Assembly (NCBI GenBank): GCA_964542585.1
Contig: CAZIUI010000002.1
Coordinates: 12,117 to 76,116 of the forward strand
Source: an uncultured Sphingobacteriales bacterium
GTDB lineage: Bacteria; Bacteroidota; Bacteroidia; CAILMK01; CAYYUA01
Direction of reading: 5' to 3'
DNA length: 64,000 bases
In this document: positions 1 through 64,000 of the stretch, one piece after another
How positions within the stretch are numbered: the stretch's first letter is position 1
Layout of the letters: every line of letters starts with the position of its first letter
Made by a program: the position numbers and the translations under genes
The notes under the pieces: model-generated
The model's database searches: none
What the model was told of the DNA's origin: nothing
The model's input: the letters and a program-made list of their open reading frames with translations, nothing else

Positions 1-1001
1 CCACTTTTACCGGTAAGTTGGGTCATTTCCTCAAAAATCAGAAAAATAGGAAGCCTTTATTGGTGGCTGGTGACGTTTACCGTCCAGCGGCTATTGATCA
101 GCTCCAAACCCTAGGTGAGCAGATCGATGCTGAAGTCTACACCGAAAATGGCCAGACAGATCCTGTAGCTATTGCTGATAACGCCATTCACTATGCTAAG
201 CAAAATGGGCATTCTGCAGTTGTGATAGACACGGCAGGGCGGCTATCCATTGATCAGGGCATGATGGATGAGATAGCCAGTATTAAGAAAAAGACCAACC
301 CCACTGAAACCCTGTTTGTCGTTGATGCCATGACCGGACAGGATGCGGTCAACACCGCCAAAGCCTTCAATGACCAGCTGGACTATGAGGGCGTTATCCT
401 CACTAAAATGGATGGCGACACACGTGGTGGCGCTGCTATCTCAGTAATGAAGGTTGTACAGAAGCCGATTAAGTTCGTGGGCACGGGGGAAAAACTAGAG
501 GATGTTGACATTTTTTACCCGGATCGGATGGCCAACCGCATTCTGGGGATGGGAGATATCGTTTCCCTTGTTGAGCGAGCACAGGAAAAAGTGGATCAAC
601 AGGAAGCCGAACGGTTGCAGAAAAAATTCAAGAAAAATGAATTTGATCTGGATGACTTCCTTTCTCAAATACAGCAGATAAAGAAAATGGGGAATGTAAA
701 GGACCTGGTTAAAATGATACCGGGAATGAACAAAATGGTAGGCGATGAGGAATTGGACGAGGATATGTTCAAGCATACCGAGGCCATTATTCGTGGGATG
801 AAGCCTGCTGAGCGCCAAAGGCCCGAGATCCTCGATGCTCAGCGAAAGAAACGTGTTGCAGCAGGGAGTGGCACAACCGTACAGGAAGTCAACCAACTAT
901 TAAAACAAATGCAAGAAATGCGGAAGATGATGAAGAATATGAATAAAGGCGGTAAGAAAGGAAAAATGCCTCAAATGCAAGACTTAATGGGAATGTCATA
1001 A
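1..1001 (+). CDS. ffh: Signal recognition particle protein Ffh, truncated at the 5' end by the window edge
   Basis: The reading frame is open from nt 3 (TFTGKLGHFLKNQ...). The G-domain motifs DVYRPAAIDQL and DTAGR are present, as is the M-domain with a Met-rich C-terminus (MQEMRKMMKNMNKGG). The ORF track starts at a TTG at 18, but the protein clearly continues upstream. Confidence 0.9.
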   Translation, partial: TFTGKLGHFLKNQKNRKPLLVAGDVYRPAAIDQLQTLGEQIDAEVYTENGQTDPVAIADNAIHYAKQNGHSAVVIDTAGRLSIDQGMMDEIASIKKKTNPTETLFVVDAMTGQDAVNTAKAFNDQLDYEGVILTKMDGDTRGGAAISVMKVVQKPIKFVGTGEKLEDVDIFYPDRMANRILGMGDIVSLVERAQEKVDQQEAERLQKKFKKNEFDLDDFLSQIQQIKKMGNVKDLVKMIPGMNKMVGDEELDEDMFKHTEAIIRGMKPAERQRPEILDAQRKKRVAAGSGTTVQEVNQLLKQMQEMRKMMKNMNKGGKKGKMPQMQDLMGMS

Positions 1002-1079
1002 ACAATGCCTTGACTCCTTGAACAGGAAAAGAAAAAAACTGACCTTTGCAGGGATTTCGTAAAGATTGAATGGTGAAAT

Positions 1080-1661
1080 ATGAGCGTTAAAATTAGACTT
1101 CAGAGGCGCGGAAGGAAGAAAAAGCCGCATTATAATATTGTAGTAGCTGATAGCGCTAAGCCAAGAGATGGTCGTTCCATCCAAAAACTTGGTTATTACA
1201 ACCCGAATAGTCAGCCCGCTACAATTGAACTTAATAACGATAATGCCCTTTATTGGCTACAGGTAGGTGCGCAACCTACGCCTACCGTTGATCGCATCTT
1301 GAGCTACCGGGGAGTTAAATACCGGAAACATCTCCTCAGAGGTGTAAAGAAAGGGTTACTTACAGAAGAAGAGGCTGATGAAAAGTATGCCAAATGGTTA
1401 GAGGATAAAGCGGCCGAAATTCAAAAGAAAGTAGAAGCCGTTCAACAAAAAAGCCAGGAAGAAGCGCAACAAAGACTTGAAGCGGAAGCTGCCATTAACC
1501 GTCAACGAGCTGAAGCTCTCAGAGCAAAAGAAACTGAAGAAGGTTCTGCTGATGAGGAAGCAGCTGCTCAGCCTTCTGAAAGTGAACAAGAAGCAACTGA
1601 GGAAGCCAGTGAAGAAACGGGAGAGGCTCCTAACGATGAAGCGTCCGATAAGCAAGAATAG
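1080..1661 (+). CDS. rpsP: 30S ribosomal protein S16 with a long acidic, Ala/Glu/Gln-rich C-terminal extension
   Basis: The N-terminus MSVKIRLQRRGRKKKPHYNIVVADSAKPRDGR is a canonical S16 start. The protein is 193 aa against roughly 80-90 aa for a minimal S16. Confidence 0.9.
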   Translation: MSVKIRLQRRGRKKKPHYNIVVADSAKPRDGRSIQKLGYYNPNSQPATIELNNDNALYWLQVGAQPTPTVDRILSYRGVKYRKHLLRGVKKGLLTEEEADEKYAKWLEDKAAEIQKKVEAVQQKSQEEAQQRLEAEAAINRQRAEALRAKETEEGSADEEAAAQPSESEQEATEEASEETGEAPNDEASDKQE

Positions 1662-1673
1662 CTTAATCACCTC

Positions 1674-2204
1674 TTGATCCTCCTAAGTCAGGATTTTGTG
1701 CCCTGTGGACATGTGCTAAAGCCCCATGGAAGACAGGGCGCTGTCAAATGCCTGTTTCGTCTTTTTTTCCAGCCAGATTTTGAAGCCCATACGTGGTGTT
1801 TCTTTTCCCTATGTAATAAACCTGTTCCCTTCTACATTGAAGCGATATCCTACTCGGATAGTGGAGGTTCGGTGATCAAATTAGCTGGAATAGACTCCCC
1901 AGAACAAGCTATAGCATACAAACAAACCCCTATCCTCTACGCTAAAGCTTCTCTTGAAAGCCGTGATCAAAAGGACCGGTCTCTAATAGGTTTAGAGGGT
2001 TTAGCGGTATATGACCAATCCCACCAATGGCAGGGTCTCATTACCAATACCACAGAACTAAGCGATCAACTCATACTCACTATCTCGCCTGGACGAGAGG
2101 CAAGACCCTTTGAAGCTCCCTGCCACCCAGACTTGGTCATAGGTATCGATAGGCAGCAAGCCTGGATTCAGCTGAACTTACCAGTTGGTATTGAAAACCT
2201 TTAA
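1674..2204 (+). CDS. rimM: Ribosome maturation factor RimM; the exact start is uncertain
   Basis: It contains GHVLKPHGRQGAVK, matching the RimM N-terminal GKIxKPHGLKGE motif, and a PRC-barrel-like C-terminus. It follows rpsP as in the conserved operon. Confidence 0.75.
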   Translation: MILLSQDFVPCGHVLKPHGRQGAVKCLFRLFFQPDFEAHTWCFFSLCNKPVPFYIEAISYSDSGGSVIKLAGIDSPEQAIAYKQTPILYAKASLESRDQKDRSLIGLEGLAVYDQSHQWQGLITNTTELSDQLILTISPGREARPFEAPCHPDLVIGIDRQQAWIQLNLPVGIENL

Positions 2205-2360
2205 AAACTTGATTTCCCTTTTTCAAGGATAACTTAAAATTGGTCGAGGATTCGAGACCACACAACATGGACAATACAGAAAGTAGATAAAGAAGATGCT
2301 TAAATAAAACTTTCTGTTAAATTTCCATATAATTGAAAGGGACAAATAGAGATAATGAAG

Positions 2361-2433
2361 TGGGCCCGGAGGGATTTGAACCCTCGACCAATAGATTATG
2401 AGTCTACTGCTCTGACCCCTGAGCTACGGGCCC
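2361..2433 (-). tRNA. tRNA-Met (anticodon CAT), possibly elongator Met or tRNA-Ile2; CCA is not encoded
   Basis: The reverse complement is GGGCCCGTAGCTCAGGGGTCAGAGCAGTAGACTCATAATCTATTGGTCGAGGGTTCAAATCCCTCCGGGCCCA. It folds as a cloverleaf with a GTTCAAATC T-loop, and the anticodon loop CTCATAA gives anticodon CAT. Confidence 0.9.
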
Positions 2434-2486
2434 GCTTAGAGTTAACTTTGCACGAAGGTAAAAAGATTGAATCAACTATTGAAGCC

Positions 2487-3125
2487 ATGTCCAATCCCTA
2501 CGATACCATCATTTTTGACCTTGGAGGTGTGGTTCTGAATATTGACTACAAGCTGACTTTACAGGCTTTTAATGATCTGGGATTCCCAAATTTTGACCAG
2601 CTTTACACGCAGTTTAAACAGAGTGATCTGTTTGTTAAGCTTGAAAAAGGGCTCATCCATCCTTCTGATTTCTTGAATACGCTTCAGTCCTATAGTAATC
2701 GGCAAGTTAATCATGAAGAGCTTACTGAGGCTTGGAACGCCATGCTTTTGGACCTTCCACCGGAGAACCTGGAAGCAATCAAAAAACTACAGGACCATTT
2801 CCATATTTACCTGCTTAGTAATACGAACGCCATCCACTATGAATGTTTTTTTGATAAAGTTCAAGCATTATTAAGGAGCCGTTCCCTCGAGCCTTATTTC
2901 CATGCAAGCTATTACTCGCACCTTGTAAGAGAACGTAAGCCAGATCAAGCGGTCTTTAAATTGCTCCAGGAGCAGCAGCAATTGTCCCCTATCCGAACCC
3001 TTTTTATTGACGACAGCCCCCAACATGTGGAGGCTGCAAGGGCACTTGGCTTCAGCGTTCACCAAAAAGACCAAGCGGAAAGGCTTACGGCCACCCTCAA
3101 ACAGCTTGGCTTAACGAAGGCATAG
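2487..3125 (+). CDS. HAD-superfamily hydrolase (haloacid dehalogenase-like phosphatase)
   Basis: HAD motif I is present as IIFDLGGVV, and the C-terminus has LFIDDSPQHVEAARALGF (motifs III/IV). The ORF-track start at 2355 reads through the antisense tRNA, so I moved the start to the ATG at 2487, directly ahead of the DxG motif. Confidence 0.7.
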   Translation: MSNPYDTIIFDLGGVVLNIDYKLTLQAFNDLGFPNFDQLYTQFKQSDLFVKLEKGLIHPSDFLNTLQSYSNRQVNHEELTEAWNAMLLDLPPENLEAIKKLQDHFHIYLLSNTNAIHYECFFDKVQALLRSRSLEPYFHASYYSHLVRERKPDQAVFKLLQEQQQLSPIRTLFIDDSPQHVEAARALGFSVHQKDQAERLTATLKQLGLTKA

Positions 3126-3126
3126 T

Positions 3127-3915
3127 TTACCAGCTTAGTTCTTCTTTATTCAAGAAAGCCTCAATTCCGCGTTGACAATCATCAAAGCCTCTAGCCTTGG
3201 CATTGTTTTCTGCTGCATAATTGATGGCATCTTTGACCGGCATACTTTGGATATCCGCGATCATTTGCCGCGTGAGGGCAATTGCTTCAGGAGAAGTCCC
3301 GTAAGCAATTTGGTCTGCTAGTTCTTTAACGGCTTGCTGTATATCATGGGCTTCATAAACGCCGTTCAATAATCCAGAAGTTTGCATTGCCGGTGCCTTT
3401 TCCAATTTACCGGTTAAGAGCAGCTCTCGAGCTTTGGCTTCCCCCACCTTTCGCAAGAGAAATACCATGACAATAGCAGGCACAAATCCAATCTTTACCT
3501 CCGTGTAACCAAACTTAGCTTCCGGTACGGCGTAAATAAAGTCACAAACGGTAACAAGCCCACAGCCTCCGGCAATGGCATGACCCTCCACCTGGGCTAT
3601 AACCGGTTTGTCATGAAAGTAAATAAGCTGAAACAACTCTTTTAGGTGATTTGAATCCTGTAGATTATCCGAATAGGAGTAAGTTTGAAGCTTTTGAAGG
3701 GCCTCTAGATCTGCACCTGCACTAAAAACTTTACCATTGGCACGTATAACGATTACCCGTGATTCTTTTTCCTTTTCTGCCAGACGAAATACCTCTTTGA
3801 GTTCACTTACCATTTCGCTGTTGAGGGCATTTCGCTTATCCGGGCGATTCAATGTGATATACCGGGTCCGATTTTCAAGATGGGTTTCAATGATATTATA
3901 GGATTGTTCATCCAT
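3127..3915 (-). CDS. Enoyl-CoA hydratase/isomerase (crotonase) family protein
   Basis: The crotonase signature appears as IRANGKVFSAGADLEAL and HAIAGGCGLV. Confidence 0.8.
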   Translation of the reverse strand: MDEQSYNIIETHLENRTRYITLNRPDKRNALNSEMVSELKEVFRLAEKEKESRVIVIRANGKVFSAGADLEALQKLQTYSYSDNLQDSNHLKELFQLIYFHDKPVIAQVEGHAIAGGCGLVTVCDFIYAVPEAKFGYTEVKIGFVPAIVMVFLLRKVGEAKARELLLTGKLEKAPAMQTSGLLNGVYEAHDIQQAVKELADQIAYGTSPEAIALTRQMIADIQSMPVKDAINYAAENNAKARGFDDCQRGIEAFLNKEELSW

Positions 3916-3944
3916 GGAGATGGCAATTTTTTGTTTTCAGCGAT

Positions 3945-6083
3945 TTACAAATTTTTTACCAAGGCACCTGCTTCTTGAAGGTTGTAACAGTTAAATGATG
4001 CGCGATGCTCGGCTTTTTCCCATTTATCAATAGTCCAAGGCGCTAACTCATACCCTAATACCACGAGTTCTGGTCTCAAATACTTTTTGACATGTTGAGG
4101 CTCTAAAGCCTTATCATCCGTGAGGAGCAAATGGTCTATATCAAGTTTGCAAGTGCTGGTATCTGGCCAATATAAGGGTTCAGAAGCCAGTAAAATGCGC
4201 TTATCCCTTATAGTGGCTAAATAAGTTTGATCAAGAGTATCGTAAAAGTTTTTGGGGTTTTTTGAGGACTTATCAGGGATTGGTTTTTTCTGAATATCAC
4301 TTTTTTTTAGCCCATTACTCCAAAGGAAACGGTAGGTAAAGAACTTAACCTGATTTTCTTTCTTAAGTACACTTGGCGGACCTTTTAGGATTGCTTTACT
4401 GGCCCCAAGATTGGCTAAAACCGTGGCATTATCAATTTTAAGGTAAGCAAGTTTTTGCAGGTTCCGCTGCTGCCATTGCTGGTAATTAATCAATCCCAAA
4501 ACTGCTATTGCAGCGATCATACCTGTAAAAAGCATTGTTTTGTAACGAAATATCAACCCTATACTAAAACCTATGATCATTAAGTAGATTAGGTAAAAAG
4601 TAGGTGTACTAATGTAAAGCTGATCAATTAGGGAATAAGGCAAAGCCTCTACCTGCCCTATTAGGAAATTTAAGTGTCTCAGCAACTCATCCAACAAGGT
4701 ACCTGCAAGGTAACCCACATTATCCAAACCGCACGTTTTTAGTAAAAAGAAAATAAAACCTGTGGGCACTATCAGCATTGCAGCAGGGATCACCACGAGG
4801 TTGGAAATCATGAAATAAGTCGGGAATTGGTTAAAGTAAAACAACGTCAATGGAAAGGTAGAAAGCTGAGCGGCTATGGATACCGCAGTTATGGCCCAGA
4901 TTTTATCTACCAGCCAATATCGGCTTTTCGGAAAAAGGTTATACAAGCGTGGTTGTAAAAATACGATTCCCAAAACAGCCGCATAGGATAATTGAAAACC
5001 AACCTGCGTTAATAAATAAGGGTTTATTAAAAGCAGCAGGAAAAGGGATGCGGTAATAGAGCCGTAAATATTGGTGACCCGTTGCAGATTACTGCCAATG
5101 GCAACAAATGAGAACATTGTACAGGCCCTTATAACCGAAGAAGGCAAGCCCGTAACACAGGCATAGATCCAAAGTAATAGAACAATTACGCCAAGCTTTA
5201 TAAATCGGCCTCGGGGAAGAGCGTTCAGAAAGCTTAAGCCATAGCTTAGCATCAAGTAAATGATTCCCACATGTAACCCTGATACAGCTAGGACATGCAT
5301 GGCTCCTGTACTGGCGTAAGAAGATCGAAGGTCAGGATCGATCTCAGCTTTATAGCCTGCTAATAAAGCCGCAGCCACAGCATAGGCATCCTGGTTGTTG
5401 ACAGCTTTTGAAAGCCAGGTCAGGCACTGATGGCGAATATCGTAGATGATCTTAAAAGCAGCATTACCTTCATTGATCCCAGTGTTTGTCCACTTGGATG
5501 AGTCAAGGAAAGTCTGCTGATAGATCTGTTGATTACTTAAAAATGCTTTCCGATTAAATTGCTCAGGATTATCGGGTGGTTCTAAGGGCTCAAAGTTGTT
5601 TTCGGTGAGGATAACGTCACCATAATCAAGTTTTTCGGCAGCATCATCCTTGTCAATATAAGCAAGGAGTTTACCGTGGGTATCCAACCAATTACCATCC
5701 CGCCAAATTCCGATCACTTCAGTTTTTAGTTTGACGGATTGATCAGCAGGTTTAGGTCGCTGAAGGAGTTTTAGTAAAACTTTATCCTCTTGAGATGCTT
5801 TATTCCCAAAGTGCATAGGTTCATGCTGATCGTCAACCTGATGCACCCGTAAGAAGCCAAGCATAGCAAAACCCGCTATCAGAACAGCACCAGCAAGCCA
5901 TGCCCAACGATAACGTTGATTAGCAAATTGGTTAGTAAGCCCTAAAATGGCTAACCAAACCAGACCTGCCAGCCCCACAGACCACATTTCTAAGTAAGGT
6001 GTGAATAAGGCCACTATTACTCCTCCTAAATATGGTAAAAGTCCTCTTAATAAGGGTATGGATTGAATTACCGAATGAGCCAT
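3945..6083 (-). CDS. comEC: ComEC/Rec2-family competence membrane protein (DUF4131 plus a ComEC polytopic domain, with no metallo-beta-lactamase domain)
   Basis: The 712-aa product has many predicted TM helices in its first 500 residues and ComEC-like core motifs (HVLAVSGLHVG). The C-terminal ~200 aa is soluble. Confidence 0.65.
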   Translation of the reverse strand: MAHSVIQSIPLLRGLLPYLGGVIVALFTPYLEMWSVGLAGLVWLAILGLTNQFANQRYRWAWLAGAVLIAGFAMLGFLRVHQVDDQHEPMHFGNKASQEDKVLLKLLQRPKPADQSVKLKTEVIGIWRDGNWLDTHGKLLAYIDKDDAAEKLDYGDVILTENNFEPLEPPDNPEQFNRKAFLSNQQIYQQTFLDSSKWTNTGINEGNAAFKIIYDIRHQCLTWLSKAVNNQDAYAVAAALLAGYKAEIDPDLRSSYASTGAMHVLAVSGLHVGIIYLMLSYGLSFLNALPRGRFIKLGVIVLLLWIYACVTGLPSSVIRACTMFSFVAIGSNLQRVTNIYGSITASLFLLLLINPYLLTQVGFQLSYAAVLGIVFLQPRLYNLFPKSRYWLVDKIWAITAVSIAAQLSTFPLTLFYFNQFPTYFMISNLVVIPAAMLIVPTGFIFFLLKTCGLDNVGYLAGTLLDELLRHLNFLIGQVEALPYSLIDQLYISTPTFYLIYLMIIGFSIGLIFRYKTMLFTGMIAAIAVLGLINYQQWQQRNLQKLAYLKIDNATVLANLGASKAILKGPPSVLKKENQVKFFTYRFLWSNGLKKSDIQKKPIPDKSSKNPKNFYDTLDQTYLATIRDKRILLASEPLYWPDTSTCKLDIDHLLLTDDKALEPQHVKKYLRPELVVLGYELAPWTIDKWEKAEHRASFNCYNLQEAGALVKNL

Positions 6084-6184
6084 ATCCAGTTTTTAACCCA
6101 ATTAATACCATTAGCGAATCGCAACTCCAGTTAAGGAGTTCAAAGTATAAATTTAAAATATAAATGGTAAGGGTAAAAAAATGC

Positions 6185-6694
6185 TTATGCAGGGAGGCCT
6201 TGATCAGCGGATGCTATACTTTCTACAAAAGTCTTAAGGGTTAGAAAAAGGAGATCCCTGTTTTCTTCGCTCACCAGCGGCTCTTCCTCTTCGATATCTT
6301 CCTCAACAATAGCCTGTACAATATATTCCAACAAGGGTTCTTGGGTATGATCAGCAATTAATGAACGGGCTAATTGGGTAAAACCATGTTCCTTATTATG
6401 CTCTAGTTCATCGATCAAAGCTGCATTCTCATGTTTCTTCTGATGAATTTTTTGGTCAGGAATGAAGGGTAATGTTTGGTACTTTTTGAAAGCATTCCAA
6501 ACATTCAGTCCAAGGAACAGTAATACTTCCTGATCTTCAGCACTTAGCTCTTGTTCGCCAACGGTTAGCAAATAACTCATGAGGTCAGGCTGTTCTTCAC
6601 TCATTTGGTAAACCATGTTCCGGAGTTCTCCCTCTCCGAGATTGTGAAGTTCTTCGATTGACTCATCAATTAGCTCATGCTTAACTGTTTCCAT
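6185..6694 (-). CDS. Hypothetical acidic protein
   Basis: The 169-aa ORF is strongly acidic (runs such as EEDIEEEEPLVSEE), with no recognisable motif or TM segment. Confidence 0.4.
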   Translation of the reverse strand: METVKHELIDESIEELHNLGEGELRNMVYQMSEEQPDLMSYLLTVGEQELSAEDQEVLLFLGLNVWNAFKKYQTLPFIPDQKIHQKKHENAALIDELEHNKEHGFTQLARSLIADHTQEPLLEYIVQAIVEEDIEEEEPLVSEENRDLLFLTLKTFVESIASADQGLPA

Positions 6695-6765
6695 AACCCG
6701 TGATTTAACTGTACAACTAAAATAAGAATTTATAGTTAAAATGGGTTTTCATTATTTAAAAAAGT

Positions 6766-8535
6766 TTACAAAGAACCTTTATGATTTAATTTAAGCCCTA
6801 GCTCGTCAAGCTGCATTTGCGAAATTGCCGATGGCGCATCGATCATTATATCCCTTCCTGCACTGGTTTTAGGAAAGGCAATCACTTGACGGATACTTTC
6901 ATACCCGGCTAAAAGCGCGCAGAGGCGGTCAAAACCAAAAGCAATACCGCCATGTGGAGGTGCCCCTTGATCAAGGGCATCCAACAAAAAGCCAAATTTT
7001 TCCCTGGCCTCTTCCTGTTCAATCCCCAGAATATCAAAGTAGGCCTCCTGCATCTGCCGATTGTGGTTACGAATGGAGCCTGAACCGCATTCGTGCCCAT
7101 TTAATACAAAATCATAAGAAGAGGCCTTAGCAGAGGTTGGGTCGTTTCTTAATTGATCAAGGTCATCCTCAAGGGGAGCCGTAAATGGATGATGGGCAAA
7201 AGAATACCGCTCCTCTTCTTCATCCCATTCCATCAGTGGAAAGTCAATAACCCACAAAGGTTTAAAAACGTGGGGATCACGAAGTTCCAGGTCATCTCCT
7301 AACTTCAATCTAAGGTCGCTAAGCGCTTCTTGGGTTTTTTGGGTAGGTCCGGCAAGTATAAGGAGTAAATCACCAGGTTTGGCCTCAAATCGCTGAGCCC
7401 ATTTTTCAAGGGCATCCTGACCAAAAAATTTATCAACAGAAGACTTAAAGCTGCCATCTTCCTGGCATTTTACCCAAACAAGGCCTTTCATGCCTCTTTT
7501 TAGATCTTTAACAAAAGCTTCAATGGCATCAATCTGCTTGCGCGTGTAAGAAGCGCAACCTTCGGCATTTAAACCTACTACGGTGCCCCCATTGGCTAGC
7601 GCATTGGTAAATACTTGAAAATCGGAATCAGCCACGAGGTCGTCAAGGTAGCAGAAACTCATGCCAAAGCGAAGATCCGGTTTATCACTCCCGTAGTAAT
7701 AAACGGCATCATCATATTTGATGACCGGTATGGTTCCGAGCTCCAGGCCTTTTAGCTCCCTAAAGATATGACGAATGAAGTGGCTAAACCTGTTAACAAC
7801 ATCATCCCGCTCAACAAAAGAGAGCTCACAATCTATCTGGGTAAACTCAGGTTGGCGGTCAGCTCTGAAGTCTTCATCCCGGAAGCAGCGTACGATTTGA
7901 AAATATTGATCAAACCCAGCCATCATAATCAACTGCTTAAAGGTTTGGGGGGATTGCGGTAATGCGTAAAACTCAGCATTATGAAGCCTTGAGGGTACGA
8001 CAAAGTCCCGCGCTCCTTCGGGTGTGGATTTGATAAGGTATGGTGTTTCTACTTCCAGGAAACCTTTGCTGGACAAGTAATTCCGCACAATTTGCAGGAG
8101 TTGATGGCGCAGCAAAAATTTCTGCTGTTCTGCTGAGCGGCGCAGATCCAGGTAGCGGTACTGCATACGAACCGCCTCACCACCATCAGTTTCATTTTCA
8201 ATCGTAAAAGGTGGAACTTCGGATGCATTGAGAACTTCAAGCTTAGAGACAAGGATCTCTATATCACCTGTTGGTCTTTCCGGATTCTTATTACTACGTT
8301 CAGCTACCTTACCAATAGCTTTTACCACATACTCCCGCCCAAGATTTTGGGCTTGTTGCCGGAGTTGGCTATCTGTTTCATTATCAAAAACCAATTGGGT
8401 AATGCCGTAACGGTCGCGGAGATCAACAAAAGTTAGGCTTCCCAAATCTCTTGCGGCTTGCACCCAGCCACTAAGGGTTACCTCTTGGCCCTGGTTTACA
8501 AGACGGAGTTCTCCACAGGTATGAGTTCTGTGCAT
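6766..8535 (-). CDS. aspS: Aspartate--tRNA ligase
   Basis: The N-terminus MHRTHTCGELR...TLSGWV...RDLGSLTFVDLRDRYG is the AspRS anticodon-binding OB fold. Class II motifs FRDE and GGIAFGFDR are present. Confidence 0.92.
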   Translation of the reverse strand: MHRTHTCGELRLVNQGQEVTLSGWVQAARDLGSLTFVDLRDRYGITQLVFDNETDSQLRQQAQNLGREYVVKAIGKVAERSNKNPERPTGDIEILVSKLEVLNASEVPPFTIENETDGGEAVRMQYRYLDLRRSAEQQKFLLRHQLLQIVRNYLSSKGFLEVETPYLIKSTPEGARDFVVPSRLHNAEFYALPQSPQTFKQLIMMAGFDQYFQIVRCFRDEDFRADRQPEFTQIDCELSFVERDDVVNRFSHFIRHIFRELKGLELGTIPVIKYDDAVYYYGSDKPDLRFGMSFCYLDDLVADSDFQVFTNALANGGTVVGLNAEGCASYTRKQIDAIEAFVKDLKRGMKGLVWVKCQEDGSFKSSVDKFFGQDALEKWAQRFEAKPGDLLLILAGPTQKTQEALSDLRLKLGDDLELRDPHVFKPLWVIDFPLMEWDEEEERYSFAHHPFTAPLEDDLDQLRNDPTSAKASSYDFVLNGHECGSGSIRNHNRQMQEAYFDILGIEQEEAREKFGFLLDALDQGAPPHGGIAFGFDRLCALLAGYESIRQVIAFPKTSAGRDIMIDAPSAISQMQLDELGLKLNHKGSL

Positions 8536-8729
8536 AGCTAGTTAATTAATTAATAGGACAAAAGTAGGAGTTTGGGTTTACTTAAAAGCCCCGTTTCTTA
8601 GAAAACCAGATGTGATAAAAGTGAATCATCAAATGAACAAATATGAGATGTACAGGTATTATTAGTATTGACCCGAAAGCTAAAAACCTTTACCTTTAAA
8701 CCTTAATAAGAAATACAAAACAGCACCCT

Positions 8730-9941
8730 ATGTACGGAAAGCTAAAGGATCGCTTACAGCAGGAATTACAAGAAACCAAAGATGCAGGCCTTTACAAAAA
8801 GGAAAGGGTTATTACCAGTCCGCAGGGAACTGAAGTCACCCTTCAGGATGGCACCCAGTTATTGAACTTTTGTGCCAATAACTACCTGGGATTGGCCAAT
8901 GATGAGCGGCTTCAGGAGGCAGCAAAGGAAGCCATTGACATCCGTGGTTATGGACTTGCTTCCGTCCGGTTTATCTGTGGTACACAGGATCTGCACAAAC
9001 AACTGGAAGATACCATTGCCGACTACCTGGGCATGGATGCAGCCATTTTATATGCAGCCGCTTTTGATGCCAATGGGGGAATTTTTGAGCCGCTATTCGG
9101 CCCGGATGATGCCATTATTTCAGATGCCTTAAACCACGCCTCTGTCATAGACGGGATCCGCCTTTGTAAAGCTCAGCGTTACAGGTACCAGCACAGCGAT
9201 ATGGCAGACCTGGAAGCTAAACTCAAGGATGCCCAGAACGCTCGGCACAGGGTAATTGCGACCGATGGCGTATTTTCCATGGATGGCGATATTGCCAAGC
9301 TTGATGAGATCTGTGACCTGGCTGATAAATACGATGCCCTGGTTATGACCGATGAGTGCCACGCCACAGGCTTTATTGGTAAGCATGGCCGTGGTGTTCA
9401 CGAATACAAGGGTGTCATGGACCGGGTGGATATCATAACCGGCACACTCGGTAAAGCCTTAGGTGGCGCGATGGGCGGTTTCACAGCAGCACGCCAGGAA
9501 ATTGTAGATACGTTAAGACAGCGTTCAAGGCCCTACTTGTTTTCCAATAGCTTAACCCCATCAATTGTTGGTGCTTCTATTAAGACTTTTGAGATCCTGA
9601 ATGAATCAACGGAATTGCGGGATCGTCTGGAAAGCAACACCCAATATTTCCGGGATAAAGTACAGGAAGCGGGTTTTGATATTAAACCCGGTGAAACGCC
9701 CATTATCCCGATCATGCTTTACGATGCACCACTTGCGCAGCAAATGGCCGCCAAGTTATACGAGCAAGGCATTTATGTTACGGGTTTTTACTATCCCGTT
9801 GTACCCAAAGGAGAAGCAAGGATCCGCGTTCAGATATCCGCTGCGCACTCGCAAGAGCAGCTTGATAAAGCGATCAATGCTTTCAAGGCTATTGGCCAGG
9901 AATTGAATGTGATAAGTTCAGAAGAACAAGTCAACTCCTAG
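8730..9941 (+). CDS. kbl: Glycine C-acetyltransferase (2-amino-3-ketobutyrate CoA ligase)
   Basis: [12 protein letters not shown] and [15 protein letters not shown] are near-identical to E. coli Kbl. The product is 403 aa and carries a PLP-lysine region. Confidence 0.85.
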
Positions 9942-9971
9942 TAACTAATAAATGGTTACCTAGCCAGAAGG

Positions 9972-10008
9972 AGGCCAGGCCTCATCAATTAGGGCCTGGC
10001 TTTAAGAT
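9972..10008 (+). terminator. Putative intrinsic terminator after kbl
   Basis: The stem GCCAGGCC...GGCCTGGC is 8 bp and GC-rich, with loop tcatcaatta and then TTTAAG. Confidence 0.4.
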
Positions 10009-10045
10009 TAATATTAACCCCTTATTTTTAGTAAGCATAGGTACT

Positions 10046-10348
10046 ATGATACTCTACAATGTCACCATCAACATAGAGCCGGATGTACATGATGATTGGG
10101 TAAGCTGGATGAAGGAAAAGCACATACCGGATGTCATGAATACAGGGCTTTTCCAGGGCTATTACATGTTCCGGATTATCTCTAATCCGCAGGAAGAAGG
10201 CCTCACTTACTGTATTCAATATTTCATGGCCTCCGTAAGGGATTATGAAAAGTACCAGGAAAAATATGCACCTGCTCTACAGCAGGAACACGAAGAGCGC
10301 TACAGGGATAAATTCGTGGCAGCCCGAACCATAATGCAACAGGTCTGA
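10046..10348 (+). CDS. DUF4286-like small protein
   Basis: The 100-aa ORF begins MILYNVTINIEPDVHDDWVSWMKEKHIPDVM, which is typical of the DUF4286 family. Confidence 0.5.
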   Translation: MILYNVTINIEPDVHDDWVSWMKEKHIPDVMNTGLFQGYYMFRIISNPQEEGLTYCIQYFMASVRDYEKYQEKYAPALQQEHEERYRDKFVAARTIMQQV

Positions 10349-10417
10349 AGCCTAAAACGAGGTATATCCTTGGCATTATAATTTCAAAGAAGAGGTTAAA
10401 GTTAAGAATACTGCATT

Positions 10418-11338
10418 ATGCCTAGTGGAAGTTCTACGTGGGAAGAATGGAAAGATAAAATCCTTCATAGCGGTAACGCCCTCTATCAGCTTATTTTCGC
10501 CATTGTAGTGGTTTTTCTGGCCTTCCGGATTATCCAGGTTTTCCTTGCGCTTTTTCTAGTGGACTCAACGCTTTTCAGCGAGATAAGGGCTTACCTGAGC
10601 GTATCCAATGACCCCATGGAAGTGCTCACACAGCCATGGAGTCTTGTTACCTACATGTTTTTGCATGCAGGGTTCTTCCATATTCTTTTTAATATGCTGA
10701 TCTTTTACTGGTTTGGGCGTATTTTCCAGGAATATCTGGGCGACCGGCGATTGATCAGCACCTTTATCCTGGGAGGCATTGCAGGAGCTATTGTTTTTAT
10801 CCTGGCATACCAAATTTTCCCGGCGCTTGCTCAGCGAGCGGCAGTGACAGGGATGGTAGGGGCCTCTGCTGGAGTAATGGCTATTGTTGTTGGAGCTGCA
10901 ACCCTACTGCCAGACTTTTCTTTGAACCTCATCCTTATAGGCCCTGTCAGGCTGAAATACATTGCCGGATTCATGGTACTGATCAGCTTTCTGGGAACAG
11001 CTGGATCTAATGCCGGTGGGGAATTTTCCCACCTGGGAGGTGCCCTTTATGGATTCTTCTACATAAAGCAGATGGATAGAGGCAGGGACCTTGGCGAATG
11101 GCTTATGCAGGGAATTGATAAACTAAGAGAAGCCTTTACTAGTAGCAATAGTGACCGGAAATCAGGTTTTAAAGTTCACCGTAATAAGGAAAAAGCTAAG
11201 TATAAAACCTACCCAGGGGAAAAGGACAAAAAGGCAGATCAAAAAGAGGTTGACCGGATTCTTGATAAAATCGCCGAAAACGGGTACGATAGCTTAACTG
11301 AGGAAGAGCGTAAAACCCTTTTTAAAGCTAGTAAGTAA
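10418..11338 (+). CDS. Rhomboid-family intramembrane serine protease
   Basis: HILFNMLIFYWFG and GASAGVMAIV (the GxSG catalytic Ser) are present, and it has multiple TM helices. Confidence 0.8.
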   Translation: MPSGSSTWEEWKDKILHSGNALYQLIFAIVVVFLAFRIIQVFLALFLVDSTLFSEIRAYLSVSNDPMEVLTQPWSLVTYMFLHAGFFHILFNMLIFYWFGRIFQEYLGDRRLISTFILGGIAGAIVFILAYQIFPALAQRAAVTGMVGASAGVMAIVVGAATLLPDFSLNLILIGPVRLKYIAGFMVLISFLGTAGSNAGGEFSHLGGALYGFFYIKQMDRGRDLGEWLMQGIDKLREAFTSSNSDRKSGFKVHRNKEKAKYKTYPGEKDKKADQKEVDRILDKIAENGYDSLTEEERKTLFKASK

Positions 11339-11481
11339 AACACCATACCAAAGTCGAATATTAGGAAATCCCTATTTAAAAGCACTTTGACCAATCCTGA
11401 AACTCATCCTGATTGCGTTCATAGCTTATTTTACATCAAGGTTATTCGCTAATCATGAAATGGGACACCTAAATTTGACCC

Positions 11482-12963
11482 ATGCAACAGCTAACCATTC
11501 ATAATTCCCTTAGCCGACAAAAAGAAGTTTTTGAGCCCCTAAACTCACCTTATATTGGGATGTATGTTTGTGGACCCACGGTTTACGGAGATCCCCACCT
11601 TGGGCATGCCAAGTCTTATGTCTCATTTGATGTGATTTACCGGTACTTATTGCATTTGGGCTACAAAGTGCGGTATGTTCAGAACATTACGGATGTAGGC
11701 CACCTAACGGATGATTCAGATGAAGGTGAGGATAAGATCCAAAAGCAGTCCAAGGTTGAGCAGTTGGAGCCCATGGAAGTGGTGGAGTATTACATGAACA
11801 GTTATTTCCGCCATATGGATACCCTAAACCAAAAAAGACCTTCCATTACGCCACGCCCTAGCGGACATATACCTGAACAAGTTCAATACATTCAAAACCT
11901 GCTAGAACAGGGTTTTGCCTACGAAGTAAATGGCTCTATTTACTTTGATGTTACGGCCTATCAACAAAAAGGGCCCAACCATTACGGAAAGTTGAGTGGT
12001 AAAAAACCTGAAGATTTAGCAGAAGGGGCTGCTAATCGGGAATTAAGCGGCCAGTACCAAAAGAAAAGCCCGCTGGATTTTGCCCTTTGGAAGAAAGCCA
12101 CACCAGACCATCTGATGCAATGGCCCTCCCCATGGAGTCAAGGTTATCCCGGCTGGCATATCGAGTGTACGGCTATGAGCCAAAAATACCTGGGCAACCA
12201 GTTTGATATTCACGGTGGGGGTATGGAGAACATGTTTCCCCACCACGAATGCGAAATCGCCCAGGCTGAAGGGTTAGAAGAGGGTTCCTTTGCCCGTTAT
12301 TGGATGCATAACAACATGGTAACCGTCAACGGCCAGAAAATGGGTAAATCGCAAGGCAATAGCATCACCCTTTCTGAGTTATTTTCAGGCGATCACACTC
12401 TGCTTGAAAGAGCCTATCATCCCATGTCAGTCCGTTTTTTGATTCTTCAGTCTCATTACCGGAAGCCCCTTGATTTTTCTAACGAAGCGTTGGAATCCGC
12501 GCACAAAGGCTACCAACGTTTAGTTGAAAGTGTACAGCGTCTCCAAAACCTTACTCCTAGCAGTGAAAATTCTTCCTTTGACGTCAGCAACTGGATTCAG
12601 CGATGCTACAGCGCCATGAATGATGATTTCAACACGCCCATGCTCATTGCTGAGCTGTTTGAGGGATGTAATGCCATAAACCGCGCCTGGCAAGGGCAAG
12701 AACATTTAAATAGTGCTGATCTACAGGCCATGCAAAAAGCTTTTAGCGAGTTTGTAGAAGATATTCTGGGATTAACATTACAAGAAGAGGGAGAAGGATC
12801 CCGGAAGCACTTGAACGAGGTAATGGACCTTTTATTAGAATTGCGCCAAGAGGCTCGTCAGAAAAAGGATTTTCAAACAGCTGATAAAATCCGCGACCGC
12901 TTACAAGAACTGGGCTTTGAGATACGGGATTCCAAAGAAGGAACGGAATGGTCCATTGCTTAG
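11482..12963 (+). CDS. cysS: Cysteine--tRNA ligase
   Basis: It carries a HIGH-like HLGHAKSY motif, KMGKSQGN (the KMSKS motif), Zn-binding cysteines and the DALRYF-like anticodon-binding C-terminus. Confidence 0.92.
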   Translation: MQQLTIHNSLSRQKEVFEPLNSPYIGMYVCGPTVYGDPHLGHAKSYVSFDVIYRYLLHLGYKVRYVQNITDVGHLTDDSDEGEDKIQKQSKVEQLEPMEVVEYYMNSYFRHMDTLNQKRPSITPRPSGHIPEQVQYIQNLLEQGFAYEVNGSIYFDVTAYQQKGPNHYGKLSGKKPEDLAEGAANRELSGQYQKKSPLDFALWKKATPDHLMQWPSPWSQGYPGWHIECTAMSQKYLGNQFDIHGGGMENMFPHHECEIAQAEGLEEGSFARYWMHNNMVTVNGQKMGKSQGNSITLSELFSGDHTLLERAYHPMSVRFLILQSHYRKPLDFSNEALESAHKGYQRLVESVQRLQNLTPSSENSSFDVSNWIQRCYSAMNDDFNTPMLIAELFEGCNAINRAWQGQEHLNSADLQAMQKAFSEFVEDILGLTLQEEGEGSRKHLNEVMDLLLELRQEARQKKDFQTADKIRDRLQELGFEIRDSKEGTEWSIA

Positions 12964-13039
12964 CCGCTGATCCTGATATTTAGCTTTAACAGGCATAAAC
13001 CAGCCAAAAGGGTTTTTTACAGCTTATCAAAACAAATCA

Positions 13040-14077
13040 ATGGATACCTATAACGATAATTTTTTAAGGGCTTGCCGGGGCGAGCCGGTAGATCATACAC
13101 CGGTATGGTTCATGCGGCAAGCTGGTCGTTACCAGGCTGAATACCGGGAGATCAAGGAGAACCGAACCATCTACGATATTATTCAAAATCCCGAATTATG
13201 CGCGTACGTCACAAAATTGCCCCTTCAGCAATTAGGAGTAGATGCAGCTATCCTCTTTTCTGACATCATGACGCCCATCGGGCCTATGGGATTGGAAAAT
13301 GAGATCAGACCTAATTATGGACCTTATGTCCCCAATCCAGTCAGGAGCCAAGCTGACGTCAACAACCTTACGGTACCCAACTACGAGCAAGCCACGCCTT
13401 ACGTAGGCGAAACCATTCAGCAAGTTATTAATGCTATCAATATTCCATTAATCGGGTTCTGCGGAGCACCTTTCACGCTAGCCAGCTACATGATAGAGGG
13501 GGGTAAAAGCAAGCATTACGAGCATACCAAAAGCTTGATGTATAACCAACCACAGGTATGGCATGAGCTCATGGAAAAGCTGGTGGATGGCATGCTGAAT
13601 TACCTGGATATGCAGGTTCAGGCTGGAGCAAATGCCGTCCAGATTTTTGATAGCTGGGTGGGGAACCTGAGCCAGCCAGACTATGCTACGTACATCTTTC
13701 CCCACATGGAGCGGCTCTTCAGGTCTCTTAAGTACCTGAATGTTCCTACGATACTTTTTGGCGTGAACACCCTCCACCTTTTAGGTCAGTTCAAAGAAAC
13801 CGGCTGCGATGTAGTAGGCGTTGATTGGCGCACCGATATTGGCGTAGCCTGGCAGATCATGGAGCATGAAGTAGCTATCATGGGTAACCTGGATCCCGTC
13901 TCCGTACTGGGGCCTGAGGAATTAATACAGGAAAAAGTTCAGCAGGTGCTGGATAGCATAGGAGAAGACCGGCAAAAAGGATTTATCTTTAACCTTGGTC
14001 ACGGGGTAATTCCTAGTTTGTCTCCCGAAAAATTGAAGTCAGTGGTTGATCACGTACACCGCACAACCAGCCGCTAA
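13040..14077 (+). CDS. hemE: Uroporphyrinogen decarboxylase
   Basis: The N-terminus NDNFLRACRGEPVDHTPVWFMRQAGRY matches the canonical HemE N-terminal motif. Confidence 0.92.
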   Translation: MDTYNDNFLRACRGEPVDHTPVWFMRQAGRYQAEYREIKENRTIYDIIQNPELCAYVTKLPLQQLGVDAAILFSDIMTPIGPMGLENEIRPNYGPYVPNPVRSQADVNNLTVPNYEQATPYVGETIQQVINAINIPLIGFCGAPFTLASYMIEGGKSKHYEHTKSLMYNQPQVWHELMEKLVDGMLNYLDMQVQAGANAVQIFDSWVGNLSQPDYATYIFPHMERLFRSLKYLNVPTILFGVNTLHLLGQFKETGCDVVGVDWRTDIGVAWQIMEHEVAIMGNLDPVSVLGPEELIQEKVQQVLDSIGEDRQKGFIFNLGHGVIPSLSPEKLKSVVDHVHRTTSR

Positions 14078-14201
14078 ATTCGTTGTTAATTAATTATTCC
14101 GAGTAGTAGTTTTTAATTAAAGTCATTTAATAGATCGTGTTTTTTAAAGATAATTATTCGCACCTGAAAGCACTTTTCGCAAAAATTAGAAAGCAGCATT
14201 T

Positions 14202-15131
14202 ATGAAAAAAGGAATTCTTTTACTGGCTTATGGGGGGCCGAACCGGCGCGAAGACATTGCCCCTTTTTACAGGGATATAAGGATGAGTTATGCGGGCGTT
14301 GAGCCAACGCAGGAAATGATCGATGAGCTCATTGAGGAGTATGACATGATCGGTGGTTATTCTCCGCTGCTGGAGATCACCCAGAATCAGGCTAACAGCC
14401 TGAAACAAGAGCTCAACAATGAATACCCGGTTTACATTGGAATGCGGCATTGGGAGCCCTGGATTCATGAGACCCTACAGCAGATGCAGCAGGATGGAAT
14501 TGAGGAAGCCGTCTGTATCATCATGGCTCCGCATTTCTCCCGCATGAGTGTCTGCAAGTATTATGAGCGGGTGAATGAAGCGCTTGAGTGGTTAAACTAT
14601 GACCTGAAGCTTCACCGCATTAAATCATGGCATACGCATCGTGAATATATCAAAGGCATGGCTGAGCGAGTCAAAGAGGGCCGACAGCAATTTCCAGAAG
14701 ATATTCCCAATGAAAATATCCATTACCTTTTTACTGCTCACAGCCTTCCGGCCAAGGTTTTAGAGTATTATGGCCCTTATCCAAAGCAGTTAAATGAGAC
14801 CAGCCAGCTATTAAGTGAGGAATTGGACCAGAGTAATTGGTCGTTCTGTTTTCAAAGTGCTGGCAAAAGCCGAATGCCTTGGCTAGGACCGGATATCCTT
14901 AGCCATCTTCACACCCTCGCTGATCAAGGACAGAATAAAGTTTTGGTGACATCCATTGGCTTCCTTGCAGACCACTTTGAGATTATAAATGACATCGATA
15001 TAGAGGCCAAACCCGAGGCTCATAAACTGAATATGGAGCTTGCGCGGTCTAAAACCCTGAATGACTCACCATACCTGGCCAGAACCCTGGCCGATATTGT
15101 ACAACAGCGGATGCCTGTTTATGCAGAATAG
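14202..15131 (+). CDS. hemH: Ferrochelatase
   Basis: The product is 309 aa with MKKGILLLAYGGP at the N-terminus and the ferrochelatase fold motifs. Confidence 0.85.
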   Translation: MKKGILLLAYGGPNRREDIAPFYRDIRMSYAGVEPTQEMIDELIEEYDMIGGYSPLLEITQNQANSLKQELNNEYPVYIGMRHWEPWIHETLQQMQQDGIEEAVCIIMAPHFSRMSVCKYYERVNEALEWLNYDLKLHRIKSWHTHREYIKGMAERVKEGRQQFPEDIPNENIHYLFTAHSLPAKVLEYYGPYPKQLNETSQLLSEELDQSNWSFCFQSAGKSRMPWLGPDILSHLHTLADQGQNKVLVTSIGFLADHFEIINDIDIEAKPEAHKLNMELARSKTLNDSPYLARTLADIVQQRMPVYAE

Positions 15132-16509
15132 CGAAGTTATTATCATTGGAGGTGGTATTACCGGGCTGACATCAGCCTGGTTACTAGAGGAAGCAGGTTA
15201 CACCAATGTAACAATCCTTGAAGCTTCCGATGAGTGGGGCGGGAAAATTAAAACTGATCGGGAAAATGGATTCCTTATTGAAACAGGGCCTGACGCGCTC
15301 ATGATCACCAAGCCAGGTGTCCTGGACTTTATCCGAAAACTTGATCTGGAAGAACAGCTCATAGAGCCTGCAAGCAGGCATTTTTACATCCTTCACAAAG
15401 GGAAACTGCAGGCTGTTCCGGCAGGATTTGCGTCAATGGTTCCGGCTGACCTTGGCGATTTCATGCGGTCTCCTATCCTTTCATGGCGTGGGAAAGCTCG
15501 CATGCTGGCGGAGCGTTTAATACGCCCGAGGGATCATGATAAAGATGAGAGCCTGGCTCAGTTCATTACACGCAGGTTCGGACGGGAAGTCTTAGACCAG
15601 CTAGCGGAACCGCTCTTCTCAGGTGTTTACTCGGCCCCTGCTGATGACTTGAGTATCAAAGCCACTTTTCCTCATTTTCACCGGATGGAAACGCAATATG
15701 GGAGTGTAACCAAGGCTGTTCTTCAGAATCGCAAGCAAAATGGGCCACCCGCTAGGTCACCCTTCCGCAGTTTTAAGGACGGGATGGACACCCTTCCCTG
15801 TGAGATTGTTAATCAATTAGCCCATACCCAGGTCCTTACGAATACACCGGTTAGTGAAATACAACAGGCCAAAAACGGCTACACGGTCAAAACAGTCAGT
15901 GCGAGATTTGAAGCTACGCAGGTAATCAGTACCATTCCTTCTTATCAATTAGCATCCGCCACCCGTAATATGGTACCGTTAGCTCAAAAGCCTTTAGAAG
16001 CAATTGACTTTGCCAGTTCAGCCATCGTTACGTTGGCTTATTCCCGATCAGCCGTCAGGAATGATCTCAACGCAACAGGCTTCCTTATTCCCAAGCCTGA
16101 GCAAACCGCGCTTTCTGCTTGTACCTGGAGCTCTGAGAAATGGCCTGGGCGTGCTCCAAACGGGTATGTAACCTTCCGGTGTTTTTTCAGCAATGTTGAT
16201 CCTTTGCTGATAAACCAGCGCTCTCATGAAGATTGGCAAGCGCTTGCAGATGAGGAGCTGAAAAAGATACTTAGCCTTTATGAGCAACCAATCAAAAGTT
16301 GGCTACATACCTGGAAGAACGCTCAGCCTCAGTACAAAATGCAACATTTAACCCATATTGAAGCCATTGAGCAAGCGCTTAAACCGTTTCCGGGTTTTCA
16401 TGTAGCAGGTAGCCCTTACCGGGGTGTGGGGATACCCGACTGCATCCGGCAGGCACAGGCCACCGTAAAACAGTTAATGGAAAAGGAACAAGAACCTGAT
16501 CAAGTTTAA
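15121..16509 (+). CDS. hemY: Protoporphyrinogen oxidase (FAD-dependent, HemY type)
   Basis: The N-terminal FAD-binding motif is VIIIGGGITGLTSAW, directly after the ATG at 15121. The ORF-track start at 15061 is an upstream in-frame extension that overlaps hemH. The 11-nt overlap of the stop and start codons suggests translational coupling. Confidence 0.85.
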   Translation: MQNSEVIIIGGGITGLTSAWLLEEAGYTNVTILEASDEWGGKIKTDRENGFLIETGPDALMITKPGVLDFIRKLDLEEQLIEPASRHFYILHKGKLQAVPAGFASMVPADLGDFMRSPILSWRGKARMLAERLIRPRDHDKDESLAQFITRRFGREVLDQLAEPLFSGVYSAPADDLSIKATFPHFHRMETQYGSVTKAVLQNRKQNGPPARSPFRSFKDGMDTLPCEIVNQLAHTQVLTNTPVSEIQQAKNGYTVKTVSARFEATQVISTIPSYQLASATRNMVPLAQKPLEAIDFASSAIVTLAYSRSAVRNDLNATGFLIPKPEQTALSACTWSSEKWPGRAPNGYVTFRCFFSNVDPLLINQRSHEDWQALADEELKKILSLYEQPIKSWLHTWKNAQPQYKMQHLTHIEAIEQALKPFPGFHVAGSPYRGVGIPDCIRQAQATVKQLMEKEQEPDQV

Positions 16510-16550
16510 TACCCTTTTCAGACCAATTTTATAATTTTGTAAAGGCTTTA

Positions 16551-16622
16551 GGGGCGCCTGTAACAGCAGGCTGAGAGGTAACCCTTGGAACCTGACACCG
16601 TTAGCACGGACGCAGGGAAAAG
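16551..16622 (+). promoter_or_regulatory. TPP (thiamine pyrophosphate) riboswitch aptamer 1 (THI-box)
   Basis: GGGGCGCCtgtaacagcaGGCTGAGAggtaACCCTTgGAACCTGAcacCGTTAGCACGGaCGCAGGGA matches the THI-element consensus (CTGAGA...ACCCTTTGAACCTGATC.GGTTAATACC.GCGTAGGGA). Confidence 0.85.
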
Positions 16623-16662
16623 CTGCTTAGGCTATTCAAGTGTAAGCTGCTACCATTTTTTT
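16621..16662 (+). terminator. Intrinsic terminator, the candidate expression platform of riboswitch 1
   Basis: The stem AGCTGCTTA / TAAGCTGCT is 9 bp with one T-T mismatch and a 13-nt loop, followed by ACCATTTTTTT (seven T). Confidence 0.55.
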
Positions 16663-16694
16663 CTCTCTCATTTTCCTCTAAACGCCATCTCAAA

Positions 16695-16775
16695 GGGGTG
16701 GGGTCTTTTTTAGAAAGACCTCTGAGAACAGACCCGTAGAACCTGACACTGGTAATGCAGGCGCAGGGATCGAGC
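16695..16775 (+). promoter_or_regulatory. TPP riboswitch aptamer 2 (THI-box), in tandem with aptamer 1
   Basis: GGGGTGGGGTCttttttagaaaGACCTCTGAGAacagACCCgtaGAACCTGAcacTGGTAATGCaGGCGCAGGGA matches the same consensus. Confidence 0.8.
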
Positions 16776-16850
16776 AACTGGTAATTTTTTATGCAGTGGA
16801 ATCCGACCCCTTGATTCCGCCGAATTGTGGAATCAAAGACTGCTAAAAGT

Positions 16851-19298
16851 ATGCGTTTCTTTTTGATTACCTTAATCCTCCTTATCACTGTTCCATTTGC
16901 ATCTAGGGCACAGCACACCATTTCCGGAACCGTTAGGGAGCAAGCTTCTGAACAAAGCCTAAAAGGCGCTAATGTCCGCTTAAAGCCGGGTTACCAAGGA
17001 GCTGTTACCCGAAAGGATGGTAGCTTCAAGCTATCCGGACTGGATAAAGGTTCCAGAACGCTGATTGTAACATATCTTGGCTACCAGCCTGATACGCTCA
17101 ACCTGAACCTCGACAGCGATAAGACTTTAAACATCAGGCTTCAAAAGCGGACATACCAGGAAGATGAGGTACTTGTACAAAGTACAAGGGCTGATCGGGG
17201 CACCCCGACTACTTATACCAACGTGGAGAAGGAAATCATTCAAGAAGAGAACACCGGTCGGAACATGCCAGCGCTTCTGGCCAATCAACCCTCTGTAGTC
17301 AGCTCCTCCAATGGCGGAATGGACATTGGTTATACGGACATGCGTATCAGAGGTGTATCTCAGAGCCGGGTTAATGTTACCGTTAATGGGATCCCGTTGA
17401 ATGATGCCGAATCCCAAGGCGTTTTCTGGGTCAATATCCCCGATATAGCTGCTTCTTCAGAAAGTATCCAAATTCAGCGGGGGGTAGGCACTTCTACTAA
17501 TGGTGCCGCAGCATTTGGCGCCACAGTCAACCTGGAAACCAGCGGTTTCAATAAAGAACCTTTTGTTGAGGTCAATAACAGTTTTGGTTCTTTCAGCAGT
17601 ATGCGTAACAATGTTCGTTTTGGCACTGGCCTATTGGATAATAACTGGAGTTTCCAGGGAAGTTTCTCGCGCATCGAATCAGATGGCTACATTGACCGCG
17701 CTACTTCGGATCTCAAGTCTTATTACCTCAGCGGTGGTTACTATGGGGAAAAATCAATCCTCAAAGCCATTGTTTTTGGCGGCAGAGAAGAAACCTACCA
17801 GGCCTGGTATGGTGTACCCGAAAGGAAAATGGGGCAATTTGCCAATGGCCAACAATACCTCGGAGACCTGGCTAAGCCTGTTCAAGGGCTCTTTGGCAAT
17901 GATCCGACTATAAATAAAGGCGATCGAACCTATAACTTTTACGATTACGAAAACCAGGTGGATGACTATGGGCAAGACCATTACCAGCTACACCTTTCTC
18001 ATGAGTTTAGTGAAGTCATCACTGCGAATGCTGCATTGCATTACACTTATGGGCGAGGTTTCTTTGAACAATTCCGCGAACAAGCTTCCCTCCAACGTCA
18101 CCAGATCCAACCCGTAAGGCTTGGAGATTCAACGATAAGCACTTCAGACCTTGTGCGAAGGCGGTGGCTGGATAACCATTTTTATGGCGGCACCTTTTCC
18201 ATCAACTATGACAACAACAAACGCTTAAATGCCGTCATTGGAGGAGCCTGGAACCAGTATGAAGGTGACCACTTTGGGAAATTACGGTGGGTTCGCTTTG
18301 CCGGTAACAGCGAAATTGGTGATAAATTTTATGACAACACCGGGAAGAAACGGGATTTCAACATTTATGGGAAGGTCAATTACCAACTAACCACTTCCCT
18401 TTCAGGCTTTGTGGACCTGCAATACCGGGGTGTCCATTATGACGTTGATGGGATGGATCTTGGCCAAAAATCCTTGTATGTGACCGATAATCTGGGCTTC
18501 TTCAACCCCAAAGTAGGACTGGATTACCGCTACAACAGCCGTAACAGCTTTTACGTCTTTTTTGGTATGGGTAACCGGGAACCCACTCGGAATGATTACA
18601 TCGATGCATCGCAGGGGCAATCTCCTCAGCATGAAAGTCTTTATAACGGAGAAGCCGGCTACCAGTATCAGGATAACACCAAGCGCCTAAAGGTCAACGC
18701 CTACTACATGCGTTATCGCAATCAATTAGTCAATACAGGTGAGGTGAATGATGTGGGCGCTAACATCCGAACGAACGTGGACCATAGCTACCGGGCTGGT
18801 TTGGAATTCATAGGCGCTATTCAGCTCGGTAAGCAATGGCAATGGCAAGGCAATGCCACCTTTAGCCGGAATCGAATCTTGAACACTGATTACAAAGTGG
18901 ATGGTGAGCTTGAAAAAAGTTTCGAGTCCACACCTATTGCTTTTTCGCCATCTGTGATAGCAGCGAGCCAATTCCGGTTTCAGCCTTTTAAAGGATTTGA
19001 AGCATCCCTCCAAAGTAAATACGTAGGGGAGCAGTATTTAGACAACACCGGGTCTGAAAGCCGAAAAATCCAGGATTACCTGCTTAACAACCTTCGCCTG
19101 TCCTATACGCTCAATCAATGGGCTGTTTTCGATCAGGTTAAGGCTCAGCTAGATGTGAATAACCTGCTAAACGTTCGGTACGCCAATGATGGTTACACTT
19201 TTGCGGCCCGCGCAGAATCGGGTGAGGTCAATAACTTCAACTTCTTTTATCCACAGGCAGGAAGGAACTTCATGGCATCTCTAAAACTGGGCTTTTAA
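16851..19298 (+). CDS. TonB-dependent outer-membrane receptor, probably a thiamine-related substrate receptor
   Basis: A signal peptide MRFFLITLILLITVPFASRAQ is followed by a carboxypeptidase-regulatory-like domain (ISGTVRE...GANVRL), a plug domain and a 22-strand barrel ending in an aromatic residue (...LKLGF). The ORF-track start at 16827 uses GTG; the ATG at 16851 gives a clean signal peptide. The TPP riboswitches lie upstream. Confidence 0.85.
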   Translation: MRFFLITLILLITVPFASRAQHTISGTVREQASEQSLKGANVRLKPGYQGAVTRKDGSFKLSGLDKGSRTLIVTYLGYQPDTLNLNLDSDKTLNIRLQKRTYQEDEVLVQSTRADRGTPTTYTNVEKEIIQEENTGRNMPALLANQPSVVSSSNGGMDIGYTDMRIRGVSQSRVNVTVNGIPLNDAESQGVFWVNIPDIAASSESIQIQRGVGTSTNGAAAFGATVNLETSGFNKEPFVEVNNSFGSFSSMRNNVRFGTGLLDNNWSFQGSFSRIESDGYIDRATSDLKSYYLSGGYYGEKSILKAIVFGGREETYQAWYGVPERKMGQFANGQQYLGDLAKPVQGLFGNDPTINKGDRTYNFYDYENQVDDYGQDHYQLHLSHEFSEVITANAALHYTYGRGFFEQFREQASLQRHQIQPVRLGDSTISTSDLVRRRWLDNHFYGGTFSINYDNNKRLNAVIGGAWNQYEGDHFGKLRWVRFAGNSEIGDKFYDNTGKKRDFNIYGKVNYQLTTSLSGFVDLQYRGVHYDVDGMDLGQKSLYVTDNLGFFNPKVGLDYRYNSRNSFYVFFGMGNREPTRNDYIDASQGQSPQHESLYNGEAGYQYQDNTKRLKVNAYYMRYRNQLVNTGEVNDVGANIRTNVDHSYRAGLEFIGAIQLGKQWQWQGNATFSRNRILNTDYKVDGELEKSFESTPIAFSPSVIAASQFRFQPFKGFEASLQSKYVGEQYLDNTGSESRKIQDYLLNNLRLSYTLNQWAVFDQVKAQLDVNNLLNVRYANDGYTFAARAESGEVNNFNFFYPQAGRNFMASLKLGF

Positions 19299-19349
19299 GA
19301 GGGCATTTAAGCGTTGAATAAAGCCAGGGCAGTGTATTACAACTCTTAT

Positions 19350-19952
19350 TTACATGGAGCGATACCAACGGTAGATGCCAATAAATGAAAAGACCACATA
19401 AAGCCCGTATAGCATTGTCATCAAGAAAAAATCTTTGTCAAAGTATATGACGGTATAGAATGTATCCACAACCATCCAAACCACCCAGTTTTCGAGTTTT
19501 TTACGGGCTAACATCCATGTACCAACCAGGCTGAAGGCTGTGGTGGCAGCATCCCAGTAAGGAATAGCCATAGCTGTATAGCTGCTTAAGACATACCCGA
19601 TCAAGACGGTGCCGAAAATCCCTAAAATTAGCAAAACCAGCCATAAGTTCAGGGAAGTGAATGTAACTTTTAAAACTGTTTCCTTGCTACCACCATATCG
19701 CCATTGGTACCAACCGTAAAAACTAAGAAGTATGTAAACGAACTGAAGGGGAATTTCCCCATACAGAGAAGCCTGGTAGTTAATCACGATAAAAAGCACC
19801 AATCCCACGAGGCTTAAGCCCCAGGCTATGGCTTTTTGCTTTGTAGCGAAATACACGTACAATACTAGTGAAACAAAGGCCACATATTCAATAACACTTG
19901 TTTGTTGGAGCTCTTTAAGTATAGTCTCAAAGAGTGCTGCCATAAGTAACAT
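19350..19952 (-). CDS. pnuC: PnuC-family transporter (nicotinamide riboside / PnuT-like thiamine transporter family)
   Basis: The 200-aa product has 7-8 TM helices. Motifs GWYQWRYGG, ...VWMVVDTFYTVIYFDKD... and a C-terminal YRWY are characteristic of PnuC. Confidence 0.75.
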   Translation of the reverse strand: MLLMAALFETILKELQQTSVIEYVAFVSLVLYVYFATKQKAIAWGLSLVGLVLFIVINYQASLYGEIPLQFVYILLSFYGWYQWRYGGSKETVLKVTFTSLNLWLVLLILGIFGTVLIGYVLSSYTAMAIPYWDAATTAFSLVGTWMLARKKLENWVVWMVVDTFYTVIYFDKDFFLMTMLYGLYVVFSFIGIYRWYRSM

Positions 19953-19975
19953 TTATGCTAAAGCTTGCTTTGCCA

Positions 19976-29652: not shown

Positions 29653-30162
29653 ATGGCTTCAGAGGGGAAGACAGAAGGTAAATTGAGCCTTAGCAACGGA
29701 ACCCTTCAACAATCAGTTGGTATCGTTACGGCCCGTTGGAATGAAGAGGTGACGGAAGCGCTTAGACTGGGTGCTTTGAACAAGCTCTACGAATTCCACA
29801 TATTTTCGGAATCTATTCATGATCACTCAGTACCTGGTTCTTTTGAATTGCCTCTGGGTGCTCAATTTCTAGCCGAAAATACTCGTGTAAGCGGAATTGT
29901 GGCTATTGGATGTCTTATTCAAGGTGAGACTCCTCATTTTGATTACATCGCTCACGCTGTCACGCATCAACTAAGCCAGTTAAACCTTTATTACCACCTT
30001 CCGATTAGCTTTGGAGTTTTGACGGTTAACAACCAATCACAAGCTAAAGCCCGTGCAGGAGGGCAAGCTGGTAACAAGGGAGCTGAAGCCACGGAAGCCA
30101 TGTTAGAAATGATGGAGTTTCGTCAGTCATTCCGAATTAAGAAACAACAGCCCGGATTTTAG
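29653..30162 (+). CDS. ribH: 6,7-dimethyl-8-ribityllumazine synthase
   Basis: VGIVTARWNEEVTEALRLGA and HFDYIAHAVTHQL are diagnostic for RibH. Confidence 0.88.
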   Translation: MASEGKTEGKLSLSNGTLQQSVGIVTARWNEEVTEALRLGALNKLYEFHIFSESIHDHSVPGSFELPLGAQFLAENTRVSGIVAIGCLIQGETPHFDYIAHAVTHQLSQLNLYYHLPISFGVLTVNNQSQAKARAGGQAGNKGAEATEAMLEMMEFRQSFRIKKQQPGF

Positions 30163-33100
30163 TTAAAAATCGAGCCCCAGAGAGAGGTAAAACTTACCCT
30201 TATTTTTAACCAGGTTATTCTCGACACCCCACGCATAATCCATTCTTACAAAATAGCCTAGTAAGTTAGTACGAATACCAAATCCATAGCCGGCTACAAA
30301 CGGGTTACTTAAATTGATAATTGAAATTTCCAAAGGTCCCCTGTTTATAGTTTCTTCATTAAGCGCATTGTTTTTCTTAAATGGATTAAGTCCAGTCCAG
30401 GCCGACCCGATATCGCCAAAAGCAATAAGTTGGAAATTTTTAAAGAATGGCGAAATGACCGGCTTGTTATTGAACATTCGGAATAGCGGGATTCTTAATT
30501 CACTGTTAAATAAGCTGTAGGAATTACCATTGCGAATATTTTGGTCAAACCCCCGCATGTTGGTGGCAGGCGATTTATAAACGTAGTTTTGTTCATTAGA
30601 AACATCCACCTCATCGTTAAATTGGGGGAAGAGCCAATTATCGGTACCTCCCATAAAATATACGACTTTAGCTTGCCCAAAAGATGAGGCAAAAGATAGC
30701 CTATTCGCAAGAATCATATCCCGGAAAATGGGTATGTAATTCCTGAAATCTCCGCCAATAACTCCAAAGGACGTCTTCTCATCGGCAAAACCTTTCAAAT
30801 TAAAGGCCCGATAACCAGATGCGTAGAGCTTGAATCGGGTTCCACTTTTGGTATTCTTTCCAATATCAAGCGTGTTGTCAAATACATATTCAAAATCAAC
30901 GCCCAGCCAGTTTTGGGGATCATTAGGTTCCTCAAGGGTTCGCCTTTCAGAGGATAAGGTGATGTTGTTGTCGCGCCTAGCAAATACATCTCCTTTAATA
31001 GAGGTCACTTCATTAAACGGCCATTTTAAGCTGTACCTGATCTCATATGAGGTTTCCTGAACCTGCCTTCGGTTACCTTGCTGTTTTTTCTCCCCGTGCC
31101 TGAAAAAAGTCCATTTTTTATCCAGGCGCTGCTTAAGATTTTGATAACGCATGAAATAATCAGCACCTTGTAAATTACCCAATATTCGGAAGCCACCAGT
31201 TATCCGGTAGTCCTGAAAAAGATCACTGACCCCCATTTTGGTCATAGCATTTAAAACGGGGTTGTAGACAGATGACTCCGGATTTTCTTGATTATAGGGT
31301 AAATAACGAGTGTTGATAATGCTGTTATCAAGTTGGCTTTGCAGATAATTAGGCGTAAAGGACAGTTCGTAACTGCGTGCTCGCCCTAGCGAAGGCCTTT
31401 TACCAGTGTTGTTTTCTTTGGATTTTTGGTCTTTAATGGCCTTTGGCTTTTCGGCTTGCTTTTGCTGGTTATCAAATTCACTCTGGAAATAATAGTCGTT
31501 AATGTCGACTTTTTCAGTGGTGTCCTGTTCTCCTTTTGATGGTTTAACATCATTACTTGTACTAGCTTGCGGGCTATTACTGAACTTGGCAGCAACTAAA
31601 GGGCTCTCAATACGCTTTCGGTTATGATCCCTCAAAACACTGCCGTATCCTGTCATAGTAAGGTTTGTTGCTTTAGCGGGTGCACTATCCGGTAAAGGAT
31701 AATGGGCCATGCGGTATTTACCATTGACCTTGTAAAATTCTGTAATGCGCTTTTTTCTATGGTCAATCTGGTAATCCCGAATAGATCGCCTGCGGTTAGT
31801 AAGGGTGTAAGTGTAAGCCGTGTCTTTGTAATAGAAATTCGTATCCACAAACCGAAGCCCTGTATCCGCAAGGGCATAACGCGGGAAAACTAAATCCGAT
31901 GAGTCTTTCTTACTGAACCGAAATGTGTCATTAGGAAATTGCGCTGAATCTTTGTAGCCAACTGTTATCTGAGAATACTGAAATAAACTATCCAGACGAG
32001 TTGCGCTGCGGTTAGTAACACCATTACGCGTAGTCAGGTATGATAGATAGCTTGTATCGTATGCATTGGGCTTAAACTCATCGATAAGGGGTGTGTAGGT
32101 CAGCCTCTGCAACTCATTTCCCTGTTCACGATATTTGTAGTAGAAGATGTCAAAGCTGGTATTAAAGCCTGTTAAAGCATTGCCGCGCCTTCTTCTTCGC
32201 CTTTTAATTGTATCATTGTACCTGTTTGAACTGAACACCAAAGCTTTACCATCAGGGGTGAATTGCGGATGCAAGTCATCAAATGGATCACGCGTGATGG
32301 GACGCATGTTATTGGTCTGCCAATTAAACAGGTAAATATCCGACCTGCCATTGTCAATAGCAGACAAAGCTAAATAGTTGCCTCTCGGACCATAGTTCAT
32401 GTCCGTGATCTTTTCCAACCGGAAGTTTTTTCGGCGGCTTTCGATTTCATCCTCGTCTACATTGTATTGCTTGAAGACAACAATATCCTTTTCGTTATCG
32501 ACTATCATGAGTTGGGGACGCTGGGGATGCCATGCTATTAAAGGATAATTGTAATCCCGCTCAAGCACTTGCGCACGATAACCTTCCCGGTAAATTTTTT
32601 CACGATCACCGGTTTTAGTGTTATACAACCATACTTTTTTACGCCCCTGATTGTTCGTTACATAGGCTAATTGCTCTCCTTGAGGACCTAATTTGGCGGA
32701 TGTAACCTTGCTTTTATGAAAAGCATCAGGCGTTTTAACAAGATTCGCTTGCGAGGGTGCTTTTTCTAAGGGCCGTTGGTTTTCCTCAAATTTTCTGCGA
32801 TAATACCGGTACCATTCTTCATAGAGTTCATTGTAATCCTTCCCAAGCACGAAAGCGAAACCACTTTCTAAACTTTTGTTGACTTTGTTGAGGTAAAGGA
32901 TATTAGAAATAGAGCTCTTTCCGTAAGAAGTGGCAATATACCGCCAGATTAATTGGCTTATAAATACTTTCTCCTCCTTATTCAGTTGTTGAAACTTGCT
33001 GTATTTACCTGAAAGTATACCATCCCGGAAATTTGATAAATCTTCTTGAGATAAGGGATTTCCAAGGTAATCAGCTAACCCCTGCAAGTACCAATCTGGT

Positions 33101-33675
33101 AAATTGAGTAATGTTGAGTTTTGCACACGATCCTGAATGCCTCCTCCATAAAGCATTTCATTAATCAGAACTCTTGCTATTGACTCACGAATCGTATTAA
33201 GAAAATCGAAATGGTTGCCATTATAGTAAACAAAAGCATGGTTATCTACAATGGGTGTTACACCATTGGGATCATCTTTCTTGGCTGAATAGCCGATGTT
33301 GGTTTGTCTTAGGTCAGCATAAGAGTTGTAAACTATGAGCTTGAGCCGGCTTTTAGCACGGTAATCCAAGCGATCTTGAAGTTTTTTGAGGTATTGAGTA
33401 GCGTGACGCCCAGCAAATCGCGCAAGGTTTCTACCGCCAGTGTAAAAGTAAATATCAAACGCTTCTGCCTTGTAGAACCGCCAGTCAAACTCTTTATGCT
33501 GGACCCGATTCCTTCCAAACCTTATATCAGTCCCTTGTGCCTGAACACCATGAGATAACCATAAGCCAGCCATGGCTACAAAAATTAGAATCCCTCCATA
33601 TTTAGCGGCAGCGGCCCGGGTATTATTTGTATGTCTTTTCACAGCCTTTAATAACATTTCAGGTGCTTTCAGCAA
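30163..33675 (-). CDS. Large outer-membrane protein with a signal peptide, WD40-like PD40/TolB-type beta-propeller repeats and a C-terminal Omp85/bacterial-surface-antigen-like beta-barrel
   Basis: The product is 1170 aa with a signal peptide ...LWLSHGVQAQG. PD40-like repeats include DPFDDLHPQFTPDGKALVFSSNRY. The C-terminus has NMRGFDQNIRNGNSYSLFNSELRIPL ... YLSLGLDF, ending in an aromatic residue, which is a typical Omp85 barrel terminus. Confidence 0.55.
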   Translation of the reverse strand: MLKAPEMLLKAVKRHTNNTRAAAAKYGGILIFVAMAGLWLSHGVQAQGTDIRFGRNRVQHKEFDWRFYKAEAFDIYFYTGGRNLARFAGRHATQYLKKLQDRLDYRAKSRLKLIVYNSYADLRQTNIGYSAKKDDPNGVTPIVDNHAFVYYNGNHFDFLNTIRESIARVLINEMLYGGGIQDRVQNSTLLNLPDWYLQGLADYLGNPLSQEDLSNFRDGILSGKYSKFQQLNKEEKVFISQLIWRYIATSYGKSSISNILYLNKVNKSLESGFAFVLGKDYNELYEEWYRYYRRKFEENQRPLEKAPSQANLVKTPDAFHKSKVTSAKLGPQGEQLAYVTNNQGRKKVWLYNTKTGDREKIYREGYRAQVLERDYNYPLIAWHPQRPQLMIVDNEKDIVVFKQYNVDEDEIESRRKNFRLEKITDMNYGPRGNYLALSAIDNGRSDIYLFNWQTNNMRPITRDPFDDLHPQFTPDGKALVFSSNRYNDTIKRRRRRRGNALTGFNTSFDIFYYKYREQGNELQRLTYTPLIDEFKPNAYDTSYLSYLTTRNGVTNRSATRLDSLFQYSQITVGYKDSAQFPNDTFRFSKKDSSDLVFPRYALADTGLRFVDTNFYYKDTAYTYTLTNRRRSIRDYQIDHRKKRITEFYKVNGKYRMAHYPLPDSAPAKATNLTMTGYGSVLRDHNRKRIESPLVAAKFSNSPQASTSNDVKPSKGEQDTTEKVDINDYYFQSEFDNQQKQAEKPKAIKDQKSKENNTGKRPSLGRARSYELSFTPNYLQSQLDNSIINTRYLPYNQENPESSVYNPVLNAMTKMGVSDLFQDYRITGGFRILGNLQGADYFMRYQNLKQRLDKKWTFFRHGEKKQQGNRRQVQETSYEIRYSLKWPFNEVTSIKGDVFARRDNNITLSSERRTLEEPNDPQNWLGVDFEYVFDNTLDIGKNTKSGTRFKLYASGYRAFNLKGFADEKTSFGVIGGDFRNYIPIFRDMILANRLSFASSFGQAKVVYFMGGTDNWLFPQFNDEVDVSNEQNYVYKSPATNMRGFDQNIRNGNSYSLFNSELRIPLFRMFNNKPVISPFFKNFQLIAFGDIGSAWTGLNPFKKNNALNEETINRGPLEISIINLSNPFVAGYGFGIRTNLLGYFVRMDYAWGVENNLVKNKGKFYLSLGLDF

Positions 33676-33677
33676 TC

Positions 33678-35780
33678 CTAATATCCGCCGTAATATTTCC
33701 TAAAGAACCATTCCCCTCCTAATAATAGCACTAAAGCCCAAAACAACATTTGCGCGTGTATTAATTCCTTTAGTTCGTATTCCCGCTTTGAGGTTCGTTT
33801 CAATTGTCCCGACTTTTCTAGCTTATCAGGCAAATTATTTATTTCCCGTGCATAAACAAGCTTACCATTGTTTTCGCTTGCCAGGTTTTTTAACAATGCA
33901 TGATTTGCAACAGTAGTTAGGTGTTCCTTATTAACAGGTTTAACTACAAAAGAACCCGATCTTCTAAAAGTCTCATCACCATAAGAAGCTTCAGCTGTAA
34001 AGTCATATTTACCAACAGGTAGATAACCAACTTCAACTTGATACCCGTCTTTAGATGAGGTAAAATCAAAATCATAAGTATCCCCTTTTTGGTTACTAAT
34101 AGCAATACTTATCGTTGCATCTCTCACAGGTTCATAACTCTCATTGTAAAATTCAGCTTGAAAACGAATCCGTTCATTTTCTAAGTATTGATTCTGCTTA
34201 TTCACTAACCGGAATCGCCTTTTTTGCGCATCTACCGCTAAGTACTGAACCGATTTTGCGAGGAAATTTGGGATTGCCTCATGCTGATCTAAAACCCGGT
34301 ATTCATTTAAATACCATCGCCATAAACCAGTGGCCGTAAAAATCCCAACTTTATGATTGGGCTTTGTAAGGAAAGTGAACAAGGGCTTTTGGCTAATAAC
34401 CTCTCCAATTTTTTGCTGGAGCAAAGTATTACTGGGAGCATTTAAACGGTAAGATGCAAGTGGTGAATTTACCGGGGGAAGTTGCGGTAAGAGCTTTTTC
34501 AAGGACTTGCTGATACTGAAGGCATTGAATCCTTCTTTCAAATCTGCCTGTACCTGATTGGCATTGCTGCTTTTGCGCTCAATGGCAAAACCTAGGTTGA
34601 GTTGGTTTAAAGCCGAGAAAGCCGTTTTATTGCCCAATATATAAAGGGTCGGTATGGCTTTTTTATTCGCTCGCCTTAGCAATTCACGACCATTTCCACC
34701 TGAGGCAGGAAGCTGGTGAAAAACAAAAACATCATACCCTTCCATTTCTTCGTTGGCCTTTTGCCATTGATCCAAAGTAAAGGTACTAACAGTGTACCGC
34801 TTACGGCTTTTCAGTGCCTGCTTGATAACTCCAACATCAGGATGGGGATGTTGGGCAATAACAGCAACTTTCCTTTTGCTTTTTAAGGCTTCTATATAAA
34901 AAGAACGGGTATTATTGGCCTGGCTAACTTCTCCATCCTCAGTTTCAAGTATTGCTTTAAACGATTTTAATCCGGGTTCTTCAATCCTGAAAAAAGCCTT
35001 TATAGTGGTATCCAGATCATCGGAACCCGACCTTATACTTTGCTGAAAAACCTGTTTTCCTGCTTTTTTTATCGTAAGATCTGTCGATTTACCCTTGAAG
35101 GATTCTGCCTGGACCTGAATTTCCACCGGAAATTTACTTCCAGCGTATACAATATCGTTGTGTTGAATCCTACGGATAAGCCAATCTTTTGGGGGAATCG
35201 TGTCACCCATAGCAATTGTATAAATGGGCGATTGCAGTTTACGAGCAACACTCATAGGTGGTTGCCCTTGATTGTATATACCATCGCTGGCAAGGATAAT
35301 AGCACCAAGGTTTCGATTGTAATAATCATCATAAATTTTTTCCAGCGGCTTGGACAGATTGGATGCCCTTGCCTCATAGGTTAGCTCTTTCTCATTGGAC
35401 ACTTGGCTTCCATAGGCGTAGGTTTTAACTTGATAGGAATTTTCAAGGCGGGAGACAAGTCTTTTCATGGCTTTTGTAAAAGTGTCCCGGTAATAAGTAG
35501 AATCCCTATTGAGAAGTATTGATGCGGAATTATCCATTGCAACGGCAACTACTGGCTCTTGGACCTCTTTGTAGTAGGATTTGATAAAAGGTGATAGTAG
35601 CAGAAAAGCTATTAAGCTGACGGACAAGAACCGGAAAGTGGCTAATAGCCAATTGGGAAATGACCAGAAGCGGTTCCGCTCTCCAAAATACCGATTGTAA
35701 TACATTAAAAAGGCGTAAACTGCGCCAGCCAACAGGCAAAAAGCAATAAAATAAACGGGGTAAGCAAACTGTAGAGACAT
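33678..35780 (-). CDS. Membrane-anchored VWA-like domain protein (two N-terminal TM helices and a DxSxS MIDAS-like motif)
   Basis: The 700-aa product has N-terminal TM helices and then VVAVAMDNSASI, which resembles a BatA-like VWA start. There is a 2-nt gap to the downstream 1170-aa gene, so this is probably one operon. Confidence 0.5.
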   Translation of the reverse strand: MSLQFAYPVYFIAFCLLAGAVYAFLMYYNRYFGERNRFWSFPNWLLATFRFLSVSLIAFLLLSPFIKSYYKEVQEPVVAVAMDNSASILLNRDSTYYRDTFTKAMKRLVSRLENSYQVKTYAYGSQVSNEKELTYEARASNLSKPLEKIYDDYYNRNLGAIILASDGIYNQGQPPMSVARKLQSPIYTIAMGDTIPPKDWLIRRIQHNDIVYAGSKFPVEIQVQAESFKGKSTDLTIKKAGKQVFQQSIRSGSDDLDTTIKAFFRIEEPGLKSFKAILETEDGEVSQANNTRSFYIEALKSKRKVAVIAQHPHPDVGVIKQALKSRKRYTVSTFTLDQWQKANEEMEGYDVFVFHQLPASGGNGRELLRRANKKAIPTLYILGNKTAFSALNQLNLGFAIERKSSNANQVQADLKEGFNAFSISKSLKKLLPQLPPVNSPLASYRLNAPSNTLLQQKIGEVISQKPLFTFLTKPNHKVGIFTATGLWRWYLNEYRVLDQHEAIPNFLAKSVQYLAVDAQKRRFRLVNKQNQYLENERIRFQAEFYNESYEPVRDATISIAISNQKGDTYDFDFTSSKDGYQVEVGYLPVGKYDFTAEASYGDETFRRSGSFVVKPVNKEHLTTVANHALLKNLASENNGKLVYAREINNLPDKLEKSGQLKRTSKREYELKELIHAQMLFWALVLLLGGEWFFRKYYGGY

Positions 35781-35965
35781 GCTAAGGTTTCTAACTCATT
35801 ATTGAATCGTTTGCACTCTAGGGTTTCGTACCTTCGTCAATAAACTTTCAAAAATAGCAATAATGGTTCCATCCTATGGTTTGGCAATCAATCGCCATTA
35901 GGAAAATTAAACATCTTGGTGTAATTAAATTATTAATCGATTGCTTTGTAACATAAGGGGTAAAT

Positions 35966-36520
35966 ATGCCAGTACATCCGGTAGACATCATTGTCCTTTT
36001 AGCTAGCGTTTTTTTTGTTGTGAAGGGTTATCAAAAAGGACTTATCGTTGAGGTGATCACCCTTATTGCTTTGCTACTTGGAATTATAGCCGCAATGCAA
36101 TTAGCTGGGCGGGTCACTGATTTGCTAGCTGATACCTTCAGCCATGCTGAGTGGGTTTTTTATGCCGGATACCTTTTAAGCTTTTTGGTTGTTTTTATTG
36201 GCGTTCAATTAATAGGCTCAGCATTAGAAAAGGTTTTAAAAGCCACACGTTTAAATTTTATAAATCGCATCCTTGGAGGTCTAGGAGGGCTATTCAAAAT
36301 CCTATTCCTGGTTAGTTTAATTTTTTGGTTATTAGAACAGGCTGACGGCCTGGATGCTTCCTTTAAATCGGAAGTATTTAGTTACAAGTACGCTGCTCCT
36401 ATAGCTCCTTGGCTAATCAATCAAGTCACCGCTTATTTTCCAATTTTAAAAGACTTAATAGCCGAAGCCGAAGCGTTTTTTAAAAACCTGAACCAGGAAA
36501 TCCAAAATTCAAAGCCTTAA
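35966..36520 (+). CDS. cvpA: CvpA-family membrane protein (colicin V production protein homologue)
   Basis: Four TM helices, with the N-terminus IIVLLASVFFVVKGYQKGLI typical of CvpA. Confidence 0.75.
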   Translation: MPVHPVDIIVLLASVFFVVKGYQKGLIVEVITLIALLLGIIAAMQLAGRVTDLLADTFSHAEWVFYAGYLLSFLVVFIGVQLIGSALEKVLKATRLNFINRILGGLGGLFKILFLVSLIFWLLEQADGLDASFKSEVFSYKYAAPIAPWLINQVTAYFPILKDLIAEAEAFFKNLNQEIQNSKP

Positions 36521-36548
36521 GTGAGGCGCTGGCGAGGTTTGTAACCAC

Positions 36549-37136
36549 ATGATTTACCTTATAGATAATTACGATTCCTTCACTTTTAACTTATTGGACT
36601 ATTGTCAGCAATTTTATTCAGACATAAGGCTATTGCGCAATGATACCTTAACCATAAAGGATCTTGAAGTTAACGATCCTGAAGGTTTTATATTTTCACC
36701 TGGACCAGGCAGGCCGGAAGAGCATCCATTAATGTTCGAAATTCTTGAACGATGGCATGGCCAGAAACCCATCCTTGGAATTTGCCTGGGGTTTCAGGCT
36801 ATAGCTTCTTTTTATGGCGCCACCGTAGAGAAAGCTCAAGTGCCCGTTCATGGCAAGCTTTCCGTTATTGAACACTATGGCCATGACGCATTTGCCACCC
36901 TTCCGGATTCCTTTTCAGTGACCCGTTACCATTCTCTTGTAATAACTGATACAGGGCAAATGAAAAACGTTTCAATAATAGCTAAAACCCTCAATGAAGA
37001 ATTACCAATGGCGTTGGCTCATTATCAATATCCCATTTGGGGGTTTCAGTATCATCCAGAAGCGATTTTAACAGAGCATGGCCTTACCGTGATTTACAAT
37101 TGGCTTTCAAACAATTTTTTGAATGTGAAGTATTAA
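36549..37136 (+). CDS. pabA: Class-I glutamine amidotransferase: anthranilate / aminodeoxychorismate synthase component II
   Basis: MIYLIDNYDSFTFNL...SPGPGRP...ILGICLGFQAI...H carries the catalytic Cys-His triad. Confidence 0.8.
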   Translation: MIYLIDNYDSFTFNLLDYCQQFYSDIRLLRNDTLTIKDLEVNDPEGFIFSPGPGRPEEHPLMFEILERWHGQKPILGICLGFQAIASFYGATVEKAQVPVHGKLSVIEHYGHDAFATLPDSFSVTRYHSLVITDTGQMKNVSIIAKTLNEELPMALAHYQYPIWGFQYHPEAILTEHGLTVIYNWLSNNFLNVKY

Positions 37137-37342
37137 TAATAAGGCTTAAGCCTGAGCTTTAATTGGTTACTGATAGAGGCGAATTGTTCTTGTTTACAAT
37201 CGTTTTACCTGGGTATGGAACTAATAGCTTGCGATTATGTGTGCAAGCCTTTGAAAAGAAATTGTAGGTACCCCATCCTTGACTTTGTATATTTGCTTGT
37301 GGGGCATATACCGAATAAATTTAATGCTAATTTTAGCCTAAC

Positions 37343-38125
37343 ATGAAGCTTAGAACAAAAAAGGAGAACGGGTTCGAGTTCGTAGAAGAGGGGGAGGGCC
37401 CTGTGCTCATGCTATTACACGGGCTATTTGGGGCTTTAAGTAATTGGCAGGAGGTTTTGCGGTTTTTTTCTACCCGTTACAAAGTAGTGATACCGCTTAT
37501 GCCCATTTACGAAATGCCCTTAAAAAATACCAATGTCGGAGGATTAACAGATTACATTCATGAGTTCATTAAATACAAGCAGTACCAGCATGTTACTTTA
37601 TTAGGCAATTCATTGGGAGGTCATGTAGGTCTTACCTATACACTAGAGCATCCTGAAAAAGTTAGCGCCATGGTATTAACAGGTAGCTCTGGCCTCTACG
37701 AAAATTCCATGGGCGGAAGCTTCCCCCAACGTAACAACTATGATTTCATACGATCGAAAGTTGAATATACGTTTTACCACCCAGAAACTGCAACAAAAGC
37801 CTTGGTAGATGAAGTCTATGAAACAGTGAATAATCGAAGCAAAGGAATGCGGATCATTGCTATGGCCAAATCCTCCATCCGTCACAACCTAAAAACTGAG
37901 ATGCAGCAGATAAAAATACCCGTCTGCCTTATCTGGGGAGCAAACGATAATATTACCCCCTTTTACGTGGCTGAAGAATTCCACAAATTGATTCCTAATT
38001 CAGAACTCCACTTTATAAATGAATGCGGTCACGCTCCAATGATGGAGAAACCGGAAGCTTTTAACCGAGTCCTTCAACCTTTTCTGGAAAAGGTTGTCCC
38101 TCGACCAAATCTCCAGAATGCATGA
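37343..38125 (+). CDS. Alpha/beta-fold hydrolase
   Basis: HGLFGALSNW forms the oxyanion hole and GNSLGG is the nucleophile-elbow motif. There is a 4-nt overlap with the next gene. Confidence 0.75.
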   Translation: MKLRTKKENGFEFVEEGEGPVLMLLHGLFGALSNWQEVLRFFSTRYKVVIPLMPIYEMPLKNTNVGGLTDYIHEFIKYKQYQHVTLLGNSLGGHVGLTYTLEHPEKVSAMVLTGSSGLYENSMGGSFPQRNNYDFIRSKVEYTFYHPETATKALVDEVYETVNNRSKGMRIIAMAKSSIRHNLKTEMQQIKIPVCLIWGANDNITPFYVAEEFHKLIPNSELHFINECGHAPMMEKPEAFNRVLQPFLEKVVPRPNLQNA

Positions 38126-38787
38126 TAGCACAAAATCTTATTAATGCTGACATTCCCTGTTTAAATTCAAGTCAGCTAATAGCCGATGCCAGAAAAATAT
38201 TTCTCGAGAGCTGCATTTGCGAGGTTCCTATTGTAGATAAGGAAACCTTACAAGGCTTGCTGCCCCTGGACCTTCTACGAATGAACGATTATCTGGATAC
38301 ACCCATTCAAGCTTTTAAGCATGAGTTCAAGCCAGCTCAGGTATCGGTAGATATGCACCTGATGAACATTTTTAAACAAACTGCAGAGCTTGAGCTAAGC
38401 GTTATTCCAGTGGTCGATTTAAATAATGCCTATCAAGGGGCATTTACAGTCAATGACTTAATGAATCACTTTGCTGGCTTGTATTCCTTCAGGGAAATAG
38501 GCGGTATTTTTACGCTCCAGGTACCTTACAAGAATTATGACCATTCCGAAATAAGCCGGATCGTGGAGATTAACAATACTAAAATACTAAGTTTTTACAC
38601 CGAGTTAAACCAAGAGGGTTCCATCGCTTTCATTACCATTAAAGTCAATACTATGGACCTCAAGCCATTGGAAGCAACTTTTGAACGCTACAATTACGAT
38701 ATTCATGTCCATTATAATTCAATATACCAGGAAGATGTAGACGTAAAACAACGGTATGAGCTATTAATGCGTTACCTTGACCTTTGA
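38122..38787 (+). CDS. CBS-domain pair protein
   Basis: Two CBS-like beta-alpha-beta-beta-alpha units (EVPIVD..., VIPVVD...) are present. It sits upstream of nadK, as in other Bacteroidota. Confidence 0.5.
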   Translation: MIAQNLINADIPCLNSSQLIADARKIFLESCICEVPIVDKETLQGLLPLDLLRMNDYLDTPIQAFKHEFKPAQVSVDMHLMNIFKQTAELELSVIPVVDLNNAYQGAFTVNDLMNHFAGLYSFREIGGIFTLQVPYKNYDHSEISRIVEINNTKILSFYTELNQEGSIAFITIKVNTMDLKPLEATFERYNYDIHVHYNSIYQEDVDVKQRYELLMRYLDL

Positions 38788-38844
38788 AACTGCCCGTAAC
38801 CCCTATACCAGAGGCCTGAGACTGCCTTTTGCAAACCCTCCTTT

Positions 38845-39732
38845 ATGAAAGTTGCTGTTTACGCAAGATCGCTTAACACGCTTCAGCGATCCCTTATAGA
38901 CCACTTTTTCGAACAATTAGCATACTACCAAATAAATTACCTTCTATATGATCAGTTCATGGAGGATTTAAAGCAGCACTATGGGCTGATATTAGAAGAC
39001 ATCGAATCTTTTACGAAGGATGAAGATTTAGCTCAACGTCAAGTTCAAGCCTTGGTAAGCCTTGGAGGAGATGGCACTTTATTGGATACCCTTCAATTGG
39101 TGAAAAATAGCAACATTCCTGTAATGGGAATCAATACAGGCCGGTTAGGATTTTTAGCGAACACCCCCAAGCAGGAAATCGGGAAGGCTTTGGCAGCGCT
39201 TAAGGGGGGGCAATACACAACCGAGTCAAGGGGGCTATTGGAGATATCAACCAATTTAAACCCTTTTGAAAATGCACCATACGCTTTGAATGATTTTGTG
39301 GTGCAGAAAAGGGATTTTACCTCTATGGTTACGGTAGAAACTTATTTAAATGGCATTTACTTTAACACCTATTGGGCTGATGGTGTCATTGTTGCTACAC
39401 CAACGGGGTCCACAGGATATTCCCTAAGCTGTGGCGGGCCCTTGATTTTTCCTCATTCAGGAAGTTTTGTTATCACTCCCGTTGCGCCACATAATCTAAC
39501 TATTCGCCCTATTATACTCTCAGACCAGTCTGAGTTAAAATTGAAAGTAACAGGAAGGGATAGTAATTTTCTAGCGTCACTGGATTCAAGATATACCACA
39601 GTGGATAAGCATCAGGAAATCGTTTTACGCAAGGCGCCTTTTGTTTTTAATTTAATCAAACTTCCGCACCAGTCCTTTATTCAAACCATTCGGGACAAAT
39701 TGAAATGGGGGGCAGACTCTCGGAATGAATAA
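38845..39732 (+). CDS. nadK: NAD kinase
   Basis: GGDGTLL and NTGRLGFL are present, along with the C-terminal DGVIVATPTGSTGYSLS motif. Confidence 0.9.
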   Translation: MKVAVYARSLNTLQRSLIDHFFEQLAYYQINYLLYDQFMEDLKQHYGLILEDIESFTKDEDLAQRQVQALVSLGGDGTLLDTLQLVKNSNIPVMGINTGRLGFLANTPKQEIGKALAALKGGQYTTESRGLLEISTNLNPFENAPYALNDFVVQKRDFTSMVTVETYLNGIYFNTYWADGVIVATPTGSTGYSLSCGGPLIFPHSGSFVITPVAPHNLTIRPIILSDQSELKLKVTGRDSNFLASLDSRYTTVDKHQEIVLRKAPFVFNLIKLPHQSFIQTIRDKLKWGADSRNE

Positions 39733-39794
39733 AGTTTTGATTTAGAAATAAAAGAATATAACTTTGAGACCGATTTTATAAATACCATAATCCA

Positions 39795-40592
39795 ATGATA
39801 TCAAAAAAAACCCTTGTAGCCATTTGCCTTTTTGTTTTTTCATTAAACTTAGCTCGCTCACAGGATATTGAAGCTGGAATAATGGTTGGCCCCTCCAACT
39901 ACAGTGGAGATTTAACAGCAGATAGACTTACCTTTTCGGAAACTCAGCCTGCTGCCGGTCTTCTTTTCAGGTACTACTTTTCTCCTAAGTTTAATTTAAA
40001 AGCTTCTTTGTCTTATGCCAGGGTTTCCGGTGATGATGAGAATTATGACGATATAAATTTTCGGGAAAAAAGAAATTTAAGTTTTAAAAGCAACATTTTT
40101 GAGGCCTCCATTCAAGGAGAATATAATATACTACCCTATATAAGCAATACCAAAGAATACAATTGGTCTCCCTATGTTTTCGGCGGTGTTGCCCTTTATC
40201 GTTTTAATCCGAAAGCGGATTTTCAAGGTTCTACAGTAGACCTAGCAGATTTTACTACCGAAGGTGAAGATTATAGCCTAACACAACTGGCCATTCCATT
40301 TGGCGTAGGGATAAAATATAGCATTGGCAATCGATGGAATATTGGCTTAGAAATCGGTGCGCGTAAGCTTTTCACTGATTATTTGGATGATGTGAGTGAT
40401 GAGTATGTTCAGCTTAGTGGTCAAGCCGCTGACATTGCCGATCGTTCAGATGAGTTAGTCCAATTTAACCAAGAACAATTTTCACCTGGTAATACCCGGG
40501 GAAATTCAAGTAACAAGGATTGGTATGGGATAGCTGGCTTTACCATCACTAAGACCTTCCGTAGCAGTGGATGTACAAAAGATTTTTATTAA
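39795..40592 (+). CDS. DUF6089-like outer-membrane beta-barrel protein, paralogue 1 of 5
   Basis: A signal peptide is followed by the shared motifs GPSNYSGDL, ARVSGDDENY, RNLSFKSNIFEASIQGEYN, LTQLAIPFGVGIKYSI and FTDYLDDVS, and a C-terminal Cys-containing tail (SSGCTKDFY). Confidence 0.7.
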   Translation: MISKKTLVAICLFVFSLNLARSQDIEAGIMVGPSNYSGDLTADRLTFSETQPAAGLLFRYYFSPKFNLKASLSYARVSGDDENYDDINFREKRNLSFKSNIFEASIQGEYNILPYISNTKEYNWSPYVFGGVALYRFNPKADFQGSTVDLADFTTEGEDYSLTQLAIPFGVGIKYSIGNRWNIGLEIGARKLFTDYLDDVSDEYVQLSGQAADIADRSDELVQFNQEQFSPGNTRGNSSNKDWYGIAGFTITKTFRSSGCTKDFY

Positions 40593-40632
40593 TTTTCGTC
40601 CTTTAATTACCTTAAGGATGACGCTGCTACTT

Positions 40633-41460
40633 ATGAAAAGACTTGTAATAATTCTAGGGCTGTGCCTCCCAATATCAGGAGCTGCGCAAGATTGGGAATT
40701 TGGAATATTTGCAGGTGCTCCGTTTTACACAGGTGAGCTTACCAATGATAAGCCTATTGTTCTAAGCGAAACCAAGCCGGGTTTTGGAGGTTTCGCCAGG
40801 TATAATGTTAACAAGTACTTCACTATCAAATCAAACGTTTATTACGGGACCATCAGTGGTGATGATGCTAATGCTTCATCCCGTTCGGATCGTATTCGTA
40901 ACCTTAGTTTTCGATCCGACATTCTCGATTTAGGTGTGCAAGGAGAATTTAATTTTTCTGGTTTTAATACCTTGAAAGAAAACCTAAGGTCCTCCTTTTA
41001 TGGCCTTTTAGGTGTTTCTGTTTTCAGATTCAATCCTGAAGCTAAATTCAATGGGAAGTGGTATGAACTTCAACAGTTAGGAACGGAAGGGCAGGGGACA
41101 GCTAAATTCAACGAGCGAGATCCTTACGCATTGACCCAAATAGCCATTCCTTTCGGAGTCGGGTTTAAGCACGCAATTAATAAGCATTGGGTTATTGGAT
41201 TTGAAGTAGGTTTCAGGTACACTTTCACTGATTACATAGATGATGTGAGCAAAACTTATGTTAGCCCGAGCATTCTAAGAGGGACCAACGGTGAAATTTC
41301 TCCACAGCTTTCCAACAGGACAGGGGAAGTCCTGGAGGATGGTCGTAAAGAATTAAATTCTCAAGACCAAAGAGGTGATCCCACCACCAATGATGCCTAT
41401 CATTTTGTTGGTTTAACGCTTTCTTACACCGTGATCCCAGACAATTGTTTTAAATTCTAA
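40633..41460 (+). CDS. DUF6089-like outer-membrane beta-barrel protein, paralogue 2 of 5
   Basis: The same motif set is present (GAPFYTGELT, GTISGDDANAS, RNLSFRSDILDLGVQGEFN, LGTEGQGT, LTQIAIPFGVGFKHAI, FTDYIDDVS, C-terminal DNCFKF). The ORF track starts at 40567 and overlaps paralogue 1. I chose the ATG at 40633 because it gives the signal peptide MKRLVIILGLCLPISGAAQ. Confidence 0.65.
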   Translation: MKRLVIILGLCLPISGAAQDWEFGIFAGAPFYTGELTNDKPIVLSETKPGFGGFARYNVNKYFTIKSNVYYGTISGDDANASSRSDRIRNLSFRSDILDLGVQGEFNFSGFNTLKENLRSSFYGLLGVSVFRFNPEAKFNGKWYELQQLGTEGQGTAKFNERDPYALTQIAIPFGVGFKHAINKHWVIGFEVGFRYTFTDYIDDVSKTYVSPSILRGTNGEISPQLSNRTGEVLEDGRKELNSQDQRGDPTTNDAYHFVGLTLSYTVIPDNCFKF

Positions 41461-41496
41461 TCCAGGGAATTGGTTGCTTATTTAAATTAGTGTACT

Positions 41497-42327
41497 ATGA
41501 AAAAAAACTTGTTACTCCTAGTTTTATTCTTAGCGATTCCATTTTTTGGCCTTAGCCAGCATTGGTCCTTTGGCATTTTTGCGGGAGGATCCAATTATAA
41601 TGGAGAACTGAATGCAGCCCAGCCGGTTTTTTTGGAAGAAACGCACCCTAGTTTTGGAGTTTTAGGACGTTACAGTTTCTCGCCTTACGTAAGCGCAAAA
41701 GGTAGCCTAACATACGGCCGCATAAGTGGGAACGATGAGAACAATTCAGCCCCAAGCCGTGTGCAAGGGAGAAATTTAAGCTTTCGATCAGATATTTTTG
41801 AGGCCAGCCTTCAAGCTGAAATAAATATATTTGGTTTTGACCCAACTGACAATGATCATCATTTTGCCTTATATCTTTTGGGAGGGATTTCGGTCTACCA
41901 TTTCAATCCCCAATCAAAATATCAAGGAGAATGGTATGATTTACAAAATCTAGGAACTGAAGGTCAGGGAACTGACCGGTTCCCTAATAGAGAAAAATAT
42001 AGCCTGACTCAGGTGTCGTTTCCCGCAGGAGGCGGTATCAAGTATGCAATAAATCACAATTGGAGTTTAGGTATTGAATTTGGGGCAAGAAAAACCCTTA
42101 CGGATTACCTGGATGATGTCAGCCGAACCTACGCACCGCAGAGCGTTTTTGACGGCCCGGATGATCCCGCTTATCGGCTTTCTAACAGGACTTGGGAAAG
42201 CTTTGATGAAGCCAAAGATTATGGGGCTAATAACAGAAGGGGGAACCCGGAAACATCAGATTGGTACATGTTTGGTGGTATAACCTTGACCTACACTATA
42301 GCCGGCCCTCATTGTCAAGGTTTTTAA
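41497..42327 (+). CDS. DUF6089-like outer-membrane beta-barrel protein, paralogue 3 of 5
   Basis: The signal peptide is MKKNLLLLVLFLAIPFFGLSQ. Motifs GGSNYNGELN, GRISGNDENNS, RNLSFRSDIFEASLQAEIN, LGTEGQGT, LTQVSFPAGGGIKYAI and LTDYLDDVS are present, with a C-terminal PHCQGF. Confidence 0.7.
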   Translation: MKKNLLLLVLFLAIPFFGLSQHWSFGIFAGGSNYNGELNAAQPVFLEETHPSFGVLGRYSFSPYVSAKGSLTYGRISGNDENNSAPSRVQGRNLSFRSDIFEASLQAEINIFGFDPTDNDHHFALYLLGGISVYHFNPQSKYQGEWYDLQNLGTEGQGTDRFPNREKYSLTQVSFPAGGGIKYAINHNWSLGIEFGARKTLTDYLDDVSRTYAPQSVFDGPDDPAYRLSNRTWESFDEAKDYGANNRRGNPETSDWYMFGGITLTYTIAGPHCQGF

Positions 42328-42411
42328 TAAACTATCTAAAATCAAGTCTTATGTTATTTTAACTTTTTTTTGAATATCATCACTTGGCTTTTACATAAAA
42401 GTTAAAATAAA

Positions 42412-42449
42412 AAAGGCTTTGTTTATTTTCATTGAAAAGCCTTTTCTTT
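42412..42449 (+). terminator. Intrinsic terminator inside the paralogue array, between copies 3 and 4
   Basis: A perfect 9-bp stem AAAGGCTTT / AAAGCCTTT encloses a 14-nt loop and is followed by TTCTTTG. Confidence 0.55.
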
Positions 42450-42477
42450 GTATTAAAGGAACAAAGGCTTTCAATTT

Positions 42478-43311
42478 ATGAGGCGCATATGCTTTATTTT
42501 TCTCCTCATTGTAATGCCATGCATCACCAAAGGGCAAAATTGGGAATTGGGTGCTACTATAGGCGGTGCCAACTATAATGGTGAGCTTGCACCTGTTGAT
42601 CCTGTCGTTCTCAAAGAAACCAAACTATCAATTGGTGCTTTTGCGAAGTATTCCATTTCAGAAAGGATAAAGGTGAAAGGCACCATTACCTACGCTACTA
42701 TTAGTGGGGATGATGCAAATTACAACACACCAAGGCTCCGCAAAAGGCGAAACCTGGACTTTAAGTCTCCCATTTTTGAAATAGGAGTTCTAGGTGAATA
42801 CCACTTTTGGAAGATCAATGAAAGTTTTCGTAAGCCAACCACTTCCTTTTATGGTGTCACGGGTATAGCGTTGTTCAATTTTAATCCTAAAGCAAAATTC
42901 GAAGGAGAATTAGTAGAACTTCAACCCCTAGGGACCGAAGGACAAGGAACCTCAGCATTTCCGGATCGTGAAAAGTATAGCTTAACCCAAATCTCCATTC
43001 CTATTGGGGCTGGTATAACTCACTCATTAAGCGACCACTTAAATATTGGGGTGGAAGTAGCCTTTAGGAAGACATTTACCGACTACTTGGATGATGTTAG
43101 CAAAACGTATGCTCCGAAGGATGCTTTGATAAGTCGTTATGGGGAAATCTCTTACCGGCTTTCGAATAGAACCTGGGAAACGAACGATCAGGCACTTGAT
43201 AAAGCGAACTCACGCAGGGGCAACCCAGAAACGGAAGACTGGTACTACTTTGGAGGTATAACTTTATCCTACACCTTTAAAGAAAACAAATGTCCGGGGT
43301 TCGGTAAGTAA
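42478..43311 (+). CDS. DUF6089-like outer-membrane beta-barrel protein, paralogue 4 of 5
   Basis: A signal peptide and motifs GGANYNGELA, ATISGDDANYN, RNLDFKSPIFEIGVLGEYH, LGTEGQGT, LTQISIPIGAGITHSL and FTDYLDDVS are present, with a C-terminal NKCPGFGK. Confidence 0.7.
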   Translation: MRRICFIFLLIVMPCITKGQNWELGATIGGANYNGELAPVDPVVLKETKLSIGAFAKYSISERIKVKGTITYATISGDDANYNTPRLRKRRNLDFKSPIFEIGVLGEYHFWKINESFRKPTTSFYGVTGIALFNFNPKAKFEGELVELQPLGTEGQGTSAFPDREKYSLTQISIPIGAGITHSLSDHLNIGVEVAFRKTFTDYLDDVSKTYAPKDALISRYGEISYRLSNRTWETNDQALDKANSRRGNPETEDWYYFGGITLSYTFKENKCPGFGK

Positions 43312-43393
43312 AATAATTCAAAAGCAATTCCAGAACGGGAAGGATATTATCAAGCGTACAATAAGAAGCGGGGATAAGCAGTTTTTAACAAGT

Positions 43394-44206
43394 ATGAGAT
43401 TCACCTTTTTGTACCTGTTAACTTTGCTCCTAAGCATGGGATGTTTTAGCTATGTTCAAGGGCAAAATTGGGAAGGTGGTCTGTTTGTAGGAGCAAGTAA
43501 TTACAAAGGCGACCTTGCCCCAAATGTTGTCCCTGGTGAAACTCACCCTGCTATTGGAGTTTTTGTAAAGCGAAACCTTAGTCCATTCTTCTCCTTTGCG
43601 CTTACGGCAAAACAAGGGACCATTTCTGGAGACGATGAAAATTTTAGTCATTTAGAAGATCGAAACCTTTCTTTCGAATCTAATCTTACGGAAGTTAGCG
43701 CTATTATTGAATTTAATTTTTTTCCATTTCTGAAAGGATTGGGAGCTGATCAATTTACGCCCTACGTCTACTCCGGTTTTGCTTTTTATCGTTTTGAACC
43801 AACGACCACTATTAACGGTCAAACTTTTGATTTAAAGGATCTTAGGACAGAAGGACAGGGAACCAGAAGTGATGGCCCTGGTAATTACAGTAAATTGCAA
43901 CCAGCTATTCCCATTGGAGGAGGATTTAAACTACAGCTCAACCGCAGGCTAAACTTGACTCTTAAGCTTGGTTATCGGGCAACTTTTACAGATTTCCTAG
44001 ATGACGTAAGTACTGACTATCCTTCAAAAGACATATTAGCTAGTGCTAAAGGAGACCGGGCTGTTAGCCTAAGCGATAGAAGTGTTGATGAATGGTACAC
44101 CGGAAAAGGAAAACAGCGCGGAAATTCCCAAAATAACGACTGGTACCTATTTACGGGTTTTACTTTTTCATATAACATCAAAAACCCGGAATGCTATGAG
44201 TTTTAA
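43394..44206 (+). CDS. DUF6089-like outer-membrane beta-barrel protein, paralogue 5 of 5, the most divergent
   Basis: A signal peptide and motifs GASNYKGDLA, GTISGDDENFS, RNLSFESNLTEVSAIIEFN, RTEGQGT and FTDFLDDVS are present, with a C-terminal PECYEF. Confidence 0.65.
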   Translation: MRFTFLYLLTLLLSMGCFSYVQGQNWEGGLFVGASNYKGDLAPNVVPGETHPAIGVFVKRNLSPFFSFALTAKQGTISGDDENFSHLEDRNLSFESNLTEVSAIIEFNFFPFLKGLGADQFTPYVYSGFAFYRFEPTTTINGQTFDLKDLRTEGQGTRSDGPGNYSKLQPAIPIGGGFKLQLNRRLNLTLKLGYRATFTDFLDDVSTDYPSKDILASAKGDRAVSLSDRSVDEWYTGKGKQRGNSQNNDWYLFTGFTFSYNIKNPECYEF

Positions 44207-44226
44207 ACACAAATTTCGAGGTTTCT

Positions 44227-44967
44227 ATGACTGATAAGCGGGAGGAAATCCGTTATGATCATTTGCCTAAGCACATAGCTATCATAATGGATGGCAATGG
44301 AAGGTGGGCCAAAGAGCAAGGGGAAAATAGAATTTTCGGTCATAATCATGGAGTAACAGCAGTTAGAAATACAGCCGAGGCATGTGCTGAAGTAGGGATT
44401 GATTATTTAACCTTGTATGCGTTTTCCAGCGAGAACTGGAACCGGCCTGAACAGGAGGTGAATGCCTTGATGGATCTTTTGATCCAAACTATCCGCAGCG
44501 AAATGAAAACCTTACAGGATAACAACATTTCGCTTTCTGCCATTGGAAATTTAAACCAACTGCCAGAAGCTTGTCATACCAGTTTAGAAAGTGCTATTAA
44601 AGAAACCCAAGACAATACTGGACTAACCCTAAACCTTGCCCTTAGCTACAGTGGGAAATGGGATATAACAAAAGCAACAAAACAAATTGCCGGAGCAGTC
44701 AAAAGAGGGGAAATAGAACCAGATCAGATCGATGAATCGCTTATTGAGCAACACCTGACTACAGCTAATGTGCCAGATCCAGCTCTCCTGATTCGTACAA
44801 GCGGGGAAACCAGGGTTAGTAACTTTTTACTCTGGGAATTGGCTTATACAGAGTTATACTTTTTTAAGAAAAACTGGCCCGAATTTGAAAAAGCAGACCT
44901 TTTTCAAGCTATAATAGACTACCAAAACCGGGAACGCCGTTTTGGAATGATCAGCGAACAAATATAA
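44227..44967 (+). CDS. uppS: Isoprenyl transferase (undecaprenyl-diphosphate synthase)
   Basis: HIAIIMDGNGRWAKEQG and the C-terminal RFG motif are present. Confidence 0.9.
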   Translation: MTDKREEIRYDHLPKHIAIIMDGNGRWAKEQGENRIFGHNHGVTAVRNTAEACAEVGIDYLTLYAFSSENWNRPEQEVNALMDLLIQTIRSEMKTLQDNNISLSAIGNLNQLPEACHTSLESAIKETQDNTGLTLNLALSYSGKWDITKATKQIAGAVKRGEIEPDQIDESLIEQHLTTANVPDPALLIRTSGETRVSNFLLWELAYTELYFFKKNWPEFEKADLFQAIIDYQNRERRFGMISEQI

Positions 44968-44975
44968 CTAACCAG

Positions 44976-47483
44976 ATGATGAAGGCCGCGCACGGAATCC
45001 TGATAACTATTAGCTTTTGTTTTTTAGTATGTATACAACCTGATTTTGCAAAAGCTCAGGATGACTCTTCTGAAGTTAACAATGATATCATCCTGGATTA
45101 CCAAACACCTGCCACCTATAACCTCGCAGGAATATCGATAAAAGGTAACGGCCGCATAAACCGGAATGTAATAATTGCCTACACAGGTTTGCAAGTGGGC
45201 CAAGAAATAAAAGTTCCCGGTGATGAAATAGCCGATGCTATCAAAAATTTATGGAAGCAAGATTTATTCAAAGATGTAGCCATCAAAATCAATAAAGTTG
45301 ACCAAATAGAAGACAAAATATACTTACTTATAGACCTTAAGACCAGGCCGCGGCTTCGCCAGTTTAAAATAAATGGTGTTTCTCAAAATGAAGCCTCTGA
45401 TATCCGTGAGAGGATTAAACTTGTACGGGGCGATATTATCACTAAACAATTGATAAGGTCCATTAAAGAAAAGATTAAAAGTTATTTCAACAGTGAGGGA
45501 TACATGAGTGCGGAGATTTCAATAAGGGGTAAGGATGAAAGTTTGTTTTCCTCTCCTAATAGCACAATGATCATTGATATCAATAAAGGAGAAAAAGTTA
45601 AAATTAAAGATATAACATTTTCAGGTAATCAAGCTTTTGATGATGGTAAGTTAAGGAGTCAACTTGAAAACACGAATAGAAAAACTATCCTCAACCTCTT
45701 TAAGTCATCGAAATTTATACCTTCAAAATATAAAAAAGATAAAGAAAAATTAATCAAATTTTACCAAAACCATGGTTACAGGGACGCTAAAATTGTAAGC
45801 GACAGCACATATCTGGTAGAAGATGATAGAGTAAAAATTCATATTGATCTAAAGGAGGGAAATCAATACTATTTTGGCGATATAACTTTTCAAGGTAATA
45901 CGGAATACAGTTCGAAATTTCTCAGTTCCGTGCTTAACATTGAAAAAGGAGAGGTTTACTCGCCTAAAAAGCTCCAAACGAACCTACGATTCAATAAGAG
46001 AGGCTTAGATATCTCCTCTTTATACATGGACAATGGTTTCTTGTTTTTTAACGTCAAGCCCGTTGAAACCAACCTTTACCAAGATACGGTAGATATTCAG
46101 ATTCGTATCAAGGAAGGTAAACAAGCTACCATTGATGAGATTACCGTTAGTGGGAACACCAAAACCAGTGACCACGTAATTTTAAGGGAATTAAGAACAA
46201 GACCTGGAGATAAGTTTAGCCGCTCTGATATTATCCGATCAAGAAGAGAACTTTCGAGGTTAGGATATTTCGATGCCAAAAAAATTAGTATAACTCCTAA
46301 ACCAAACCCTGAAGAAGGAACAGTTGATATCAACTACGATGTAGTAGAAAAACCGAGTGATCAGCTACAGTTACAAGGAGGCTGGGGTGCTGGCCAATTA
46401 GTAGGTAGCGTAGGTATTCAATTCAACAACTTCTCCTTAGATAAAATCGATAACCTGGACGCCTGGCGTCCATTGCCGGCTGGAGATGGCCAAAAATTAA
46501 GCCTAAGGGCGACTTCCAATGGACCTCGTTACAGTTCCATCAACTTCTCATTCACCGAGCCTTGGTTTGGTGGCCATAAACCTAACTCTTTAACGGTTGG
46601 TGCTTTTTATTCCGTTCAGGCCACAGGTGGCTTCAATAGTTCCAGCAGAAGGTCACTTGAAATCTTGGGGGCTAATATTGGCTTGGGTAAACGCCTCCAA
46701 TATCCCGATAATTATTTCACCCTTAATAACACGTTAGAATTCCAGCAGTATCAGTTAAATGATTACCGAGCCCTTCCCCTGGACTTCACAAATGGCACCT
46801 CGTATACCATTAGCCTTAAGCACAAAATATCCCGTAACTCAGTCAATCGCAAAATTTATCCTACAGCCGGTTCTGAATTTTCGTTATCGCTCAAATACAC
46901 GCCACCGGTTTCAGCTTTTACCAATTTGAACTACAATGAGGTATCAGCCCAGCGTAAGTTTAAGTGGATTGAATTTCACAAATGGAAATTTAAAGCATCT
47001 TACTTCCTTAACTTAGGAGGCGACCTGGTATTAAATCCACGAGCCGATTTTGGTTATCTAGGCTTCTATAACAACGATATTGGGATTACACCTTTTGAAC
47101 GATTTTACGTAGGAGGTGATGGCCTCCAGGGTTTTCAGCTTGATGGCCGAGAACTAATTCGTCTTCGCGGATATCAGCAAGATGCCCTTAGCCCAAGGCA
47201 AGGAGCTAACGTTTTTAACAAGCTTACGATGGAACTCAGGTACCCTGTCATACAAAAAAGATCGGCTACTATTTACTTTTTAGGGTTTTTAGAGGCCGGC
47301 AATAGCTGGTTAGGAATTGATAAATTTACCCCTTCTGAAATTCATCGCTCTGCAGGAGGTGGTATAAGGGTTTTCTTACCTATGTTTGGGCTTTTAGGAG
47401 TTGATTGGGGTTATGGTTTTGACTATGAAAATGTACAGAGCAAACCGGGCCAGATACACATTTCAATTGGCCAAAGGTTTTAA
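44976..47483 (+). CDS. bamA: Outer-membrane protein assembly factor BamA
   Basis: The product is 835 aa with a signal peptide, POTRA repeats and an Omp85 barrel ending ...HISIGQRF. It directly follows uppS, as in the conserved cluster. Confidence 0.88.
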   Translation: MMKAAHGILITISFCFLVCIQPDFAKAQDDSSEVNNDIILDYQTPATYNLAGISIKGNGRINRNVIIAYTGLQVGQEIKVPGDEIADAIKNLWKQDLFKDVAIKINKVDQIEDKIYLLIDLKTRPRLRQFKINGVSQNEASDIRERIKLVRGDIITKQLIRSIKEKIKSYFNSEGYMSAEISIRGKDESLFSSPNSTMIIDINKGEKVKIKDITFSGNQAFDDGKLRSQLENTNRKTILNLFKSSKFIPSKYKKDKEKLIKFYQNHGYRDAKIVSDSTYLVEDDRVKIHIDLKEGNQYYFGDITFQGNTEYSSKFLSSVLNIEKGEVYSPKKLQTNLRFNKRGLDISSLYMDNGFLFFNVKPVETNLYQDTVDIQIRIKEGKQATIDEITVSGNTKTSDHVILRELRTRPGDKFSRSDIIRSRRELSRLGYFDAKKISITPKPNPEEGTVDINYDVVEKPSDQLQLQGGWGAGQLVGSVGIQFNNFSLDKIDNLDAWRPLPAGDGQKLSLRATSNGPRYSSINFSFTEPWFGGHKPNSLTVGAFYSVQATGGFNSSSRRSLEILGANIGLGKRLQYPDNYFTLNNTLEFQQYQLNDYRALPLDFTNGTSYTISLKHKISRNSVNRKIYPTAGSEFSLSLKYTPPVSAFTNLNYNEVSAQRKFKWIEFHKWKFKASYFLNLGGDLVLNPRADFGYLGFYNNDIGITPFERFYVGGDGLQGFQLDGRELIRLRGYQQDALSPRQGANVFNKLTMELRYPVIQKRSATIYFLGFLEAGNSWLGIDKFTPSEIHRSAGGGIRVFLPMFGLLGVDWGYGFDYENVQSKPGQIHISIGQRF

Positions 47484-47503
47484 TACCCTTAAATACGATC
47501 CCA

Positions 47504-48100
47504 ATGCGTACTTTTATCAAATTTTTGCTTCCACTTGCTTTCATAGCCGGTTTACCTTTCATTAGCAATGCCCAGCGAATAGCATATGTCAATACAGATT
47601 ATATCCTCGAAAACCTTCCCCAATACAAAGCCGCGCAAGACCAACTAGATGATCTTACGAAAAAGTGGAAGAGTGAGATACAACAGCGAGTAAAGGAAAT
47701 TGATAAACTTAACAGTAAATATAAAGCGGAGAAAGTCCTATTGCCAAAGGATGAAAAGCAACAAATGCAGAAACAAATTGCCCAAAAGGAGAAGGCTTTG
47801 AGGAAATACAAGGAAGAAAAATTTGGAGAAGAAGGTAAATTATTTCAGAAAAGAAAGGAACTTGTTAAGCCTATTCAAGACAGAGTCTTTGATGCGGTTC
47901 AGAAATTGGCTAAAGAGCAGTCCCTTGATATCATATTTGATAAAGCTGGTGCTACTACAATGCTTTACACCAATGCAAGGTATGACCGTAGTGACAAAGT
48001 GCTCAAACTCATGGGTATTAATCCGGATAAAAATAAGGATAAGCAGGAAGATGATAAACAAACCCTACCCGATGCTCCAGATGGCCCCGGCGATAATTGA
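47504..48100 (+). CDS. ompH: OmpH/Skp-family periplasmic chaperone, copy 1
   Basis: A signal peptide is followed by IAYVNTDYIL and a K/E/Q-rich coiled coil. Confidence 0.8.
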   Translation: MRTFIKFLLPLAFIAGLPFISNAQRIAYVNTDYILENLPQYKAAQDQLDDLTKKWKSEIQQRVKEIDKLNSKYKAEKVLLPKDEKQQMQKQIAQKEKALRKYKEEKFGEEGKLFQKRKELVKPIQDRVFDAVQKLAKEQSLDIIFDKAGATTMLYTNARYDRSDKVLKLMGINPDKNKDKQEDDKQTLPDAPDGPGDN

Positions 48101-48235
48101 TTATTAGATGCAAAAGATGATACGCAGGGGGTGAAAAAACTACTTGTAGGGGTTTGACTGACAATTAGATTTATAGCTTTTTTTACCTTTGAAATCACAT
48201 TAATATTTTCAACCTAAAATAATCGCAATACAAGC

Positions 48236-48739
48236 ATGAAGCATCTAGTTCGTATTTTTCTCACCCTATTGCTTGGCTCCATTACCTTAAATGCAGCAGG
48301 TCAGAAGCTTGCCCATGTTAATAGAAGTCAGATTCTTCAGAATATGCCTGAAGTCCAAAAGGCACAAAAAAACCTGAAATCTTACAGTAAAGAATTGGAA
48401 ACTCAGGTGCAACAATTATTAAAAGAATATCGAAATAAGACCAAGAACTTCCAGAAAAACCGGAAGTCCATGTCCGTAACTGAACGAAAGGATGAACAGC
48501 GAGCGCTTAAAAGCCTGGAAGAAAGAATTCAAAAGTTCCGGAAAGATGCCCAAAAGCAAGTATCTCAAAAGCGGTCAGAATTACTGAAGCCCATTATGGA
48601 AAATATCAATAATGCCATCCAGGCTATAGCAAAGGAAAAAGGGTATACTTATGTTTTTGATGCTTCTCAGGGATCTGTCCTTTATGCGGAAGAAAGCAGG
48701 AACATCACCCCGTTAGTTAAACAACGGCTAGACATGTAA
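48236..48739 (+). CDS. ompH: OmpH/Skp-family periplasmic chaperone, copy 2
   Basis: A signal peptide is followed by LAHVNRSQIL and a K/E/Q-rich coiled coil. Confidence 0.8.
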   Translation: MKHLVRIFLTLLLGSITLNAAGQKLAHVNRSQILQNMPEVQKAQKNLKSYSKELETQVQQLLKEYRNKTKNFQKNRKSMSVTERKDEQRALKSLEERIQKFRKDAQKQVSQKRSELLKPIMENINNAIQAIAKEKGYTYVFDASQGSVLYAEESRNITPLVKQRLDM

Positions 48740-48746
48740 TTAACTG

Positions 48747-49586
48747 ATGCCAGATAGTCGACCTATAGGTGTCTTCGATTCCGGCATTGGTGGATTAACG
48801 TTGGTTCATGCCCTCGGTAACGCCTTACCTTACGAGCGCATAATTTTTTTTGGTGATACCGCTCACTTACCTTATGGTGACAAGTCTGTTAAGAACATAC
48901 AGGCTTTTGCACAAGAAATTCTGCGTTTTTTTTACCAGCAGAACTGCAAAGCAGTATTGATCGCTTGTAACACCGCGTCTGCAATAGCATACCCCAAGTT
49001 ATTGAAGTCATGGGATTCTTACCTCTTGCTTTTTAATGTCATTGACCCGGTCGTCCGTACTTGCATTCAATTTTATAAACCCCACAATGTAGGGGTAATC
49101 GGTACCAGAAGTACTATTCAATCAAGGTCCTACCCGCGTAAATTTAACCAGTCAGACAGGACAATAGCCGTAACCACTGCCTCTACTCCTTTACTGGCAC
49201 CGATGATTGAAGAGGGATTTTACAACAATAAGATTAGCCATACCCTCATCAGTGCTTACCTGAGTAAAAAACAGTTTGAAGGTATCGAAGCTTTAATCTT
49301 GGGATGTACCCATTATCCTTTAATTAAAACGGAAGTTGAGTCCTTCTACAGAGGTTCAACTCCAGTATTAGATAACATTGACCCTACAGTTAATGAATTA
49401 GTTGGTACCCTTAGTGACAAAGAGATGCTAAACAATGGCTTAGAACCCAATTCAGCCAACCTTAAAACTTTGAACACTTTCTACGTTTCTGACTACACCC
49501 AATCATTTGAGGAAACAGCCAGGCTGTTCTTCGGTGCCTCTGTAAGCCTCCAAAAGTACGACATTTGGGGCTATGATGTGGGCTAA
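48747..49586 (+). CDS. murI: Glutamate racemase
   Basis: IGVFDSGIGGLT and ACNTAS (the catalytic Cys) are present. Confidence 0.88.
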   Translation: MPDSRPIGVFDSGIGGLTLVHALGNALPYERIIFFGDTAHLPYGDKSVKNIQAFAQEILRFFYQQNCKAVLIACNTASAIAYPKLLKSWDSYLLLFNVIDPVVRTCIQFYKPHNVGVIGTRSTIQSRSYPRKFNQSDRTIAVTTASTPLLAPMIEEGFYNNKISHTLISAYLSKKQFEGIEALILGCTHYPLIKTEVESFYRGSTPVLDNIDPTVNELVGTLSDKEMLNNGLEPNSANLKTLNTFYVSDYTQSFEETARLFFGASVSLQKYDIWGYDVG

Positions 49587-49594
49587 TTGATAAA

Positions 49595-50842
49595 CTAAGC
49601 AACTTTGAGTTCGCTGAGTTTTAACCCTTCTAGGCGGTTTTTGACAAATTTCACATCTACTTTAAAAGTCTCCCTTTCACTTTCTGATGGTAAACCATAA
49701 AGGGTATCCATCATAATAGATTCCACCAGAGAACGTAAACCTCTTGCGCCTAGGTTAAAATCAATAGCCTTTGAGGCAATAAGATCGATTGCTGTAGCCG
49801 TCACTTTCAATTCTATACCCTCCATCTCAAACAGCTTTTGATACTGTTTGATAAGGGCATTTTTGGGTTCTGTAAGAATTTTTTTCAGTGCTTCTTTATC
49901 AAGGGGATCCAAATAGGTAACAATCGGTAAGCGGCCAATTAATTCCGGGATTAACCCGAAGTTTTTTAAATCCTGAGGCATTATAAATTGGAAAAGGTTT
50001 TGTTTATCAGCCTTTTGCGACTTATCCTCAGGAACGGTTTGAAAGCCGATTCGTTGCTTATTGACCCGCTTTTCAATAATTTCTTCCAGTCCATCAAAAG
50101 CTCCACCACAGATAAAAAGAATGTTACGGGTATCTATGGGGACCATGTTTTGCTCAGGATGCTTCCGCCCCCCTTGGGGTGGGATGTAAATGGTATCGCC
50201 CTCTAGCAATTTTAACATTGCTTGTTGAACACCCTCTCCGGAAACATCTCTTGTGATAGAAGCATTATCGCCTTTCCGGGCCACCTTGTCAAGCTCATCA
50301 ATATAAACAATTCCTCTCTCTGCTGCTTTGGAGTCATTATTAGCTGCTTGTAAAAGCCGGGTAAGAATGGTTTCAACATCCTCACCTACATAACCCGCCT
50401 CGGTGATAACGGTGGCATCGGCAATACAAAACGGTACTTCGAGGATATCAGCAATAGTGCGCGCCAGTAAAGTTTTTCCTGTACCAGTTTCTCCGGCAAG
50501 CAGTATGTTGGATTTTTCAATTTTCACCTCTTCACCACTGCTTGTTTGCTGATTACTACCACCACTTATCAACCTTTTGTAGTGATTATAAACCCCTACC
50601 GATATAGATTTTTTAGCCGCTTCCTGCCCGATCACATGTTTATCCAGATAGGCCTTGATTTCTTTAGGCTTGGAAATGTTTTCAAACGTTGGTGTCGTTT
50701 CCTTTTTTTGCGACTCAGCTTCAACTATTCGTGATGCCTCCTGCGCACAACTGTCACAAATAAAACCTTCCTTGCCTTCTATTAAAAAATTGACCTCATT
50801 TTTACTACGCCAGCAGAAAGAGCAATAACTATTATTTTTCAT
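49595..50842 (-). CDS. clpX: ATP-dependent Clp protease ATP-binding subunit ClpX
   Basis: It has an N-terminal C4 zinc finger (CSFCWRS...CDSC), a Walker A motif GETGTGKTLLA and a sensor region. Confidence 0.9.
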   Translation of the reverse strand: MKNNSYCSFCWRSKNEVNFLIEGKEGFICDSCAQEASRIVEAESQKKETTPTFENISKPKEIKAYLDKHVIGQEAAKKSISVGVYNHYKRLISGGSNQQTSSGEEVKIEKSNILLAGETGTGKTLLARTIADILEVPFCIADATVITEAGYVGEDVETILTRLLQAANNDSKAAERGIVYIDELDKVARKGDNASITRDVSGEGVQQAMLKLLEGDTIYIPPQGGRKHPEQNMVPIDTRNILFICGGAFDGLEEIIEKRVNKQRIGFQTVPEDKSQKADKQNLFQFIMPQDLKNFGLIPELIGRLPIVTYLDPLDKEALKKILTEPKNALIKQYQKLFEMEGIELKVTATAIDLIASKAIDFNLGARGLRSLVESIMMDTLYGLPSESERETFKVDVKFVKNRLEGLKLSELKVA

Positions 50843-50850
50843 AGGATTAT

Positions 50851-51549
50851 TTAAGCTTCCTCATCTTGTTTAGGAGCTGAATTGCGTGTGAGAATATCGT
50901 CTACCATTCCGTAATTCTTGGCCTCATTACAATCCATCCAGTAATCCCGATCCGCATCGTCTTCTATTTTTTCAATAGCGTTGCCGGTATGGTCAGCTAT
51001 AATTTGATAGATTTCCTTACGAATCTTGACGATCTCATTGGCCGTGATTTCGATATCTGCAGCCTGACCTTGAGCTCCGCCTAAGGGTTGGTGGATCATT
51101 ACCCTTGAATGGCGTAAACAGTAGCGCTTACCACTTTCTCCAGCACAAAGCATAACAGCGCCCATAGAGGCGGCCATACCGGTACAAATAGTATGAACGC
51201 TGGGCTGTATATATTGGATGGTATCGTAGATGCCAAATCCCGGATAAACGCTTCCTCCTGGACTGTTGATGTAAAGGTAAATATCACTATTGGGATCAGT
51301 GGACTCCAAGAATAGCATTTGAGCCTGGATAATGTTGGCAACATCATCATTGATAGGAACTCCCAGAAATATGATCCGGTCCATCATCAACCTGGAAAAA
51401 ACATCCATGGAAGCTACGTTCATGGGGCGTTCTTCAATGATATTGGGGGTGATATAATTGGAGTAGCTATTAAGTTTATCGCTACCAATTCCCATGTGTT
51501 GGCTAGCAAATTTCTGGAATTCTTGACCTTGATTACGATTGTTATTCAT
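50851..51549 (-). CDS. clpP: ATP-dependent Clp protease proteolytic subunit ClpP
   Basis: GMAASMGA carries the catalytic Ser, and SPGGSVYPGFGIYDT is present. The product is 232 aa. Confidence 0.9.
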   Translation of the reverse strand: MNNNRNQGQEFQKFASQHMGIGSDKLNSYSNYITPNIIEERPMNVASMDVFSRLMMDRIIFLGVPINDDVANIIQAQMLFLESTDPNSDIYLYINSPGGSVYPGFGIYDTIQYIQPSVHTICTGMAASMGAVMLCAGESGKRYCLRHSRVMIHQPLGGAQGQAADIEITANEIVKIRKEIYQIIADHTGNAIEKIEDDADRDYWMDCNEAKNYGMVDDILTRNSAPKQDEEA

Positions 51550-52948
51550 TGTTTGTTGCTTTTGCTGTTTCTTCGTCTTTGTCTTGATTAACTTCTTGAA
51601 ATTCGTTGTAGGTTACCTCTTGCTTTTGAAACGTTACCTCTTCTTTTATTTGCTTAAAAACTTTATCTTCCTTTAGGGTAAAAAGTGATTTGTAAAAATT
51701 GTTTTGATCCTGGAGGTAATTGGCTGCATATTCTCGCACTTTATCTTCTCCAATTTCGCCCATGCCAATCCTAGAAACTTCATTTCGAATCATAGCTTGA
51801 GCGTATTCCATGACTTCCTGATTTTCTACAGTAATGTCAAACCGCTCAGCCAGTCCATCAACCACTATCATCCATTTAATATCCTTAACGAAATCCTGGT
51901 ATTTTTCTTCTTCAGTTTTTTGCTCCTCATTTTCTTGTTCTTCCTGATCCGATTGAACTTGATCGAACCAGCGCTTTAAAAAGGCTTCTGGCAAGCCTTT
52001 ATCATAGTTTTTAATAAAAGCATCCTTCAATTCTTTAAATAAGTGACCATCAGTTTCTCTTTCGTAAGAAGATTCCAATGCCTCGCGGATAGCTGTTTTA
52101 AATTCTTCTTCATTGTGGATCTCTTTATCCGGAAAAATTTCTTGAAAAACCTTTTCATCCAGCTCGGCTTGATGAAATTCATACACGGATTGAACTTCAA
52201 CCCTTAAAGTATCACCTAAATCTTGTACAGTGAGCTTATCGGTATTCAAAAACTCGGCAAATCGATCTTCATCATCAAAATAGCTTCTCAGGTTAAGGTC
52301 CAGTTTATCATCGGGTTTAGCATTTAATAGATCACCCTGTAATTTATCCGGAAGCTCTTTCAAATTGACAGCCTTAACTTGCGAGAAACCCTCTTCCATT
52401 TCCGAACCATCATCATTGAGTTCTTGAACTTTCATCCTGAGGGCAAGGTGTTCAATATCCTCTACCGTTTCTTTGTTTTCCGAAGAGCCCTTGAGGTTTT
52501 TGATCTTTTCAATCTGATCTTCCAATTCTTGATCGGTAGCTTTGATCACATACTGCGTTAAGCTTCCTAATGCTTCCTGTAAATTATCATCAATAGCGGG
52601 TCTTAACCCTACCAAATAAGTAAACTCGAAGGAATCCTGACCTTCCCAATCGGGGTCACCTTCAGGGGCCACCTGCAAAGGGTTAAGTAAAAGCTTTAGA
52701 TCATTTTCGCTAATATAATCCTGGATTGCCTTATTTAGCGTGTCAGGGACCAGTTTCTTTTTGATCTCCGATCCTAATTTTTTCCGAATAAGTCCTTTAG
52801 GAACTCTGCCTTTACGGAAGCCCGGTAAATTAGCCTCTTTCCGGTAATTCTTGACTTCTTTTTCAAAAGATTCCTCGTAATCAGCAGGATTGATCTGAAT
52901 ACGTAGTTCAGCGTCTAAATCGTCCTTTTGCTGTAAGTTAATATCCAC
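51542..52948 (-). CDS. tig: Trigger factor
   Basis: FRKGRVPKGLIRKK is the ribosome-binding signature region. The product is 468 aa, and the gene sits upstream of clpP-clpX as in the canonical tig-clpP-clpX order. Confidence 0.88.
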   Translation of the reverse strand: MDINLQQKDDLDAELRIQINPADYEESFEKEVKNYRKEANLPGFRKGRVPKGLIRKKLGSEIKKKLVPDTLNKAIQDYISENDLKLLLNPLQVAPEGDPDWEGQDSFEFTYLVGLRPAIDDNLQEALGSLTQYVIKATDQELEDQIEKIKNLKGSSENKETVEDIEHLALRMKVQELNDDGSEMEEGFSQVKAVNLKELPDKLQGDLLNAKPDDKLDLNLRSYFDDEDRFAEFLNTDKLTVQDLGDTLRVEVQSVYEFHQAELDEKVFQEIFPDKEIHNEEEFKTAIREALESSYERETDGHLFKELKDAFIKNYDKGLPEAFLKRWFDQVQSDQEEQENEEQKTEEEKYQDFVKDIKWMIVVDGLAERFDITVENQEVMEYAQAMIRNEVSRIGMGEIGEDKVREYAANYLQDQNNFYKSLFTLKEDKVFKQIKEEVTFQKQEVTYNEFQEVNQDKDEETAKATNNE

Positions 52949-52991
52949 GTTTAAGCATTTTATCCAACAATAGTCAGAAGTTTACAAGTAG

Positions 52992-53073
52992 TGCGGATGG
53001 GGGGACTCGAACCCCCAAGCCCGAAGGCACTAGATCCTAAGTCTAGCGCGTCTACCAATTCCGCCACATCCGC
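52992..53073 (-). tRNA. tRNA-Leu (anticodon TAG), with a long variable arm
   Basis: The reverse complement is GCGGATGTGGCGGAATTGGTAGACGCGCTAGACTTAGGATCTAGTGCCTTCGGGCTTGGGGGTTCGAGTCCCCCCATCCGCA. The anticodon loop CTTAGGA gives TAG. Confidence 0.88.
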
Positions 53074-53219
53074 TTTTAAATAAGCCTACAAAGTTACAAT
53101 TTCAATCAGATGGTGCCATATTATTGCTTGGAACCCATTTTTGAAGAACCGTTTTACAACTAATAGAGTTTTTTTTAGGTTACTTTTTAAAGAACGTCCT
53201 TTAAACCAGGGTAAAGGCT

Positions 53220-55469
53220 ATGGCTGATTATCATACCGAGCAGGAGAAACGGCAGATCGTAAATGCATACAGGAGCTTATTAAGGGCCAGTAAGCCCTTC
53301 ATCAACCATGAAGATAAACAGGCTATCCGTAAGGCTTTCAACTTTTCGTTGGATGCTCATAGGGGTATGAGAAGGAGCTCCGGGGAGTTATACATTTTTC
53401 ATCCCTTATCCGTAGCTACCATCTGCGCCAAAGAAATTAATCTTGGGGCTACATCTATAATTAGCGCTTTTTTACATGATGTTGTAGAGGATACGGAAAC
53501 CACCCACGAGGACATCGAGGCTACTTTTGGTAATCGCGTAGCAAGAATTATAAAGGGATTAACTAAAATATCTGACGTATCCGGGCACACGAAAAGTATG
53601 CAGGCTGAAAATTTCAGGAAAATCCTGCTAACCTTATCAGATGATGTGCGCGTAATTCTTATCAAGCTAGCCGATCGCTTGCATAATATGCGAACACTAG
53701 AAGCTATTCCAGCCAGGAAACAATTAAAAATTGCTTCAGAAACCCTTGAGGTTTATGCCCCCTTAGCTCATCGATTGGGGCTTTACAACATTAAAAGTGA
53801 ACTTGAGGATCTATCCCTTAAATACACTGAACCTGAGGTTTATCACGAGATTGTAGAAAAGCTGAAAAGTAACAAAAGCCAGCGTAACCGCTTCATAAGA
53901 AAATTCACCCTGCCGCTACAAAAAAAGCTGGATGAGCTCGGATTTAACTATGAAATTAAAGGCAGAACCAAATCCATTTATTCTATTTACCGCAAAATGA
54001 AGAACCAAGGTATCCCATTTGAGGAAGTTTACGATGTATTTGCGATAAGGGTGATCTTAGAGACGCCAGAGGAACAGGAAAAACAGTATTGTTGGCGTAC
54101 GTACTCTGTTATAACAGATACTTACACTCCCAATCCCAATCGGCTTCGGGACTGGATATCAACCCCTAAAGCCAACGGTTATGAGGCATTACATACAACA
54201 GTGATGGGCCCTTTAGGCAGATGGGTAGAAGTACAGATTCGAAGCCAAAGAATGGACGAGATTGCAGAAAAAGGATTTGCAGCTCATTGGAAATACAAGG
54301 AGAACGCTTTTGAAAAGGATTCACGCCTCGATGAATGGCTGAATAGAGTTCGTGAAACGCTTGAGAACCGATCAGTAAGTGCAATTGACTTTTTAGATGA
54401 GTTTAAGTTAAACCTTTTTTCAGACGAGGTTTTTGTTTTTACACCCAGAGGCGACCTTATCAAGCTCCCTTTAAATGCCACTGCCCTGGATTTTGCATTT
54501 GAAATTCATACAGAGGTTGGACTGCTTTGCTTTGGTGCTAAAGTAAACCATAAGCTAGTGCCTTTAGATTATAAACTTAAAAGCGGAGACCAGGTAGAAA
54601 TTCTGACATCTAAAAAGCAAAAGCCAAATCCTGAATGGCTAGAGTATGTAGTAACCGCTAAAGCTAAGTCTAAAATAAACGCAACCTTAAAAGATGAAAA
54701 GCGCCAGAGTTCTCAGATTGGTAAAGAAATCCTTGAAAGGAAATTCAGGTACCATAACATAAGCCCGGATAAACAAACTTTTAATGCGTTTACATCTTAC
54801 ATGGAAGAAGATACCAGCTTAGATCTTTTTTACGGTATTGCACAAGGCCGCATCAGTCAAGAGGACCTCAATGCTGGAATAGATCGCTTTATTCATCGCT
54901 ATAATTTTCAAACCCATCAAAAAGCAAATGGTAACAATGCCAATGAAGTAAGTGGGAGCCCAATCGAATTGCAAACCTTTGATAAAAGTGAGGTTATTTT
55001 TGAAGGGGGCGAGCAAAACTACGATTACACTTTTGCCAAATGTTGTAATCCCATACCAGGTGATGACATTTTTGGATTTATTACCAAAAATAATGATGTA
55101 AAAGTTCACCGAACCAATTGTTCAAATGGGATTCATCTGATGTCAAAATTTGGCTCCCGTATTCTAAACGCAGAATGGGTAGCTCAGGATATAAAGGCCG
55201 TTTCAGCATTTCCTGTTGGCCTCCAAATTTTGGGAATTGACTCGCTAGGAATCGTCAGCACAATTACGGACATCATCTCTAAAGAATTACAAGTAAACAT
55301 CAATTCCATTACAATTTCTGCTAAAGCAGGAGCTTTTGAAGGTTCGATCATCTTATACATCTATAATACTAAACATCTCGAACGCTTGATAGACCAACTT
55401 TCAGATCAGGAGGGCATTGAATCGGTTCATCGTTTTAATCCTGATTTTTACCTAGAGCAATCGCAATAA
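53220..55469 (+). CDS. relA: Bifunctional (p)ppGpp synthetase/hydrolase, RelA/SpoT homologue
   Basis: It has an HD domain (HPLSVA...LHDVVEDT), a synthetase domain (RTKSIYSIYRKM, GYEALHTTV), a TGS domain and an ACT domain. Confidence 0.9.
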   Translation: MADYHTEQEKRQIVNAYRSLLRASKPFINHEDKQAIRKAFNFSLDAHRGMRRSSGELYIFHPLSVATICAKEINLGATSIISAFLHDVVEDTETTHEDIEATFGNRVARIIKGLTKISDVSGHTKSMQAENFRKILLTLSDDVRVILIKLADRLHNMRTLEAIPARKQLKIASETLEVYAPLAHRLGLYNIKSELEDLSLKYTEPEVYHEIVEKLKSNKSQRNRFIRKFTLPLQKKLDELGFNYEIKGRTKSIYSIYRKMKNQGIPFEEVYDVFAIRVILETPEEQEKQYCWRTYSVITDTYTPNPNRLRDWISTPKANGYEALHTTVMGPLGRWVEVQIRSQRMDEIAEKGFAAHWKYKENAFEKDSRLDEWLNRVRETLENRSVSAIDFLDEFKLNLFSDEVFVFTPRGDLIKLPLNATALDFAFEIHTEVGLLCFGAKVNHKLVPLDYKLKSGDQVEILTSKKQKPNPEWLEYVVTAKAKSKINATLKDEKRQSSQIGKEILERKFRYHNISPDKQTFNAFTSYMEEDTSLDLFYGIAQGRISQEDLNAGIDRFIHRYNFQTHQKANGNNANEVSGSPIELQTFDKSEVIFEGGEQNYDYTFAKCCNPIPGDDIFGFITKNNDVKVHRTNCSNGIHLMSKFGSRILNAEWVAQDIKAVSAFPVGLQILGIDSLGIVSTITDIISKELQVNINSITISAKAGAFEGSIILYIYNTKHLERLIDQLSDQEGIESVHRFNPDFYLEQSQ

Positions 55470-55563
55470 TTTCAACAGCCGGTAAATCTTTAACCTCAAA
55501 ATGTTAAAGCAGGACTTTTAGGGTTCCATTTGTAGTTTTGAATTTTATAATTGAATCACTCTT

Positions 55564-56055
55564 ATGACCAGGGAAGAACTATACACGGAGGCCAAGAACA
55601 AGTTTTCTCGCTACCTTGAAGAAAGGCGTCACCGTAAAACTCCAGAGCGCTTCTCAATCCTCTCAGAGATTTATGACCGTGATGATCACTTTGATGTAGA
55701 AATGCTCTACCTAGAGCTAAAAAATAAGAACTACCAAATAAGCAGAGCTACCGTTTATAACACGCTTGATTTATTGCTGGACTGCGGTTTGGTCATCAAA
55801 CAGCAATTTGGAAATAACACGGCCCTTTATGAAAAAGCCTATGGATACCGTCAGCACGACCACCTTATTTGTAACTATTGCCATAAAGTCCTGGAATTTT
55901 GTGACCCCAGATTGCAGAAGACCCAAGACATGGTTGGCCAACTATTTGGCTTTGAGGTTACTCAACATGCGCTGACCTTATATGGCAATCCCCAAGTAAG
56001 TGAAGAGGGTATTTGCCAACGATGCTCTCAATTTGTCAATGCCTTATCAGATTAA
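55564..56055 (+). CDS. fur: Fur-family transcriptional regulator
   Basis: An N-terminal wHTH ([13 protein letters not shown]) is followed by metal-binding HxH / CxxC motifs ([12 protein letters not shown]...C). Confidence 0.8.
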
Positions 56056-56070
56056 CCACAAGAATTTAAC

Positions 56071-57330
56071 ATGAGCTTAGACATCCTTTTAGGCTTACAA
56101 TGGGGCGATGAAGGGAAAGGTAAAATCGTAGATCTTCTGGCACTTCGATATCAAGTGGTAGCTCGTTTCCAGGGAGGCCCCAATGCTGGTCACACCCTTT
56201 ACGTAAATGGTGAAAAACATGTGCTCCATACCATTCCCTCTGGTATCGTTCATAACGATATAATGAATGTAATCGGTGCGGGAATGGTCATTGATCCGGT
56301 AATACTCAAGCAAGAAATTGAAAACCTCCAAGAGGCCAACTTTTTTAACAAGGATCGTTTATTAATAAGTAAAAACGCCCATCTCATACTTCCTACTCAT
56401 AGTGCCATGGATGAAGCGCAAGAAAAGGCTAAAGAGGAAATGCGGATAGGGTCAACTAAAAAAGGGATTGGCCCTACCTATGCTGATAAAGCTAGCCGGA
56501 TTGGGTTTAGAGTAAGAGATATTGAGCAAAATGACTTTAAAGAGCGTGTTCAAACATTAATAGAAAGCCACATTAATCAGTTGCCTAGTCACCACCAACC
56601 AAGTAAAGATAAAGTTGAGGAATGGTTTGATGCTATACAGTTTTTGTCGCATTTGCATTTAATGGAAACTGAGCAATACCTCAATGAAAAGCTAAACCAG
56701 AATACCTCTATCCTTGCAGAAGGAGCACAGGGAACTTTACTTGATTTGGACCATGGGTCTTACCCTTTCGTGACCTCTTCTAACACGCTAGCAGCCAATG
56801 CTTGCTTAAGCTTAGGAATTGCACCTAGTCATGTCCGCAACGTATATGGGGTTTTTAAAGCCTACATGACAAGGGTAGGTGCTGGACCATTCCCCACAGA
56901 GTTGCAAGGCGAGATTGAAGAGCAACTACAGCGCCTAGGCAATGAATATGGGGCAACAACTGGAAGAAAACGGAGATGTGGGTGGCTGGACCTCCCCGCC
57001 CTAAAGTATGCCATTCAGATGAATGGCGTTAATCGTCTTATTGTTACCAAAGCTGATGTCCTGAAAAACATTGCCGACCCGGCTTACTGTGAAGGTTTTA
57101 CGGATTCAGATGGTAATAGAATAAGCTATCCTGAGATCTTAAGTACCGGCTCCTTTTATGCCGCCTTGAAACCGTTAAATCATGCCCACAAACGTGTGAC
57201 TAATAATGGTGAAACCGAAAGCGATGAATGGGCCTCTTTTAAAAAGGAATTGGAGTACCTCACTAAAACGAATGTTCAGATTATATCGATTGGTCCAGGT
57301 AGGAGCGACATAATGGAATTTTCCCCATAA
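56071..57330 (+). CDS. purA: Adenylosuccinate synthetase
   Basis: GLQWGDEGKGKIVD is the P-loop, and GIGPTYADK and TKADVL are present. Confidence 0.92.
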   Translation: MSLDILLGLQWGDEGKGKIVDLLALRYQVVARFQGGPNAGHTLYVNGEKHVLHTIPSGIVHNDIMNVIGAGMVIDPVILKQEIENLQEANFFNKDRLLISKNAHLILPTHSAMDEAQEKAKEEMRIGSTKKGIGPTYADKASRIGFRVRDIEQNDFKERVQTLIESHINQLPSHHQPSKDKVEEWFDAIQFLSHLHLMETEQYLNEKLNQNTSILAEGAQGTLLDLDHGSYPFVTSSNTLAANACLSLGIAPSHVRNVYGVFKAYMTRVGAGPFPTELQGEIEEQLQRLGNEYGATTGRKRRCGWLDLPALKYAIQMNGVNRLIVTKADVLKNIADPAYCEGFTDSDGNRISYPEILSTGSFYAALKPLNHAHKRVTNNGETESDEWASFKKELEYLTKTNVQIISIGPGRSDIMEFSP

Positions 57331-57352
57331 CTCCATCGCTTAAAGCGTAAAC

Positions 57353-57387
57353 AGCCAAAAAAAACCCTGACATTGCAGGGCTTTAAA
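57353..57387. terminator. Putative bidirectional intrinsic terminator between convergent purA and gldN
   Basis: AAAAAAAACCCTGacattgCAGGGCTTTAAA has a 5-bp GC stem flanked by an A-run upstream and a T-run downstream, so it could terminate on both strands. Confidence 0.45.
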
Positions 57388-57414
57388 TATGAATTTGACT
57401 TTAACTTGTATGGC

Positions 57415-58296
57415 TTACCATTGCCATAAATCATGTTCGAAGTTCATAAGTTTTGCTTCGATTTTCTTGGCCTTAAGTAAAGCAGCATATTTACTACCTT
57501 CATACTTAGGCATATCCGTGATATCCAAATTAAATTCGTTTGGATAACGAACTATATAGCTGGAATATAACCGTTGTTCAAAAAAGTCATAATAAGTTAA
57601 CCGGGCTGCATCATTTTGCCTGTTAAACATAGGCTCATTAACCAATATATGCCTTAACTCAGACCACTTTACCCAGAAAATCGTCTGCTCATCAAGTTCA
57701 GCACCACCCCGCTTGGGCTTAAAAAGGGGAGCAATAGCAATAATTCGAGGCATGTACTGGGATGTCTCCTTGTCAAAGATCCAGTCTTCCATTATCCGGA
57801 ATTTGTTAATTTCCTCGCAACCCAAGGAATTTCTAATAGTCGTGTCAACGGTGTAGTTAGGCCTTTCAATAGGATAAGGCCTTTGTTCTACAACTTCCTC
57901 TGTGGATACGCGGTCCATTACAGCTTCTGTTGAGTAGTAAGAGGTTAAAGAGTCATTCCTGTAAGGGGTAAGTTGCTTCCCATCTATTCCCTCCATAACT
58001 GCATTCCACACTAAGCAATTAAACGGATTCTTTGGCCACTGCATAGCCAAATTTTGCTTTTCCCGCATATCTAGCTTTTGGTGTATCCGCCGGGCATACA
58101 TTACATCCGCCTGACGAAGGGGAGGATAAGGAATGGCTTTACGTTCTTCAGTTGTCCTCTTATCATAGGTAAAATCTCCTTGATAATCTCCACCCTTAGA
58201 ACCATCGCCACCTGATCCGTCTTGGCCAAAAGCAAAACCACAGGAGAACACAATCAAAACTGCTAAACTTATTGAAGACCTTAACCAATTATTCAT
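57415..58296 (-). CDS. gldN: Gliding motility / T9SS protein GldN (PorN)
   Basis: It has a signal peptide and is 293 aa. It is the last gene of the gldK-L-M-N set. Confidence 0.8.
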   Translation of the reverse strand: MNNWLRSSISLAVLIVFSCGFAFGQDGSGGDGSKGGDYQGDFTYDKRTTEERKAIPYPPLRQADVMYARRIHQKLDMREKQNLAMQWPKNPFNCLVWNAVMEGIDGKQLTPYRNDSLTSYYSTEAVMDRVSTEEVVEQRPYPIERPNYTVDTTIRNSLGCEEINKFRIMEDWIFDKETSQYMPRIIAIAPLFKPKRGGAELDEQTIFWVKWSELRHILVNEPMFNRQNDAARLTYYDFFEQRLYSSYIVRYPNEFNLDITDMPKYEGSKYAALLKAKKIEAKLMNFEHDLWQW

Positions 58297-58310
58297 GGCA
58301 CCTTGTTTAA

Positions 58311-59888
58311 TTAATCTATAGTTAGTACAATAGTTGACGGTAGACGCTTAACGCCATCAGGACCTTTCGCCGATATGTTATCCACAATGATTTTATCCCC
58401 AGGCTTTGGATTACTTAGGATTCGGTCCATTTTAGAGGTTAACCTTGGTCCGTCATTGGAGGCTTCCTTAAAATTACCCCGTTTAGGAACATACGTTAGC
58501 CTGAAGTGAGAAACAACATATTTAACACCTTCAAAAGCAAACCCTTCTCCCATACTAGCTACGATAGCATCCACAATTCCAACCTCACCTTTGGAGATCG
58601 TACCGGAAGCTTTACTACCAAAGTAAGGGGTAGGCTTCGGGACGGGTTTAATACGAAATTCCTTCCTACCTACTGATTTAGTTCCACCATCTTTCAGGGA
58701 TACACTAACGTCAATGTAGGTTTTACGGCCTTCAGGAACTTTTGCTATATATTTACCAGGCTCCTGTTTAATAAGATCACCCTTGGTCATGTTGGCCCTT
58801 ATTTGACGGGGTTTATAACCAGGGACTGATACAGTAATAGGATTTTCTAGGCCTGTGTACAAGACATTCATCGCATCCGCTGAAATAATAGCCGGTGCTT
58901 TAAAGGCACTGTAGTTTACATTGAAGTCAAAAGATTTTTCCTTGCCAGTTGATGGATCCTCTATGGTAATTTCACCTGGTAAACTCTTTTCGCCTGGCGA
59001 ACTAGGGACGGTAGTAAACTTGCCCTGACCTTTCTCTACATCAAGTTTTTCACCATTAACCTTAATTTTAGGGTTTTGGGTAGAACTGTATGCACCAAGC
59101 ATAATTTTAGCGCTAAATTCCTCATTGACGGAAACAGCACTTTTCTTAGTTTTAACAATGGGCTCAAAAACATCAAAACTAATCTCAGAGCTTCCAACCT
59201 GCCCTACCAAAGTGTTAAGGACTTCGGATTTGGTATTTTTAACATCACTTTGAAGTTTGGTTAGAATAGTAACAGCTGCCGTCACAGGAACCATCTCAAA
59301 ATTCGCCGCAGCCCAAGTATTCTTATTATCCGGTCCTTTAGGTGGAGCTTCAGCTTTTAAGGGTATTTGATTTTTAAGCCTTGTCAAGTTAATATCATTA
59401 GCACTTACGGTATCTTGGTTGTAGTCTTCCAGGATATCAATTAACTCCTCACGAGTGCTATTAATCTTCCGCTTTAGCGTATCCCCATTACCTTTTTTCA
59501 CCAATACCCTGGTTCCAATATCAAGATTTTTAGCACCAACAAGTGTGCTAGTATCATCTTCAAGATAGCCACCACTTTCTTGAATGATATGATCTTTTAT
59601 AGTGTCAATGTAATGGTTTAACTTATTAGCTAGCATTTTAGCCGAATCAGCCTTCCGGTAATGCTTTATAGTTCTTTCACGGTTATTCTCCAATAAATCC
59701 TCAAAACGCTTCATAGTGCTCGCATTTTTTTGGGAAATGGACTCATTGGATGCTTGAATTCCAGCATGAACTGTCCGAAAAGCTTTCAGGACCTCAGCTG
59801 ACACATTAAGAGCCAAAAGCGCCAATAAAACCAAATACATCATATTGATCATTGCCTGACGCAATGGATTCTGACTTCCTGCTGCCAT
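58311..59888 (-). CDS. gldM: Gliding motility / T9SS protein GldM (PorM)
   Basis: The N-terminus NPLRQAMINMMYLVLLALLALN forms a single TM helix, and the large periplasmic region gives 525 aa. Confidence 0.85.
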   Translation of the reverse strand: MAAGSQNPLRQAMINMMYLVLLALLALNVSAEVLKAFRTVHAGIQASNESISQKNASTMKRFEDLLENNRERTIKHYRKADSAKMLANKLNHYIDTIKDHIIQESGGYLEDDTSTLVGAKNLDIGTRVLVKKGNGDTLKRKINSTREELIDILEDYNQDTVSANDINLTRLKNQIPLKAEAPPKGPDNKNTWAAANFEMVPVTAAVTILTKLQSDVKNTKSEVLNTLVGQVGSSEISFDVFEPIVKTKKSAVSVNEEFSAKIMLGAYSSTQNPKIKVNGEKLDVEKGQGKFTTVPSSPGEKSLPGEITIEDPSTGKEKSFDFNVNYSAFKAPAIISADAMNVLYTGLENPITVSVPGYKPRQIRANMTKGDLIKQEPGKYIAKVPEGRKTYIDVSVSLKDGGTKSVGRKEFRIKPVPKPTPYFGSKASGTISKGEVGIVDAIVASMGEGFAFEGVKYVVSHFRLTYVPKRGNFKEASNDGPRLTSKMDRILSNPKPGDKIIVDNISAKGPDGVKRLPSTIVLTID

Positions 59889-59944
59889 AAATTATCTATA
59901 ATTTTAACAACTTAAAACACTTATTGCTATGTTTTCCAATTGAA

Positions 59945-60754
59945 TTAAGCATTCGAATTTGACCCACTTGTTCCCATGGCGCTCAACATATTACCATAAA
60001 CAGAATTAAGGGAAGCAAGATTATTGTTAAGTCTGCCAAACTCATCTTTCAACTTAGAGGTTTCATCTTGAGATCCAGACAAGTTTTCGATGGTCTTAGT
60101 AAGGCTATCATAATATTTATTGAGGGACTTAATGTGGTTGTTGGTCTCTTCTAATTCCATTTCATACACAGAGTTAAGAGAGGATAACTTTTGAGAGGCT
60201 TCTTTTACCTGATCAAAATACTCTTTCGTTACCTCAGAGGATTGGTTCAAGGTCTGAAGAGCTTGAATATTTTCCGAATAGGATTGGTTGATCTTATCAA
60301 CATTTTGTGCGGCTTCTTTTACCTTAGAGGTATATTCATCGGTAGCAACAGCTGCATTGGTCAATTCGCCCATCTTATTGACATTATCTGACAACGACCG
60401 CATTCCATCTCCTAAACGTTGTATAAGGTTTTGATCTATTTGAGCATCCTCAAATGCTTTATCAAGCTCTTGAGAAGCGGACTTCTTCTTATCTTTCTTT
60501 TTCCCTTCTTCAATTCCGGCTAGCTCCGGGTAAACCAGTGTCCAATCATAATCTTCCTTAACTGGTTCGAAAGCTGAAAGTGCGAAAATGAGGGCTTCGG
60601 TTCCCAGCCCTATTATAAGCATTAAACCAGCCCCTGGATAATGCTGTAATTTGAACAATGCACCAAGAATCACCACTGCTGCTCCAAGGCCATAAATTTT
60701 GGCCATGATGGATTTAAAGGTTTTACTTTCTAAAAAGCTTTTTGATTTTGCCAT
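59945..60754 (-). CDS. gldL: Gliding motility / T9SS protein GldL (PorL)
   Basis: Two N-terminal TM helices (IYGLGAAVVILGALFKL, LMLIIGLGTEALIFALSAF) are followed by a cytoplasmic coiled coil. Confidence 0.85.
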   Translation of the reverse strand: MAKSKSFLESKTFKSIMAKIYGLGAAVVILGALFKLQHYPGAGLMLIIGLGTEALIFALSAFEPVKEDYDWTLVYPELAGIEEGKKKDKKKSASQELDKAFEDAQIDQNLIQRLGDGMRSLSDNVNKMGELTNAAVATDEYTSKVKEAAQNVDKINQSYSENIQALQTLNQSSEVTKEYFDQVKEASQKLSSLNSVYEMELEETNNHIKSLNKYYDSLTKTIENLSGSQDETSKLKDEFGRLNNNLASLNSVYGNMLSAMGTSGSNSNA

Positions 60755-60815
60755 TTTATCTTAGGTTTTAGTTAGTTAAAAGGATACAACATTTCTTGAT
60801 AAATCACTATCTATC

Positions 60816-62120
60816 TTATTGATCAAGTGAGCGACCTATTAATGTCATAGCATTTCGGAACCCAACGTAAGATTTAGCCGTGTCTGCATACTCGTAAGCT
60901 CTAACGCCATTCTGACAATAATACGCAACATCTTTCCATGATCCTCCCCTGATAACCTTTCTAGTTCTGGTTACAGGCTCATTTTCATCAGCATCGTAAT
61001 GGTAATAAGGGTTCATGTCGTTGGTTTTGTCATAAAGAGACTCATTGTAAGCGGTACTTGTCCATTCCGCTACATTTCCTGCCATGCAATAAAGGCCGTA
61101 ATCATTAGGGAAGTAAGAATTCGCTTTTACAGGATAAAAACCACCATCTTCAATATAATTACCTCTTATTGGTTTGAAATTCGCCAGGAAGCATCCGTGG
61201 CGATTACGCGTATACGGGCCACCCCATGGATAGGGGCTAAAATCGCGACCTCCTCGAGCTGCATATTCCCACTCAGCTTCTGTCGGAAGCCTGAACGGAT
61301 TGGCGTCTGGATAGCCTATAGAATTGTAGTAAGCGTTTAGTTTATCTGTACGCCAGTGGGAGAATGCTTTTGCCTGGTGCCAATCGACTCCAACAACCGG
61401 ATAATCATCATAACCGGGGTGCGTGAAATAATACTTAGCCATGGGATCATTGTAAGAATACGTAAAATCCCTTATAAAAGCCAAGGTATCCGGATAGATT
61501 TTCACCTCTTCTTCGTGTATGAACTTCGATCGTTCTACATCTTTCCCAATGTATTTCCGTTTGGCTGCCTCATGAAGATCAAACCACTTATACTTGTAAA
61601 CGAATTTATTGGTGTTAAAACCAGCTTTTTGGTCCAATTTGTTATCACCTTGATAACTTAATTCACTGGTCATATCCTTTGTTTCCTGCTTACCCCATTG
61701 GATAGGTTTTTCCCAGTTAAGTTTAGTTCCTCCTGATTCGGTTTCTTCTAAATGCTCACCGCCCATCTTCTCCTTAGCTATGGAGTCTCTAACCCAGTGA
61801 ACAAACTGGCGATATTCGTTATTCGTAATCTCTGTGTCATCCATAAAGAAAGCCTTAACAGAAACCTGCTTAGGTCTTGCAGTTCTGGAATAAACCACAT
61901 CTTGATCGCTTTGCCCCATTTTAAAAGACCCTGTTGGAACATAAACGGTCCCGTAAGGTTGAGGATGCTTCCAAGGGTCACGACCTTCTACCCCGGTTAA
62001 TTGTCCCTTAGTACTGCTTAGCCCACAACTCTGAAGAAGCATCATGGCCACGGGCATAAACAATACTATTACAAGCTTTAACCTTCTCATGTGATGTAAT
62101 TTTGTTTTCATAAGATTCAA
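60816..62120 (-). CDS. gldK: Gliding motility / T9SS lipoprotein GldK (PorK), FGE-sulfatase-like domain
   Basis: It has a lipoprotein signal ...LLQSCGL and the formylglycine-generating-enzyme-like motifs RGGSW and HWRTDKLN-like regions. A possible internal start lies at 62090 (MRRLKL...). Confidence 0.85.
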   Translation of the reverse strand: MNLMKTKLHHMRRLKLVIVLFMPVAMMLLQSCGLSSTKGQLTGVEGRDPWKHPQPYGTVYVPTGSFKMGQSDQDVVYSRTARPKQVSVKAFFMDDTEITNNEYRQFVHWVRDSIAKEKMGGEHLEETESGGTKLNWEKPIQWGKQETKDMTSELSYQGDNKLDQKAGFNTNKFVYKYKWFDLHEAAKRKYIGKDVERSKFIHEEEVKIYPDTLAFIRDFTYSYNDPMAKYYFTHPGYDDYPVVGVDWHQAKAFSHWRTDKLNAYYNSIGYPDANPFRLPTEAEWEYAARGGRDFSPYPWGGPYTRNRHGCFLANFKPIRGNYIEDGGFYPVKANSYFPNDYGLYCMAGNVAEWTSTAYNESLYDKTNDMNPYYHYDADENEPVTRTRKVIRGGSWKDVAYYCQNGVRAYEYADTAKSYVGFRNAMTLIGRSLDQ

Positions 62121-62212
62121 CTATTCAAAGCAATTAGTCTCAGATAATGCTATAACTAACAATTACATGGCTGAACGAAGTTAGCAAAAGTTTATTATTG
62201 TCAAATTTTTGA

Positions 62213-63184
62213 CTACAAGAACCTAGGACTCCAGATTGGGAACTCCTCCTTAGGCTGGGGATTGAAACGGAAACAATAGCCTATTAAAAATTCGTGTGTT
62301 CCACCAGATCTTACATCATTAGGAGCAAAAGGAAGATCAAATGAATAACCAAACTTTAGCTTGGGTGTAATGTATAAACCAAGCATCGCACTAAGGGATT
62401 TTTCCCCTACACGATACCCGAGACCTCCCCAGTATTTATCATTCAAAACAGCCCTCCCATTAACATCAGCCTGGATTTTACTACCATCATACTTAATCAA
62501 GGTGCTTGGCTTCAAATCCCAGCTTTCATTCAATTGGTAATTGTACCCACCGGTTAAATAGAAATGGCGTTGGTACTGGCTGTTTCCAGAACCATCCGAC
62601 CATCCTAGATCACCTTGGGGGATACGAAGCACGGAAACACCCGCGTAGTAGTTTTTTGCCTGTAGATAAGCGCCAAAGCCAAGATCCAAAAGAATGTTGG
62701 AAACTTCTTTATTAGGAATTTTAGCATCAGGTCTTACAGTCGGATCCAGCTCGTCCCCATTGAGGGTGGTTTGGATGATACCTGCATTGATACCCAAAGA
62801 TAATCGGCCGTAACCAGTCTGGATGTGATGGCTCCCGGAAGCCACTGCGGAAACGGTATTTTGAAAACCGACTTGATCATTAAAAATGGAAAGGCCAACG
62901 CCCTGAACATATTTATTACCTAAGGGTGCATTTGCGGTGAAAAACTGAGTGTTGGGTGAGCTCCCACCATCTACACCATCAAACCCCGTCCATTGGGAGT
63001 GTTGAAGAAAGTTAGCGCAAATGTGAGTACGATTATTACCCGCAAAAGCAGGATTGTAAGTCATTTCATTAAACATGTAATGACTAAACTGTGGGTCCTG
63101 CTGAGCTTCAGCATCATTGATATGGGACCCAAAGAATGTTAGTAATGCAAAAAGTACAAGTGTGTAGAAAACCTTTTGTCTCAT
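62213..63184 (-). CDS. porP: T9SS membrane protein, PorP/SprF family
   Basis: A signal peptide is followed by QQDPQFSHYMFNEMTYNPAFAGN, the hallmark PorP/SprF N-terminal motif. It lies immediately upstream of gldK. Confidence 0.85.
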   Translation of the reverse strand: MRQKVFYTLVLFALLTFFGSHINDAEAQQDPQFSHYMFNEMTYNPAFAGNNRTHICANFLQHSQWTGFDGVDGGSSPNTQFFTANAPLGNKYVQGVGLSIFNDQVGFQNTVSAVASGSHHIQTGYGRLSLGINAGIIQTTLNGDELDPTVRPDAKIPNKEVSNILLDLGFGAYLQAKNYYAGVSVLRIPQGDLGWSDGSGNSQYQRHFYLTGGYNYQLNESWDLKPSTLIKYDGSKIQADVNGRAVLNDKYWGGLGYRVGEKSLSAMLGLYITPKLKFGYSFDLPFAPNDVRSGGTHEFLIGYCFRFNPQPKEEFPIWSPRFL

Positions 63185-63308
63185 AGAAGTTTTTTGCTTT
63201 CGCTACTCCTGCTGAGCGGTCAAATATACAGATTAATTCCAAATGCCAAAATAAAGTTGGTAAAAAGGCATTGCTTTTATACTAGAAGCAAAAGCATTTA
63301 GAGCACCC

Positions 63309-64000
63309 TTACTTGGCATTATTGTAGCGCTTAACAAATTGTTCCAAAGCCATCTTCATGGAGGGAGCCTGAGGTGAGGGAGCTTCAATGTCCAAGGTTA
63401 ACCCTGCTTTTTTAACCTCTTTACAGGTTTTTGGGCCGAACCCTGCGATCTTTGTATTACCCTGTTCAAAATCGGAGAAGTTTTCCATCAAAGATCGGAT
63501 ACCAGATGGGCTAAAAAAGGCTAGTAAATCATAATTAATATTTCTCAGCTCTGAGAGATCATTGTAAACCGTACGATACATTGTGGCTTCGGTAAACTCC
63601 ACCTTGTATTTTCGGAAGGTCTTTGCAAACTCGTTCTTGCTTACATTAGATTGGGGAATCAGAAATGTTTCCCGCTTATGTTTTATGAGGAGGCTCTCAA
63701 AACTTTTATCCTTGGCTTTAGGAAAGAATACTTTGCGTTTCCTATAAGTGATAAACTTTTGCAGGTAAAGGGCTATAGCTTCAGTGACGCAGAAGTACTT
63801 CATTTCCGCCGGAACCTCAATCCTTAGCTCATCGCATAACCGAAAGAAATGCTCAATAGCAGTTCTGCTTGTCATTACGATAGCAGAGTGTTTAAGGATA
63901 TTGATTTTACTGCGCCTGAATTCTTTGGCAGTAACACCTTCAACCTTAATAAAAGGATAAAAGTCTACTTGAATGTTGTATTTATCTGCCAGCTCCTGAT
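63309..64000 (-). CDS. hemD: Uroporphyrinogen-III synthase (HemD-like); the N-terminus lies beyond the window end
   Basis: The frame stays open upstream of the ORF-track Met at 63875 to nt 64000 (...KHSAIVMTSRTAIEHFF). The second-half motif FFSPSGIRSL is typical of HemD. Confidence 0.6.
   Translation of the reverse strand, partial: QELADKYNIQVDFYPFIKVEGVTAKEFRRSKINILKHSAIVMTSRTAIEHFFRLCDELRIEVPAEMKYFCVTEAIALYLQKFITYRKRKVFFPKAKDKSFESLLIKHKRETFLIPQSNVSKNEFAKTFRKYKVEFTEATMYRTVYNDLSELRNINYDLLAFFSPSGIRSLMENFSDFEQGNTKIAGFGPKTCKEVKKAGLTLDIEAPSPQAPSMKMALEQFVKRYNNAK

Follow-up and report, generated by a model that had tools for sequence, protein, structure and literature searches.

Two TPP aptamers ahead of an Omr1/OMthi-type TonB-dependent receptor gene in a Sphingobacteriales-like Bacteroidota bacterium

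The receptor gene, its leader and the two aptamers

The stretch of DNA analysed here (64,000 nucleotides, referred to as the window) contains a gene for a TonB-dependent receptor, and ahead of this gene lies a leader with two TPP riboswitch aptamers in series (Table 1). The receptor possesses the Pfam domains CarbopepD_reg_2, Plug and TonB_dep_Rec_b-barrel and is 50% identical to a protein of Fulvivirga imtechensis which its source names “Thiamin-regulated outer membrane receptor Omr1”; no specific NCBIfam model matched it. Both the domain architecture and this homologue agree with the initial annotation, which had called the downstream gene a TonB-dependent receptor.

The promoter region was examined by means of the motif TAnnTTTG, which we take to be the −7 consensus of Bacteroides. 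The window has fewer copies of the motif than expected (38 observed versus 69 expected), and the box at 16532-16539 is its only copy between 12188 and 22874. An identical box is found at equal distance in the related loci L001, L092, L093 and L094 as well as in a second tandem clade. A search of 16540-16851 returned no TAnnTTTG box between the aptamers, and among the open reading frames examined there was no plausible one between them. Since the only box stands immediately ahead of aptamer 1 and the stretch between the two elements has none, both aptamers are assigned, as judged from the sequence, to one transcript and one leader. The placement of the pair in the 5′ leader of the receptor gene had been proposed before and holds.

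Table 1. Features of the receptor gene and its leader, in window coordinates.
Feature	Coordinates	Strand	Description
−7 promoter box TAATTTTG (TAnnTTTG)	16532..16539	+	Bacteroidota-type; 5 nt 5′ of aptamer 1 P1
TPP aptamer 1 (distal)	16544..16624	+	P1 GGCUUU/AAAGCU; RF00059, model R1, invariant core, covarying stems
Hairpin H1	16621..16651	+	5′ arm overlaps the 3′ strand of aptamer 1 P1; the hairpin of the initial annotation
T7 run	16656..16662	+	4 nt (ACCA) past the H1 stem; terminator tail of the initial annotation
AA1, CCUCUAAACGCC	16675..16686	+	Complementary to the aptamer 1 5′ P1/P2 strand GGCUUUAGGGG (16544-54)
T1 hairpin ACGCCAUCUC/GGGGUGGGGU, then C+U6	16682..16711	+	Candidate terminator or aptamer 2 anti-fold
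TPP aptamer 2 (proximal)	16689..16774	+	P1 CUCAA/UCGAG with one A.C mismatch; RF00059, model R1, covariation
Element a, GGAAUC	16798..16803	+	Predicted alternative pairing with GAUUCC (16813-18) instead of the c:d hairpin
AA2, CCCCUUGA	16807..16814	+	Complementary to the aptamer 2 5′ strand UCAAAGGGG (16690-98)
c:d hairpin UUGAUUCC/GGAAUCAA	16811..16836	+	Ends 15 nt 5′ of AUG; candidate sequestor of the translation initiation region
Omr1/OMthi-type TonB-dependent receptor gene, 815 aa	16851..19298 (ATG 16851)	+	Pfam domains and homology

Rfam cmscan, run at gathering thresholds (54.3 bits for RF00059), matched aptamer 1 at 16540-16635 (+) with 65.4 bits (E 1.4e-10) and aptamer 2 at 16684-16786 (+) with 56.2 bits (E 2.5e-08), in both cases over model positions 1-105. 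With the clade-specific covariance model R1 the scores are 83.1 bits for aptamer 1 and 77.2 bits for aptamer 2. The motif CTGAGA of J3/2, the pyrimidine-sensor junction, occurs at 16571-76 in aptamer 1 and at 16722-27 in aptamer 2, followed by ACCC (16581-84 and 16732-35), ACCTGA (16590-95 and 16741-46) and CG+CAGGGA (16611-18 and 16762-69). Between P4 and P5, the internal loop that senses the pyrophosphate (CCUGA(C/U) ... CG.AGGGA) reads ACCUGAC / CGCAGGGA in both, so that the ligand-contacting motifs are all intact. The initial annotation of two complete aptamers at this site is borne out: both exceed the gathering score over the full model, and CUGAGA of the pyrimidine pocket is present in each. 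Some details differ. CTGAGA is shared as claimed. For the second core, aptamer 1 has ACCCTTGGAACCTGA and aptamer 2 has ACCCGTAGAACCTGA; for the third, aptamer 1 has ACGCAGGGA, and GCGCAGGGA is confined to aptamer 2. The spacing, given as about 70 nt, amounts to 64 nt if it is measured from the end of P1 of aptamer 1 (16624) to the start of P1 of aptamer 2 (16689).

The tandem layout recurs in eight further loci (L001, L002, L092, L093, L094, L095, L097 and L098) and in one truncated contig; the receptors at the tandem loci of this clade are 54-79% identical to that of the window. It is found again in a second, distant clade of four loci (L053, L076, L080 and L088), whose distal aptamers were detected by covariance-model search. 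Model R1 gave 103 matches over 100 sources, nearly all directly 5′ of a receptor gene. Most of the surveyed receptor orthologues have an upstream TPP aptamer by this model, and outside the tandem loci most carry a single one. Of close relatives, with receptors 73-100% identical, the sample covers only four lineages.

Among the tandem-clade aptamers CUGAGA is invariant in all 17 tabulated, and ACCC, ACCUG and CG.AGGGA are invariant in distal and proximal aptamers. Covariation was scored on 16 aptamers from nine tandem loci. The three-way junction P1-P5 comprises 23 pairs, with 88.5% of cells standard-paired and 12 pairs changed on both sides; none of the 500 shuffles reached the observed score, and all slid registers scored lower. 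P3 accepts insertions of 65-70 nt with the core unbroken. On this evidence from alignment and covariance models both window elements are TPP-fold aptamers, and the comparison of loci indicates that selection has kept their tandem arrangement in one clade and that this arrangement reappears in a distant second clade, which upholds what had been singled out for inspection.

The same data bear on the question whether aptamer 1 might be a non-functional or decaying duplicate, regulation being left to the proximal riboswitch alone. That an expression platform for aptamer 1 is not definable across the clade would fit such a view. Against it, aptamer 1 outscores aptamer 2 with both RF00059 and R1, its core stays intact despite the P3 insertions, and an intact core together with compensatory stem changes is seen where receptor identity falls as low as 54%. 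We regard a decayed aptamer 1 as hardly credible.

A further reading assigns different thiamin-related ligands to the two aptamers (TPP versus thiamin, TMP or a precursor), which would make the leader a two-input gate. In the second clade the pyrophosphate pocket of aptamer 1 is collapsed and the loop CCUGA(C/U) ... CG.AGGGA is missing, and it has been reported that some “TPP riboswitch” RNAs prefer thiamin or TMP and that tandem pairs may sense two ligands (Sherlock et al., PMC9481103). In the clade of the window, by contrast, both aptamers keep the pyrophosphate pocket and the pyrimidine-pocket CUGAGA, and no systematic substitution separates aptamer 1 from aptamer 2. A gate of two ligands is thus very improbable.

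The proximal platform

Behind each aptamer lies a C-rich strand whose sequence is complementary to the 5′ P1/P2 strand of that same aptamer. For aptamer 2 this strand is AA2. Over 64 loci, compared to shuffled platforms, the AA2 pairing has a mean z of −1.55 and reaches p<=0.05 at 48% of the loci, and the partners covary from locus to locus (CAAUGGGG:CCUCAUUG, AAUAGGGG:CCUCUAUU and UUAAAGGGGUG:CACUCCUUUAA). Downstream of it, RNAalifold on seven loci finds eight conserved pairs in the c:d hairpin, one of them covarying as G-C/A-U/G-U, and GGAATC of element a is invariant in seven loci. Equivalently placed hairpins, e.g. UUGGUUA/UAACCAA, occur in many single-aptamer orthologues. The proximal aptamer with its platform (an anti-aptamer strand, then a conserved hairpin) therefore matches the single riboswitch of the orthologues, and we infer that the proximal unit is the ancestral switch, which they hold in single copy. 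The TPP riboswitch of OMthi in B. thetaiotaomicron has an effect on translation and not on the mRNA level (bioRxiv 10.1101/867226); the proximal platform of the window probably acts on translation as well.

Constrained folding of eight tandem leaders (apo/apo, holo1, holo2 and holo12) gave small and inconsistent shifts in the unpaired probability of the start site, and the c:d hairpin was predicted in every state. As nearest-neighbour thermodynamics missed even the proximal switch, which is supported by covariation, we do not count these folds either way.

The distal unit: linker, hairpins and candidate outputs

In the linker between the aptamers, which is otherwise poorly alignable, an alignment of seven sequences shows AA1 as a conserved block. 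Its duplex with the 5′ strand of aptamer 1 has −15.0 kcal/mol. AA1 pairs more favourably with its own aptamer than with aptamer 2, the difference being 9.1 kcal/mol in the window and on average 3.95 kcal/mol over 12 loci, and in L080 a GGGGG is met by CCCCC in a pairing of the AA1 type. The block is paired in the unconstrained minimum free energy (MFE) fold of the window leader, and in 11 of the 12 tandem leaders the MFE fold has the 5′ strand of aptamer 1 paired to the linker. The MFE of the leaders lies well below that of shuffled-linker controls (z from −0.9 to −8.1, and −2.4 or lower in eight of 12). If, in turn, the AA1 duplex energy is compared to dinucleotide shuffles of the C/U-rich linker, the result is non-significant in seven of eight loci, L002 being the exception. 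We therefore grade the anti-aptamer role of AA1 as probable and not higher, and its case rests on the conservation of the block, the cognate preference and the whole-fold z-scores.

A second anti-aptamer segment, in which a CU tract would pair with GAGA(A/G)G of J3/2, was considered and rejected. By eye, L001, L094 and L095 gave the impression of covariation, but the matrix is weak, with −8.8 kcal/mol for cognate versus −7.8 kcal/mol for non-cognate pairing.

The initial annotation had proposed a likely transcription terminator directly after aptamer 1, consisting of a 9-bp hairpin and a T7 run. Both are real: H1 has −12.4 kcal/mol and 11 pairs with two mismatches after inward extension, the 9-bp part being AGCTGCTTA/TAAGCTGCT with a T.T mismatch. 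The T run, though, does not adjoin the stem. AGC (16621-23) belongs both to the 5′ arm of H1 and to the 3′ strand of P1, and in L092 and L093 all of AAAGC is shared in this way; hairpins overlapping this P1 strand at the H1 position occur in L001, L092, L093, L002 and L094. From these features one could construct a transcriptional OFF switch, with H1 and the T7 run as a TPP-induced intrinsic terminator and riboswitch 2 acting independently downstream. The stability of the hairpin and the T run behind it are in line with this, as is the tandem TPP leader of B. anthracis, where each riboswitch has its own terminator (PMC9481103). However, the 4-nt spacer is unfavourable, the terminator scan does not call the site, L001, L092 and L093 retain the hairpin and lack the T run, and no antiterminator partner precedes the T run. 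The polarity is wrong, too: because the 5′ arm of H1 overlaps the 3′ strand of P1 and competes with it, a P1 stabilised by TPP would weaken H1, and an ON switch is predicted. H1 with the T7 run is consequently not supported as a terminator platform, and we hold this OFF switch for quite improbable; the T run is possibly a mere pause site.

A better terminator candidate, limited to the sublineage of the window, is T1. It combines the 3′ end of AA1 with the 5′ strands of P1 and P2/P3 of aptamer 2 and has −10.4 kcal/mol (hairpin 16682-16704, scan core 16685-16701). T1 is the sole terminator-like site that the scan called in 16300-17000, a count that equals chance (1 found, 1.0 expected). Hairpin and U6 are found together also in L093 only; L092 has the hairpin without the U run, L001 is without the hairpin, and neither feature occurs in the 54-61% clade or in the second clade. 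In single-aptamer loci a hairpin of the T1 type reaches −10 kcal/mol in two of 54 cases. T1 as a strictly TPP-controlled terminator was rejected, as it is present in the truncated folds of both the apo and the holo state; any control over T1 would therefore be kinetic. Among the tandem relatives compared there is no conserved canonical intrinsic terminator for the distal aptamer, and since T1 with U6 is confined to the window and L093, no mechanism for the output of aptamer 1 is demonstrated for the clade as a whole.

T1 could also mean that the two switches are interlocked, i.e. that the distal aptamer has no platform of its own and works through the proximal aptamer by way of the hairpin 16682-16704 and U6. 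Once TPP at aptamer 1 has freed 16675-86, this block and the 5′ strand of aptamer 2 P1 would capture the 5′ strands of aptamer 2 P2/P3 in that hairpin. Transcription would then end within aptamer 2, or aptamer 2 would be disabled; in the second case its anti-aptamer strand would be free, and the sequestor hairpin would form. We put this forward tentatively, as a possibility on the doubtful side. None of the tandem riboswitch papers examined describes such a relay, in which the terminator lies inside another aptamer of the same class.

Aptamer 1 might instead act via Rho-dependent termination or RNase attack, with TPP freeing a linker tract of about 40 unstructured nt (16652-16692) as a site for Rho loading or cleavage. 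Typical rut sites are longer than this tract. In the window clade, C is abundant and G scarce in the linkers (C:G over the whole linker 17:8 in the window, 21:10 in L001 and 19:8 in L093), and 16652-16692 contains a single G. Such a mode would not need an intrinsic terminator, of which none is conserved, and Rho-coupled control of TPP riboswitches is documented for E. coli, according to work that bioRxiv 10.1101/867226 cites in its discussion. The richness in C and U is, however, equally demanded by pairing with the G-rich aptamer strand, and the linkers of the second clade are A/U-rich and, by eye, show no obvious excess of C over G. We consider this route unlikely.

A serial arrangement and its relation to known systems

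We propose that two TPP-sensing units in series on one thiamin-receptor mRNA allow expression only if both are unliganded, a reading which we hold to be rather probable. Shut-off would be more sensitive and steeper than with one switch. In the proximal unit, CCCCUUGA would pair with the strand UCAAAGGGG of aptamer 2 as long as TPP is lacking. With TPP bound, the 5′ strand of aptamer 2 would be locked in P1/P2, CCCCUUGA would be freed, and its 3′ part could complete the hairpin at 16811-36 near the AUG, leading to less ribosome access and a translational OFF state. In the distal unit, the 5′ strand of aptamer 1 would pair with the linker block 16675-86 in the absence of TPP and H1 would hold the 3′ strand of P1; with TPP the block would be set free. 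The output is the least certain step and concerns the sublineage of the window: the freed block may form, together with the 5′ strand of aptamer 2 P1, the hairpin 16682-16704 followed by U6. This hairpin might either end transcription inside aptamer 2 or, by blocking the 5′ strand of aptamer 2, leave CCCCUUGA free, and both would amount to OFF.

Tandem TPP riboswitches had been called rare in the initial annotation. They are uncommon, with less than 1% of TPP leaders (PMC2258182), but well documented, 213 representatives being catalogued (Sherlock et al. 2022, PMC9481103). That independent tandem TPP units give a steeper response is likewise a published interpretation (PMC9481103; PMC2258182). 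With the tenA leader of Bacillus anthracis (Welz & Breaker 2007) and the catalogued cases, the window shares two full TPP aptamers in one leader of a thiamin-related gene, as well as the expected two-step OFF with steeper response. The characterised tandems, in contrast, belong to Bacillota and to biosynthesis or salvage operons and have an intrinsic terminator of their own for each aptamer, whereas the window leader stands before an outer-membrane receptor gene of a Sphingobacteriales-like Bacteroidota, a placement taken from the closest MAGs, which belong to uncultured Sphingobacteriales. Its proximal unit looks translational, and its distal unit is without a conserved canonical terminator and has a candidate platform that overlaps aptamer 2. 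The main text of the surveys PMC9481103 and PMC12452182 makes no mention of Bacteroidota or TonB.

Receptor family and ligand class are those of the single TPP riboswitch of OMthi/Omr1 in Bacteroidetes (Costliow & Degnan 2017, PMC5613172; bioRxiv 10.1101/867226), and so is the proximal aptamer near the start codon; the platform of anti-aptamer strand and hairpin is that of most of the single-aptamer orthologues in the present set. These leaders have one aptamer, and the window adds a second full aptamer upstream with an anti-aptamer strand of its own; the word “tandem” is absent from bioRxiv 10.1101/867226. The bi-mechanism or pseudo-cooperative tandems (PMC9481103) resemble the window in having identical-ligand units in series, of which possibly one is transcriptional and one translational. 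In contrast to them, the units of the window would be physically interlocked and not independent if T1 is used.

The window leader is a further case of a known tandem TPP arrangement in a new context, a solid finding that is incremental to known biology. It extends tandem TPP riboswitches from the biosynthesis operons of Bacillota to thiamin receptors in the outer membrane of environmental Bacteroidota. The second clade, in which a variant aptamer lacking the pyrophosphate pocket is paired with a canonical one, bears on the idea that some tandem TPP pairs may sense two different thiamin vitamers. The leaders further provide a natural case for studying distal riboswitch action in a phylum without Shine-Dalgarno-led initiation and with no canonical terminator available.

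Two TPP aptamers in one receptor leader

The scan of the whole window against Rfam at gathering thresholds returned five matches, three tRNAs and two TPP riboswitch aptamers. Both aptamers score above the gathering score of the family (54.3), which bears out the two hits expected by the initial annotation. The CUGAGA motif of the TPP riboswitch represents the pyrimidine pocket and the CCUGA / CG.AGGGA internal loop the pyrophosphate pocket. Judged by their motifs, both pockets are intact in the distal aptamer (aptamer 1) and in the proximal one (aptamer 2) alike. The gene behind them has the domains of a TonB-dependent receptor, as had also been claimed, and a homologue with 50% identity is annotated at source as “Thiamin-regulated outer membrane receptor Omr1”.

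Features of the riboswitch region (positions in the window unless a locus is named)
Feature	Position	Strand	Remarks
TPP aptamer 1	16540-16635	+	Rfam 65.4 bits, full model matched
TPP aptamer 2	16684-16786	+	Rfam 56.2 bits, full model matched
CTGAGA motif	16571-76 (aptamer 1), 16722-27 (aptamer 2)	+	read from sequence
ACCC motif	16581-84 (aptamer 1), 16732-35 (aptamer 2)	+	read from sequence
ACCTGA motif	16590-95 (aptamer 1), 16741-46 (aptamer 2)	+	read from sequence
CG then CAGGGA	16611-18 (aptamer 1), 16762-69 (aptamer 2)	+	read from sequence
Promoter box TAATTTTG	16532-39		TAnnTTTG match, 5 nt before P1 of aptamer 1
Anti-aptamer strand AA2, CCCCUUGA	16807-14		overlaps 5' arm of platform hairpin
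Receptor gene, 815 aa	ATG 16851 to 19298	+	CarbopepD_reg_2, Plug, TonB-dependent beta-barrel domains
Haem biosynthesis cluster	13040-16509	+	uroporphyrinogen decarboxylase, ferrochelatase, protoporphyrinogen-oxidase-like; directly upstream of riboswitch promoter
PnuC-family transporter gene	19350-19952	-	NCBIfam TIGR01528, 89.8 bits
Hybrid histidine kinase gene, 1129 aa	19976-23365		24 nt upstream of PnuC gene
Distal aptamer, second clade	L076 2180-2275; L053 851-935; L080 2174-2258; L088 2173-2258		

In Bacteroides the -7 promoter element has the consensus TAnnTTTG. This sequence is strongly depleted in the window (38 found, 69 +/- 8 expected from shuffles), which is consistent with selection against spurious promoters of the Bacteroidota type. 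The copies neighbouring the box before aptamer 1 are located at 12188 and 22874 and none lies between the aptamers; therefore both are most likely parts of a single 5' leader starting at about 16544.

The order of the haem genes upstream is identical in the orthologous receptor locus L092. The ferrochelatase reading frame (14202-15131) and the longest oxidase frame (15061-16509) share about 70 nt, and the true oxidase start may therefore be further downstream. The PnuC-family gene is convergent with the receptor gene on the opposite strand, a pair also present in L092, there without the kinase, and it lacks its own riboswitch. Its product may be an inner-membrane thiamin transporter of the PnuT type, in which case the transporter would escape TPP control.

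Conservation and variants of the tandem layout

Orthologous receptor loci were gathered by a genome-contig scan, a metagenome-contig scan and a protein search with contig look-ups, and their aptamers were sought by permissive Rfam scans and a clade-specific covariance model. Two aptamers occur in L001, L092 and L093 (receptors 73-79% identical to that of the window), in L002, L094 and L095 (59-61%) and in L097 and L098 (54%), L096 being a truncated copy of L097. A second tandem group comprises L053, L076, L080 and L088 (receptors 42-43% identical), and L076 has both its aptamers above the gathering score of Rfam. Most of the approximately 80 other orthologues possess a single aptamer near the start codon; the tandem was found in 4 out of 80 metagenome loci not chosen for closeness to the window.

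We tabulated 17 aptamers of the clade containing the window. The core is invariant in distal and proximal copies alike, and both the length and the sequence of P3 and P5 are free to vary. When 16 of these aptamers were aligned, the TPP secondary structure gave 88.5% standard pairs with changes on both sides in 12 out of 23 pairs, and its covariation score was higher than in all 500 shuffles and in every slid register. Aptamer 1 might be regarded as a decaying duplicate, and this is very unlikely given its invariant core, its covarying stems and the fact that the core is kept even with P3 insertions of 65-70 nt in L002 and L097. The tandem element in the window is genuine and conserved, and very probably functional.

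P3 insertions of 65-130 nt were observed in otherwise intact aptamers, namely in aptamer 2 of L001 (3735-3866) and L092 (2776-2905) and in aptamer 1 of L097 (2532-2610) and L002 (41-113). The insertion ends in L001, L092 and L097 are alike and mutually complementary (GGGGCRTGKATCAAA ... TTTGATMCAYCCCC), and the insertion of L001 and L092 carries its own T6 run. These sequences suggest a small mobile or palindromic element that is tolerated by P3. In the proximal aptamer of L098 (970-1000) and of the orthologous locus L099 (~320-350) an extra hairpin of ~20-26 nt (CCUUCC...GGGAGG) is found in J2/4 between ACCC and ACCUG, with Rfam scores down to 35-44 bits.

The distal aptamer of the second tandem group still passes Rfam (57.3 bits) without a pyrophosphate pocket: CCUG has lost the A that follows it, an A stands in place of CG, and P4-P5 form a nearly continuous helix. 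Its proximal partner is canonical. The distal copy could be a variant sensing thiamin or a precursor, the two forming a two-ligand gate.

Switching elements of the proximal and distal units

The platform following aptamer 2 is strongly conserved in seven loci (GGAATC-N3-CCCCTTGRTTCC-N10-GTGGAAYCAAA). For these RNAalifold yields an 8-bp hairpin (16811-18 with 16829-36 in the window), one pair of which covaries as G-C, A-U and G-U. The AA2 strand has its complement in UCAAAGGGG (16690-98), the 5' strand of P1/P2 in aptamer 2. In 64 loci shuffled platforms gave a poorer duplex with the aptamer 5' strand than the real platform did (mean z -1.55; p<=0.05 in 48%), and covarying partners are CAAUGGGG with CCUCAUUG, AAUAGGGG with CCUCUAUU, UAACUGGGG with CCUCGGUUG and UUAAAGGGGUG with CACUCCUUUAA. 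As the order of the platform elements is common to many single-aptamer orthologues, the proximal unit is, judged by this comparison, the ancestral switch.

We infer that this unit switches by TPP-driven hairpin closure near the AUG. TPP would lock the G-rich strand into P1/P2 of aptamer 2, the C-rich strand would be freed and the adjoining hairpin would close, shortening the unstructured stretch ahead of the AUG. Constrained folding did not reproduce the accessibility change expected of this mechanism. The mechanism would agree with the B. thetaiotaomicron OMthi riboswitch, where translation is controlled and the mRNA level is unchanged (bioRxiv 10.1101/867226).

Two further observations concern this region. 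The sequence ACTGGTAAT of P5 in aptamer 2 (16757-16765) is repeated directly after P1 (16777-16785). A short helix GCAGU/ACUGC (16793-97 with 16839-43) can bracket the platform beside the AUG; it reaches 7-9 bp, including a U-A to U-G change, in L001, L092 and L093, and may act as a further sequestor restricted to the close clade.

For the distal unit the initial annotation had proposed a TPP-induced terminator, consisting of a hairpin (16621-51) and a T7 run (16656-62). The hairpin itself is real (-12.4 kcal/mol) and relatives have one at the same position. We reject its role as terminator: the T run starts 4 nt off the stem and is absent from L001, L092 and L093, the terminator scan did not call the site, and the 5' arm of the hairpin takes the P1 3' strand (AGC in the window, all of AAAGC in L092 and L093), so that a ligand-stabilised P1 would oppose the hairpin.

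A conserved block (AA1) is located just 5' of aptamer 2 (CCUCUAAACGCC, 16675-86; consensus TTTTCCTCTA-TAGCCA). Its complement is GGCUUUAGGGG, the 5' P1/P2 strand of aptamer 1 (-15.0 kcal/mol). The block favours its own aptamer over aptamer 2 in 9 out of 12 loci, the mean difference being 3.95 kcal/mol; in L080, where the aptamer strand has a fifth G, the block has a matching fifth C. The minimum free energy fold pairs the aptamer 1 5' strand with the linker in 11 out of 12 tandem leaders, with energies well below those of shuffled-linker controls (z -5.4 for the window). Taken alone, the AA1 duplex is no better than those obtained when the C/U-rich linker is shuffled at constant composition. 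Probably an anti-aptamer strand belongs to each of the two aptamers, and this suggests that the tandem arose by duplication of the whole unit of aptamer and switching strand.

A hint towards the distal output arises from ACGCCAUCUC (16682-91), which comprises the 3' end of AA1 and the P1 5' strand of aptamer 2 and can pair with GGGGUGGGGU (16695-16704), the P2/P3 5' strands of aptamer 2. The hairpin (T1, -10.4 kcal/mol) is followed by C and six U, and is mutually exclusive with the AA1 helix and with the native fold of aptamer 2. Should T1 form when TPP is on aptamer 1, transcription would terminate (OFF); alternatively T1 would hold the G-rich strand of aptamer 2 away from CCCCUUGA, again OFF. 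The T1 core is the only terminator-like site reported by the scan in 16300-17000, one being the number predicted by chance. The hairpin with U6 is also present in L093 and the hairpin without U run in L092, neither of them in L001 or the more distant tandem loci, and a comparably stable hairpin occurs at this position in only 2 out of 54 single-aptamer loci. T1 also forms in truncated folds of the apo state. We regard a T1 mechanism specific to this sublineage as rather unlikely; the distal platform is possibly interlocked with aptamer 2. A candidate explanation of similar standing for the distal output is that the linker, rich in C and poor in G, would become accessible to Rho or an RNase, which would be in keeping with the missing conserved terminator.

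Relation to known tandem riboswitches

Knowledge of tandem TPP riboswitches dates back to 2004-2007, and in the B. anthracis tenA pair two terminators were shown to act independently, making the response more digital (PMC2258182; PMC9481103). Two aptamers occur in <1% of TPP leaders (PMC2258182), and a 2022 survey counts 213 tandem TPP representatives (PMC9481103). That TPP controls outer-membrane thiamin receptors in Bacteroidetes is established, as the initial annotation rightly stated (PMC5613172; bioRxiv 10.1101/867226). The main text of two tandem-riboswitch surveys (PMC9481103; PMC12452182) mentions neither Bacteroidota nor TonB, and the word “tandem” is absent from the Bacteroides riboswitch preprint (bioRxiv 10.1101/867226). 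A full-text search found no mention of tandem TPP aptamers combined with an outer-membrane receptor, a combination which earlier case lists may include.

The pair in the window is a known tandem TPP type in a new gene and phylum context. The tandem itself would not surprise a specialist. Its architecture and the variant aptamer of the second clade are reasonable experimental leads.

Follow-up and report, generated by a model that had tools for sequence, protein, structure and literature searches.

The 1164-aa product of a minus-strand gene in the window (the whole 64,000-nucleotide stretch of uncultured Sphingobacteriales DNA that was analyzed) belongs to the WD40/PD40-like subfamily of the Omp85 superfamily. 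Added here to the subfamily are a degenerate HExxH position and a clade-specific linkage to a gene for a 700-aa protein. The subfamily was introduced by Heinz & Lithgow (2014) as "WD40-like Omp85", with 62 members carrying PD40 repeats and TolB-like and aminopeptidase-like matches; the published architecture is PF07676 plus PF01103, with TolB and aminopeptidase Phyre matches (PMC4104836). It has been called not well characterized (PMC11116518), and was named uncharacterized as late as 2024. The first-pass annotation had regarded the gene pair as not functionally described, which holds for function; the architecture had been catalogued in 2014 (PMC4104836).

Compared by means of the published tables, no difference in architecture from the subfamily was found. 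The PD40 (PF07676) repeats are N-terminal to an Omp85 barrel without POTRA (Tables S2 and S3), the propeller is closest in structure to TolB and the barrel to BamA/TamA, the N-terminal region may be aminopeptidase-like, and PF01103 is missed, as it is in many members. The family is large, comprising 1822 clusters (50% identity) at E<=1e-30, with the full-length architecture retained in the top 150 of these. The named relatives seen here all belonged to Bacteroidota or closely allied MAGs.

Gene layout and domains of the PD40-Omp85 protein

Positions 30163-35780 are filled by two tightly linked minus-strand genes. The open reading frames were found where they had been reported, at 30163..33675 (1170 aa from a TTG) and 33678..35780 (700 aa). 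The reported length of 1170 aa and 2-nt gap apply to the TTG start only; a database protein 100% identical to the product of the large gene has 1164 aa, and when the start is called at ATG 33657, 20 nt separate the gene from the upstream stop. The number of homologs puts both genes well beyond chance (lower bounds of >1180 for the large protein and >758 for the 700-aa protein). The -7 promoter consensus of Bacteroidota is TAnnTTTG, and a candidate copy was located 69 nt upstream of the 700-aa gene. Across the window this motif is depleted (38 found versus 69 expected), and a motif scan revealed no promoter-like motif between the two genes. The features of the large gene, and the candidate promoter, are:

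30163..33657, minus strand: PD40/WD40-like Omp85 gene, 1164 aa from ATG 33657, alternative TTG 33675 (ORF list, junction sequence)
33538..33657, minus strand: putative type I signal peptide, residues 1-40 (...GVQA, cleaved before QG), without lipobox (read from sequence)
32764..33522, minus strand: predicted gluzincin (peptidase MA)-like N-terminal domain, catalytically degenerate (Peptidase_MA_2 matches, column counts)
33148..33162, minus strand: degenerate HExxH position, N-E-M-L-Y (alignment column counts)
31696..32706, minus strand: six-bladed TolB/PD40-type beta-propeller, residues 318-654, with a long inserted hairpin (Pfam, NCBIfam, PDB profile, Foldseek, AF2 strand pattern)
31375..31695, minus strand: flexible K/E/T/S/D-rich linker, residues 655-761, without POTRA (pLDDT, alignment)
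30166..31374, minus strand: predicted 16-strand Omp85-type beta-barrel, residues 762-1164, ending ...LDF (AF2 strand count, Foldseek)
30547..30555, minus strand: loop-6 RGF motif, R1035-G1036-F1037 (67/67, 67/67 and 66/67 sequences)
30406..30420, minus strand: FxDxG motif on strand 13, F1080-G-D1082-I-G1084 (F, D and G each 67/67)
35849..35856, minus strand: candidate -7 promoter motif TATTTTTG

The large protein thus consists of five parts, namely signal peptide, gluzincin-like domain, propeller, linker and barrel. In its AF2 model (pLDDT 81, pTM 0.78) the signal-peptide helix is followed by a low-pLDDT stretch, and a lipobox-like motif was present in only 2/67 homologs.

The N-terminal domain appears, from alignment columns and profile matches, to be a gluzincin fold without zinc ligands, i.e. 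a pseudo-peptidase. Peptidase_MA_2 matches were weak (6/18 members, best E 4.6e-4, under the gathering score), and a PDB profile search gave no match for this domain. At the HExxH position the 67 homologs carry N-E/Q-x-x-Y (N166 in 55, E/Q at 167, Y170 in 59) and at the third zinc-ligand position Q, K or N; the HExxH plus downstream Glu zinc ligand typical of gluzincins (MA clan) was not found. Phyre2 aminopeptidase matches have been published for the subfamily (PMC4104836 Table S3). This domain had not been listed in the first-pass annotation.

The PD40 propeller proposed earlier proved real. In the Pfam domain scan PD40 scored above its cut-off (21.3 versus 20.9 bits), NCBIfam TolB matched at E 1.8e-14, the family profile matched TolB in the PDB at E 1.8e-10, and the AF2 model matched TolB 7mx5 in Foldseek at E 6.8e-9 (rmsd 4.5). 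The reported lack of a POTRA array was likewise borne out: PF07244 gave no match to the large protein in the Pfam scan, while the BamA of the window matched at E 2.8e-53, and residues 655-761 are modeled as one helix plus disorder (pLDDT <50 for 692-753). This linker is poorly conserved and ranges from 81 to 149 aa among the 67 homologs. Absence of POTRA is the exception which defines the published non-POTRA Omp85 subfamilies (PMC4104836).

At the level of predicted fold the barrel is Omp85-type, as had been proposed from the C-terminus; the strings NMRGF and ELRIPL and the C-terminal YLSLGLDF were all found in the protein. The AF2 model gives it 16 strands, and the best 23 Foldseek hits of the model in the PDB were BamA barrels (E 1e-10 to 1e-8), with TamA and Sam50 next (E 1e-10 to 3e-8 for the three together, with TM 0.52-0.58 normalized to barrel-only targets). 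It carries two motifs of the superfamily, (V/I)RG(F/Y) in loop 6 and (F/G)xDxG on strand 13. No other region of the protein is as well conserved as the barrel, above all its loop 6 and strand 13, and D1163 and F1164 at the C-terminus are invariant in the 67 homologs. By hhalign, RGF aligned with RGY, and FxDxG with FaEaG, of the BamA family of the window; the motifs are in register, at E 0.084 and a probability of 0.7% for the two families. Pfam Omp85 (PF01103) did not match the large protein, a miss that is uninformative because the BamA of the window itself had no match. A PDB profile search with the large-protein family found no BamA.

The 700-aa protein and its neighborhood

33678..35780, minus strand: gene for an inner-membrane-anchored periplasmic multidomain protein, 700 aa (ORF list)
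35598..35759, minus strand: predicted N-terminal TM hairpin, helices 11-27 and 41-61, with a basic, putatively cytoplasmic loop (AF2 helices)
35196..35588, minus strand: VWA-like alpha/beta domain, DxSxS (D83, S85, S87) and SDG (D166-G167) (alignment, AF2 beta-alpha pattern)
34881..35186, minus strand: first Ig-like (CARDB-like) beta-sandwich (Foldseek, AF2 strand pattern)
34221..34874, minus strand: GATase1-like alpha/beta domain, without conserved Cys nucleophile (Foldseek, alignment)
33939..34214, minus strand: second Ig-like beta-sandwich (AF2 strands 523-614; MG-domain and GH2 matches in Foldseek)
33693..33752, minus strand: predicted C-terminal TM helix 677-696, then basic tail RKYYGGY (AF2 helix)

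The homologs of this protein are all named hypothetical, with a Pfam domain in none. Based on its AF2 model (pLDDT 84.6), it contains two Ig-like domains, one GATase1-like domain and, with weak support, a VWA-like domain. Instead of the two TM segments described earlier, three TM helices are predicted (11-27, 41-61 and 677-696). The loop between the first two, NRYFGERNR, would be cytoplasmic according to the positive-inside rule, and E690, W691, R694 and G698 are invariant in the family.

The DxSxS motif was present as quoted (D83-N-S85-A-S87) and lies in an alpha/beta domain. Pfam VWA did not match the protein of the window. In the family alignment D83, S87, D166 and G167 are invariant and S85 is >=90% conserved, while at the MIDAS Thr position the consensus is T and the window protein has S. 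Among family members, Pfam VWA matched 3/62 (best E 8.6e-4) and NCBIfam BatA/BatB VWA matched three (E 0.002-0.012), and there was no VWA structure among the top 50 Foldseek matches of the model. A CARDB domain of about 110 residues (2kl6/3idu) matched with a target-normalized TM of 0.78-0.84 (rmsd 2.3); since aligned query residues are absent from the Foldseek table, it was assigned to the first sandwich from the AF2 strands. The matches of the GATase1-like domain were ADC synthase and a cold-adapted beta-galactosidase, and its invariant residues are H313, P314, D315, W487 and W489, with no Cys. The protein resembles the membrane VWA proteins BatA/BatB in that TM segments at the N-terminus lead into an alpha/beta domain with DxSxS...DG, and in the faint NCBIfam BatA/BatB matches of a few family members. 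It is unlike them in showing no significant VWA or BatA_N match, in its additional Ig-like and GATase1-like domains and C-terminal TM anchor, and in being encoded outside any moxR-bat operon.

The large gene is preceded by a tightly linked gene whose product is inner-membrane-anchored and bears a DxSxS-containing alpha/beta domain, as had been noted. The functional pair forming a periplasm-spanning complex, also proposed then, was not upheld when adjacency was surveyed. Among 61 testable loci (species-representative genomes with >=2.5 kb upstream of the Omp85 gene) a 700-aa homolog adjoins the Omp85 gene in only two, both from close relatives (57% and 76% identity), and is absent in 59. One further relative (51% identity) retains the pair together with the same cvpA-pabA-hydrolase-CBS synteny, while at 40% identity and below (35-40%) the two genes stand apart. 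Relatives that keep the pair keep the surrounding gene order as well; the linkage is accounted for by shared ancestry. Elsewhere the 700-aa gene adjoins DUF3108-like, M48 peptidase and PBP1A genes. The conserved neighbors of the PD40-Omp85 gene encode an MBL-fold hydrolase and an M20 amidohydrolase; they suggest no client and are unrelated to tol-pal. The pairing is limited to a single small clade. The 700-aa protein, a periplasmic protein anchored in the inner membrane, is independent and conserved widely, and is not an obligate partner; in this clade its gene is probably co-transcribed with the Omp85 gene.

Possible function of the PD40-Omp85 protein

The preferred reading, to which we assign a probability of about one half, is that in this protein POTRA has been replaced by a pseudo-peptidase plus propeller for client binding, with a role in insertion or translocation, and that the 700-aa protein is not an obligate partner. 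Beyond the domain identities, the motifs and the phyletic pattern of adjacency, which are shown by the data above, we infer a topology, a mode of client binding and a barrel activity. The protein would be exported by Sec and lose its signal peptide, and BAM would then insert the C-terminal 16-strand barrel into the outer membrane. In the periplasm the gluzincin-fold pseudo-peptidase would pack against the six-bladed TolB-type propeller, and this module, hanging on a flexible tether of about 100 residues, would take over client binding from POTRA. Its old peptidase groove and the mouth of its propeller may capture extended polypeptide segments or a specific envelope partner, and hand these to a barrel which retains the loop-6 RGF and strand-13 FxDxG lock. 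Since the module would present clients to a barrel with this lock, the protein may act in insertion or translocation of some client class. Against this stand the weak sequence-level links to Omp85 (no PF01103, no BamA in the PDB profile search, hhalign E 0.084) and the precedent of PlpD, in which an Omp85 scaffold holds a periplasmic enzyme without a translocase role (PMC11116518).

The PlpD precedent leads to a rather unlikely alternative, in which the barrel only tethers a self-acting periplasmic module and nothing passes the barrel or its lateral gate; the module could, for example, connect in a TolB-like way to partners in the inner membrane or associated with peptidoglycan, or serve in peptide binding or quality control. 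The lack of POTRA, a long flexible tether suited to a module that reaches out, and the TolB-type propeller, which in Tol-Pal is a protein-protein interaction platform, all fit such an anchor. So do the periplasmic location of the PlpD patatin domain and the adoption of the Omp85 scaffold for new roles (PMC11116518). However, the protein has no TolB N-terminal domain and its gene no tol-pal context, and the strong conservation of the barrel, which peaks at the invariant RGF of loop 6 and FxDxG of strand 13 and is unexpected for a passive anchor, argues that the barrel is more than that. It is improbable that the VWA-like protein and the PD40-Omp85 protein bind across the periplasm as one machine, with the MIDAS gripping an acidic residue of the propeller or linker. 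The genes lie within 2-20 nt of each other and the gap holds no promoter-like motif, the pair is retained in relatives down to 51% identity, both modeled proteins have large periplasmic parts and both families are widespread in Bacteroidota; but the 59 loci without adjacency, the separation of the genes at 35-40% identity, the flanking synteny, the other conserved neighbors of the 700-aa gene and its weak VWA assignment speak against it.

Very improbable is a more far-reaching reading, in which the PD40-Omp85 proteins would be a Bacteroidota-wide POTRA-less translocase or insertase for non-BAM clients (e.g. surface-exposed lipoproteins), with the pseudo-peptidase and propeller as periplasmic receptor and, in this clade, the co-transcribed VWA-like protein as dedicated trans-envelope partner. 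The least probable reading is a type V-like one, in which the pseudo-peptidase and propeller leave the periplasm, either through the barrel or beside it, for display on the cell surface, the linker spanning the pore. A disordered linker of 81-149 aa does lie immediately before the barrel, and polypeptide translocation is known for Omp85/TpsB members (PMC4104836), but a passenger N-terminal to an Omp85 barrel had also been suggested for PlpD, where the idea was refuted (PMC11116518). A 16-strand pore with loop 6 locked is also ill suited to a folded module of some 600 residues that includes a closed propeller, and no homology to TpsA or autotransporter passengers was detected by Pfam or Foldseek.

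Relation to known systems

The canonical BamA encoded in the window (44976-47483) shares with the PD40-Omp85 protein the predicted 16-strand barrel, the aromatic C-terminal beta-signal, and loop-6 RG(F/Y), ELRxP and F-x-(D/E)-x-G-x-(A/S)-W, which align in register. It differs in having five POTRA domains (PF07244, E 2.8e-53) where the PD40-Omp85 protein has none, and in its location in a uppS-bamA-skp cluster, whereas the PD40-Omp85 gene stands alone; profile-profile similarity between the two is only E 0.084. PlpD, the patatin-like Omp85 of P. aeruginosa, also combines an Omp85 barrel with a non-POTRA, enzyme-derived N-terminal module, one shown to be periplasmic (PMC11116518), but it has one POTRA and an active patatin lipase, while the present protein has no POTRA, a degenerate peptidase-like domain and an added propeller. 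For residues ~318-654 the best match in both sequence and fold is TolB, which has a six-bladed PD40 propeller. TolB is soluble, with its own N-terminal alpha/beta domain and a tol-pal operon; in the large protein the TolB N-terminal domain was not found, the propeller alone matching, and that propeller is flanked, within one polypeptide, by a pseudo-peptidase and an outer-membrane barrel.

WD40-like Omp85 proteins have been flagged as an intriguing target (PMC11116518). The locus reveals no new kind of system, the architecture having been known since 2014. What the window adds is a clean example of the family, the apparent family-wide loss of the metal ligands, and a VWA-like neighbor that is not a conserved partner. 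To our knowledge, POTRA domains are used by every Omp85 protein whose function has been studied. A family that is large and well conserved and that swaps them for an apparently dead peptidase and a TolB-type propeller poses a question for outer-membrane biogenesis.

Gene layout and transcription at the locus

The interval 30163-35780, read in the first-pass annotation as an operon, is exactly filled by two minus-strand open reading frames, and all the strings quoted there (NMRGF, ELRIPL, the terminal YLSLGLDF and DNSAS) were found in the two products.

33678..35780, minus strand: gene of the 700-aa protein, open reading frame with ATG start
30163..33675, minus strand: PD40-Omp85 gene, open reading frame of 1170 aa from TTG or 1164 aa from the ATG at 33657
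35849-35856, minus strand: candidate Bacteroidota-type -7 promoter motif TATTTTTG, 69 nt upstream of the 700-aa protein gene

The identical database protein (P0001) has 1164 aa and starts at ATG 33657. The junction reads TAG-ga-TTG...ATG, giving a gap of 2 nt to the TTG or 20 nt to the ATG. Since a -7 motif lies upstream of the first gene and a motif scan revealed none between the two, their co-transcription in the source organism is plausible. Across the whole window the -7 motif TAnnTTTG occurs far less often than expected (38 times, compared with 69 +/- 8), as it would if spurious promoters were selected against. At 30160-30165 the stop codons of ribH (plus strand, end 30162) and the PD40-Omp85 gene (minus strand, end 30163) abut with zero intergenic bases, so any terminator must be within the opposing gene. 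A 114-aa open reading frame with a TTG start (35040-35384, plus strand), antisense within the 700-aa protein gene, is most likely spurious.

A canonical outer-membrane biogenesis cluster (39795-49586, plus strand) begins about 4 kb past the upstream end of the pair at 35780, with bamA about 9 kb away. It contains a tandem array of five small beta-barrel paralogues of the DUF6089 family (Pfam identified four; the one at 40567-41460 was assigned from its resemblance in sequence alone), together with uppS, bamA (44976-47483, plus strand; 835 aa, about five POTRA domains, POTRA E 2.8e-53), two skp/ompH genes and murI. A TonB-dependent receptor with a CarboxypepD_reg N-terminal domain (16827-19298, plus strand) is adjoined by a PAS-HisKA-HATPase-REC hybrid sensor kinase of 1129 aa (19976-23365, minus strand).

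Domains of the PD40-Omp85 protein

More than 1180 homologues of the PD40-Omp85 protein were found, many of them full-length. At E<=1e-3 the family extends to 29,936 representative clusters, of which 1822 remain at E<=1e-30; the best 150 were nearly all full-length (1000-1300 aa), and the few shorter ones (e.g. P0459, 826 aa, and P0471, 859 aa) were missing the N-terminus. Neither this protein nor the 700-aa protein matched Omp85, POTRA or VWA models in the Pfam and NCBIfam scans. For the large protein, Pfam gave only PD40, marginally over the cut-off, and weak WD40-type propellers, while NCBIfam gave TolB. A PDB profile search with the 67-homologue profile recovered TolB structures (E 1.8e-10) as the sole match, and not BamA. 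The propeller proposed earlier was thus recognized (PD40, TolB). The Omp85 model PF01103 was unmatched, yet this was not counted against an Omp85 barrel, because the window's canonical BamA also fails it at E<1e-4 in the Pfam copy used. Close homologues of that BamA have a precomputed PF01103 match, so Pfam's model of the barrel lacks sensitivity in this lineage.

The AlphaFold2 model, built from the 67-homologue alignment, was confident (pLDDT 81, pTM 0.78) and predicted the following parts:

N-terminus: Sec signal peptide
residues ~46-298: helical/mixed domain
residues 318-654: six-bladed propeller of ~24 strands with one long hairpin insertion
between propeller and barrel: one helix and a disordered stretch (pLDDT <50 at 692-753)
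residues 762-1164: 16-strand barrel

POTRA domains were found neither by the Pfam scan nor in the model. The top 23 Foldseek matches in the PDB were BamA barrels (E 1e-10 to 1e-8; TM 0.52-0.58, normalised to barrel-only targets), followed by TamA, Sam50 and TolB. Conservation along the protein peaks in the barrel. The Omp85 loop 6 signature RGF (R1035, G1036, F1037), the strand 13 signature FxDxG (F1080, D1082, G1084), E1053, R1055 and the C-terminal D-F are invariant in the family. The linker preceding the barrel varies from 81 to 149 aa and is K/E/T/S/D-rich, with little conservation. Alignment of the family with one built from the window bamA (hhalign) was non-significant (E 0.084) and in register, pairing RGF with RGY, ELRxP with ELRYP and FxDxGxAW with FaEaGNSW, with the C-termini aligned. 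Homology to Omp85 barrels is thus weak at the sequence level, and the Omp85 assignment depends on the predicted fold plus these motifs. A TolB orthologue was ruled out, the protein being membrane-embedded, without the TolB N-domain and outside a tol-pal context.

The N-terminal domain had been overlooked in the first pass. Peptidase_MA_2 was matched weakly by 6 of 18 members (best E 4.6e-4), and M4 and M9 by single members each; a PDB profile search with this domain returned nothing. The segment VLINEMLYGG...LPDWYLQGLADY parallels the gluzincin HExxH...W..EGLA.Y, with the first His replaced by Asn (55/67), the second by Tyr (59/67) and the Glu ligand by Q, K or N. Because all three ligand positions are substituted, the domain is predicted from its sequence to be a peptidase-fold module unable to bind catalytic zinc; an active peptidase was ruled out on the same ground.

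The 700-aa protein and its linkage to the PD40-Omp85 gene

The 700-aa protein has more than 758 homologues, many full-length, and a PDB profile search with it returned nothing. Its AlphaFold2 model (pLDDT 84.6, pTM 0.50) predicted:

residues 11-27 and 41-61: two N-terminal TM helices with a basic loop between
residues 65-195: alpha/beta domain (VWA-like candidate)
following it: first Ig-like sandwich
residues ~303-520: GATase1-like alpha/beta domain (Foldseek: ADC synthase, a beta-galactosidase)
C-terminal to it: second Ig-like sandwich, then a small alpha/beta unit
residues 677-696: C-terminal TM helix with a basic tail

Based on the positive-inside rule, most of the protein would lie in the periplasm, with an anchor at either end. 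The proposed VWA assignment has motif-level support (D83, S87 and D166-G167 invariant, S85 nearly so). Profile support was faint: Pfam VWA gave matches for 3 of 62 family members, at best E 8.6e-4, and NCBIfam BatA/BatB did so for three. A CARDB domain fits one of the two Ig-like sandwiches (Foldseek, target-normalised TM 0.78-0.84). The GATase1-like domain is probably non-catalytic, since the family alignment holds no conserved Cys in it.

Linkage was surveyed at 80 loci encoding a PD40-Omp85 relative, one genome per species. By tblastn a 700-aa homologue was present at only two, L002 (57% identity) and L078 (76%), both from 'Sphingobacteriales' MAGs and both with the gene directly upstream on the same strand. 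This corresponds to 2/61 loci with 2.5 kb or more upstream and 2/39 with 6 kb or more on each side. A 51%-identical relative (L084) kept the pair together with the upstream cvpA-pabA-hydrolase-CBS synteny, and relatives at 40% and 35% identity lacked it. At other loci the PD40-Omp85 gene adjoined a divergent MBL-fold hydrolase in 37 cases and an M20 amidohydrolase in 35, and conserved-neighbour clustering also picked out a small multi-pass membrane protein (no family scan) and ribonucleotide reductase; these housekeeping genes gave no functional hint. The pairing thus seems to reflect synteny within one clade and not a functional module, and a clade-specific partnership is possible. The earlier observation is confirmed and its interpretation supported in part, a conserved pair being among the points not upheld.

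In L084, gldL, gldM and gldN (gliding/T9SS; 11255-14523) are found some 2 kb downstream from the PD40-Omp85 gene, a proximity seen neither in the window nor at other loci and probably a coincidence. In other Bacteroidota (L082/L083, 7166-11500) a conserved run of DUF3108-like gene, 700-aa gene, M48 peptidase and (PBP1A) suggests that the 700-aa protein may have a role related to the envelope or peptidoglycan, independent of the Omp85 protein.

Subfamily assignment and possible function

Homologues of both proteins come, where a source is named, almost exclusively from Bacteroidota MAGs; the names they bear are 'hypothetical', 'PD40 domain-containing' or 'Tol biopolymer transport system component'. 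One of the ten subfamilies of the Omp85/TpsB superfamily, 'WD40-like', has the same architecture as the large protein: PF07676 (PD40) repeats, PF01103 detectable or not, and best Phyre2 matches to TolB (propeller), BamA/TamA (barrel) and aminopeptidases (N-terminus) (Heinz & Lithgow 2014, PMC4104836). It was still rated not well characterised by Hanson et al. (2024, PMC11116518). Literature searches on PD40, TolB-like or surface lipoprotein with Omp85 found no functional work on the family, and the 2025 Bacteroidota BAM structure papers neither involve the protein nor hold functional data on it.

The gluzincin groove and POTRA both bind extended strands via beta-augmentation. The protein joins a Sec signal peptide and a putative zinc-less peptidase fold to a TolB-type propeller, a flexible tether and a predicted barrel of the Omp85 type whose loop-6/strand-13 lock is intact, without POTRA. 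We infer, with a probability of about 0.5, that the pseudo-peptidase and propeller together would take POTRA's client-binding role and supply a functional barrel with an undefined client.

The main rival is that the barrel serves as an anchor, as in the related PlpD, whose N-terminal domain is periplasmic and which is not a translocase (Hanson et al. 2024, PMC11116518); this is the less likely reading, held only tentatively. The trans-envelope complex of both proteins proposed in the first pass is improbable given the rarity of the pair. Display of the N-terminal module as a surface passenger appears very unlikely.

The gene-pair aspect is clade-specific, and the large protein is a further member of a known, functionally uncharacterised Omp85 subfamily.

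What the first reader, a model, noticed from the sequence alone, without database searches (positions are those of the whole stretch)
39795..44206. Five-gene tandem array of diverged DUF6089-like outer-membrane beta-barrel paralogues between nadK and uppS-bamA
In Bacteroidota the CBS-protein, nadK, one small beta-barrel OMP gene, uppS, bamA, ompH, ompH, murI neighbourhood is conserved and normally holds one copy of this gene. Here five consecutive same-strand genes of 265-297 aa each start with a signal peptide and share a collinear motif set. That set is G.SNY.G(D/E)L, (Y/T)(A/G).(V/I)SGDD(E/A)N, RNLSF.S.I.E, LGTEGQGT, LTQ.(A/S)IP.G.G(I/F)K.(S/A)I and the invariant FTDYLDDVS, plus a C-terminal G.T.SY followed by a Cys-containing tail. 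They are only about 35-45% identical to each other, so this is an old, retained expansion and not an assembly duplication. An intrinsic terminator at 42412-42449 and a 150-bp AT-rich gap split the array 3+2, which suggests at least two transcription units. Five BamA-substrate-like barrels encoded directly upstream of bamA and the two skp/ompH chaperone genes may be a dedicated outer-membrane remodelling module, with the copies swapped by condition in the manner of porin paralogue sets.
Basis: partly seen in the sequence, partly recalled or inferred. Interest (0 to 1): 0.7.

Follow-up and report, generated by a model that had tools for sequence, protein, structure and literature searches.

The report
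Five-copy PorG (T9SS) gene array
The five small outer-membrane barrel genes are real, but they are diverged copies of PorG, a known part of the Bacteroidota type IX secretion machine that is disulfide-tethered to the GldK/PorK track, and the five-copy array is an old, inherited trait of this uncultured lineage rather than a porin-like swap set.

Summary
Five same-strand genes (39795-44206) between nadK and uppS-bamA all hit Pfam DUF6089. All five also pass the curated NCBIfam equivalog cutoff for the T9SS protein PorG. AlphaFold models of copies 3 and 5 (pLDDT 93 and 92) are 8-stranded OmpA/OmpX-like barrels with a short periplasmic C-tail.

Each copy keeps one Cys in that tail. The window's own GldK (60816-62120) keeps the cysteine that bonds PorG in P. 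gingivalis PorK (Cys356).

The array is not unique. Uncultured relatives at 56-84% identity carry the same five genes in the same order. All five copies show pN of 0.10-0.18, as low as nadK and uppS.

Across about 160 loci, PorG occurs in 1-5 tandem copies with a conserved class order A-B-C. This window reads A-B-B-B-C. Paralogues differ most on the periplasmic face (22% identity, against 42-47% elsewhere).

The claimed terminator is a weak hairpin found only in this window. Conserved promoter-like boxes precede copy 1 and copy 4.

The porin-style "condition swap" reading is not supported. Specialised PorG tethers on one GldK track is the best reading. Multi-copy PorG was not found in the searchable literature. 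Interest is moderate.

The parts
39759..39766 (+). Promoter-like box TAACTTTG, matching the Bacteroidota -7 consensus TAnnTTTG, 36 nt before the copy 1 ATG
   Evidence: the same box sits at -36/-38/-39 in the window, L002 and L005. The background frequency of T[AT]NNTTTG is 0.9 per kb.
39795..40592 (+). porG copy 1 (class A), 265 aa; tail ...SSGCTKDFY; lacks the 9-aa QGTxxFxxR insert in loop 3
   Evidence: (PorG 185.5 bits against a cutoff of 130)
40633..41460 (+). porG copy 2 (class B), 275 aa from ATG 40633 (the mechanical ORF from GTG 40567 overlaps copy 1); tail ...PDNCFKF
   Evidence: 154 bits; orthologues are 275 aa
41497..42327 (+). porG copy 3 (class B), 276 aa; tail ...GPHCQGF; modelled as an 8-stranded barrel
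   Evidence: 159 bits; pLDDT 93.3, pTM 0.86; OmpA/OmpX/Ail fold
42411..42446 (+).
   Evidence: (dG -9.6; whole-spacer z = -5.2 here, about 0 in L002/L004/L005). Not called by the scan.
42443..42450 (+). Promoter-like box TTTCTTTG, 35 nt before the copy 4 ATG; conserved in four lineages
   Evidence: TT(T/C)(C/A)TTTG at a fixed distance in the window, L002, L005 and L004, while the rest of the spacer does not align.
42478..43311 (+). porG copy 4 (class B), 277 aa; tail ...ENKCPGFGK
   Evidence: (152 bits)
43394..44206 (+). porG copy 5 (class C), 270 aa; tail ...NPECYEF; 20 nt upstream of uppS
   Evidence: 172 bits; pLDDT 91.9, 8 strands
38845..39732 (+). nadK, upstream boundary of the array
   Evidence: NF002521, 364.6 bits
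44227..49586 (+). uppS (44227-44967), bamA (44976-47483), skp/ompH x2 (47504-48100, 48236-48739) and murI (48747-49586): the conserved bamA locus downstream of porG
   Evidence: The same order occurs in L004, L005 and L169. It is the P. gingivalis Aim operon (PMC12773653).
57415..63184 (-). porP/sprF (62213-63184), gldK (60816-62120), gldL (59945-60754), gldM (58311-59888) and gldN (57415-58296): the T9SS core operon. GldK Cys309 aligns with PorK Cys356, the PorG-binding cysteine.
   Evidence: Pfam; alignment to PDB 9mzu_A PorK; Cys356 is the PorG-interacting residue

Best explanation

Proposed mechanism:
- Each protein is exported by Sec. Its signal peptide is cleaved before an invariant Gln, and BamA inserts it into the outer membrane.
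- The four long, conserved loops face outward. The short turns and a 9-12-residue C-tail face the periplasm.
- The single tail cysteine (motif C-x-x-F at the C-terminus) is inferred to form a disulfide with Cys309 of the GldK lipoprotein encoded 17 kb away. This would tether each barrel to the motor-driven GldK/GldN track, as shown experimentally for the single PorG of F. johnsoniae and P. gingivalis.

Origin of the array:
- It descends from an older three-class array in the order A-B-C.
- The middle class was triplicated, giving A-B-B-B-C, before the window lineage split from L002, L004 and L005.
- All five copies have since been kept under purifying selection.

Specialisation (inferred):
- The paralogues differ mainly on their periplasmic face (turn T2 and the tail) and share their extracellular loops.
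- The most likely reading is therefore that they are specialised tethers. They would use the same attachment chemistry to one track but differ in periplasmic contacts, and hence in clients or roles in secretion.

Transcription (inferred):
- Copies 1-3 are probably transcribed from a promoter after nadK.
- Copies 4-5 are probably transcribed from an internal promoter, possibly reading on into uppS-bamA.

What is shown: family membership, fold, the conserved cysteines on both partners, orthology and selection. What is inferred: the disulfide itself, the specialisation and the transcription units.
For: - All five exceed the curated equivalog cutoff of NF052316 T9SS_PorG (152-185 bits against 130) and hit DUF6089.
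- AF2 models of copies 3 and 5 are confident 8-stranded barrels. Their best PDB matches are the OmpA transmembrane domain, Ail, OmpX and OmpW.
- The tail Cys is present in all five copies and in all of their orthologues.
- Window GldK Cys309 aligns with PorK Cys356, which is the PorG-binding residue (PMC12635249; PMC12365241).
- porP-gldKLMN is in the same window.
- Positional orthology holds across the window, L002, L005 and L004. Copies 2-4 form one clade that is sister to the middle copy of three-copy arrays.
- pN is 0.10-0.18 for every copy, against saturated pS of about 0.8. This matches nadK (0.167) and uppS (0.119).
- The class order A-B-C is conserved in 2-, 3- and 4-copy arrays of other lineages.
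- The periplasmic turns plus tail are 66% identical within orthogroups but 22% identical between paralogues. Strands are 75/47 and extracellular loops 71/42.
- The class A turn and tail motifs are conserved in distant lineages.
- Promoter-like boxes are conserved upstream of copies 1 and 4.
Against: - No experiment exists on any of these proteins. The disulfide, outer-membrane location and T9SS role all rest on homology.
- The canonical single-copy PorGs are equidistant from all five orthogroups, so it is unknown which copy or copies carry the ancestral PorG function.
- Some class B paralogues in other lineages have lost the tail Cys (48 of 64 retain it). PorG-like barrels can therefore work without the tether.
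- Divergence on the periplasmic face could partly reflect relaxed constraint on short turns after duplication. Within-orthogroup conservation of 66% argues against that, but it rests on only 3-4 lineages per group.
- The promoter calls are motif matches only.
Confidence: 0.6

Rival explanations
1. The five barrels form a dedicated outer-membrane remodelling module, placed next to bamA and skp because they are special BAM substrates. Copies would be exchanged by condition, as with porin paralogue sets such as OmpF/OmpC.
For: The genes sit directly upstream of bamA and two skp genes. There are probably two transcription units, so differential expression is possible.
Against: The bamA-adjacent position is the ordinary location of single-copy porG in Flavobacterium and P. 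gingivalis. Eight-stranded barrels have no porin channel. The extracellular loops are conserved between paralogues rather than diversified. All five score as PorG and keep the tethering Cys. In P. gingivalis, PorG is not needed for T9SS outer-membrane barrels to insert into the membrane (PMC12365241).
Confidence: 0.08
2. Plain redundancy or dosage. The copies all do the same PorG job and are kept only to raise or buffer PorG supply.
For: All five share the fold, the conserved loops and the Cys tail. PorG is sub-stoichiometric to GldK/PorK in the model organisms, so more copies could in principle be accommodated.
Against: The copies are only 36-47% identical, yet each has been conserved position-for-position across lineages whose synonymous sites are saturated. 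Dosage duplicates normally stay similar or are lost. Class-specific periplasmic motifs are conserved across distant lineages. The A-B-C order is conserved in arrays of 2-5 genes.
Confidence: 0.1
3. Partial co-option. Only one class acts as PorG in secretion. The other classes would be track-tethered barrels with a different job, for example placing or clearing the track, or carrying surface proteins along it the way SprF carries SprB.
For: GldK Cys343 is shared by two different outer-membrane clients, PorG and SprF, in F. johnsoniae. PorG also affects track morphology (PMC12635249). Class A has its own strongly conserved turn (LP[FY]IS[NG]) and tail (TKT.R...C). Some class B members elsewhere lack the Cys.
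Against: All five copies pass the PorG equivalog threshold with similar scores. None resembles PorP/SprF. There is no evidence in this window that the organism glides: gldKLMN is also the T9SS core, and no gldJ or sprB was seen.
Confidence: 0.2

Closest known systems
PorG of Porphyromonas gingivalis (PGN_0297 / PG0189) and Flavobacterium johnsoniae (Fjoh_1692), T9SS outer-membrane component
   Same: Same family (NCBIfam NF052316 equivalog and Pfam DUF6089). Same 8-stranded barrel. Gln follows the signal peptide. The periplasmic C-tail carries cysteine. The locus is the same, immediately upstream of uppS-bamA-skp. The partner GldK/PorK carries the conserved reactive Cys.
   Different: There are five diverged copies (36-47% identity) in three classes instead of one gene. 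The proteins are 265-277 aa rather than about 210-230 aa, with longer loops L3 and L4. The tail has a single Cys in a C-x-x-F end motif, as in P. gingivalis, rather than the C-x-C of Flavobacterium (L169 tail CFC). The periplasmic turns are class-specific.
SprF / PorP family (PF11751), the other outer-membrane proteins disulfide-linked to GldK
   Same: They may work alike: an outer-membrane barrel with a periplasmic C-tail cysteine bonded to the same GldK cysteine and moved by the track (PMC12635249). Both occur as multi-paralogue families.
   Different: There is no sequence relationship, since none of the five copies hits PF11751. SprF/PorP barrels are larger and carry Type B cargo. The window has a separate PorP/SprF gene at 62213-63184 whose C-tail lacks a twin-Cys motif.
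Small 8-stranded barrels: OmpA N-domain, OmpX, Ail, OmpW, NspA
   Same: Same fold class. Foldseek gives E = 3e-8 and target TM-score 0.74 against OmpA, and there are weak OMP_b-brl/OmpA_membrane Pfam hits.
   Different: Only 8-15% identity. PorG has large structured extracellular loops, a Cys tail, and none of the OmpA C-terminal peptidoglycan-binding domain.
   Same: Multiple paralogous outer-membrane barrels in one genome, possibly under more than one promoter.
   Different: Porins are 16-18-stranded trimeric channels that are scattered in the genome and differ in their pore and surface loops. These are 8-stranded, tandem and conserved on the outside, and they differ on the periplasmic side.

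Membership tests
T9SS PorG (NCBIfam NF052316, equivalog) | Whole-protein score above the curated equivalog cutoff (130 bits) | tested here: met
   185.5, 154.0, 159.2, 152.2 and 172.2 bits for copies 1-5, each covering model positions 1-2 to 207-208 of 209.
T9SS PorG | 8-stranded outer-membrane beta-barrel with both termini periplasmic | tested here: met
   AF2 models of copy 3 (pLDDT 93.3) and copy 5 (91.9) have 8 long strands. The top PDB folds are OmpA, OmpX and Ail. Copies 1, 2 and 4 are inferred from the gap-free alignment of the strands.
T9SS PorG | Cysteine(s) in the periplasmic C-tail | tested here: met
   There is one Cys 4-7 residues from the C-terminus in all five copies, and it is invariant in all orthologues. 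The feature is described in PMC12635249.
T9SS PorG | Partner GldK/PorK with the reactive cysteine (PorK Cys356 / GldK Cys343) in the same genome | tested here: met
   Window GldK (60816-62120) aligns to PDB 9mzu_A PorK with E = 1.6e-96. Cys309 sits opposite Cys356 within HGCFLANFKP / RGCFLGNFKP.
T9SS PorG | T9SS core genes present | tested here: met
   porP/sprF, gldK, gldL, gldM and gldN lie at 57415-63184.
T9SS PorG | Gene located at the bamA locus, upstream of uppS-bamA-skp | tested here: met
   The arrangement is the same in P. gingivalis, F. johnsoniae and a Flavobacterium contig, L169.
T9SS PorG | Forms a DTT-sensitive disulfide with GldK/PorK and is required for type IX secretion | not testable with these tools
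   This needs NEM-trapping blots, Cys mutants and secretion assays. The organism is an uncultured MAG.
Pfam DUF6089 (PF19573) | Score above the gathering threshold (23.2 bits) | tested here: met
   84.5-110.2 bits for all five.
General porins (condition-swapped paralogue sets) | 16-18-stranded channel-forming barrel | tested here: not met
   The models have 8 strands and no porin family was hit.
PorP/SprF (PF11751) | Profile match | tested here: not met
   None of the five copies hits PF11751. The window's true PorP/SprF at 62213-63184 hits with E = 1.3e-65.
OmpA-like transmembrane domain (PF01389) | Profile match over the whole barrel | tested here: inconclusive
   Only copy 3 gives a partial hit (residues 22-98, 25.2 bits). 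There is fold-level similarity only.

The most novel reading that the evidence does not exclude
PorG may not be a single T9SS part. It may be a family of at least three ancient classes (A, B, C) of track-tethered outer-membrane barrels. In this reading all classes attach through the same Cys-Cys chemistry to one GldK track, and each is specialised through its periplasmic turn and tail for a different client or task. Possible tasks include ejecting PorV-type versus PorP/SprF-type carrier-cargo complexes from the translocon, placing the track, or carrying surface proteins. This organism would then run five different 'cleats' on one track, and comparing the paralogues would show what PorG pushes on.
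Probability: 0.3. Interest if true: 0.7.

Novelty: new variant of a known kind. Interest (0 to 1): 0.42.

Why it matters
PorG's job became clear only in 2025, when it was shown to be disulfide-bonded to the moving GldK/PorK track. What it acts on is still unknown. Both model organisms have a single porG, and the papers I could search treat it as a single gene.

This work shows four things:
- Many Bacteroidota carry 2-5 tandem PorG paralogues in a conserved A-B-C order.
- All classes tend to keep the tethering cysteine.
- The paralogues differ specifically on the periplasmic side.
- This lineage maintains five copies under purifying selection.

Together these give a natural set of specificity variants. 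Swapping turns and tails between classes, or finding class-specific partners, could identify what PorG contacts. The result also corrects the annotation: these 'DUF6089 / opacity-like' proteins are T9SS components. In itself the finding is an expansion of a known family and a lineage trait, so it is of moderate rather than high interest.

Tried and rejected
- The terminator at 42412-42449 is not well supported. The scan found no + strand terminator. The hairpin is weak (dG -9.6, 15-nt loop) and competes with two alternative pairings. It is not conserved: spacer z-score is -5.2 in the window and about 0 in L002, L004 and L005. It is not a repeated element. I kept it only as a window-specific feature.
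- dN/dS could not be computed because synonymous sites are saturated (pS 0.78-0.97). I report pN against pS instead.
- A PDB sequence search with the five-copy profile found no PorG chain, only chance hits with E > 0.07.
- The AFDB Foldseek library was unavailable.
- Naming the organism failed. The closest named hit is 'Bacteroidetes bacterium SW_10_40_5' at 69%, and cultured taxa reach about 62%.
- Assigning the canonical single-copy PorG to class A, B or C failed, because the scores against all orthogroups are nearly equal.
- An assembly duplication or recent gene conversion is rejected (36-47% identity with positional orthologues).
- Lipoproteins are rejected, since there is no lipobox Cys and Gln follows the signal peptide.
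- A sixth copy in the window is rejected.


Full report
**1. Observation**

The ORF list shows five consecutive + strand genes at 39795-40592, 40567-41460, 41497-42327, 42478-43311 and 43394-44206. NCBIfam identifies the flanking genes as:
- nadK at 38845-39732, preceded by a gene with no NCBIfam hit whose L005 homologue has a faint CBS Pfam hit, and before that an alpha/beta hydrolase;
- uppS at 44227-44967;
- bamA at 44976-47483;
- two skp/ompH genes;
- murI.

All five hit Pfam DUF6089 with E-values from 9e-24 to 1e-31. They are 36-47% identical to each other. A profile built from the five finds no further copy in the window.

- Copy 2 most likely starts at ATG 40633, giving 275 aa as in its orthologues, not at the GTG inside copy 1.
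- 'FTDYLDDVS' is not invariant. The invariant core is TD[YF][LI]DDVS.
- Copy 1 lacks the 'QGT...' part of the TEGQGT motif.

**2. Identity**

NCBIfam is more specific than Pfam here. All five exceed the curated equivalog cutoff (130 bits) of NF052316, 'type IX secretion system protein PorG', with 152-185 bits over the full model.

PorG is an 8-stranded outer-membrane barrel that is essential for type IX secretion. In 2025 two groups showed that a cysteine in its periplasmic C-tail forms a disulfide with PorK Cys356 in P. gingivalis and with GldK Cys343 in F. johnsoniae. This links it to the motor-driven PorKN ring or GldJKN track (PMC12635249; PMC12365241).

The position upstream of uppS-bamA-skp is the normal porG locus:
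- the 'Aim operon' PGN_0296-0301 in P. gingivalis (PMC12773653);
- the bamA locus in F. johnsoniae (PMC12611786);
- CBS-nadK-PorG-uppS-bamA-...-ompH-murI on a Flavobacterium contig (L169).

**3. Structure and defining features**

AlphaFold2 models were built with a 125-sequence alignment. Copy 3 has mean pLDDT 93.3 and pTM 0.86, and copy 5 has 91.9 and 0.85. Both have eight long strands, two short and two long structured loops, and a short C-tail.

Foldseek against the PDB returns the OmpA transmembrane domain (E = 3e-8, target TM-score 0.74), Ail, OmpX, OmpW and NspA.

The tail must reach periplasmic GldK and the strand number is even. Loops L1-L4 (residues 36-49, 80-94, 136-170 and 201-255 of copy 3) are therefore extracellular. 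Turns T1-T3 and the tail (268-276, with Cys273) are periplasmic.

Every copy has one Cys 4-7 residues from the end, in a C-x-x-F-type terminus. Every copy also has Gln directly after the signal peptide. This is the Bacteroidota Q-rule, which P. gingivalis PorG follows too (PMC10653852).

**4. The partner is in the window**

Pfam finds porP/sprF (62213-63184), gldK (60816-62120), gldL, gldM and gldN (down to 57415) on the minus strand. Aligned to the solved P. gingivalis PorK (9mzu_A, E = 1.6e-96), the window's GldK places Cys309 exactly opposite PorK Cys356. That is the PorG-binding residue.

**5. Is the array special?**

The exact proteins come from an unnamed NCBI MAG contig of 182 kb. Its AspRS is at most about 62% identical to those of cultured taxa, so this is a deep uncultured Bacteroidota lineage.

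Relatives show the following:
- Contig L002 carries the same five genes in the same slot, with copies 71-84% identical to those in the window.
- L005 (56-72% identical) has the same five genes and identical wider synteny.
- L004 has at least four copies before its contig ends.

A neighbour-joining tree shows one-to-one positional orthology for all five. It places copies 2-4 in one clade, sister to the middle gene of three-copy arrays.

Synonymous sites between the window and L002 are saturated (pS about 0.8). Non-synonymous differences are 0.10-0.18 per site for every copy, the same range as nadK and uppS. All five are therefore functional genes kept by selection.

**6. Wider distribution**

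I scanned species-representative genomes (80 loci) and metagenome contigs (80 loci) and counted copies with the profile. Both samples are ranked by similarity to copy 1 and so are biased.

| Copies | All fetched loci incl. L001-L008 and the window | Metagenome loci plus L169 |
|---|---|---|
| 1 | 57 | 59 |
| 2 | 24 | 16 |
| 3 | 4 | 3 |
| 4 | 1 | 3 |
| 5 | 3 | 0 |

- The loci with five copies are the window, L002 and L005.
- Among the 17 species-representative loci that contain both nadK and uppS, the distribution is 6 with one copy, 9 with two and 2 with three.

Scoring every homologue against orthogroup profiles shows a conserved class order:
- three-copy arrays read A-B-C;
- four-copy arrays read A-B-B-C or A-A-B-C;
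- two-copy arrays next to uppS mostly read B-C;
- the window reads A-B-B-B-C.

Canonical single-copy PorGs are equidistant from all classes. In multi-copy arrays the tail Cys is present in 16 of 16 class A, 28 of 28 class C and 48 of 64 class B members.

I found no paper describing PorG paralogues or DUF6089 arrays.

**7. Where the paralogues differ**

The alignment was mapped onto the model topology.

| Region | Identity within orthogroups | Identity between paralogues |
|---|---|---|
| Strands | 75% | 47% |
| Extracellular loops | 71% | 42% |
| Periplasmic turns plus tail | 66% | 22% |
| Turn T2 alone | 65% | 16% |

Class A keeps its own turn (N[IL]LP[FY]IS[NG]) and tail (TKT.R...C) even in distant lineages. 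Cross-linking in P. gingivalis had placed a periplasmic loop of PorG near PorK and PorN. Divergence is therefore concentrated on the side facing the track, and the outside is conserved. That is the opposite of what porin-like or surface-variation paralogues would show.

**8. Transcription**

Spacers:

| Spacer | Window | L002 | L005 |
|---|---|---|---|
| nadK / copy 1 | 62 | 64 | 64 |
| copy 1 / copy 2 | 40 | 41 | 28 |
| copy 2 / copy 3 | 36 | 30 | 38 |
| copy 3 / copy 4 | 150 | 154 | 143 |
| copy 4 / copy 5 | 82 | 113 | 78 |
| copy 5 / uppS | 20 | 21 | 17 |

In the window the uppS/bamA gap is 8 nt.

A canonical Bacteroidota -7 box (TAnnTTTG; the consensus is cited from my own knowledge of Bacteroides and Flavobacterium promoters) lies 36-39 nt upstream of copy 1 in three lineages. 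A TTnnTTTG box lies 33-35 nt upstream of copy 4 in four lineages, while the rest of that spacer does not align.

A 3+2 organisation is therefore plausible, with copies 4-5 possibly co-transcribed with uppS-bamA. The evidence for it is the conserved promoter-like box, not the terminator.

**9. Interpretation**

The best-supported reading is five functional PorG paralogues. Each is inferred to be tethered through its tail Cys to GldK Cys309, and each is specialised on its periplasmic face.

Rivals are:
- the porin-like swap or remodelling idea (poorly supported);
- simple redundancy (argued against by deep, class-specific conservation);
- partial co-option, in which only one class is 'the' PorG and the others have other track-linked roles (not excluded).

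The disulfide itself, the specialisation and the expression pattern are untested.

**10. Verdict**

The functional interpretation should be replaced by T9SS PorG. The array is inherited, not unique.

It is a new variant of a known kind: an expanded, three-class PorG set. Interest is moderate, because it offers natural specificity variants for working out what PorG does.

Noticed in passing
window 16540-16635 and 16684-16786 (+), upstream of 16827-19298: Two tandem TPP riboswitch aptamers (65.4 and 56.2 bits, both above the Rfam gathering score) lie directly upstream of a TonB-dependent receptor with a CarboxypepD_reg N-domain. This is probably a thiamine or thiamine-precursor outer-membrane uptake gene under double riboswitch control.
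   Followed up: no
window 57415-63184 (-): A complete porP/sprF-gldK-gldL-gldM-gldN operon lies 13 kb downstream of the porG array. GldK keeps the PorG/SprF-binding cysteine (Cys309). The adjacent PorP/SprF protein has only one Cys, near its last strand (GYCF), and no twin-Cys tail.
   Followed up: partly
L020, L023, L050, L051, L065, L070, L075, L100, L136 (first PorG gene of two-copy arrays): In several Flavobacteriales and Bacteroidia-type two-copy arrays, the upstream (class B-like) paralogue ends in ...GRGxLPRF and has no C-tail cysteine, while the downstream copy keeps one. Some PorG-like barrels have therefore apparently lost the GldK tether.
   Followed up: partly
L010-L014, L017, L028, L032, L049, L052 and others (Saprospiraceae MAGs): Many Saprospiraceae genomes encode a single PorG-family protein with a ...GCP[TSK]F tail that is not next to nadK or uppS within the fetched flanks. 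A 2020 phylogenetic survey had reported that Saprospiria lack PorG (PMC7323717).
   Followed up: no
window 43312-43393; L002 5328-5440; L005 10841-10918: The copy 4 / copy 5 spacer has a conserved TACAATAA(A/G) motif followed by a purine-rich stretch in three lineages. It has no promoter-like -7 box, and its function is unknown.
   Followed up: no
window 42328-42477: The spacer between copies 3 and 4 is 23% GC and unusually structured in this genome only (MFE -36.1 kcal/mol, z = -5.2). It has three mutually complementary AAAGGCTTT/AAAGCCTTT arms that allow alternative hairpins. One of these would sequester the region just upstream of the copy 4 start codon. The orthologous spacers are unstructured.
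   Followed up: partly
window 30163-33675 (-) and 33678-35780 (-): Two large adjacent ORFs (1170 and 700 aa) have no Pfam hit at E <= 1e-6. The L005 homologue of the first has only faint Tricorn/PD40 hits.
   Followed up: no
window 13040-16509 (+): There is a haem biosynthesis cluster of uroporphyrinogen decarboxylase, ferrochelatase and an amine-oxidase-type protein (probably protoporphyrinogen oxidase). The last two ORFs overlap by about 70 nt as listed.
   Followed up: no
L089, L097, L099 (metagenome contigs): Independent four-copy PorG arrays occur in other uncultured lineages. Two read A-B-B-C. L099 reads A-A-B-C, so class A can also duplicate. The last copy in L089 has a long extension after its Cys.
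   Followed up: partly
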